Source: Candidatus Micrarchaeia archaeon
GTDB lineage: Archaea > Micrarchaeota > Micrarchaeia > CABMEP01
Length of the DNA stretch: 24,000 nt
Assembly (NCBI GenBank): GCA_038874185.1
Contig: JAVZCX010000005.1
Span: forward strand, 1 to 24,000
Reading direction: 5' to 3'
Positions 1 to 24,000 of this stretch are shown one piece after another. The position numbers and the translations under genes were made by a program. Below the pieces are notes generated by a model that was not told the origin of the DNA, searched no databases, and worked only from the letters and a program-made list of their open reading frames with translations. Position 1 is the first letter of the stretch; each line of letters starts with the position of its first letter.

Positions 1-111
1 TGTTTTTTGCTTTATTTCCTGTTTTTTATCCAATTTCACTTATTCACCTTTTAAGTGTTTATTTGATTATAGATAATTATAAAAAATATATTTAAATTGT
101 TCATATGACTA

Positions 112-972
112 TTACTCAATCTTCTCATAGCTACTTAATCTCAATTCCATGCCTTCGCTTGAAATAGTTATTGGGAATGGAAGATCTGAAATTGCTATCT
201 TTGTTTCCGAAACAGAAGTTGATTGAGAAGGATAATTTGTAGGCTGTTCATATGATCTTAACAGATATTCCTTAACATTAAAGCTTCCAGCCTCTGTATT
301 CATATTCGATGTTCTATTCAAATCAATTAGGCTTTCCATGCAGATTCTTGTTGGAATGTCTGCAGGCATGCAATCTGCTGATTGAGGGTATTCCTTACCT
401 TGTACTGAAAATATATATGATGCGTTAAGACAATTAAAGTTTGAATCATAATTATAGAGCATTGTTATTTCTGAAACTGTTTGCTCGAAATCTGCTGTGG
501 ATGTGTTAGAATTATTTGATGAATTATTTGATGAAATTTCATAAAATTGGGAAAGATTCATAAAATAAGTAATTTTTCTAACATAACCGATACCGCTAGC
601 ATGGCTCTCCTTTCTTTCTGTCTTATAATCTATATAACCTATCTCAATCAAAGAGCTGTTAGTTCCATAAACATACCAATCATATCTTACATTGTACTTC
701 ACACTGTCTTTGGTAATTGGTGAATCGCATTCAGAAAGATAGGAATAATTTGATTGTTGAATAGAACTGGAAACGTTCAAATATGATGAAGACTTGACAT
801 TTTTAGAAAGAAAACTTGGTAAGATTGACAAAATATATGCGATTATAAATAATCCAACTATAATTGCAAGATAAAAGACAAAATGCCTTATGAAATCTGA
901 TTTTGCTGTATTTGCATCTTCTTTAGCTAATTTTTCTTTAATTTTTTTGCTTTTCTTTGATTTTTCATCCAT
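112..972 (-). CDS. Single-pass (type II-like) membrane-anchored protein with an N/S-rich ectodomain; unknown function; last gene of the array transcription unit in this window
   Basis: 286-aa ORF. K-rich N-terminus (MDEKSKKSKKIKEKLAKED) is followed by one hydrophobic span (FVFYLAIIVGLFIIAYILSILPSFL). The rest is rich in N, S, T and Y, with about ten N-x-S/T sequons by manual count and several Cys. GGTGAT Shine-Dalgarno motif lies 4 nt upstream of the ATG (rc of 973-990). Confidence 0.7.
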   Translation of the reverse strand: MDEKSKKSKKIKEKLAKEDANTAKSDFIRHFVFYLAIIVGLFIIAYILSILPSFLSKNVKSSSYLNVSSSIQQSNYSYLSECDSPITKDSVKYNVRYDWYVYGTNSSLIEIGYIDYKTERKESHASGIGYVRKITYFMNLSQFYEISSNNSSNNSNTSTADFEQTVSEITMLYNYDSNFNCLNASYIFSVQGKEYPQSADCMPADIPTRICMESLIDLNRTSNMNTEAGSFNVKEYLLRSYEQPTNYPSQSTSVSETKIAISDLPFPITISSEGMELRLSSYEKIE

Positions 973-1046
973 AAAATCACCATTCGATCATCACTTAATT
1001 TTTAGTAAGTAATTATCGCGAATTATCTAATCTCTAACAACTGTTG

Positions 1047-2333
1047 TCATAACATTCTAAACATTGTCCTTCCGATCTCAGATATATCAGCTCCCAAAAT
1101 GCTTGAGAGAGAACGGATAAATATGAAAGTAACTCCAAGAGAGATTAACATATAAACAAATGCCATAAATCTCATAGAATTCATGCCTGCTTGTATCTTA
1201 AGTGTAGATGCATCTAACTGCGCAAAATCCTCTGCTCCAGATGTTAATATGGATTCGGTTGCACCAATATTGACTGGACAGGATTTTTCTACCATCTCAG
1301 GGCTTAATTGAATCTGCAAATTACAACCCTCAATCTGTCTTGGCCCACCTACGTAAAGAAGAGTATAAACTAATGGATAAACAAAATAAAATCCGATTGC
1401 AATCGCCACCAATACTGCTCCTGCACCCCTTGTTGGTGGAAATGAACGCAGTATCAAACCGATTGGTAAGAAGAGTGTAAATAAAGAAGTTTCAATAAAC
1501 TTTAAAACTGCAATCTGTGCATATAAGAAAAGTGAAAGCCATGCTAACTCATTCATATTATAATCTGCCTTTGCAGCTGTGATTGCCCAAGATTTCACAA
1601 ATGCAAATGGATTTGGAAGTGGCAGACTCAGATCCTTTTTTTTACTTAGCTCAATAATGATTCCCAAATACATTGTCATTAACTTGGAATATGTTTTTGC
1701 TTTGTCATACTCTGTTTTCATTTGTTGCTTTGCACAGTCTAGCATGTTTCTCATAAACGCAAGAGATACATCAAACGGGCTTATTTGGATTTGGCCCGAT
1801 AAAGCCCCTGCTTGAACCGAACCACCAGAAGAATTAAGAACCAATGCGGCTGTAATCGTCCTAGATGTGCCCTCTAATTTTGTTAGCATGTCTGTTTCAA
1901 ATGTTTCAAAGCCAAAAAGGAATGCTATAAGAAGGGCTGATGCTAAGACCTGCATTAGTTCTGCAAATGCAATTCTCTTAAATTGATCAGATTGAAATGC
2001 ATATGCAATCATATAAAATATTGCAACGCCAAGAAATGCAATCAGCAGAACAATAGTTGAGACTACAAACCAAGGTGATAATCCACCCGCAGGTGTAGAT
2101 TTAAGAAGTGTTTTTTTACTCCAACATTCTGCACTTGTAATGCAGTCCCTGCATGTATTATTATCACAGATTTGACCCTGCGGACAATCCAAATGAGAAG
2201 TGCAGGAACGAGCGTAGATGAAATTTGAAAGAATTATTAAAAATAAAATGAATAAAACAAAATAGGAAAATCTATGCATGAACTTTGTTGCTTTTACTTC
2301 TTCCTTTTTGAATTTATTAACTGTTATTTTCAT
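1047..2333 (-). CDS. Polytopic membrane protein, paralog P6 of an unrecognised family; carries a six-Cys N-terminal ecto-module
   Basis: 428-aa ORF. Signal peptide ends in IYA|RS, followed by CTSHLDCPQGQICDNNTCRDCITSAEC and several hydrophobic spans. Core family motif FLPIGLILRSFPPTRGAGAVLVAIAIGFYFVYPL. C-terminal tail GADISEIGRTMFRML. Confidence 0.85.
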   Translation of the reverse strand: MKITVNKFKKEEVKATKFMHRFSYFVLFILFLIILSNFIYARSCTSHLDCPQGQICDNNTCRDCITSAECWSKKTLLKSTPAGGLSPWFVVSTIVLLIAFLGVAIFYMIAYAFQSDQFKRIAFAELMQVLASALLIAFLFGFETFETDMLTKLEGTSRTITAALVLNSSGGSVQAGALSGQIQISPFDVSLAFMRNMLDCAKQQMKTEYDKAKTYSKLMTMYLGIIIELSKKKDLSLPLPNPFAFVKSWAITAAKADYNMNELAWLSLFLYAQIAVLKFIETSLFTLFLPIGLILRSFPPTRGAGAVLVAIAIGFYFVYPLVYTLLYVGGPRQIEGCNLQIQLSPEMVEKSCPVNIGATESILTSGAEDFAQLDASTLKIQAGMNSMRFMAFVYMLISLGVTFIFIRSLSSILGADISEIGRTMFRML

Positions 2334-2546
2334 ACGCTCACTTATACTATGAATAATACTCTGATTATAGATTTAAATTATATTTTAAATTATATTATGA
2401 TTAAATTATATTTATGAATTTATGAATAAATACAAATTAAATTAAATATTTATGCCATTATTACACCATTATTTATATTAATATACCATCTCACACTTGT
2501 ATCATTTTGTCATCAATTTATAACCTATACTCTTCATTTGTATTGT
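2334..2546 (-). promoter_or_regulatory. Probable internal promoter/regulatory spacer upstream of paralog P6
   Basis: Longest spacer in the array (213 bp) and extremely AT-rich. Contains three copies of the 12-mer TTAAATTATATT (2373-2384, 2385-2396, 2401-2412), 40-80 bp upstream of the P6 start. Confidence 0.35.
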
Positions 2547-3752
2547 TTATATCATTCTAGCCAAACCTGAGATATCAACTTCCTGTCCAAATGCACGACT
2601 CAGTTCTCTAACGATTGCTACTAAAATAATCCAATTTATTGCTGGAAGCAGAAAGACAGGCAACAATGTTTTACCTACCTCAATATAGCCTGAATTGAAC
2701 ATATCAACTGCAGTATTCAAAGAGCCTGAAAGAACCAACAGAAATGCTCCACCACCTAAGAGAGGTACAATTGTAAGCGGACCTAACGCAAGGATTGTAA
2801 CAGTTATTGATGACTCCCAATCCAACTGTGGGGGAGAAACTGGTTGTGGGGAGTTTATTATCATATAAGAAAATGAAAATAATATTGGATAAAAGAACCA
2901 CAAACCCAAAGCCAAAGCAATAAATGCTCCGCCAAGATCACGTGTGGGAGAAAAACATCTTAAGACAACTCCAACTGGTAATAAAAGATTGAGAAAATAT
3001 GTTTGAATTGAATATAAAACCACTTTATATCCGTGCAAAAGAGATATAGAAAGCATGATAAGGCTTGAAAACCAATTTAAACCACCCAAGGCAACACTTG
3101 TACCGGAAAGCAAGTTAGTGTATAACCCTATCTTTACAAAATTTCCTAGTGGAAGGAATGAAGGTGCGTTTACGGATATCCTACTTAGAGCAGATATATA
3201 CATTATAGAATTCATCATCTTTAAATATGCTGAAAGAGCAAGGGATTCTGCATAATCAAAATATTTTCCAGCAGTATCAAAAAATGATGCATCTGCAAAA
3301 CCGAATTGAGTCAGATCCACAGAACAAAATACCAATATAACACTATAAAGAACTCCAAGCATAATTGCAGTAACAAAGATTTGGATGATGTCTGTTTTAA
3401 CTCTTGCAAGCAAAGATGAAGCATCCAAAGCCTTTGCTATAAGAAACATGATAGATAATAGAGCAAATGATGCTAAAAGTCCAATCAAAGACAATGATTT
3501 CCAATTTTGTTCAACTCCAATCGGATTGCTTGTACTTTGGTTGCCGAAGTCTAATTGTAGAGCTACCTCGCAACCTTTAGGAACAGTTTGTTCTGTCGGC
3601 TGTTGTGACTGTGCAAAAATAAATGGTAATAATAAGAGTAAAAATGTAATTGCAGATGCAAATAAATGAATGTTTAATTTATAGCTGTAATTTTTTTTAT
3701 CAGACTTATTGTGATTAATTAATTTATGATAAATGAACTCTTTAATTTTCAT
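2547..3752 (-). CDS. Polytopic membrane protein, paralog P5 of the same family
   Basis: 401-aa ORF. Long n-region signal peptide ends in IFA|QS. Core motif LLPVGVVLRCFSPTRDLGGAFIALALGLWFFYPI. C-terminal tail GQEVDISGLARMI. GGTG SD-like motif upstream of the ATG. Confidence 0.85.
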   Translation of the reverse strand: MKIKEFIYHKLINHNKSDKKNYSYKLNIHLFASAITFLLLLLPFIFAQSQQPTEQTVPKGCEVALQLDFGNQSTSNPIGVEQNWKSLSLIGLLASFALLSIMFLIAKALDASSLLARVKTDIIQIFVTAIMLGVLYSVILVFCSVDLTQFGFADASFFDTAGKYFDYAESLALSAYLKMMNSIMYISALSRISVNAPSFLPLGNFVKIGLYTNLLSGTSVALGGLNWFSSLIMLSISLLHGYKVVLYSIQTYFLNLLLPVGVVLRCFSPTRDLGGAFIALALGLWFFYPILFSFSYMIINSPQPVSPPQLDWESSITVTILALGPLTIVPLLGGGAFLLVLSGSLNTAVDMFNSGYIEVGKTLLPVFLLPAINWIILVAIVRELSRAFGQEVDISGLARMI

Positions 3753-3823
3753 CGAAACACCAAATTACATATCAAATTCATAATGTATACAGTATATATT
3801 GATTAAATATATATCTCCTTATT

Positions 3824-3859
3824 AATCATTATATCAACCTAACAATCATTATATCAACC
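3824..3859. repeat. 16-bp direct repeat AATCATTATATCAACC x2 (period 20 bp) spanning the stop codon of paralog P4
   Basis: Copies at 3824-3839 and 3844-3859. The second encodes the last residues and stop (R-L-I-stop) of P4 on the minus strand. The first is an intergenic duplicate of that 3' end. Confidence 0.8.
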
Positions 3860-4997
3860 GCACCAATGTGCTCAGATCTATTTCTCCGCCCATCAACTCT
3901 GCAAGCCTTCTTATCACATTCAATGTTATTAAATATGCCATTAATGGAAGAACTGTTGCTTGAACTAATATAATATTTAGCATCTCAGTAGTTTTTGAAG
4001 ATGATAATTCATGCTTTAGTAGAGAAAGCAGATCCTCCGAAACCGCCCCCCGTACACCCAAGGAAATTGAATGAATAAGTACACTTAAAAAGCTAGTATC
4101 AATATCTGCTTTGCAAACGTCTGTTCCATTAAGAATATAGAAACCTATATCTTCTATAACTAAATAAAAGAATGGAAGAAAGATAGTAAATCCAAACACA
4201 ATTGCAATCAAAGCTGATCCTGCACCCCTTGTGTATGGAATTGTACGAAAGATCAGACCTAAAGGAAGCAGAACATTAAACAACCCTAATTGAAATTCTG
4301 ATGAAAGAAACACTGATTGGAGCGTAAGCTGCATCAAAACCGAACCGATAACCCCCATTGCAAGCGAACCAAATCCGATAAATCCGCCACCTGTTGGAAA
4401 GAGCGGAAAGTATTGATTATATTGACCTATCGATATAGACAAAGATGAGCTAATAGGAACTGAAAACACGCCAATGAATTTTATTAAATAAGCAGATGCC
4501 TTCTTTGTATACCCTATTAAACATGATACATAATTTAATACGTGTGCCTGAAGACTTACCCAGCTTGTTGAACTTATGCTTCTTTGGCTCTCTTGAAGTG
4601 GATTGACCCAATTTGTCTTAAGCAACGCAGGTGAAAATTTATCTAAAGTACTAAGAAGTCCTAAATAGATCATGAGAATAACCGCAGTTCCCAATACTTG
4701 AAAAAGAATCTCTTTTGATTTATTTATCAGGCTAGGATTCTCTAAAAACATTCCAAGTCCATAAAGCAATGCAACTATACTAATCATTGTCAGCATTAGA
4801 ATAACAGAGAGATTGACTAATACATCAGGAACACAAATACCATTCTTTATGTACGAGCCAAAACCGCATTGTGCTGCAAATGAAACTGGGCTGATTACAA
4901 CTAGAGATATCAAAAATAGAAGCAATGTTCCTTTTGACTTTGCTAACCTATTATCCTGATTTTTAATATTTTTAATATCAAAACCTATAATTGACAT
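3849..4997 (-). CDS. Polytopic membrane protein, paralog P4 of the same family
   Basis: 382-aa ORF. Signal peptide ends in SFA|AQ, followed by a C-x11-C ecto segment. Core motif LLPLGLIFRTIPYTRGAGSALIAIVFGFTIFLPF. C-terminal tail GGEIDLSTLVRLI. TAGGAG SD sits in the 17-nt spacer after the upstream gene. Confidence 0.85.
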   Translation of the reverse strand: MSIIGFDIKNIKNQDNRLAKSKGTLLLFLISLVVISPVSFAAQCGFGSYIKNGICVPDVLVNLSVILMLTMISIVALLYGLGMFLENPSLINKSKEILFQVLGTAVILMIYLGLLSTLDKFSPALLKTNWVNPLQESQRSISSTSWVSLQAHVLNYVSCLIGYTKKASAYLIKFIGVFSVPISSSLSISIGQYNQYFPLFPTGGGFIGFGSLAMGVIGSVLMQLTLQSVFLSSEFQLGLFNVLLPLGLIFRTIPYTRGAGSALIAIVFGFTIFLPFFYLVIEDIGFYILNGTDVCKADIDTSFLSVLIHSISLGVRGAVSEDLLSLLKHELSSSKTTEMLNIILVQATVLPLMAYLITLNVIRRLAELMGGEIDLSTLVRLI

Positions 4998-5014
4998 ACA
5001 AATCTCCTAATTTA

Positions 5015-6268
5015 CTAAATAATCCTCGTTAGTCCAGCAATCTCTGGATCTCCACCGATCATAGGTGAGAAGTGTCTTACAAACCCTAAGGTCACAAATA
5101 TTGCGAGAATTGGAAGTATGATTACTGATAGATATGCCCTTCCAAGTGCATCAAATAAACCTAATTTCACTAGTCTTGAACCATCATATTCACTGTATAA
5201 ATGTTCTATATTTGTAAATGACGATGTGGATCCAAGTAAAGGCCCAAAGATTGTAGCTGGATCAGATATCGAAAATGCAGTTACATCTATTTCTGGAAAT
5301 TGCGGTTCACCTAAAGTAACGGTTGACCTATCTATGCTATACCATGCTAAAACATACATCAATGGAACAAAGATGTAAATTCCAATTCCAAGAGCAATCA
5401 TAAGTCCGCCAAATTTTCTTAAAAACCAAAATGACCTTGAAACTATACCTATAACAAACAATAATCCTGAAAGAGAAGTTAGATATACTAATGCAAATTC
5501 CTGTATTTTAACTGCAGTTATTATTTTAAGATACTCTAAAAGTATTATCTCTATTATTTTGTTGTAGGAAAGATATTCTGGAAAAGCGCCGATTCCAAAT
5601 GAAAATGTAATTTGTTTTCCAAATAGAGTTACTTGGACTGAAGATCCGACTGATAATCCTTCATATAACTTCCCAACGAAATATGATTTAGAAAGCTGTT
5701 TTATAACCTGACCATATCGCTCGTATAATGAACCAAGGAAACCTCTAGCAATATAGATATGACATGGATATTCACAAGAAGGCGAACTAGTAGTTATAAG
5801 ATTCCATCTTCCTGTGCTGCTAACATAACTCCAATATTGAATGCTTCCATCTGCGGCAGTGGAAGAAAGAATGTCTTTTGCAAGTGAAGAAGCCAGACTC
5901 TCAACTATTCCAACGAAAGCAGTGAACAAAAAGAGAATTGCAATTGAAAGAACCACATTCATGGCTTCTTCCTTTGTCCATGCTTCCAGTTCACGCAATG
6001 CAAAGACCCTTGAAATCATAAATGCAATTCCCAAAAGTAAAATTACAATCAGCATTACAAAATAAGAAACAAACAGCCAATCTATATTTGTTGAAAAACC
6101 GAATACTCTTCCAACATTTGCTCCTGTCTGTGCGAATGCAACAGATGAAAGGAAAATAGATAAAGATAATACTAACAATACAAAATGAAGACTTTTGAAA
6201 CTAGCAAGATTAATGCAGATTCCGTTTTTATCCCCAGTTTTATCGTTTAATATAATAAGCCTTTTCAT
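5015..6268 (-). CDS. Polytopic membrane protein, paralog P3 of the same family
   Basis: 417-aa ORF. Signal peptide ends in AFA|QT. Post-TM1 helix SRVFALRELEAWTKEEAMNV. Core motif FVIGIVSRSFWFLRKFGGLMIALGIGIYIFVPL. C-terminal tail GGDPEIAGLTRII. The start codon overlaps the upstream stop as TAATG (6266-6270, minus strand). Confidence 0.85.
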   Translation of the reverse strand: MKRLIILNDKTGDKNGICINLASFKSLHFVLLVLSLSIFLSSVAFAQTGANVGRVFGFSTNIDWLFVSYFVMLIVILLLGIAFMISRVFALRELEAWTKEEAMNVVLSIAILFLFTAFVGIVESLASSLAKDILSSTAADGSIQYWSYVSSTGRWNLITTSSPSCEYPCHIYIARGFLGSLYERYGQVIKQLSKSYFVGKLYEGLSVGSSVQVTLFGKQITFSFGIGAFPEYLSYNKIIEIILLEYLKIITAVKIQEFALVYLTSLSGLLFVIGIVSRSFWFLRKFGGLMIALGIGIYIFVPLMYVLAWYSIDRSTVTLGEPQFPEIDVTAFSISDPATIFGPLLGSTSSFTNIEHLYSEYDGSRLVKLGLFDALGRAYLSVIILPILAIFVTLGFVRHFSPMIGGDPEIAGLTRII

Positions 6269-7146
6269 TATTCTCCCTTTAATTCTGCGAAATCATATTT
6301 AAATATTTCACTCAATGCTCTTGCACTTGCAATTGTAATGATACTGCTCAGTGCAGGAAAGAATACTGCCTGCGGTAGAATCAAACCTATGTTTTGCATT
6401 ATCTCCCGCATCTCACTTACTTGTAAGCAAGTGGAATCAAATTCAGTACTAATTCGTGAAGTAACAAAACCCTCTGTTGATTTCTCTGCAATTATATAAG
6501 TAAGTGGAAAAACGATATAAAATGCAAACGCGATTCCAATTATATAAGCAGCTGTATCTTTCATTCCAGGTATAATGCGTAATACTATTCCTATGGGTAG
6601 TAGATACTGAAATGCTATTATTGAAATAAAGATAAGGGCGTATTGCTGAATCATAAGGCTGGCAACAAATGGTGTAAGAAGTACTGCAAAATTCTCATAA
6701 ACGTTTGCGACTTCATTGCATCCTACTAACGGTGAATAAAAAAGTGCTTCATAGTCCTTTACCTCTGCGGAATAAATTCTGATTTCCTTTGCCTTGTTAT
6801 ACAATCCTTGTGATATGTCTGCAATTTGATTGCTTACTCTACCTGCATAGTTTATTGCAGATGTGAATGGGCTCTCATCATTCGTAATTGAGCAGGAAAG
6901 CGAGCAGGTAAGGTTAGCAACAATAGCTATGATTGAAATCCAGATAACTGCAACAGAAAGATGATAGAGCTCAAGTCTTACCATTGCTTCCCAATCACGC
7001 CTATTCAAAAATCTTGAAATCATGAAACCTATAGCCAATGCTAGAAGAACGATAAATATCAGAGCACCGATTGTAGGCATCCAATTTAAGTAATCTGATG
7101 ATAAAGTGCAAGTACCTAAACATGTTGGTATTTCACTGAATGTCAT
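6268..7146 (-). CDS. Polytopic membrane protein, paralog P2 (short form without N-terminal signal peptide)
   Basis: 292-aa ORF. It starts directly at the short ecto segment (PTCLGTC ... NWMP), then TM1. Post-TM1 helix SRFLNRRDWEAMVRLELYHL. Core motif LLPIGIVLRIIPGMKDTAAYIIGIAFAFYIVFPL. The tail is divergent (SEIFKYDFAELKGE). AAGGAG SD sits in the 23-nt spacer upstream. Confidence 0.85.
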   Translation of the reverse strand: MTFSEIPTCLGTCTLSSDYLNWMPTIGALIFIVLLALAIGFMISRFLNRRDWEAMVRLELYHLSVAVIWISIIAIVANLTCSLSCSITNDESPFTSAINYAGRVSNQIADISQGLYNKAKEIRIYSAEVKDYEALFYSPLVGCNEVANVYENFAVLLTPFVASLMIQQYALIFISIIAFQYLLPIGIVLRIIPGMKDTAAYIIGIAFAFYIVFPLTYIIAEKSTEGFVTSRISTEFDSTCLQVSEMREIMQNIGLILPQAVFFPALSSIITIASARALSEIFKYDFAELKGE

Positions 7147-7169
7147 GAATATTCAACTCCTTTAGCAGG

Positions 7170-8777
7170 TCATACAAGTTCCGCTACTCCAAGAATCTGC
7201 ACTTCTCCACCAATCGCAGGTGAAATAGATCTAATTCCAGTGACTACAACTATAAGAATAATAAATGGTAAGAAAATAAAGGGAACTACATATTGAAGAA
7301 TGTAAGGGAGATAGTTCAACATCATATCTACGATATAAGGTGCAAGATCTTTATTTAATGCAACATATGCGCCCAATAATGCAATGTTTGAAATAGACTG
7401 TGCAATAGCTGATACATAATTAGATATTAATGTTGCAAAGGCAGGTGTTACAGGTGGAGAGGATACTACTTCTATAGCTTGCTCTAATAATCCAGGTATA
7501 GCAACTATGCTAGGTAGAGAGATGGTTCCAATATATGGAGCTACATTTGTACCTGTGATAGTACTTATCCAAGTAATTCGTATTGCATTAAATCCAGCTT
7601 CAACCTTCTCCATCAAATCAATAGATGCTGGCTCATTGAATAATGCTTTTATGACGTCACAGATCAATATAAATATGGGTGCACAGACTGGAGCGAATAT
7701 ACCACATATTGATGAATATGACACTCCAGATGTAATACAAAATGGTATATAGCTAAATGGACCCTGTGTACCTACGTTCAAGATGCCACTTATTACTCCT
7801 ATAGCAAGATGACCTAGAAAATCAACTATTGCGTACCATTTAATTGTATTAACAAAAACATCCACCTTCCCGGGTTTGTTTATGTGAGGAATCGCTGTAT
7901 TGGGTTGAAATGCAGAATTATACATTGTTTGAAAGATAATAATTGAAAGAGGTACGAAGATATAAAGACCAATACCAAAGGCGATAAGAGTTCTACCCAT
8001 TTTTCTAGTGATTGTAAAGAAGTTTAAAAATAAACCAAATGGAATTAAGACAGGAAGTGCAATCTTCCATACAAAATTAAGAATTGCATTAGAAAAAAGA
8101 GACACTATCAGAGCAAAAAGTGAAACTGATTGAATCATACCCATATGAGAATTAAAAACATCCACACCTGCAAATGGATTGCCTATTTTCATTGTAAACA
8201 TATCTAATCCAATTACCATAAGTCTAAATTTGGTTCCTGGCTGTTCTGTATCACCGCCTTTATTATCACCTGCAATCTTAGTAACCAGATTATATTGTGG
8301 TGGTGGACCAGATAATAATCCAAGTGCATATCCCAAGCGAATAGTATCAAGATAAGCATCCATTAGTTCGTTGGCTATCGAATCCAAAAAATTAGTGGAT
8401 GCGTGCATTGGCGTATAACCTGTGACTGCAACATAGATATTATCTATTACACCCACTGCTATTAATAGTATAAGAACTAAAAATAAACTGGCAGATACTT
8501 CATATAATTCTGACTTTGCCCATGTTTCCAGTTTCGGAAGACTGAATGCCTTTCCTAACATGAAACCTATTCCTGCTAAAAGAAATCCGATCAAAGCCAC
8601 AATTCCTAGTACTGGGAGCCAGTTTGGAATGGCGATACCTAATAATCGTTCACCTTCTGAATCTGAAATCTGCGCATAAGAAATAGAAAGTAAACTGAAA
8701 AATAAAAATAGCAAAATCACATATGGCTTTATTTTTTTAAATAGACTGGGGAGGATGGTATATAAACTTAACATCAA
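7170..8777 (-). CDS. Polytopic membrane protein, paralog P1 (longest; first gene of the array)
   Basis: 535-aa ORF. The track start at 8777 is a TTG, so the ATG at 8772-8774 is the more likely start. Signal peptide ends in SYA|QI. Post-TM1 helix GKAFSLPKLETWAKSELYEV. Core motif LIPFGLFLNFFTITRKMGRTLIAFGIGLYIFVPL. C-terminal tail GGEVQILGVAELV. No SD upstream, consistent with a first-in-operon or short-leader gene. Confidence 0.85.
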   Translation of the reverse strand: MMLSLYTILPSLFKKIKPYVILLFLFFSLLSISYAQISDSEGERLLGIAIPNWLPVLGIVALIGFLLAGIGFMLGKAFSLPKLETWAKSELYEVSASLFLVLILLIAVGVIDNIYVAVTGYTPMHASTNFLDSIANELMDAYLDTIRLGYALGLLSGPPPQYNLVTKIAGDNKGGDTEQPGTKFRLMVIGLDMFTMKIGNPFAGVDVFNSHMGMIQSVSLFALIVSLFSNAILNFVWKIALPVLIPFGLFLNFFTITRKMGRTLIAFGIGLYIFVPLSIIIFQTMYNSAFQPNTAIPHINKPGKVDVFVNTIKWYAIVDFLGHLAIGVISGILNVGTQGPFSYIPFCITSGVSYSSICGIFAPVCAPIFILICDVIKALFNEPASIDLMEKVEAGFNAIRITWISTITGTNVAPYIGTISLPSIVAIPGLLEQAIEVVSSPPVTPAFATLISNYVSAIAQSISNIALLGAYVALNKDLAPYIVDMMLNYLPYILQYVVPFIFLPFIILIVVVTGIRSISPAIGGEVQILGVAELV

Positions 8778-8846
8778 TTATTATTAAAAGAAAAGAATTT
8801 AAAATTAGATATATATATGTAGATAGTACAAAATAATAGGGAAAGA
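8778..8846. promoter_or_regulatory. Divergent promoter region between the paralog array (minus) and the 1057-aa bitopic protein gene (plus)
   Basis: This 69-bp AT-rich spacer is the only non-coding DNA between two head-to-head units. It contains TATA-like runs (TTAAAATTAGATATATATATG). No transcription start site can be assigned by eye. Confidence 0.4.
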
Positions 8847-11800
8847 ATGATGAAAAAATTGATTACGAAAATGGAACTTGCCTTTGACCATATTTTGCTT
8901 TATGTACTTATTTTAACTTTTCTCTCTTTCTTATCTTCTTCTCTTTATGCTGTAAACATCTGTCCAATAGATAAGAACCCAACAGAAATAACAATCGAAC
9001 ATTCAAGGCATCCGATAAATATACCTATAGGTATAACTGATAATACAATCGATGTTAATATACAACTTAATGCAATCGATAGAAAAACGCAAAATAGAAT
9101 ACCTCTCGCAAATAAGCAGGTTCTAATAGAACTCGTACTTGGAAGCAAATTTGTAACAAAAAATGCAGCTGGTGACTTTGTTCTTTCAGATGAACCAGCT
9201 CCGTTTCCAATAAATACAAGTGAAAACGGAACTATTTCCTTCACGATTTTTACTCAACCCCCACTTCTTGAAAATGTAACTGACCCAAGAAAGATCTCAT
9301 ATTCAATAACTGCTACATTTACACCGAAACCAAAAGAACCATTGATGGGAAGTGTGAAAACAGAGCGGTATGTCCCAGGTGTGCTTCCAATCATAAGCAT
9401 GACTGCTTGTGCTCCTCTTTTCATAATATTTGCTCTTCTTGTTGCTGCGATGTTTGCATCTGGAAAGAATCCGTTTGGTTTATTTGACTTTTCAAGAGTT
9501 GCGTTTAAAGCGCCAAGAATTCAGCCTGGAAGAGTTACAACTAGGGCTAAAACAACTGTTGGCACAGCACTAGCTGGAACTGCAGCTGGTGTTCTAAAAA
9601 GTGTGCTCGAATATGAAAAACGAAAAGCGATGAGAAAAGGATTAGAAAGTTTAGAGAAGAAGGCTGAAGAACTTGAAAAACAAGGAAAGAAAGAAGAGGC
9701 CGCTAAAGTAAGAATGCAGGCTGCAACACTTTTAGACAAGGTAGGAAGGAGATTATCTATAAAAGAAATTAAAGAAAAGGAAAAGAAAGAAGCAGAGCTT
9801 GGAATTGAAAAAGAAGAAGTAAAATTTAGACCTAAAATGTTAATAAAGGGATTAAGCCAAGAAGAATACAAGGCACTTAGAGACAGATATAACATAAAAG
9901 ACATAGAAAAATTCCGTTTTGGCGAGATTTTAACCGCATCATTATTGCAGGCAATGTCTAGATTGGGATACAAACCATGGATATATGCACATGGTATGGC
10001 AGTGGCAATGGAAAGACAAAGACCTATAAATAGATTAAATAAAGATGAAATCGAGAAAACTACAGAGGACATAACAAAAACTTTCAAATTAACTAAAGAG
10101 GAAATAGAAGAACTGAAAAAGAAGAATATAAAATTAGTTGATGAGAATGGATTAACTCCAGAGGCAAAGAAGTTTCTGCTTGAGAAATTTTTGAATGCAG
10201 GATATATACCAAAAAGCATCCAAAGCGAATTCACCAGGTTAGGAATTCTTAACGTTAATACGTTAAAAACAGAAATCGAACTTATAGATAAAATGAAAGG
10301 TAAGATAGGTGAAAAACAAATAGATGAGAAAATTGCCAATAAATTATTCCCTACAGCAGAAGAAATGCAAAATACGACTCCAAAAACAGCTAAGAATTTA
10401 GATCAACTTGTTAATCTACTTAGAAGTGGAGACTATACAAAAGCGGAAAAACTGATTAACAAAATGGAAAACAATAGAAATGAAATGCTTAACAAAATAA
10501 TGCCTTCGATTCCGACTGGAAGAACTTACGATCTATTACCACCTTTAGAAAAACAAGAAATCGCTTATTATATACAACGCGGTGTAATCTCAGGAAATGA
10601 ATTTTATAAGCGCCTTGGAATAGAAATGACAGAGCATGAATTGGCACGATCGCTTGGATTAGTTGCAAATGAATATGGAATTCCTAAAGATTTAGCAAAA
10701 GCCATAAAAGAGAATGATTACAAATACATCAAAGAAGTATATGATAAAACTGAAGGCAATAAAGAACAACGAAAGGTATTTGAATACATCATAAATGAAG
10801 CAGGAATAGGATATGCGCTCAATTACTTTGGAAACAAGAAAGATTTGGATAATTTCTTAACAAGCGAAGGAAAAGGTGGGATGAATCGTGATCAAATAAG
10901 AGATGCCGTAATTAAGACGTATGGTTATGAAAGCTTAAAACCGTATTTGCAAAATGCAGTAGGAAAAGATGAAATTGAAAAAGTTAATTATCTCATGAAA
11001 GAAAGGATTGATACTTTAAGAAATGAGATTCAAAATCTAGAAGGCAAAGTACCTAGAGACGATACGAAGCTCGCATCTTTAAGAACAGAATATAATAATT
11101 TAAGTGATTATAGAAAAGAAATAGAAAATAGAACAAACACATTAAGCCTGTTAAAAGATATAAATCAAAATAATAATATCTTCAGTCCCGACAGTATCGC
11201 GAGAGAGATAAGTGATATAAATGCAAATTATTGGAAAACTTATACCGAATCACTTAATTCTGTAATCAAGAAAAGTAAAGAGGTAGAGATAGAAAGCTTG
11301 ACAAAGGATGTCAATAAAACACTTTATAATGCAGCTGTCAGTTCAAACGATCCAGATGTAAAGAAACAACTATTGGAAGAATGGCGAAAAGTAAATAAAT
11401 TAGAAGGGAAGGAACCAACAATGGTTGGAGAGATTCGTAATGAATTTGAATCTCTCAAAACAGTGAAGGAATCACTAACAAACTCAATTGAGACTTTAAA
11501 TGATGAAATAAGTAAAAAACAAGCGATAATAAACGATTCTAAAACGCCTCCTGACGAAAGAAAAGAACTAGAAAATCAGATAAACAAACTTAAAAACATA
11601 ACATCAAACTTAGAGGATACCAACAAGAAATATGAGATAGATAAAAATTATAAAGAATACAAAACAATTTTAGAAGAACATACCAAAATGTTTAATGAGC
11701 ATCCTTATTTAGAGTACGGACATATTGATTCTATTTCTAAATTACCTGTAGAAGAAATTAAATATACATCTAATAGGGATGACCCTATTAACTCTCAACA

Positions 11801-12020
11801 CCTAACTCAAGCGAATGATATATTTCAAGCGTTCACTGCATTTAGTAACAGCAGTCTTGCCATGTATATTAAAAGAGTAGGCGAAGAAAACGGTTGGAAT
11901 GAAAAATGGCGTGAGCCTCCGACTTATTCTGAAAAAGAAATGAAAAAATTCAATGATGCTTTCTGGGGAGGTGAGGAAGAAAAGAAAGTAAATATGGAAT
12001 TTACTAAAAGTAAGGAATAA
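8847..12020 (+). CDS. Large bitopic membrane protein: signal peptide, beta-rich (Ig-like?) ectodomain of about 140 aa, single TM, about 850-aa K/E-rich helical cytoplasmic domain
   Basis: 1057-aa ORF. Signal peptide is LSFLSSSLYA|VN. Ectodomain (aa 36 to about 178) shows alternating beta-like patterns (VLIELVLGS, GTISFTIFT, ISYSITATFTP). TM is LPIISMTACAPLFIIFALLVAAMFA (about nt 9381-9458), followed by a basic stretch (KAPRIQPGRVTTRAKTT). The remainder is long runs of E, K, L, I and N typical of coiled coil. Transcribed divergently from the paralog array. Confidence 0.85.
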   Translation: MMKKLITKMELAFDHILLYVLILTFLSFLSSSLYAVNICPIDKNPTEITIEHSRHPINIPIGITDNTIDVNIQLNAIDRKTQNRIPLANKQVLIELVLGSKFVTKNAAGDFVLSDEPAPFPINTSENGTISFTIFTQPPLLENVTDPRKISYSITATFTPKPKEPLMGSVKTERYVPGVLPIISMTACAPLFIIFALLVAAMFASGKNPFGLFDFSRVAFKAPRIQPGRVTTRAKTTVGTALAGTAAGVLKSVLEYEKRKAMRKGLESLEKKAEELEKQGKKEEAAKVRMQAATLLDKVGRRLSIKEIKEKEKKEAELGIEKEEVKFRPKMLIKGLSQEEYKALRDRYNIKDIEKFRFGEILTASLLQAMSRLGYKPWIYAHGMAVAMERQRPINRLNKDEIEKTTEDITKTFKLTKEEIEELKKKNIKLVDENGLTPEAKKFLLEKFLNAGYIPKSIQSEFTRLGILNVNTLKTEIELIDKMKGKIGEKQIDEKIANKLFPTAEEMQNTTPKTAKNLDQLVNLLRSGDYTKAEKLINKMENNRNEMLNKIMPSIPTGRTYDLLPPLEKQEIAYYIQRGVISGNEFYKRLGIEMTEHELARSLGLVANEYGIPKDLAKAIKENDYKYIKEVYDKTEGNKEQRKVFEYIINEAGIGYALNYFGNKKDLDNFLTSEGKGGMNRDQIRDAVIKTYGYESLKPYLQNAVGKDEIEKVNYLMKERIDTLRNEIQNLEGKVPRDDTKLASLRTEYNNLSDYRKEIENRTNTLSLLKDINQNNNIFSPDSIAREISDINANYWKTYTESLNSVIKKSKEVEIESLTKDVNKTLYNAAVSSNDPDVKKQLLEEWRKVNKLEGKEPTMVGEIRNEFESLKTVKESLTNSIETLNDEISKKQAIINDSKTPPDERKELENQINKLKNITSNLEDTNKKYEIDKNYKEYKTILEEHTKMFNEHPYLEYGHIDSISKLPVEEIKYTSNRDDPINSQHLTQANDIFQAFTAFSNSSLAMYIKRVGEENGWNEKWREPPTYSEKEMKKFNDAFWGGEEEKKVNMEFTKSKE

Positions 12021-12032
12021 AAATTGAATTAA

Positions 12033-13364
12033 TCACCGGCCAAAAAATTTTTGCCTTTTCATTTTCTCTTCTGCAATCCGCATTACTTTTTCTGCCTCTT
12101 CATCGTCTTTGAACTCTACGGATTCACCTTTAAGTAATTTATCTGCCAACTCTTCAAGATGCTCCCTTTCCTTGTCCCATTGCTGTTGAAGTTCTTTCAA
12201 TAATGGTTGACCTTTGCAAACTTCTGCTGCCTTATCAATATACTTTTGATAAAATGGAAGCATTGCTGTTGATATTTCTATTCTTTTATCAATCAATTTT
12301 CTAATAAGATCACTAATAAATCTGACTCCCTCATCTAGTTTCATTGATTTGTGTCCCCAAAGTTTATTCCACTCATCATCTGATAAATCCTTATTATATT
12401 TTAAGAAATCTGATACCTTACTATAAGGTAAGTTCTTTATAAATTCTTTTTGGATTCCATGATGGACTTTATTGATTTTCTTGGCATCATTTCCTTCTTT
12501 TTGGATTGAATTAAGAAGTGTACCTTCTATTCGAGCTAGATGCTCCTTTGCTTCATTTGCAATTATAATAAAACTCTTCTCGTCTGCAAAATCTCTGAAT
12601 ACGTTATCTCGAAGAAAGCAAGGAGTAGAAAGCTCCCTGACATTGCTAACGGCATAGTTTGTAAGTCCTACATTATACAATAGATCACTGATTGCCCTGT
12701 ACAACATACGAAAGTAGAATTCATAATACCACTTTCTATATGAAAATGAAACATTATATTCCATTGCAGGTTTTACTACCTCTGAAATGGTCAAAACAGA
12801 TCTAATCCAATCCATATGACGAATTAGTCTATCCTTTTTTTCTAATTCAGGGGTCAATTCATCTTTCTTCTTATATATATCATTTTTCAATCTAAATACA
12901 AAAGTGCGCATTTGTAAAACCTTTAACGCCTCAATTATTCTTTCGTTTTTTTCCTTTCCGATTCTCTCTTCAACTTTTTCCATTAACTCGGGAAGTCTCT
13001 TATATTTACAGTGATATACGGCCTCCTTAATTTGAGAAGTTAAATCCTCTATTTCTTTGTCATTGATATAATACTTCCATTTCAAGTCGGAAATGTGGGA
13101 AAAGAGAAGATGGTTATGGTGGGATTCATCAAAATCCAAGCTGCTAATATTGAAAAAAATATCTTCATTCATATTTGTGTCTTGTGAAGAAGTATACGAG
13201 CTTAAATTATCAACGGTAGTAGAGCTCGTACCTATCGTTTCTTGTGAATATGAAGGAAACATAAGTCCTGCAGCTAGAACAGTGCCAAATGCAAATCTCT
13301 TGATTCTATCTTTTATTCGGTATGTCGTCTTTATTTCCTTTTCTGCCATATATTTTATTAGCAT
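12033..13364 (-). CDS. Exported or anchored alpha-helical protein, unknown function
   Basis: 443-aa ORF. Basic N-terminus plus hydrophobic span (RFAFGTVLAAGLMFPSYSQ), then an S/T-rich linker and a large domain that looks helical and rich in K, E and aromatic residues. The true start may be the internal Met (MAEKEIK). Confidence 0.7.
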   Translation of the reverse strand: MLIKYMAEKEIKTTYRIKDRIKRFAFGTVLAAGLMFPSYSQETIGTSSTTVDNLSSYTSSQDTNMNEDIFFNISSLDFDESHHNHLLFSHISDLKWKYYINDKEIEDLTSQIKEAVYHCKYKRLPELMEKVEERIGKEKNERIIEALKVLQMRTFVFRLKNDIYKKKDELTPELEKKDRLIRHMDWIRSVLTISEVVKPAMEYNVSFSYRKWYYEFYFRMLYRAISDLLYNVGLTNYAVSNVRELSTPCFLRDNVFRDFADEKSFIIIANEAKEHLARIEGTLLNSIQKEGNDAKKINKVHHGIQKEFIKNLPYSKVSDFLKYNKDLSDDEWNKLWGHKSMKLDEGVRFISDLIRKLIDKRIEISTAMLPFYQKYIDKAAEVCKGQPLLKELQQQWDKEREHLEELADKLLKGESVEFKDDEEAEKVMRIAEEKMKRQKFFGR

Positions 13365-13544
13365 TTCTTATTAATATTTTTTGCTTTTATTCTCTTTTAA
13401 TTTTATGTTCATCGGCTGGGGATTCAATAAATCAATAAAATTAGAAGAATATATTAAAGATGAATATAGTAAAATGGAAAAGGATAAAAATCAAGAAAAA
13501 AGATAATTACGGTAAAGAATATAAATAAGAAATTCGAGAATAGT
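13365..13544. promoter_or_regulatory. Divergent promoter region between 12033-13364 (minus) and 13545-14375 (plus)
   Basis: 180-bp AT-rich non-coding spacer between head-to-head genes. Confidence 0.35.
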
Positions 13545-14375
13545 ATGGTAGAAAAAATGGAAAAGGAAAGAGATAAAATAAAGAAAAAAGAAGAAAGCTT
13601 GACAGAAAAGATAAGAAGACCTATTGTAGAGAATATTGCAAAAGGACTAATAGGTTTTGGATTAATTTTTAATCCTGTGAAAGCAAACGCATTCTACGAC
13701 TACTATTATCTATATTATCCAGAATATAAAGAAATTGCTGAAATAATAGATAAGGATTTTGATGAGGAAAAAGGTAAAGTAATAAAGGAAATGTGGAATG
13801 CAAGAGAGAAAGACATGACCAAAAAAGCGATTGACATTCTAACTAATTTAGAAATAATGGAAATAGATCTAGAAGAGAAATATAATATAATAGAAGATAA
13901 AAAGAAATTCTATTTATATAGTATTCTTTTAATGAAGCAAGCAGAGTTCAATACTATAATTGATACCAAAGAAAAAGAAAGATTGCTTTATTTGGTAAGA
14001 GACAGAGTAACGAGAGAACTTGAAAAAGATCCTTATAATGTAGATACTCTGGAATTGGTACTTTTGAATGATAAAATATTGAAAGACATGTACCAAGAAG
14101 CAGGTTATTATATTGATATATATTATGAAGATGCAAGGAAACAAGGAAGACTTGAAATTAAAAACATAAGAACTAAATTCATAAATTCTATAAAGAGTTT
14201 CAAAGAACATTATGATAAATTAAACGAATTATTAAATATAGATAAGAATAAACGAACTTCTATATTTGACTATAGTAATAGAGAAAAGAAAAAGAAGATT
14301 AAAAGAATGATAGAAAAATTCGAAAATGATATGATTAGTATTGAAATGGATCTTAGAAAAGAAAGGCTCTTATAA
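13545..14375 (+). CDS. Exported or anchored K/E-rich helical protein, unknown function
   Basis: 276-aa ORF. Basic N-terminus, then a short hydrophobic span (IAKGLIGFGLIFNPVKANA|F), then a helical K/E/Y-rich sequence. Forms a divergent pair with 12033-13364. Confidence 0.65.
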   Translation: MVEKMEKERDKIKKKEESLTEKIRRPIVENIAKGLIGFGLIFNPVKANAFYDYYYLYYPEYKEIAEIIDKDFDEEKGKVIKEMWNAREKDMTKKAIDILTNLEIMEIDLEEKYNIIEDKKKFYLYSILLMKQAEFNTIIDTKEKERLLYLVRDRVTRELEKDPYNVDTLELVLLNDKILKDMYQEAGYYIDIYYEDARKQGRLEIKNIRTKFINSIKSFKEHYDKLNELLNIDKNKRTSIFDYSNREKKKKIKRMIEKFENDMISIEMDLRKERLL

Positions 14376-14410
14376 GTGCAATAATCAATATATAGAATTC
14401 TAAAATGAAA

Positions 14411-14431
14411 AGATATTAAAAAAATAAAACA
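14411..14431 (-). terminator. Putative archaeal oligo-T terminator for the tbp-domain gene
   Basis: An A7 run at 14418-14424 on the plus strand gives T7 on the minus strand, about 17-23 nt after the tbp stop. More T-rich sequence follows (minus strand reads TTTGTTTTATTTTTTTAATATCTTTTC). This is weak evidence in such an AT-rich genome. Confidence 0.3.
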
Positions 14432-14440
14432 AATTATAAA

Positions 14441-14719
14441 TCATCTCTTCTTCTGTGCTTTTTGAAGAATTGCCATTGCATTTCTGATTGCTAATTTTAC
14501 TTCTTTTTCTGTCTTGCAACCTGTACAGATTATCTTTCCATTCTTGAAGAGAAGTAATGATGATTTTGGTTCTTTAAGCTTAAGAATAGCTCCTGGGAAT
14601 TGCTCAGGCTCATATTCGATATTTGGAACCTTCCTTCCAAGAGAATAAAGATCCAGTTCGATTCCTAAGTTTGCTGATGCTACAATATTCTCAATCTTAA
14701 ATTTGACATCTTTCGCCAT
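14441..14719 (-). CDS. tbp: TATA-box-binding-protein domain protein consisting of a single TBP repeat (92 aa, half the normal TBP length)
   Basis: KFKIENIVASANLGIELDL ... NIEYEPEQFPGAILKLKEPKSSLLLFKNGKIICTGCKTEKEV matches the canonical TBP repeat (IENIVAS...L.L, EYEPE.FPG, EPK...L.F.SGK.V.TG.K). The protein ends in a basic tail (QKAQKKR) where the inter-repeat linker would start. GGGTG SD-like motif lies upstream of the ATG. Confidence 0.85.
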   Translation of the reverse strand: MAKDVKFKIENIVASANLGIELDLYSLGRKVPNIEYEPEQFPGAILKLKEPKSSLLLFKNGKIICTGCKTEKEVKLAIRNAMAILQKAQKKR

Positions 14720-14947
14720 TAAAACACCCTTTAAAAGCCCGATTATAACTCGGCCTTTTTAAATACTTAAATTTATATACCTCGGAAAGTATTTAAACCT
14801 ATTTAAATAGATAAAATTGCTGAGGATCTCATTTAGATATATGTATATTTTTAAACTTATCCTACATATATTATATCAATCTACATATTCGTTAGTATAG
14901 TTAGAATAAATTATAGCTAAATTTTGATAGATTTTTGAAGTGATATT
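14720..14947. promoter_or_regulatory. Divergent promoter region between the single-repeat tbp (minus) and the rpl21e operon (plus)
   Basis: 228-bp spacer with several TTTAAATA-type TATA-like elements and an 11-bp perfect inverted repeat (listed separately). Confidence 0.4.
14758..14797. repeat. Perfect 11-bp inverted repeat TTTAAATACTT / AAGTATTTAAA separated by 18 nt
   Basis: Read directly: 14758-14768 TTTAAATACTT, and its exact reverse complement at 14787-14797. Confidence 0.8.
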
Positions 14948-15232
14948 ATGGTAAAAGCATCAAAAGGAAGAATGAGCAGAAAAAGCAGAGTGCTTGGTAG
15001 AAAATCAACAAAAAGAAAGGTCACAGTAGTAGAACAATTAAAGACAATAAAGATAGGAACAAAGGTACAACTCGTTCCTAATGCTAAGTTCGAAGACTTT
15101 CCACACCCAAGATATGCTGGAAGGGTTGGAATAGTTAAAGGCAAGCAAGGAAACGCTTACATTGTTGAAGTCCAAGACGGAAGCATAAAAAAGAGATTCA
15201 TAACCTCTGCTGTTCATCTAAAGGAATGCTAG
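14948..15232 (+). CDS. rpl21e: 50S ribosomal protein L21e
   Basis: 94 aa. Basic N-terminus MVKASKGRMSRKSR, and FPHPRYAGRVGIVKGKQGNAYIVEV typical of L21e. GTGAT SD upstream. Heads the conserved archaeal L21e-RpoF-DUF655-KsgA neighbourhood. Confidence 0.9.
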   Translation: MVKASKGRMSRKSRVLGRKSTKRKVTVVEQLKTIKIGTKVQLVPNAKFEDFPHPRYAGRVGIVKGKQGNAYIVEVQDGSIKKRFITSAVHLKEC

Positions 15233-15243
15233 ATTAAAAGTAA

Positions 15244-15594
15244 GTGGTTAAAATGATAGGGAAAAAAACGCTTGATGTTAGGGAAGTCACACTTGCAGAA
15301 GTAAAAGAAATCCTTGAAATGCCTAGCGAGGTAGAGATGGGTTTTGAACAGGCGAAAACATTAGAATATGCAAAAAAAATGACTAAATTAAGCAAAGAAA
15401 AGGCAGAGGAAATGGTAACTGAACTTATGAATGAGGTTGCAAAGCTTAATAGAGCAAAGGCAGTAAAGGTAGTTGACTTGATGCCAAAGAAAAAAGAAGA
15501 GATTGATCAAATATTCGCAAAAGAGACTTATTCTTTAACTGAAGAGGAGATCAACAAGATAATTGAGATAGTTGCAAAGTACCAGAAAGAATAA
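15244..15594 (+). CDS. rpoF: DNA-directed RNA polymerase subunit F (Rpo4/RpoF)
   Basis: About 113-116 aa, acidic and helical (TLAEVKEIL ... AKAVKVVDLMP). Its position immediately after rpl21e and before the DUF655 gene matches the conserved archaeal gene order. The track start at 15244 is GTG; the ATG at 15253 is an alternative. Confidence 0.75.
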   Translation: MVKMIGKKTLDVREVTLAEVKEILEMPSEVEMGFEQAKTLEYAKKMTKLSKEKAEEMVTELMNEVAKLNRAKAVKVVDLMPKKKEEIDQIFAKETYSLTEEEINKIIEIVAKYQKE

Positions 15595-15607
15595 CTGGTG
15601 ATTTTTT

Positions 15608-16180
15608 ATGGAAGACTACGGAATTGTAATAGACTATTTGCCATTGGGTAAACCGACCGATATCAAAAGGGAACCGGTTGCTTACCTAGTCGGTGAAAGG
15701 TTCTTTACACTTCTGGAAGTTATAGTAAAAAGAAACGTCTCAATTCAGCTCCATAGTAAGCTATATATAGGAAAAGAATTGAATCAAAGAAATGAAGTAG
15801 AAAGAATAAAAGGAAGAGTTGAATATTCTGAACTTACGGGAGCTGCTAAAAATGAACTGAAAACTGCAATAAAATCAATAGTTAAAAGCAGAGAAAGTGA
15901 TTTTATAAATTTCATAAACAAATGCGGACCTGTAACAATAAGACTGCATCAGCTTGAGCTCCTACCTGGAGTTGGAAAGAAACACCTGGAAGATATAATT
16001 AAAGAGAGAGAAAGTAAGCCTTTTGAAAGCTTTGATGATCTTACAAAAAGAGTTCCTCATCTACTTAATCCAGTAGAAATGATAGCTGAAAGAATAATAA
16101 ATGAAATGAGTGGCAAGGAAAGATATTATTTATTTGTTAAGCCACCTATGCCACCAGCAAGTGATTTTAGAAGACGTTGA
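15608..16180 (+). CDS. DUF655/COG1491 family protein (predicted nucleic-acid-binding, OB-fold plus helix-hairpin-helix)
   Basis: 190 aa. N-terminus EDYGIVIDYLPLGKP and HQLELLPGVGKKHLEDII (HhH-like) are typical of the family. Perfect GGTGAT SD. Sits in the conserved neighbourhood. Confidence 0.85.
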   Translation: MEDYGIVIDYLPLGKPTDIKREPVAYLVGERFFTLLEVIVKRNVSIQLHSKLYIGKELNQRNEVERIKGRVEYSELTGAAKNELKTAIKSIVKSRESDFINFINKCGPVTIRLHQLELLPGVGKKHLEDIIKERESKPFESFDDLTKRVPHLLNPVEMIAERIINEMSGKERYYLFVKPPMPPASDFRRR

Positions 16181-16200
16181 ACAAATAGCTTAGTGATTTT

Positions 16201-16839
16201 ATGGAAAAAAAGAGAATTAAAAGAAAGGAGATCGAGAGAGAAGAGGTTAAAAATAAAGATTCGCAGGAGTCTTTTATTGATTCCTTCAAAAGTATGGTAA
16301 ATTTATTTTTCAATCCTGCAAAGTCTGCTGAATACACATATGAAACAAAGCAAACCATAAAAAATTCGTATTTATTCATTTATTTGTCTTTTTTAGTTTT
16401 TTTAACTTTATTTTTATTGCCTTCCCTTAACATCTTTGGTATTATTCTAGGTGCTTTAGTATTTCTATTTAATGTGTTTTTCATATTGTTAGCTATCGTA
16501 ACAGGTAGTTCATTCATATGGTTATCTGCAAGAATTCTTGATGTAAAAGCAGACTTTGAAAGACAAACTAATTCTATTTTAATATTTTCTACAGTTACAA
16601 TTATTCTAACAATAATTATATTAATAATTTCTTCTATCATTAGAGACCTTATTTTATTTAGTTTGTTAGTCTTTATCTATGGAATATATGGTATAATTTC
16701 AATAGTCAAGAACAACAACAACATTTCATGGATAAAGGCATTAATGATTATTGTATGGCCGATAATAGTACTTTTAATTTCATACATCTTTCTTTATGCA
16801 GTTACAAAAATTTTAATGCCATACAATGTTTCTTTTTAA
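16201..16839 (+). CDS. Small polytopic membrane protein (possibly Yip1-domain-like)
   Basis: 212 aa. Charged N-terminus (KRIKRKEIEREEVKNKD), then FFNPAKSAEY, then about five hydrophobic spans. GTGAT SD. The Yip1-like assignment is a guess from architecture only. Confidence 0.55.
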   Translation: MEKKRIKRKEIEREEVKNKDSQESFIDSFKSMVNLFFNPAKSAEYTYETKQTIKNSYLFIYLSFLVFLTLFLLPSLNIFGIILGALVFLFNVFFILLAIVTGSSFIWLSARILDVKADFERQTNSILIFSTVTIILTIIILIISSIIRDLILFSLLVFIYGIYGIISIVKNNNNISWIKALMIIVWPIIVLLISYIFLYAVTKILMPYNVSF

Positions 16840-16854
16840 TAAAATGTAGATAAG

Positions 16855-17634
16855 ATGTACAATAAAAGAAAACACTTTGGCCAGCATATGCTGGAGAATG
16901 AAGAGACACTTAAATACGAAGTAGAGATGCTGCAACCTAAAGGAAAAGTAGTGCTTGAGATTGGTGGAGGTACTGGAAACCTTAGCAGATTGGTTGCAGA
17001 GACTGCAAAGCACCTTGTTATTATTGAAAAAGATTTCAGCTTTGCAGATTCCCTTAAATTTTTATTCAAGAAAAAAAAGAATGTTACAGTCATAGAAGCT
17101 GACTTCTTAGATTTGAATGAAAAGGAGATTCTAAAAGAATCAAAGCAAAAGAGGATAGATCTGATAATAAGCAATGTTCCATATTCTATATCCTCTCCGC
17201 TTCTTTTCAAGCTTAAGGAATTTAATTTTGAAAAGGCTGTTCTCTGCCTGCAGAAGGAATTTGTAGACAGAATGATTGCAAAGCCTGGTGAAAAGGATTG
17301 GTCAAGATTAAGTGTGATGACTAATTATTACTTCAAGCCGATATATCTAAAGAAAGTTCCTAAAGGAAGCTTTAAACCAGTACCTGAAGTTGATTCTGCA
17401 ATTATTATGCTGTTCAAAAGAGAAAAAACAGATAACTCTGAATTCGATAAATTCATAGAACGGCTATTTTCACATAGGAAAAAAACTCTAGGTGCAGCTG
17501 CAAAGGCAAAGGAGATAATGGATGAGTATCCAAAATTAATTTTGGTGGCTGAAAAACTCGGTATGCAAAAAAGAAGAGTATTCACATTAACGATAGAAGA
17601 ATTGGAAATGGTTCATTCAATGTTAAAAGAATAA
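16855..17634 (+). CDS. rsmA: 16S rRNA (adenine1518/1519-N6)-dimethyltransferase RsmA/KsgA (Dim1)
   Basis: Motifs FGQHML, LEIGGGTGNLS (SAM-binding), SNVPYSISSPLLF, QKEFVDRMIA, WSRLSVM and FKPVPEVDSAII all match the KsgA/Dim1 family. Confidence 0.92.
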   Translation: MYNKRKHFGQHMLENEETLKYEVEMLQPKGKVVLEIGGGTGNLSRLVAETAKHLVIIEKDFSFADSLKFLFKKKKNVTVIEADFLDLNEKEILKESKQKRIDLIISNVPYSISSPLLFKLKEFNFEKAVLCLQKEFVDRMIAKPGEKDWSRLSVMTNYYFKPIYLKKVPKGSFKPVPEVDSAIIMLFKREKTDNSEFDKFIERLFSHRKKTLGAAAKAKEIMDEYPKLILVAEKLGMQKRRVFTLTIEELEMVHSMLKE

Positions 17635-17640
17635 ATAATA

Positions 17641-17662
17641 AAATATCTATCAAATATCTATC
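17641..17662. repeat. 2 x 11-bp tandem repeat AAATATCTATC just downstream of the rsmA stop
   Basis: Read directly: copies at 17641-17651 and 17652-17662. Confidence 0.8.
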
Positions 17663-17694
17663 AATTTAATTCTATTGGCATTTGATAATCTGGC

Positions 17695-17727
17695 TTAACT
17701 TACTATTAACTTACTATTAACTTACTA
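17695..17727. repeat. 3 x 11-bp tandem repeat TTAACTTACTA overlapping the lysK stop codon
   Basis: Copies at 17695-17705, 17706-17716 and 17717-17727. The third copy contains the lysK stop and last codons (minus strand). A 17-bp direct repeat TAATTCTATT(G/A)GCATTT flanks the array at 17667-17683 and 17726-17742. Confidence 0.8.
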
Positions 17728-19270
17728 ATTCTATTAGCATTTTCTTTACTTTACCTGGACCTATGGCATGAATAAGCTTTCCTAACTTAGGACCCCTATC
17801 CTTGCCTATCAATGCAGTATATAATGTCTTAAAGAAATCCTTAGGCTCTATTCCTAATGATTTAGCTGTATCAAAAACAAGATTATGTATTGCAAGTTGG
17901 TCCATTTTATCATCAAGCCTCTCTGCAAACTCTTTTATTCCTCTTATATCTGATGGTTTTTTCGGATTTATTGAGAATGAATAGTCCTCAGGCACATACC
18001 CGTTCTCTATCCAATAAATAATATATGGCTTTATGTATTCCACTCCTTCCGGATCATCAAAAAGAGACTTCACCCTTTCCCAATCTCTGTATATCTGATA
18101 GTAAAGAAGAATGTCCAAGAATTTTGCCTTCCATTTTCTTTCACCGCTTATCTCATAAGCAATTCTTTTCTTTCTATCCGCCCTGCTAAGTGTTTCCTTT
18201 GGCTGTGAAAGAGTGCTTGCATATTCATAATCCTCGAATATAAGAAGCATGTTCTGACCTGTAGGATCGAAGTTCTTATCCTCCTGTGAATCTGACCTGT
18301 ATATGAAATATTTGATTACTTCTGGTGGCATTAGCTTTAGAACTGTATTAACATCCAAACCTATTCCTTTTGATTTGGAATACTTCTTTCCTCCTAAAAG
18401 GAAAAATCCGAATCTGTAGAAAAATGGTGGCTTTCTACCTAGTATCTTTTCATGCATTTCCCTTGCAGTATCTGCTGACCCTCCTCTAGTGGCATGATCC
18501 TTTCCAAAACCTTCTATTGTGACATTAAGGAAATCCTGTCTTGAAGGCCATTCTACTCTCCAAACTAGCTTGTATTGGTGATCGCTTATCCTTGCCTTTC
18601 CTTCATGACCGCATCCTTTTGTATACTCAACATCCTTATTGCACTTATAGTAATAATATTCTCCATCAAAACCAGTAACTGTACAGGTAGATATCTTTCC
18701 GCATTTTTCACATATCGGAGCTATTGGAGACCAGTTTTCCCATTCTTTGCCCTCTTTTTTTCTCAAAGAAGATTCGAAAACAACATCTCTAACCTTCTCA
18801 CGCTCATTCAGATATTTTATTGCATACTTATCATAGAGTCCTTTTGCATAAAGATCGCTGTTTCTCACTATCTCTGGATTGACCTTGAATCTCTTCATTA
18901 GATCTGCTGCCTCAGAAAGAAAATGATCCCCGTAAGAGGCATGGCAGCCGAATGGATCTGGGACATGTACAAGAGGCTTCCCTAAATGTGGCTCTAAAAC
19001 ATCCTTGAACTGTTCTAATGGTTTAGGAATTGAGTCAAAGGCATCCATTATGTCTCCAATGAATATGAATCTGACATCATAGCCGTTATTTTTGAAGTAT
19101 GTCACAATTGCATTTGGGTATATGAATTCGCTTGCAGTTCCTATATGGGTAGGTCCGCTAGTTGTTATACCTGATGCAACTACAAATGGTGGTTTAGTGG
19201 ATGATAATATCTCTTTTACTAATACTGAAACCCAGTGTTCTGATATTTTATCTTCTTTTATTTCTTGCAT
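17717..19270 (-). CDS. lysK: Lysine--tRNA ligase, class I (archaeal type)
   Basis: 517 aa. HIGH-like motif SGPTHIGTASE, KMSKS-like motif KYSKSKG and a Cys cluster (CEKCGK ... C). Overall length is typical of class I LysRS. GTGAT SD upstream. Confidence 0.9.
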   Translation of the reverse strand: MQEIKEDKISEHWVSVLVKEILSSTKPPFVVASGITTSGPTHIGTASEFIYPNAIVTYFKNNGYDVRFIFIGDIMDAFDSIPKPLEQFKDVLEPHLGKPLVHVPDPFGCHASYGDHFLSEAADLMKRFKVNPEIVRNSDLYAKGLYDKYAIKYLNEREKVRDVVFESSLRKKEGKEWENWSPIAPICEKCGKISTCTVTGFDGEYYYYKCNKDVEYTKGCGHEGKARISDHQYKLVWRVEWPSRQDFLNVTIEGFGKDHATRGGSADTAREMHEKILGRKPPFFYRFGFFLLGGKKYSKSKGIGLDVNTVLKLMPPEVIKYFIYRSDSQEDKNFDPTGQNMLLIFEDYEYASTLSQPKETLSRADRKKRIAYEISGERKWKAKFLDILLYYQIYRDWERVKSLFDDPEGVEYIKPYIIYWIENGYVPEDYSFSINPKKPSDIRGIKEFAERLDDKMDQLAIHNLVFDTAKSLGIEPKDFFKTLYTALIGKDRGPKLGKLIHAIGPGKVKKMLIELVS

Positions 19271-19337
19271 AAAATCACTTGATAGTTAGAATATAATATA
19301 TAAGTAATAAAATTTAAACTTATCTCAATAATTTATA
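19271..19337. promoter_or_regulatory. Divergent promoter region between lysK (minus) and pus10 (plus)
   Basis: 67-bp AT-rich spacer between head-to-head genes, with TATA-like ATATAATATATAAG. Confidence 0.4.
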
Positions 19338-20456
19338 ATGATGATAAAATTTGTAATGCCTAAAGTATGTAAAAGATGCTGGAACAGGAATGGATTCTCT
19401 AAAGTCAGCTCTGAATTCATAGAAAATGAACAGGAATGCAAACTTTGCAATGGTTGTTTCCTGAACTTGAATGAAACAGCAGATAAAATAATAAAAGAAT
19501 TAGAATCAATTCCAGGGATACGGACATTTAGCATAGGAACAAGTATACCAAAGGAATCAGAGGTTATAGAGGAAAAAATCTGGGATTTTGCTGACTTTAG
19601 AAAATGGAAAAGCATAAAACCTGAATTAAACACTGAATTAGGAAAGATAATAGAAAAGAAAACGAAATACAAATTCAGTCCAGATCCTGATGTAAGAATT
19701 ATATATGATATTAAAAATAAGAAAATATCAAAGCACATATCCTCTGTTTATCTATATGGAAAATATAATAAGCTTCAAAGAGGAATAAGACAAACAAAGA
19801 AGGAGGATGCAAAAGAGGAATCGATTGAAGGACTGATAGAGAGAACCTTGATAAAAGAGATTGGCACTGAAAAAAGCAAGGCAATTTTGCATGGTAGCGG
19901 CAGGGAGGATATAGATGTATTAATGTTGGGCGATGGAAGACCTTTTGTAATGGAAGTGACTAATCCAAGAAAAAGAGTATTAAATGAAAAGGAAATTAAA
20001 AAAATCAACAACATTATAAATAAAATTAATAAAAGAAAAATAAGGGTAGCATTTGAAAGAGTGGTGGAGAAAGAATTAGTAGAAGTAATAAAGAGAGCTA
20101 AATTTGACAAGGAATACGAAGCGATAGTGAATCTAGAAAAACCCATTGACAAGAATGAAATTTCTAAACTACCTAAAAGTGTTTTATTAATGCAAAGAAC
20201 CCCTAAAAGAGTGCTTATAAGACGGTCTGATCTCATTAGGAAAAGAAGAATAAAGATGCTTAAACCAGAATGGATTGACAGCCATACAATAAAACTGCAT
20301 ATGCTATCTGAATCCGGTACTTATATTAAAGAATTCATAAGTGGAGATGATGGAAGAACGCAACCTAGCATATCCTCGCTTCTTAAGACAAATGCTACAT
20401 GCAAGCAGCTAAACGTGATTTCTATCCATAGCGAATGGCTGGATGATTTCTGGTGA
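19338..20456 (+). CDS. pus10: tRNA pseudouridine(54/55) synthase Pus10
   Basis: 372 aa. N-terminal zinc-ribbon cysteines (CKRCWNR ... CKLCNGC) and the catalytic block HGSGREDIDVLMLGDGRPFVMEV characteristic of Pus10. The true start may be the internal ATG giving MPKVCKRC. Confidence 0.9.
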   Translation: MMIKFVMPKVCKRCWNRNGFSKVSSEFIENEQECKLCNGCFLNLNETADKIIKELESIPGIRTFSIGTSIPKESEVIEEKIWDFADFRKWKSIKPELNTELGKIIEKKTKYKFSPDPDVRIIYDIKNKKISKHISSVYLYGKYNKLQRGIRQTKKEDAKEESIEGLIERTLIKEIGTEKSKAILHGSGREDIDVLMLGDGRPFVMEVTNPRKRVLNEKEIKKINNIINKINKRKIRVAFERVVEKELVEVIKRAKFDKEYEAIVNLEKPIDKNEISKLPKSVLLMQRTPKRVLIRRSDLIRKRRIKMLKPEWIDSHTIKLHMLSESGTYIKEFISGDDGRTQPSISSLLKTNATCKQLNVISIHSEWLDDFW

Positions 20457-20518
20457 AACCTTCTCTCTCCTATAAGTTTGAAGTAGAAGATAGAATTATT
20501 AAAGATTGTATATAAAAT

Positions 20519-20549
20519 AGTGATATTAATTGAATAAGAGTGATATTAA
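20519..20549. repeat. 11-bp direct repeat AGTGATATTAA x2 (period 20 bp) upstream of the A24 peptidase gene
   Basis: Copies at 20519-20529 and 20539-20549, ending 19 bp before the ATG at 20568. Confidence 0.75.
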
Positions 20550-20567
20550 CCGATTGAGGGTGCAAAA

Positions 20568-21374
20568 ATGATAGAGATTATTAGAATATTGATTGCATTG
20601 GCAGGAACTGGAATTGCTGCTTATTATGATATTTTCAATAAAAAGAATGTACCTGAGCTATTTCTTTACTCATTCCTTGGAATTTCATTACTTTTGAATA
20701 TATTTGATTATTCATTGTTTTTAAAATTCCTTCCGATTGCAATTCCCTTGGTACTTGTGCTTTATATATTGTATCTTAATGGACAGATTGGTGGCGCAGA
20801 TGTTATAGTATTGGCAGCAATATACTCTGCATTGCCTGCATTTCCACTGGATGAAAATCAATTCGTTCCTTCTTCATTGATGGTTCTTGCAATTGCTACT
20901 GTGCTTGCTTCCGTATGGATTATGATAAAATACTTCCCAAGAATTATCAAGAGATTTAATGAAGGAAAGATGAAAATAAATCTGTGGCAAGCACTCCAGA
21001 TCATATTGCTCTTATTTTCATTTGCTCTATTAATTTATATGTTTATGTTATTCCCATTCCTGCCTGCTTGGTTGCTTTTGGTTTCAGGAATACTTTTCTT
21101 TGAATCTATATTCTTTATAATTTCAAAAGAACAGCTGATGCAAGAAATGGTAGTCATGAAGAAAAAGATAGAACCTGAAGATGTAATTGCAATAGAAATG
21201 TTGGACAAAAAAATTATAGAAAGATACAAAATAAAAAGACTAAGTGACGAGAAGCAGGCAAAGATGCTAAGCAAAACAGGAAGGAAATGGCCTGTCCTGG
21301 ATATGCCTATGTTTCTTCCATTCATATTAATCGGCCTGATTATTTATATATTGGCTGGCGTTTCTCTTATATAA
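20568..21374 (+). CDS. Peptidase A24 family (archaeal prepilin/preflagellin peptidase-like, FlaK/PibD/EppA type)
   Basis: 268-aa polytopic protein with two candidate catalytic Asp at family-typical positions. D21 lies in AAYYDIFNKK at the end of TM1. D78 lies in GQIGGADVIVLAAI, a GxGD-like motif. GAGGGTG SD upstream. Confidence 0.7.
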   Translation: MIEIIRILIALAGTGIAAYYDIFNKKNVPELFLYSFLGISLLLNIFDYSLFLKFLPIAIPLVLVLYILYLNGQIGGADVIVLAAIYSALPAFPLDENQFVPSSLMVLAIATVLASVWIMIKYFPRIIKRFNEGKMKINLWQALQIILLLFSFALLIYMFMLFPFLPAWLLLVSGILFFESIFFIISKEQLMQEMVVMKKKIEPEDVIAIEMLDKKIIERYKIKRLSDEKQAKMLSKTGRKWPVLDMPMFLPFILIGLIIYILAGVSLI

Positions 21375-21381
21375 AAATGAG

Positions 21382-22170
21382 ATGGGAAAAATGCAAATTT
21401 TATATTCAATAGCAGATCCAGCAGGAGTTAATATAGCAAGAAGCCTAAAATCTATTATTGAAAAAGGAGACTCAGATATTTCTGAAAAGAATTTAACTGA
21501 GGTTAAGGAATCCTTACTCTATTCAGATGATTTAGTTAGAAAAATAGAGGATGAATTTATTTTATTTGCAAGCAAACATAAAAGCGAAAGCGGAAAGCCT
21601 TCTTTTACAGTTCATGTTCCTGGAAATTGGGGAAAGGCTGAGATGGGGGGAAAAGATAAAGAAATTTCTTTTAGTGATCCAATAAGAATGAAAACTATAA
21701 TTACTCTTCTTAATGAGAGAAACAAGCAAATGAAACTTGATATGGATACATCAATGGAAGTCGATCATCATGGTCCATTTTGCATGAGGCCATGCGCTTT
21801 TGTTGAAATCGGAAGTAGCGAAAAAGAATGGAAAAATGACAAATATGCAGAGCTCGTAGCTGAGATAATAAATGAATTTGAAGAATACATGGAAAAAATA
21901 GAAGTTAAAGAAATCTCTTTAGGTGTCGGTGGCGGGCATTACTGCCCTGCTTTTAATAAACATGAGATAGAAGGAAAAATTGCATTTGCACACCTCATCC
22001 CAAATTACGCAGTAGACAGTCTTGAGTATCCAACATTCACACATGCATTTGAAAGATCTTCTGAAGAAGTTGAAAATGTATACATAGATTGGAAAGGATT
22101 AAAGCAAGGGCAAAGGAAAAAAATAATTGAATTCTGCAACGAATATGGAGTAGAATATAAAAGAATATAA
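21382..22170 (+). CDS. dtdA: D-aminoacyl-tRNA deacylase, archaeal type (DTD2/DtdA)
   Basis: 262 aa. Contains ILYSIADPAGVNIA, VDHHGP and GVGGGHYCP, blocks typical of the archaeal tRNA_deacylase family. The start may be the ATG at 21391. Confidence 0.8.
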   Translation: MGKMQILYSIADPAGVNIARSLKSIIEKGDSDISEKNLTEVKESLLYSDDLVRKIEDEFILFASKHKSESGKPSFTVHVPGNWGKAEMGGKDKEISFSDPIRMKTIITLLNERNKQMKLDMDTSMEVDHHGPFCMRPCAFVEIGSSEKEWKNDKYAELVAEIINEFEEYMEKIEVKEISLGVGGGHYCPAFNKHEIEGKIAFAHLIPNYAVDSLEYPTFTHAFERSSEEVENVYIDWKGLKQGQRKKIIEFCNEYGVEYKRI

Positions 22171-22209
22171 AATAATGATAGTTAATGGTAGTAATAAGCT
22201 AGTGATACG

Positions 22210-23085
22210 ATGATAGAGAATTTTATCCAAGATTATTTCATTAATCCAATAATAGAACACACTGGGTATAATATCGTTAATACTCTCTTTTATGCAGTTA
22301 TTGCAATAGTTGCAGCTTTTTTAGTATACAAGAAATTCAAAAAATACTTTACAAAAGAACTTATTATCTATACTATTCCGTTCATAATATTGGGATCAAC
22401 TGTTAGAGTTATCACAGATGCTACAGAAGCAGGCATTGATTGGAGCGGACATCAATTCTATTGGCTTTTTGGTCCCTTTCTTAACAGTGGAATATATAAC
22501 TATGGATTTCTTACAGCCACACCTGGGATATATGTAATTATAGGATTGATAACAATATTTTCGCTGTATATAAGCATCAGACTTAAACAGCCTAAAATTT
22601 ATCCTGCAATAGGTATATTGTTGTGTCTTCCTCACTTAATTGTTGTATTAAGTATGATTCAAGACCCTACTTATCTAATAACTATATTGGCTCTTTCAGG
22701 AATGATTATGGTTTTTTCACATCTTATAATGGAAAGATATAAATTAAATAAAATACTTCCAAGAATCGCAGTTGCAGCCCATACTATTGATGGTGTTTCA
22801 AGCTTTGTTGCCATAGAGATCTTCAATAGATTTTCTCCTCTTTGCACAGAAAAAGGAATCTGTTATTTTGGCCAGCATGTAGTAGAAAGGTTCTTTAGCG
22901 AAATCATTGTTTATGGAACAATAATTTATCTATTCATAAAGGTGCTCTTTGCTATTTTCGCCTCTTTAATTATAGAAAGAGAGGCTGAAAATGAAAACGA
23001 AAGATATTTTCTATATCTTCTCATAATCATATTCGGTCTTGCACCAGGAATAAGAAATCTTTTGAGAGTAACTCTTGGAATATAA
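22210..23085 (+). CDS. Polytopic membrane protein, probably DUF63 family
   Basis: 291 aa with about 7 hydrophobic spans. The AAHTIDGVSSFVAIE block resembles the His/Asp block I recall for archaeal DUF63 proteins. GTGAT SD. The family call is from memory and unverified. Confidence 0.5.
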   Translation: MIENFIQDYFINPIIEHTGYNIVNTLFYAVIAIVAAFLVYKKFKKYFTKELIIYTIPFIILGSTVRVITDATEAGIDWSGHQFYWLFGPFLNSGIYNYGFLTATPGIYVIIGLITIFSLYISIRLKQPKIYPAIGILLCLPHLIVVLSMIQDPTYLITILALSGMIMVFSHLIMERYKLNKILPRIAVAAHTIDGVSSFVAIEIFNRFSPLCTEKGICYFGQHVVERFFSEIIVYGTIIYLFIKVLFAIFASLIIEREAENENERYFLYLLIIIFGLAPGIRNLLRVTLGI

Positions 23086-23196
23086 TCGATCTTTATAAAT
23101 AGACAGGCAAAACACAATTAATAAAGCGACTATTCTAAATCATTTTTAGAAATGTCTAAAAAGATAGATTTTTAAGATTCACAATCATAGAATAAA

Positions 23197-23832
23197 TTGA
23201 GTTATATGGTTGATGAATTCAAACCTATTTCGAAGCAGGAAGAGTTTGTAGAAAGAAGAAACGAAATAAACATACTTAAAGATAAGATAAAGCTTCTTGA
23301 ACTAATAATAGATAGATATAGATCCACAATAGAACAAAGTGAAACAAAGACAATAGCAGATATAAAAGCAATGGTAAACACAAAAGATGAAGAGGTAAAA
23401 AAGATCAGTGAGGAAATTAAATCTAGATTCAAGCCTTATATCTATGAAAGAGATTTCATTGCAGCAGCAAAAGAAGCTCATGAATACATAAGAAGAATAA
23501 GAACGGTAAGAACTCCTATTGACTTCTGGCTAATGCCAAAGGACATCATTAAGCTAAGAGGCGGAGATCCGATGGACAAGGCCATTTTCCTCTGCTCTAT
23601 CTTGATAGCGCTTGACAATTATGACAGCTATGTTGTAGTTGGAATAAATGATGGAACAAAGGTAGCGGTATCCTTTAAATTCAAAGATGAATGGTATGTT
23701 GTGGATCCAACTGGAAGTGAAATGATAAACGGAAAAAAAGAAGAATTAATAGAACGATTGATGTCTGACGAAAAAGATATTTATGAATTTAATAACATAC
23801 ATTATAATAAAATAAAGGAAGGGGGAGAATGA
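23197..23832 (+). CDS. Cytoplasmic protein with an N-terminal coiled coil and a C-terminal transglutaminase-like fold that lacks the catalytic Cys/His (predicted inactive)
   Basis: 211 aa. LRGGDPMDKAIFLCSILIALDNYDSYVVVG ... EWYVVDPTG parallels the transglutaminase-like core (G-D-C-x-D-x-A ... H-A-W ... D-P-T). Pro sits at the Cys position and there is no His. The track start is TTG (23197); an ATG lies at 23206. Confidence 0.5.
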   Translation: MSYMVDEFKPISKQEEFVERRNEINILKDKIKLLELIIDRYRSTIEQSETKTIADIKAMVNTKDEEVKKISEEIKSRFKPYIYERDFIAAAKEAHEYIRRIRTVRTPIDFWLMPKDIIKLRGGDPMDKAIFLCSILIALDNYDSYVVVGINDGTKVAVSFKFKDEWYVVDPTGSEMINGKKEELIERLMSDEKDIYEFNNIHYNKIKEGGE

Positions 23833-24000
23833 AGGAAATAAATGCTTCGAAAGAATATTTGTTTTCACTTTTAAGTAAAGTTTTTGCTGTTTTGATTGTT
23901 TTTTGGGGAGTAGTGTATTTAGTGCTTTCTTTGCTTGAATCCATTAATCTGAATATAGAGCTGTCCAAAGGACAAAGCAATTCCATAGTTATCCTCACTT
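23829..24000 (+). CDS. Partial CDS (5' end only): small membrane protein, runs off the window
   Basis: Open frame from the ATG at 23829 to the window end (57 codons, no stop): MKEINASKEYLFSLLSKVFAVLIVFWGVVYLVLSLLESI..., with one clear TM. ATGA start/stop overlap with the upstream gene, and GGGGGAG SD 2 nt upstream. Absent from the supplied ORF track because it is truncated. Confidence 0.5.
   Translation, partial: MKEINASKEYLFSLLSKVFAVLIVFWGVVYLVLSLLESINLNIELSKGQSNSIVILT

Follow-up and report, generated by a model that had tools for sequence, protein, structure and literature searches.

The conserved core of a surface-protein locus in Candidatus Micrarchaeia (DPANN) is a tandem array of six paralogous membrane protein genes, a family which is outside all described protein families by profile search. 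Comparison with other genomes shows an ancient, vertically inherited Micrarchaeota operon in which the order of genes does not change and every paralog constitutes a separate orthogroup. The hexad is tentatively interpreted as a chromosomally fixed, VirB6-like envelope platform or conduit of six subunits, a function that we infer. To our knowledge, no gene set has been tied to host attachment and resource uptake, as known from DPANN, in Micrarchaeota. The operon is a candidate for the apparatus by which these organisms deal with their hosts, and a concrete and phylum-wide one: it is unbroken in 44 genomes and its undescribed family has thousands of members. The array takes up about 7.5 kb of a genome which, from DPANN biology, is estimated at about 1 Mb.

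The window, the whole stretch of DNA analysed, comprises 24,000 nt of a Ca. Micrarchaeia metagenome-assembled genome (MAG), to which it is a 100 % match, and the surface-protein island was first described as positions 112-14375. All ten ORFs of the initial annotation were found there with exactly the same boundaries. The features are:

1-39, minus strand: first 13 codons (VKLDKKQEIKQKT...) of a giant surface-protein gene, truncated by the window edge
112-972, minus strand: A286, 286 aa
1047-2333, minus strand: paralog P1, 428 aa, array position 6
2334-2546, no strand: AT-rich spacer between P2 and P1, 213 nt, inside the array
2547-3752, minus strand: paralog P2, 401 aa, array position 5
3849-4997, minus strand: paralog P3, 382 aa, array position 4
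5015-6268, minus strand: paralog P4, 417 aa, array position 3
6268-7146, minus strand: paralog P5, 292 aa, array position 2
7170-8777, minus strand: paralog P6, 535 aa, TTG start, array position 1
8778-8846, no strand: divergent AT-rich intergenic region between P6 and the 1057-aa gene, 69 nt
8847-12020, plus strand: CC1057, 1057 aa, bitopic
12033-13364, minus strand: H443, 443 aa
13545-14375, plus strand: H276, 276 aa

The first description has to be revised in orientation and start. The island is not co-oriented, since seven genes on the minus strand are followed by one each on the plus, minus and plus strand, and it does not start at 112, since bases 39-1 (minus strand) already encode 13 residues of the giant surface protein. 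The proposed right border of informational genes is present with TBP, L21e and Rpb4/RpoF, followed in order by DUF655, Yip1, KsgA, LysRS, Pus10, a weak Peptidase_A24 match and DTD. None of the ten island proteins has a catalytic domain of significance in Pfam, NCBIfam, PHROGs or PADLOC, as had been noticed before, or a significant domain of any other kind in these collections. The view that every protein is exported or membrane-bound holds for eight of them, which possess strong hydrophobic segments (Kyte-Doolittle 19-residue means of 2.5-2.9), but not for H443 and H276 (0.97 and 1.27, respectively). These two show nothing stronger than a 12-residue signal-peptide-like stretch after a basic region, from which export is plausible. 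The island proteins carry Sec-type, not class III signals, and no small hydrophobic ORFs exist in the intergenic gaps of the island.

The six genes at 1047-8777, already regarded as paralogs, encode true paralogs with 22-26 % identity and common motifs, namely a core LLPxGxxLRxFPxTRxxG...P and a C-terminal tail GG[DE]xxxxGLxRxI. The tail motif is absent from P5, and array position 2 is without it in every array. One pair of paralogs is also related at the DNA level (71 % identity across 96 nt). The intergenic gaps inside the array include values of -1, 17 and 23 nt, P5 and P4 overlapping by 1 nt. The family profile recovered 3107 cluster representatives at E ≤ 1e-3 and gave no match in Pfam, NCBIfam or PHROGs. 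All named cluster representatives that were sampled belong to Micrarchaeota. The 57 genome loci carry Micrarchaeota or unspecific archaeal labels, including three 'Ca. ainarchaeum sp.' and a few 'uncultured archaeon', and none is assigned to another phylum. In the other Micrarchaeota genomes all complete arrays (44/44) consist of exactly six tandem members on the same strand, and 263 of 264 best cross-genome matches lie at the identical array position. The E-values of the family profile, together with the recurrence in 44 further genomes, put the array of six paralogs far beyond what chance would give.

This pattern bears on the question whether a common apparatus exists at all. The paralogs could act independently, as separate homo-oligomers or as anchors displaying ectodomains, with the remaining genes as unrelated neighbours. 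Such independence would agree with H443, which has no homologue in any locus examined, with H276, which has homologues in close relatives only, with accessory genes that shift their position (CC1057 is encoded downstream of the giant gene in locus L005) and with the large ectodomains that individual paralogs have acquired. However, 44 arrays of six without loss, gain or reshuffling at phylum-scale divergence, genes that overlap or abut, and conserved cytoplasmic motifs common to all six are what obligate co-assembly predicts and are hard to explain for independent proteins; independence is regarded as very improbable.

In the family alignment, the conserved columns are restricted to TM1/loop 1, TM3-loop-TM4 and TM5-tail. 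Variability marks the extracellular loops, which have accreted adhesin-type domains; the P4 orthologue in L005, for example, is fused to an ectodomain of about 1300 aa with F5/8 type C and Big domains. P1 consists of a signal peptide, a Cys-rich N-terminal ectodomain, five TM segments and the C-terminal tail motif, and P6, with which the operon begins, carries a large second extracellular insertion. P5 is the minimal paralog. As a correction to the initial annotation, this 292-aa protein has no signal peptide.

VirB6 has an N-out/C-in layout with a large loop following TM2. The topology predicted for the paralogs from hydropathy, AlphaFold models and their helices, Cys pairs and sequons in external loops and basic residues in Arg-rich internal loops fits this layout, with the N-terminus outside, about five TMs, a large external loop after TM2 and a cytoplasmic C-terminus. 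Furthermore, the array proteins are like VirB6/TrbL (PF04610) in their conserved central TMs and cytoplasmic TM3-TM4 loop. VirB6 proteins are reported to possess four to five TMDs, with conservation in the central TMDs and the cytoplasmic TMD3-TMD4 loop (PMC7648143). TrwI, the VirB6 of plasmid R388, forms a pentamer at the base of the type IV secretion stalk and serves as a platform for pilus assembly (PMC9259494, PMC11294453).

When the AlphaFold model of P5 (pLDDT 86, pTM 0.76) was compared with 350,542 PDB chains by Foldseek, the top two matches were R388 TrwI/VirB6, aligned over the full length with a probability of 0.98-0.99, but with a marginal E-value of 0.02 and an equally marginal TM-score of 0.36. 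Designed helical bundles came next, and a generic similarity of long helices is possible as the cause of the match. The independent model of P3 (pLDDT 70, pTM 0.64), which is all-helical with helices of 40-47 residues, ranked TrwI 4th and 18th. In contrast to the likeness in topology and the marginal fold match, no sequence or profile similarity between the array proteins and VirB6/TrbL is detectable. Neither the six paralogs of the window nor any of the 35 family members gave a PF04610 match at E ≤ 1, TrwI as positive control being found at 4.9e-50. Comparison of the family alignments A2, A5 and A6 with TrwI or a VirB6 alignment by hhalign gave probabilities of 0.2-0.9 %, for a shallow VirB6 profile of nine sequences and with a real score of 21.0 against 14.7 for the reversed control. 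The best local stretch, which is not significant, pairs the signatures of both families, LLPxGxxLRxFPxTR here with GPxFIxxLLFxxTxRFF of VirB6.

With all sequence tests for VirB6 negative, a TM-score this low, designed bundles close behind and no conjugation gene linked to the array, the hexad might instead be a multi-subunit channel or transporter of a new type, without relation to VirB6, for instance for uptake of lipids or metabolites which DPANN cells are unable to make, and the fold match a coincidence of long helices. The conserved Pro/Gly kinks in TM3 and TM4 and the Arg/Glu residues at the cytoplasmic face are transporter-like as well. However, no transporter family of Pfam or NCBIfam was matched, no solved transporter exceeded a probability of 0.25 in the fold search, and six different subunits are unusual among secondary transporters. 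A transporter of this kind seems unlikely to us.

In the preferred interpretation as a VirB6-like platform, each subunit would be exported through a cleavable Sec signal (..A/Q, cleaved between the two residues) and be inserted with the N-terminus outside and five TM helices. Long helices rising from the membrane would form an extracellular helical bundle between TM2 and TM3, while the conserved loop LRxFPxTRxxG between TM3 and TM4 and the conserved C-terminal tail would be cytoplasmic. The six subunits, probably in one copy each, may come together in the cytoplasmic membrane as one pseudo-symmetric ring or stalk base, whose architecture would resemble that of the VirB6 (TrwI) pentamer under the type IV secretion stalk. 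Its conserved cytoplasmic face would be the docking surface for cytoplasmic partners. The outward part would consist of the variable loops and, in one subclade, additionally of the 286-aa glycoprotein, a lipobox protein of about 2800 aa and the 1057-aa protein's ectodomain. The complex may act as a fixed platform or conduit for host-cell contact and exchange, either passive or energised by an ATPase encoded elsewhere. The VirB6-like fold match may lend some support to the trans-envelope apparatus that was suggested initially, be it for attachment, bridging or uptake. A more far-reaching proposal, which we consider doubtful, is that the hexad is a Micrarchaeota-defining hetero-hexameric pore, VirB6-derived or wholly new, that is uncoupled from the conjugation ATPases and serves as conduit for host lipids, DNA or metabolites, with the giant adhesin as the host-recognition head of the subclade.

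The VirB6 stalk is a structural analogy open to testing. If the link is true, the array would be the third independent chromosomal fixation of conjugation-derived parts, after Ced/Ted and Rickettsiales, and the first without a linked ATPase. If it is false, the hexad would be a membrane complex of a new multi-subunit type. Either way, cryo-tomograms and proteomes that exist for cultured Micrarchaeota can be searched for it.

Several differences from known VirB6 systems are evident. The array has six distinct subunits whereas VirB6/TrwI is a homopentamer; no VirB2, B3, B4, B5, B8 or B10 partner was found near the array among the most frequent Pfam families of the flanks in 28 genomes; and the array is chromosomal, phylum-wide and off mobile elements. 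In Rickettsiales tandem virB6 paralogs with giant surface-exposed extensions exist, four in Anaplasmataceae and five in Rickettsiaceae (PMC7648143). Both these arrays and that of the Micrarchaeota are found in host-dependent organisms with reduced genomes, and both consist of a fixed, lineage-conserved number of tandem polytopic paralogs in one operon, some members of each having very large surface-exposed extensions. However, the Rickettsiales genes directly follow virB3-virB4 and are recognisable as TrbL/VirB6, whereas the Micrarchaeota array has no linked ATPase and no TrbL signature, and the organisms that carry it are archaea with an S-layer envelope. CedA and TedA, the VirB6-like pores of the archaeal Ced/Ted DNA import systems, are detectable only by profile-profile search (PMC9905601). 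They are a precedent for chromosomally 'domesticated', highly divergent VirB6-like proteins in archaea. By description, to which this comparison is confined, they are encoded by a single gene with seven predicted TMs beside a VirB2-like pilin and near a VirB4-like ATPase, unlike the six 5-TM paralogs, which have neither partner. A survey of DPANN protein families reports that most lineage-specific families have no predicted function and are expected at the membrane or outside the cell (PMC8204110). The six-paralog family fits this profile; the survey describes no six-paralog array and in its available part mentions Micrarchaeota once (PMC8204110). New in the present analysis are the hexad of fixed size, the orthology by array position and the match to a VirB6-like fold.

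Synteny of all ten genes across related genomes, on which the initial proposal depended, was found in part: the six paralogs are kept phylum-wide and three partners in a subclade, but not H443 and H276. On comparative grounds, the dedicated surface module is a unit of 6+3 genes, not of ten. The partners are the 286-aa glycoprotein, the 1057-aa bitopic protein and a giant Cys-rich surface protein of about 2800 aa; the subclade was seen in L004-L010, including L005, and 286-aa-like and giant genes also follow the array in L012. A286 is, as described before, a sequon-rich anchored protein, with a basic cytoplasmic N-tail, a single TM (residues 32-50) and an ectodomain, 10 N-x-S/T and 4 Cys in total, and no family match in Pfam, NCBIfam or PHROGs. 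It has orthologues in L004, L005, L006-L010 and L012, and within the subclade its gene is always located between the array and the giant gene. Extension to the left is possible with L003, which runs 205 bases further and gives 81 residues of the giant protein, matching the N-terminus of the L004 giant. Orthologues of the giant have 2791-2943 aa (1997 aa in L012). In those of L004 and L005 the N-terminus is lipobox-like (..LVSGC / ..IYGC), and the proteins contain 126-138 Cys and 58-72 N-glycosylation sequons as well as cupredoxin-like repeats.

CC1057, first noted as a bitopic coiled-coil protein, is indeed bitopic and helical. A signal peptide and a conserved ectodomain of about 145 aa are followed by one TM (residues 182-200) and a charged helical cytoplasmic domain of about 850 aa; no P-loop is present. 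Its matches are all of the coiled-coil type (ASRP, E 0.002; LmuB, 20.6 bits, PADLOC), and a PDB sequence search gave none. Orthologues adjoin the array in L004 and L006-L009. H443 and H276 had been regarded as anchored helical proteins; both are helical, without a strong hydrophobic segment. H443 is charged with a weak signal-like N-terminus and is probably a lineage-specific insertion outside the module. H276 contains 42 % KRDE and a weak signal-like stretch ending in ..KANA. Because it is kept beside the 1057-aa gene only in the closest relatives, its membership in the module is doubtful.

The hexad could also be a structural scaffold, the six subunits being the membrane anchor or stalk by which the S-layer, and in the subclade also the giant glycoprotein, is kept at constant distance from the membrane, without any transport. 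An array that is phylum-wide, lies among housekeeping genes and has no ATPase nearby would suit this role, as would an extracellular helical bundle with variable ectodomains and an adjoining Cys-rich glycoprotein with lipobox. The S-layer protein of Micrarchaeum may lose its sole TM at signal cleavage, and a second TM stalk protein has been proposed (bioRxiv 10.1101/2021.04.28.441871); in addition, the ARM-1 S-layer is six-fold symmetric with densities toward the membrane (PMC11329633). However, the six-fold coincidence is numerology so far, the array is unlinked to any S-layer gene, the giant is subclade-restricted and without S-layer signature in NCBIfam, and purely external anchoring leaves the strongly conserved cytoplasmic loop and tail unexplained. 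A scaffold is considered improbable, if not strongly so.

The array lies in one chromosomal context that is conserved phylum-wide. In distant genomes its flanks (three genes per side, 28 genomes) are housekeeping genes, namely PIN_5, AspRS, SurE, RNA ligase, LeuRS and CarS. No transposase, integrase or flanking repeat was found in the window, in agreement with the initial annotation, and likewise no tRNA or Rfam hit; viral relatives were not found. GC content is 0.337 in the island and 0.335 in the flank, and synonymous codon usage differs only modestly. All this supports the earlier view of a chromosomal, not recently mobile locus. An integrated mobile element or genomic island was rejected, as integrase, transposase, repeats, tRNA target and deviant GC are missing and the distribution is not patchy. 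An anti-phage defence system was rejected as well: PADLOC gave only the LmuB match of the CC1057 coiled coil and a marginal CARF_HEPN match in H443 (13.2 bits, E 0.0072, no stretch passing alone).

The window contains no energising Walker A ATPase, as already noticed, and the initial conclusion of a system either incomplete here or passive holds for it and, judged from the most frequent Pfam families, also for the array flanks of 28 genomes at three genes per side. The only G....GK[ST] match of the window falls within a loop of paralog P2; a secretion ATPase domain or convincing P-loop was not detected in the window. The flanking genes matched 63 Pfam families, and among the 25 most frequent neither VirB4, VirB2, VirB3-like proteins nor another secretion ATPase occurs. 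An A24 prepilin-peptidase-like gene had been placed 6 kb to the right of the island; a gene is there, but its Peptidase_A24 match of 23.3 bits is below the cut-off of 26.5. Type IV pilus or archaellum machinery was rejected for the window, where T2SSE and T2SSF are missing, the A24 match is sub-threshold and the signals are Sec-type.

Type IV pili use PilC/FlaJ platforms, and none of these is linked to the array. The hexad itself might nevertheless serve type IV pilin-like filaments, either as the platform on which they are assembled or as their passage through the envelope, together with pilin-like proteins processed by an A24-type peptidase. Clusters of proteins with class III-like signal peptides, one of about 530 aa and several of about 150 aa, were found no farther than 10 kb from the array in at least 14 of 58 loci; they show three arrangements, two of them directly adjacent (L022, L048). 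The A24-like gene to the right of the island would fit, and a function as pilus-assembly platform has been described for VirB6 itself (PMC11294453). However, neither the window nor its subclade contains pilin-like genes; where such genes exist, housekeeping genes (PIN, RNA ligase, CarS, SppA) usually separate them from the array, and their recurrence may largely reflect genome relatedness. With the A24 match below its cut-off in addition, such a role appears highly unlikely.

Both promoters, that of the operon starting with P6 and that of the 1057-aa gene, are presumed to be sited in the 69-nt region at 8778-8846. The 213-nt spacer at 2334-2546 contains no credible small ORF; it carries repeated ATAATTTAA-like motifs and may be an internal promoter.

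The centre of the island is a hexad of paralogous membrane proteins, P1 to P6, without precedent in the databases or in the literature searched. The ten genes are arranged as follows:

112-972, minus strand: A286, a glycoprotein of 286 aa
1047-8777, minus strand: the hexad, with P6 (535 aa) as first gene at array position 1, followed by P5 (292 aa), P4 (417 aa), P3 (382 aa), P2 (401 aa) and, at position 6, P1 (428 aa)
8847-12020, plus strand: gene of a 1057-aa protein
12033-13364, minus strand: gene of a 443-aa protein
13545-14375, plus strand: gene of a 276-aa protein

All ten open reading frames named in the initial annotation were recovered exactly, and none of their products gave a significant Pfam, NCBIfam, PHROGs or PADLOC match, in line with the reported lack of catalytic domains. 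The genes are not co-oriented as had been thought, since seven genes on the minus strand (112-8777) are followed by three on alternating strands. Export or membrane insertion, proposed for all ten products, is supported by hydropathy for eight; the 443-aa and 276-aa proteins possess just a weak, 12-residue signal-like stretch (Kyte-Doolittle about 1.9 vs 2.7-3.4 in the other island proteins), and judged from sequence their export is plausible. The Candidatus Micrarchaeia (DPANN) metagenome-assembled genome (MAG) to which the window belongs is of low GC content (about 33%). The locus is also present in GCA_038873075.1, and P1 matches an annotated protein of a Candidatus Micrarchaeia MAG with 100% identity.

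The six paralogs share a pairwise identity of 22-26% and a common core, LLPxGxxLRxFPxTRxxG..(TM)..P, and five of them carry the C-terminal tail GG[DE]xxxxGLxRxI. Five possess a signal peptide ending in ..A|Q and five transmembrane (TM) segments; P5 has five TM segments without a signal peptide. An exhaustive profile search yielded 3107 cluster representatives at E<=1e-3, 2538 of them at E<=1e-10, and all named representatives sampled belong to Micrarchaeota. No Pfam domain was matched by 35 family members and nine long members, the family profile had no match among PDB sequences, and no relatives were found on the viral contigs searched. A word-index search with a diverse 48-sequence alignment returned 18 proteins only, none from a cultured species. 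The literature searched holds no description of a six-paralog array; for DPANN, one source makes the general statement that lineage-specific families mostly comprise membrane-bound or extracellular proteins of unassigned function (PMC8204110). Some family members reach 1300-1700 aa (2433-7451 in locus L005 and 2061-5993 in L012, L numbers denoting homologous loci from other Micrarchaeota genomes; proteins P0167 and P0172). In the P4 orthologue of L005, F5/8 type C (discoidin) and bacterial Ig-like domains lie in an ectodomain at the N-terminus, and the remaining long members contain large domains or insertions without known domain. The conserved TM core would therefore be an anchor for variable adhesin-like modules.

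Scanning of one genome per species led to 57 loci, all annotated as Micrarchaeota or with unspecific archaeal labels, in which every stop-to-stop open reading frame was re-scanned with the family profile. Unless a contig end cuts the locus, a contiguous array on one strand is always present. Exactly six members were found in 44 loci, six with two frameshift splits in one more, and five were detected in another. Within the 44 arrays, 263 of the 264 best cross-genome matches occupy the array position of the query, and the tail motif is always absent from position 2, the 292-aa type. This fixed number and positional orthology mark the six paralogs as ancient and separate orthogroups whose order is fixed. 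The window paralogs are separated by gaps of -1, 17 and 23 nt, with bigger ones of 96 and 213 nt before the last two genes. The larger gap (2334-2546) is AT-rich and contains repeated ATAATTTAA-like motifs; by sequence it may be an internal promoter for separate expression of P1, A286 and the giant gene that reads off the left edge of the window. The array is flanked in distant genomes by AspRS, PIN_5 ribonuclease, SurE, RNA ligase, LeuRS and CarS. Recurrent upstream genes of about 430 and 920 aa were considered as candidate partners and rejected, as they are AspRS, enolase and LeuRS.

The AlphaFold model of P5 is confident and all-helical (pLDDT 86, pTM 0.76; 51-sequence alignment), and helices of 34-49 residues carry its TM segments on into an extracellular bundle; the P3 model is mediocre (pLDDT 70) and has no meaningful PDB fold match. 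Loops were assigned to the outside where they contain conserved Cys pairs, sequons or inserted domains, the inside is marked by the Arg-rich signature and the tail, and conservation across the family is restricted to TM1/loop 1, TM3-loop-TM4 and TM5-tail. On these grounds, the N-terminus would lie outside, followed by TM1, a short basic loop, TM2 and a large external helical domain; TM3, a cytoplasmic LRxFPxTRxxG loop, TM4, a second external loop, TM5 and a cytoplasmic tail would complete the protein. In a Foldseek search of the P5 model against 350,542 PDB chains, ranks 1 and 2 were taken by two chains of TrwI, the VirB6 protein of the R388 type IV secretion system (T4SS) (E 0.019 and 0.026, probability 0.99 and 0.98, TM-score 0.36 and 0.34, full-length alignment), ahead of designed helical bundles. 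With the weaker P3 model, TrwI ranked 4th and 18th.

VirB6 is described as possessing four to five TM segments, with the central ones and the cytoplasmic loop between the third and fourth conserved (PMC7648143). In the T4SS it acts as platform for pilus assembly and, as a pentamer, builds the base of the stalk (PMC9259494, PMC11294453). The hexad family agrees with it in TM number and in the conserved TM3-TM4 cytoplasmic loop. Furthermore, Rickettsiales contain four to five virB6 paralogs in tandem, and giant extensions exposed at the surface occur in some of them (PMC7648143); the hexad resembles these arrays in the tandem arrangement and the large extensions. Nevertheless, all sequence tests were negative. 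The TrbL/VirB6 family PF04610 did not match the hexad proteins or 35 family members (TrwI control 4.9e-50), and hhalign against TrwI or a 9-sequence VirB6 profile gave a probability below 1% (score 21.0 vs 14.7 for the reversed control). The best local stretch, which aligns the signature of the hexad family, LLPxGxxLRxFPxTR, with that of VirB6, GPxFIxxLLFxxTxRFF, is not significant. The family is therefore not filed under VirB6. CedA and TedA, chromosomal VirB6-like pores in Archaea, are recognisable by profile-profile comparison only (PMC9905601). The hexad most likely works like VirB6, and true homology is conceivable although somewhat doubtful. A new channel unrelated to VirB6 is a rival reading and rather unlikely.

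The initial annotation took the ten genes for one dedicated surface module and named synteny in related genomes as a check. The module is real, but in the related genomes compared it consists of the phylum-wide hexad and three subclade-specific partners, not of ten genes: the 276-aa gene occurs in the closest relatives only, and the 443-aa gene, whose charged, helical product has no homologue in any of 62 fetched loci, seems to be a lineage-specific insertion of recent date. Among the closest relatives, the 1057-aa gene is the immediate neighbour of the 276-aa gene, without the 443-aa gene between them. Orthologues of A286, a protein with one anchor and ten sequons, come right behind the array in the window subclade (L004, L006-L010) as well as in L005 and L012, and they are always followed by a giant gene of 1997-2943 aa. 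A supposed P1-A286 fusion in L012 was rejected because an alternative frame had been read as open reading frame. The module continues to the left, where the initial annotation had advised extending the contig, since bases 39-1 (minus strand) encode the first 13 residues of the giant protein; this extension is based on a 205-base overhang and the orthologous loci. In L004 and L005 the giant orthologues have an N-terminus resembling a lipobox and contain 126-138 Cys, 58-72 sequons and repeats of cupredoxin-like type. The one in L004 (12136-20511) comprises 2791 aa with 138 Cys and 72 sequons; besides its lipobox-like N-terminus, LVSGC, it displays several cupredoxin-like repeats as well as Cys knots similar to Dickkopf/DUF7107. 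A similar Cys-rich knot exists at the N-terminus of P1.

The gene of the 1057-aa protein is kept beside the array in the subclade and lies downstream of the giant gene in L005. The protein consists of a signal peptide, a 145-aa ectodomain, one TM segment and a charged helical cytoplasmic domain of about 850 aa, the sole sizeable cytoplasmic part encoded near the array. It has no match among PDB sequences and no P-loop; residues of about 710-945 gave weak SMC-type coiled-coil matches (archaea-specific SMC-related protein, E 0.002; PADLOC LmuB, 20.6 bits), and conservation with the L004 orthologue is confined to the N-terminal two-thirds.

Because the six subunits differ, are co-retained and tightly packed and present a common conserved cytoplasmic face, they most likely form one pseudo-symmetric membrane complex. 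That they are independent anchors, each with its own variable ectodomain, is improbable. The extracellular helical stalk of the complex would carry variable adhesin-like decorations, in the window subclade A286, the giant Cys-rich protein and the ectodomain of the 1057-aa protein. An S-layer anchor is a rather unlikely alternative. The complex would be a standing envelope platform or conduit for host contact and exchange. Family, gene number, order, distribution and genomic context of the hexad are established by the data, and its topology, assembly, stoichiometry and function are inferred from them. The hexad is a worthwhile target.

Such a complex would be passive or energised from elsewhere in the genome. 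Secretion ATPase families are absent from the 25 most frequent of 63 Pfam families among three genes on each side of the array in 28 genomes, and no small VirB2- or CedA1-like open reading frames were found in the island gaps. Pilin-like clusters, with one protein of about 530 aa and several of about 150 aa bearing class III (prepilin-like) signal-peptide N-termini, lie less than 10 kb from the array in at least 14 of 58 Micrarchaeota loci, in three different arrangements:

L037, 15283-19046: pilin-like cluster
L022, 653-3784: pilin-like cluster
L048, 9332-12700: pilin-like cluster
at least 11 further loci: pilin-like clusters

These proteins have no Pfam match and are absent from the window subclade. 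A pilus platform, for which these clusters might speak, is quite improbable for the hexad.

No integrase, transposase, tRNA, Rfam element or flanking repeat was detected in the window, as expected for the chromosomal, not recently mobile island described initially, and with no viral relatives a mobile or viral origin was rejected. The GC content of island and flank is practically identical (0.337 vs 0.335; GC3 0.257 vs 0.285) and the difference in synonymous codon usage is modest (p about 0.006, random gene partitions), so that a horizontal origin by composition was rejected as well. Strand and membrane-protein bias can better explain the codon difference, and the island is not foreign because it is conserved vertically throughout the phylum.

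The right border is as given in the initial annotation, with the gene order TATA box binding protein (TBP), L21e, Rpb4/RpoF, DUF655, a Yip1-domain membrane protein, KsgA, class I LysRS and Pus10, and further on a Peptidase_A24 match, DTD, DUF63 and a peptidase-like protein. The prepilin-peptidase-like gene reported there (20568-21374, plus strand) does match Peptidase_A24, but with 23.3 bits it stays below the Pfam cut-off of 26.5; its 268-aa product has a long additional C-terminal membrane region. The TBP gene (14441-14719, minus strand) encodes 92 aa with a single PF00352 repeat (model positions 1-84 of 85), and the orthologue in L008 (28-315, 95 aa) likewise has one repeat. Canonical archaeal TBP comprises two repeats, and the window TBP would therefore have to act as a homodimer.

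Follow-up and report, generated by a model that had tools for sequence, protein, structure and literature searches.

A 24,000-nt stretch of archaeal DNA (here called the window; AT-rich, 32.8% GC) encodes a TATA-binding protein (TBP) of 92 aa that consists of one repeat instead of two. Its single-repeat architecture is shown below, as are the reality of its assembly, the selection acting on it, the conservation of its residues, its positional orthology and its distribution across whole clades. The single-repeat tbp is real, selected and widespread, and is best described as an architectural variant of TBP, apparently one not described before. We consider it likely, with a probability of about 0.68, that the gene encodes the principal TBP of its lineage and that the protein acts as a symmetric homodimer. 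This part of the reading is inferred with respect to dimerization, to function with TATA DNA and TFB, and to status as the sole TBP; it rests on no dimer model and no expression or biochemical data.

The gene and its immediate surroundings comprise the following features:

14376-14440, no strand: AT-rich spacer of 65 nt between the stop of tbp and the stop of the convergent ORF at 13545-14375 (sequence and HMM search)
14441-14719, minus strand: tbp, single-repeat TATA-binding protein of 92 aa (ORF, PF00352, dN/dS, AF2 model, half-saddle superposition and charge)
14725-14729, minus strand: Shine-Dalgarno (SD)-like motif GGGTG, 6 nt upstream of the ATG, invariant in the relatives L001 and L007

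The ORF begins with ATG, and its 92-aa product has the sequence quoted in an earlier reading made from the sequence alone (the sequence-only reading). Pfam returned one match, to PF00352 (E = 5.5e-30; 103.5 bits against a cut-off of 22.9), in which residues 6-87 align to profile positions 1-84 of 85, that is, to one complete repeat. Judged by the two-tandem-repeat criterion for TBP (~180 aa forming a pseudo-symmetric saddle), the protein fails, with its 92 aa and one repeat. A six-frame search of the window with the family HMM recovered the tbp repeat at E = 8.9e-53, with a runner-up at E = 0.14 that represents noise, and turned up no other TBP repeat anywhere in the 24 kb. The 65-nt spacer likewise contains no trace of a second repeat and is too short to hold one. 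The basic claims of the sequence-only reading are upheld by these results: the gene is a stand-alone single-repeat TBP (a claim to which the selection, conservation and contact residues described below also speak), its 92 aa make up exactly one repeat, it has an SD-like GGGTG and start codon of its own, and the 65 nt before its convergent neighbor leave no room for a frameshifted repeat. The single PF00352 domain that had been expected at about aa 8-88 was found when the search was run, at residues 6-87.

The protein is strongly basic (pI 9.7, net charge +8), and an identical protein is present in an NCBI metagenome-assembled genome (MAG) labeled Candidatus Micrarchaeia. A possible 5'-UTR hairpin upstream of the SD motif was dropped for want of covariation support in L007. 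Elsewhere, the window also carries class I LysRS, Pus10 and DTD2.

An AF2 monomer model built from a 32-sequence family alignment has a mean pLDDT of 89.8 and the canonical topology S1-H1-S2-S3-S4-S5-H2, with the chain ending 2 residues past helix H2. The model superposes on TBP half-saddles at 0.8-0.9 Å over ~81 residues (TMq ~0.85, TMt ~0.42-0.47). All 44 significant structural matches in the PDB are two-repeat TBPs, and the window protein matches PDB TBPs at E = 1e-39. Two segments of the gene encode residues expected to contact DNA or TFB:

14591-14617, minus strand: stirrup codons E35-G43 (EYEPEQFPG), including the first DNA-kinking Phe, F41 (invariant in 32 family members; aligned to 1AIS/1D3U)
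14522-14554, minus strand: codons L56-T66 (LLFKNGKIICT), with the second kinking Phe, F58, and the S4-S5 DNA-contact residues I64 and T66 (family conservation; PDB alignments)

The roles of individual TBP residues are known from established TBP-DNA and TBP-TFB structures. From the PDB alignments, we take N11 and V13 to be the equivalents of yeast N69 and V71, F41 and F58 to be the kinking pair F99 and F116, and L56, I64 and T66 to be yeast L114, V122 and T124. All seven are present and are invariant or nearly so in the 32 members of the family alignment, which are merely 63-89% identical to the window protein; the criterion of DNA-contact residues is thus met. Altogether 33 columns are invariant across these members, including N11, V13, E35-I45, F58, K62 and I64, and within the second segment L56, F58, K59-K62, I64 and C65 never vary and T66 hardly does. 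The acidic stirrup that contacts TFB or TFIIB is the C-terminal EYEPEQ in Pyrococcus woesei TBP and involves E284, E286 and L287 in human TBP. The window's EYEPEQFPG has the same sequence as the C-terminal stirrup through which P. woesei TBP contacts TFB, and its acidic portion, E35-Y-E-P-E-Q40, matches that repeat-2 stirrup and is invariant in the family, meeting the criterion of TFB contact as well.

Canonical archaeal TBPs (P. woesei 1AIS/1PCZ, Methanocaldococcus jannaschii 2Z8U and Sulfolobus acidocaldarius 1MP9) have much in common with the window protein: PF00352 and the repeat fold, the same Phe pair and the same Asn/Val/Thr DNA contacts. In M. jannaschii TBP, both stirrups are identical to the window's EYEPEQFPG. 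The differences lie in architecture, as canonical TBPs of ~180 aa have two fused, N/C-differentiated repeats, whereas the window protein has a single undifferentiated repeat in 92 aa; every solved TBP structure is of the two-repeat kind. They also lie in charge, with TBPs of a Thermoplasmata outgroup being acidic (pI 5.3) and the window protein basic.

Purifying selection on the gene is strong. By the Nei-Gojobori method applied to the core, dN/dS is 0.016 against L001 (14 synonymous differences and 1 non-synonymous) and 0.017 against L007 (30.5 and 3.5). We took dN/dS from these two close pairs alone; the pooled value for distant pairs (median 0.21) is unreliable because dS is saturated. Neighboring genes have diverged much further: compared with their L001 counterparts, they are 54% identical in the case of a 276-aa ORF and 42% in that of a 1,057-aa ORF. 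The possibility that the gene is a decayed remnant, which the sequence-only reading had left standing, is rejected by a dN/dS of ~0.02 and by the 33 core columns invariant in 32 members. That reading had also named a lack of conservation or of purifying selection in relatives as grounds for refutation; conservation and purifying selection were tested for, and both are present.

The window protein belongs to a sizable family. A protein search yielded at least ~100 distinct single-repeat TBPs of 88-134 aa that share the core FKIENIVASANL..ELDLY....V..VEYEPEQFPGAILKLK.PK.SLLLFKNGK.ICTG.K.E.EV, with variable Lys-rich tails at either end. We define the family as proteins of 88-160 aa with one PF00352 repeat and the invariant core that are basic and usually encoded divergently from L21e; the window protein fits, with its one PF00352 repeat, its NIVA...EYEPEQFPGAI...LLLFKNGK.IC core, its basic character and its position divergent from L21e. 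In a GTDB survey restricted to the best 80 loci among 600 pattern matches, 34 of the 80 loci were single-repeat (89-159 aa). Deep sub-lineages that are uniformly single include the "DYEPEQFPGAI" and "IQNIVVS" groups, and the genomes carrying single-repeat genes are labeled Micrarchaeota, Micrarchaeia, Iainarchaeum or Diapherotrites. Single-repeat and DPANN-type two-repeat TBPs are both basic (median pI 9.3), and the N-terminal tails of the single forms contain 210 Lys/Arg residues against 38 Asp/Glu.

The most serious objection is that the single repeat is an assembly artifact, in which two near-identical repeats were collapsed in frame by the assembler (A-S-B-S-C read as A-S-C). Such an error had been foreseen in the sequence-only reading as a route to refutation, and the risk is real. 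Exact runs of DNA shared between the two repeats, 51-89 nt long, occur in the two-repeat relatives L014, L066, L016, L004, L037, L041, L053 and L025. The longest among the GTDB loci are 89 nt in L014, 80 in L066 and 79 in L016, followed by runs of 62, 56, 55 and 51 nt; the L004 repeats have at least 69 nt of exact DNA in common. In L004 the contig breaks off within repeat 2, where L053 has a scaffold gap. Several of the single forms are, moreover, exact chimeras in which the start of repeat 1 of a two-repeat relative is joined to the end of its repeat 2 (L005 relative to L004/L014, L050 to L063 and P0100 to L025).

For the window's clade, this explanation was tested and assembly collapse is excluded. 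Logan contigs, in which all 31-mers are distinct and no repeat resolution is applied (PMC12424806), cross the gene into unique flanks on contigs of 3.2, 43.6 and 87.7 kb assembled at k = 31. Because a hidden repeat sharing at least 31 nt would break such contigs, their unbroken passage through the gene rules one out. The 3.2-kb contig (SRR27215045) encodes an identical protein, and a further Logan contig of 12.4 kb crosses the gene of a 68%-identical relative. All 31 distinct proteins that are 76-100% identical to the window protein (from NCBI, JGI, ENA and Logan) are complete single-repeat forms of 88-114 aa. The protein search found no two-repeat protein above 74% identity, the closest being at 74%, and no fragments containing an inter-repeat segment among the window protein's close relatives. 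In other sub-lineages, single-repeat genes lie on contigs of 243, 659 and 198 kb (L039, L043 and L071) in Nanopore/Flye MAGs from the Microflora Danica project (read N50 6.1 kb; PMC12313526); one further MAG of this kind has a two-repeat gene (L067). As an account of the window gene, an artifact is thus all but ruled out. The sporadic single forms within two-repeat sub-lineages (L005, L050 and P0100) may nevertheless be short-read collapses, and because these are ambiguous the count of 34 of 80 is perhaps somewhat inflated.

The position of the gene bears on its role. It lies divergent from a syntenic partner operon identified by Pfam:

14720-14947, no strand: divergent tbp/L21e intergenic region, with several TTTAAATA / TATATAAA boxes around a small GC palindrome (CCTTCCGAGG)
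14948-17634, plus strand: partner operon L21e-RpoF/Rpb4-DUF655-Yip1-KsgA
14948-15232, plus strand: L21e
15244-15594, plus strand: RpoF/Rpb4
15608-16180, plus strand: DUF655
16201-16839, plus strand: Yip1
16855-17634, plus strand: KsgA

A tbp gene divergent from the L21e-RpoF-DUF655-KsgA operon is found in the window, in L001 (a 98% identical relative on a 359-kb contig), in L002 (68% identical, on a 1.08-Mb contig), in L005 and in L007, and the divergent tbp-L21e pair is also kept in L004, from a sister lineage with a two-repeat tbp in this slot. Upstream gene order is alike in L004 and L005, whose tbp genes have two repeats and one repeat, respectively. Across the survey, tbp is divergent and adjacent to L21e in 18 of the 33 single-repeat loci with adequate flank, with the operon nearby in 4 more, and in 27 of 39 two-repeat GTDB loci. 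The arrangement is absent from a canonical Methanomassiliicoccales/Thermoplasmata outgroup (0 of 6 loci with adequate flank, out of 8 loci). Since short and two-repeat genes share the L21e slot, we regard the window gene as the positional ortholog of the lineage's main tbp. The intergenic region itself has ~92% column identity among the window, L001 and L007, at a coding dS of up to 1.06. We presume it to be a bidirectional promoter region, an inference from sequence that no promoter-function data accompany. A scan for sigma-70 promoters and terminators showed no enrichment, and such a scan is inapplicable to an archaeon.

An alternative, also raised by the sequence-only reading, is that the short protein is an accessory paralog that acts as a modulator while a normal two-repeat TBP encoded elsewhere in the genome does the general job. 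Precedents exist in Halobacterium TbpA and in single-domain proteins of the Thermococcales, and a protein of this kind could be a TFB competitor or regulator. The single TBP-domain proteins described before all coexist with full-length TBPs (PMC3597702), and our GTDB survey covers the best 80 loci, not whole genomes. Against this alternative, the gene is found at the ancestral tbp position, which in sister lineages holds the only tbp detected; within the best 80 loci, no two-repeat partner turned up for any of the 34 genomes with a single repeat, and the same scan did return two loci each for OY968769.1 and JAGGYF01, as well as canonical TBPs at 49-55% identity; and the DNA- and TFB-contact residues are invariant or nearly so under a dN/dS of ~0.02. 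Small DPANN genomes, in general, rarely retain spare general factors. We judge the accessory role unlikely, principally from the ancestral-locus position, although another TBP in the genome is not excluded.

Halobacterium TbpA, like the window protein, stands alone and consists of a single genuine TBP repeat, which groups with other TBP repeats. TbpA closely resembles the full-length TBPs that occur alongside it in its own species, and it is non-essential (PMC3597702). The window protein differs in being encoded at the ancestral tbp locus, in characterizing entire clades, in lacking a close two-repeat counterpart within its clade and in evolving under strong purifying selection. With respect to the hallmark of TbpA-type proteins, a closely similar full-length companion, the protein search found no two-repeat protein more than 74% identical and the closest GTDB genome gave one locus, without whole-genome coverage. 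The monopartite Thermococcales proteins (Pyrococcus furiosus NP_578195; 82-136 aa) resemble the window protein in size, in having a single TBP-fold domain and in standing alone. They are only distantly related to TBP (a few dozen aligned residues), form a sequence cluster of their own and coexist with a normal TBP (PMC3597702). The window protein, by contrast, is ~42% identical to both canonical repeats over ~80 residues and retains the functional residues; it does not fit a family defined by distant relation and separate clustering, and its similarity contrasts with the weak similarities in Table 3 of PMC3597702. All single TBP-domain cases in that study (Brindefalk et al. 2013) are euryarchaeal. 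Single helix-grip TBP folds without a fused partner also occur in the N-terminal TBP-like domain of RNase HIII and in the TBP-fold domains of DNA glycosylases (PMC3597702); these are remote from the window protein (Foldseek E ~0.5 for 3ASM and 8BVX) and are parts of multidomain enzymes, not transcription factors.

A second alternative is a heterodimeric or split TBP, in which the short protein would pair with a different single-repeat TBP encoded elsewhere to form a non-covalent asymmetric saddle. In support, two different single-repeat genes, L013 and L047, lie on separate contigs of JAGGYF01 (Ca. Iainarchaeum AUK171). It is the only such genome among the 34, however, and could be a mixed bin; genes of the L047 type are the sole TBP locus seen in other genomes (L035 and L068); the species representative nearest to the window, GCA_038881595.1, yielded one locus (L009); and there is no second repeat within 24 kb. 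We consider this alternative very unlikely.

The protein had been said to start like repeat 1, a claim that needs correction, as it is N/C-undifferentiated and not specifically repeat 1. Its identity to the N repeats of 133 two-repeat TBPs is 41.7% and to their C repeats 42.3%, and each of ten NCBIfam TBP models matches it over half a profile only, the N half in five cases and the C half in the other five. An N-versus-C log-odds classifier scores the window protein at +6.8, where held-out canonical N repeats average +30 and C repeats -35; the criterion of a distinct N or C identity is failed. Every repeat of the DPANN-type clade falls between -11 and +19 on the same classifier, and the whole clade thus lacks canonical N/C differentiation. 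A second classifier, trained on DPANN-type two-repeat proteins alone and applied by thirds, gives the window protein +12.4/+6.7/-2.3 (N mean +11/+4/+18; C mean -14/-4/-17). The protein is hence N-like at its start and loses the signal at its end, as do the clear chimeras; this is weak evidence, since a free C-terminus could converge on the same pattern.

In a repeat-level NJ tree, all single repeats fall together with the N and C repeats of DPANN-type two-repeat TBPs in one 48-leaf clade, apart from ~250 canonical repeats, and two-repeat forms occur at no fewer than four places inside this clade. The tree rests on ~80 columns without bootstrap. Midpoint-rooted, it is ladder-like at depth and leaves the DPANN clade unplaced relative to the canonical N and C clades; classifiers were used instead. 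The complete two-repeat members of the clade have internal identities of 53-64%, the highest of the set (median 37%). Their C repeat is closest to their own N repeat in L016 and L025, and their own N repeat is within its top three in L014 and L037. DPANN-type two-repeat TBPs (L011, L014, L025 and P0123) share with the window protein the repeat clade, basic character, L21e slot and invariant core, and differ in having two fused repeats, with 51-89 nt of exact inter-repeat DNA in several; because of this exact DNA, they are the likely source or product of the single-repeat form. Taken with the chimeras, the high internal identity and the proximity of C repeats to their own N repeats, the long exact runs are consistent with a tbp locus that alternates between one-repeat and two-repeat states through unequal recombination and gene conversion.

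A further possibility is that the single repeat is a primordial relic, a retained pre-duplication state of TBP, as opposed to a secondary reduction. The clade's repeats do lack canonical N/C differentiation, and the NJ tree sets the clade apart from both kinds of canonical repeat. However, the canonical N-versus-C split is clean across archaea and eukaryotes, so the duplication predates their divergence; sister lineages have two-repeat genes at the same locus; the chimeric single forms are evidence that reduction occurs; and gene conversion and re-duplication explain the missing differentiation equally well. We consider a relic extremely unlikely. The clean canonical split, together with the position of Micrarchaeota inside Archaea, as is generally held, leads us to infer secondary reduction, without regarding the origin as settled. 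Under secondary reduction, the single-repeat form would be derived by in-frame recombination of two nearly identical repeats inside the DPANN clade, and in related lineages the repeats would have been re-duplicated or gene-converted. The resemblance to the hypothesized ancestor of TBP that the sequence-only reading had drawn accordingly holds in part, for architecture only, with a secondary origin favored.

As its main point, the sequence-only reading saw a real single-repeat TBP standing alone, which would need to homodimerize if functional; everything testable supports this reading, with dimerization itself remaining an inference. In our model, two 92-aa chains would pair via their S1 strands and helices to form a ten-stranded saddle, a homodimer with perfect symmetry. 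The TATA box would be kinked by F41 and F58 of each chain, four Phe residues in all, N11, V13, I64 and T66 would line the minor-groove surface, and each half would present an identical EYEPEQ stirrup to TFB. Some non-specific affinity for DNA is probably contributed by the strongly basic core and the Lys-rich tails, which may also offset the entropic cost of assembling the dimer on DNA. Because both halves are identical, TBP would give no polarity, and direction would come from TFB reading the BRE. How polarity is set had been posed as a question by the sequence-only reading, and for archaea it was already answered: transcription direction is set by TFB reading the BRE (PMC7289017, citing Bell et al. 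1999). Given this, the undifferentiated repeats of the clade and their high internal identity, we infer that symmetry of TBP is tolerable in archaea. A bolder reading, toward which we lean by a narrow margin, is that in much of Micrarchaeota and Iainarchaeota the sole TBP is a single-repeat homodimer, with repeated switching between one and two repeats.

TBP is the textbook pseudo-symmetric protein born of internal duplication, and its symmetric homodimeric precursor has so far only been inferred. In reviews and structural papers, TBP is described as a fusion of two repeats (PMC7289017, PMC4041446, PMC12917281), and a monopartite TBP is still a hypothetical prototype in reviews and in a 2026 structural paper (PMC7289017, PMC12917281). 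DPANN surveys list TBP simply as present (PMC8407392, PMC8204110). We found no earlier description of a DPANN single-repeat TBP of this kind in the open-access literature searched, subscription journals being mostly outside that scope. Should the bolder reading be true, the protein would be a living equivalent of the hypothesized pre-duplication TBP, and both the covalent linkage and the N/C asymmetry of TBP would be dispensable for archaeal initiation, with polarity coming wholly from TFB and the BRE. With a single-repeat TBP at the main tbp locus, strongly selected and present throughout DPANN clades, it would become directly testable whether a perfectly symmetric saddle can bend TATA DNA and recruit TFB, whether TBP needs asymmetry when the BRE sets direction, and what is gained from fusing the halves.

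There is also a consequence for annotation. The window protein scores 60-92 bits against the ten curated NCBIfam TBP models, below all of their cut-offs (181-347 bits), and the two-repeat relative L011 likewise falls under all ten. We attribute the PGAP label "hypothetical" for the window protein to these models matching it by half a profile only, below cut-off. Curated TBP models thus miss single-repeat TBPs, which become "hypothetical protein," and marker surveys may score TBP as absent or partial in the genomes that encode them.

Automated annotation is expected to under-call TATA-binding protein (TBP) across the whole DPANN-type clade of Micrarchaeota and Iainarchaeota, two-repeat forms included. 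The 92-aa single-repeat window protein falls short of every curated NCBIfam TBP cut-off, and so does a complete two-repeat protein of 192 aa (locus L011; best scores 191.7 versus 288 bits and 162 versus 181). Because complete two-repeat DPANN-type proteins also score below these thresholds, the under-calling will extend to the clade as a whole. Several short TBPs or the loci encoding them (P0007, P0009, L024, L026, L030, L038 and L085) carry the NCBI labels Brevinematia, Omnitrophica, Marsarchaeota or Methanobacteriota, despite sequence and synteny that are Micrarchaeota-like; misbinning or mislabelling probably accounts for this.

Eight two-repeat DPANN-type tbp genes (L014, L066, L016, L004, L037, L041, L053 and L025) contain runs of 51-89 nt that are exactly identical between their two repeats, with the remainder of the repeats diverged. 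This pattern is the mark of gene conversion or of a very recent duplication event. These genes are also assembly-fragile, since at the site of the exact run the L004 contig stops and L053 has a scaffold gap.

The surroundings of tbp in the window were compared with the corresponding loci of two close relatives, L001 and L007. The features concerned are as follows.

Window 112-12020 and 13545-14375: extended block made up of large ORFs (286-1057 aa), none with a Pfam match
Window 12033-13364, minus strand: 443-aa ORF without Pfam match
L007 10421-11698: 425-aa ORF without Pfam match, counterpart of the 443-aa ORF
Window 14720-14947: divergent tbp/L21e intergenic region, with boxes TTTAAATA (twice), TATATAAA and TATTTAAAAA

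The intergenic region is about 92% identical across the three loci, in contrast with tbp synonymous sites, which are nearly saturated (dS reaching 1.06). Its boxes surround a small GC palindrome, CCTTCCGAGG, and the region may serve as a promoter for both directions or as a site for a regulator. The large-ORF block evolves fast while conserving its order: gene order is kept in L001 and L007, and identity to L001 is 42% for the 1057-aa ORF, 54% for the 276-aa ORF and 98% for TBP. We speculate that its products are surface or host-interaction proteins of a symbiont. The ORF of roughly 430 aa adjoins tbp in both the window and L007 (44% identity), but its position and strand differ between them, and the corresponding region of L001 lacks it; it therefore marks a variable insertion spot beside tbp.

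One metagenome-assembled genome, JAGGYF01 (Ca. Iainarchaeum AUK171), encodes two differing single-repeat TBPs on separate contigs, L013 and L047, of which only L013 occupies the position divergent from the L21e-RpoF-DUF655-KsgA operon. These could be true paralogues, conceivably forming a heterodimeric split TBP, or could reflect a mixed bin.

Among L068, P0105, the P0075-P0120 group, L045, L031, L048 and L062, many TBPs bear long, histone-H1-like Lys/Ala/Pro tails. The N-terminus of L068 comprises three copies of KKAVKKKPAAKKK, and several of the tailed proteins have KAKPAKAKKVKKHKHAKKAKKKKRR-like C-tails; the long tail of L062 is instead acidic (Asp/Glu). TBPs of three or four repeats also occur in a library of 1.84 billion proteins. 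P0121 (376 aa) and P0147 (329 aa) appear to be eukaryote-type TBPs in tandem duplication, possibly gene-model artefacts. P0122 (272 aa) has an N-N-C repeat order with near-identical N repeats, and P0126 (702 aa) has a long non-TBP region at its C-terminal end, preceded by four divergent repeats.
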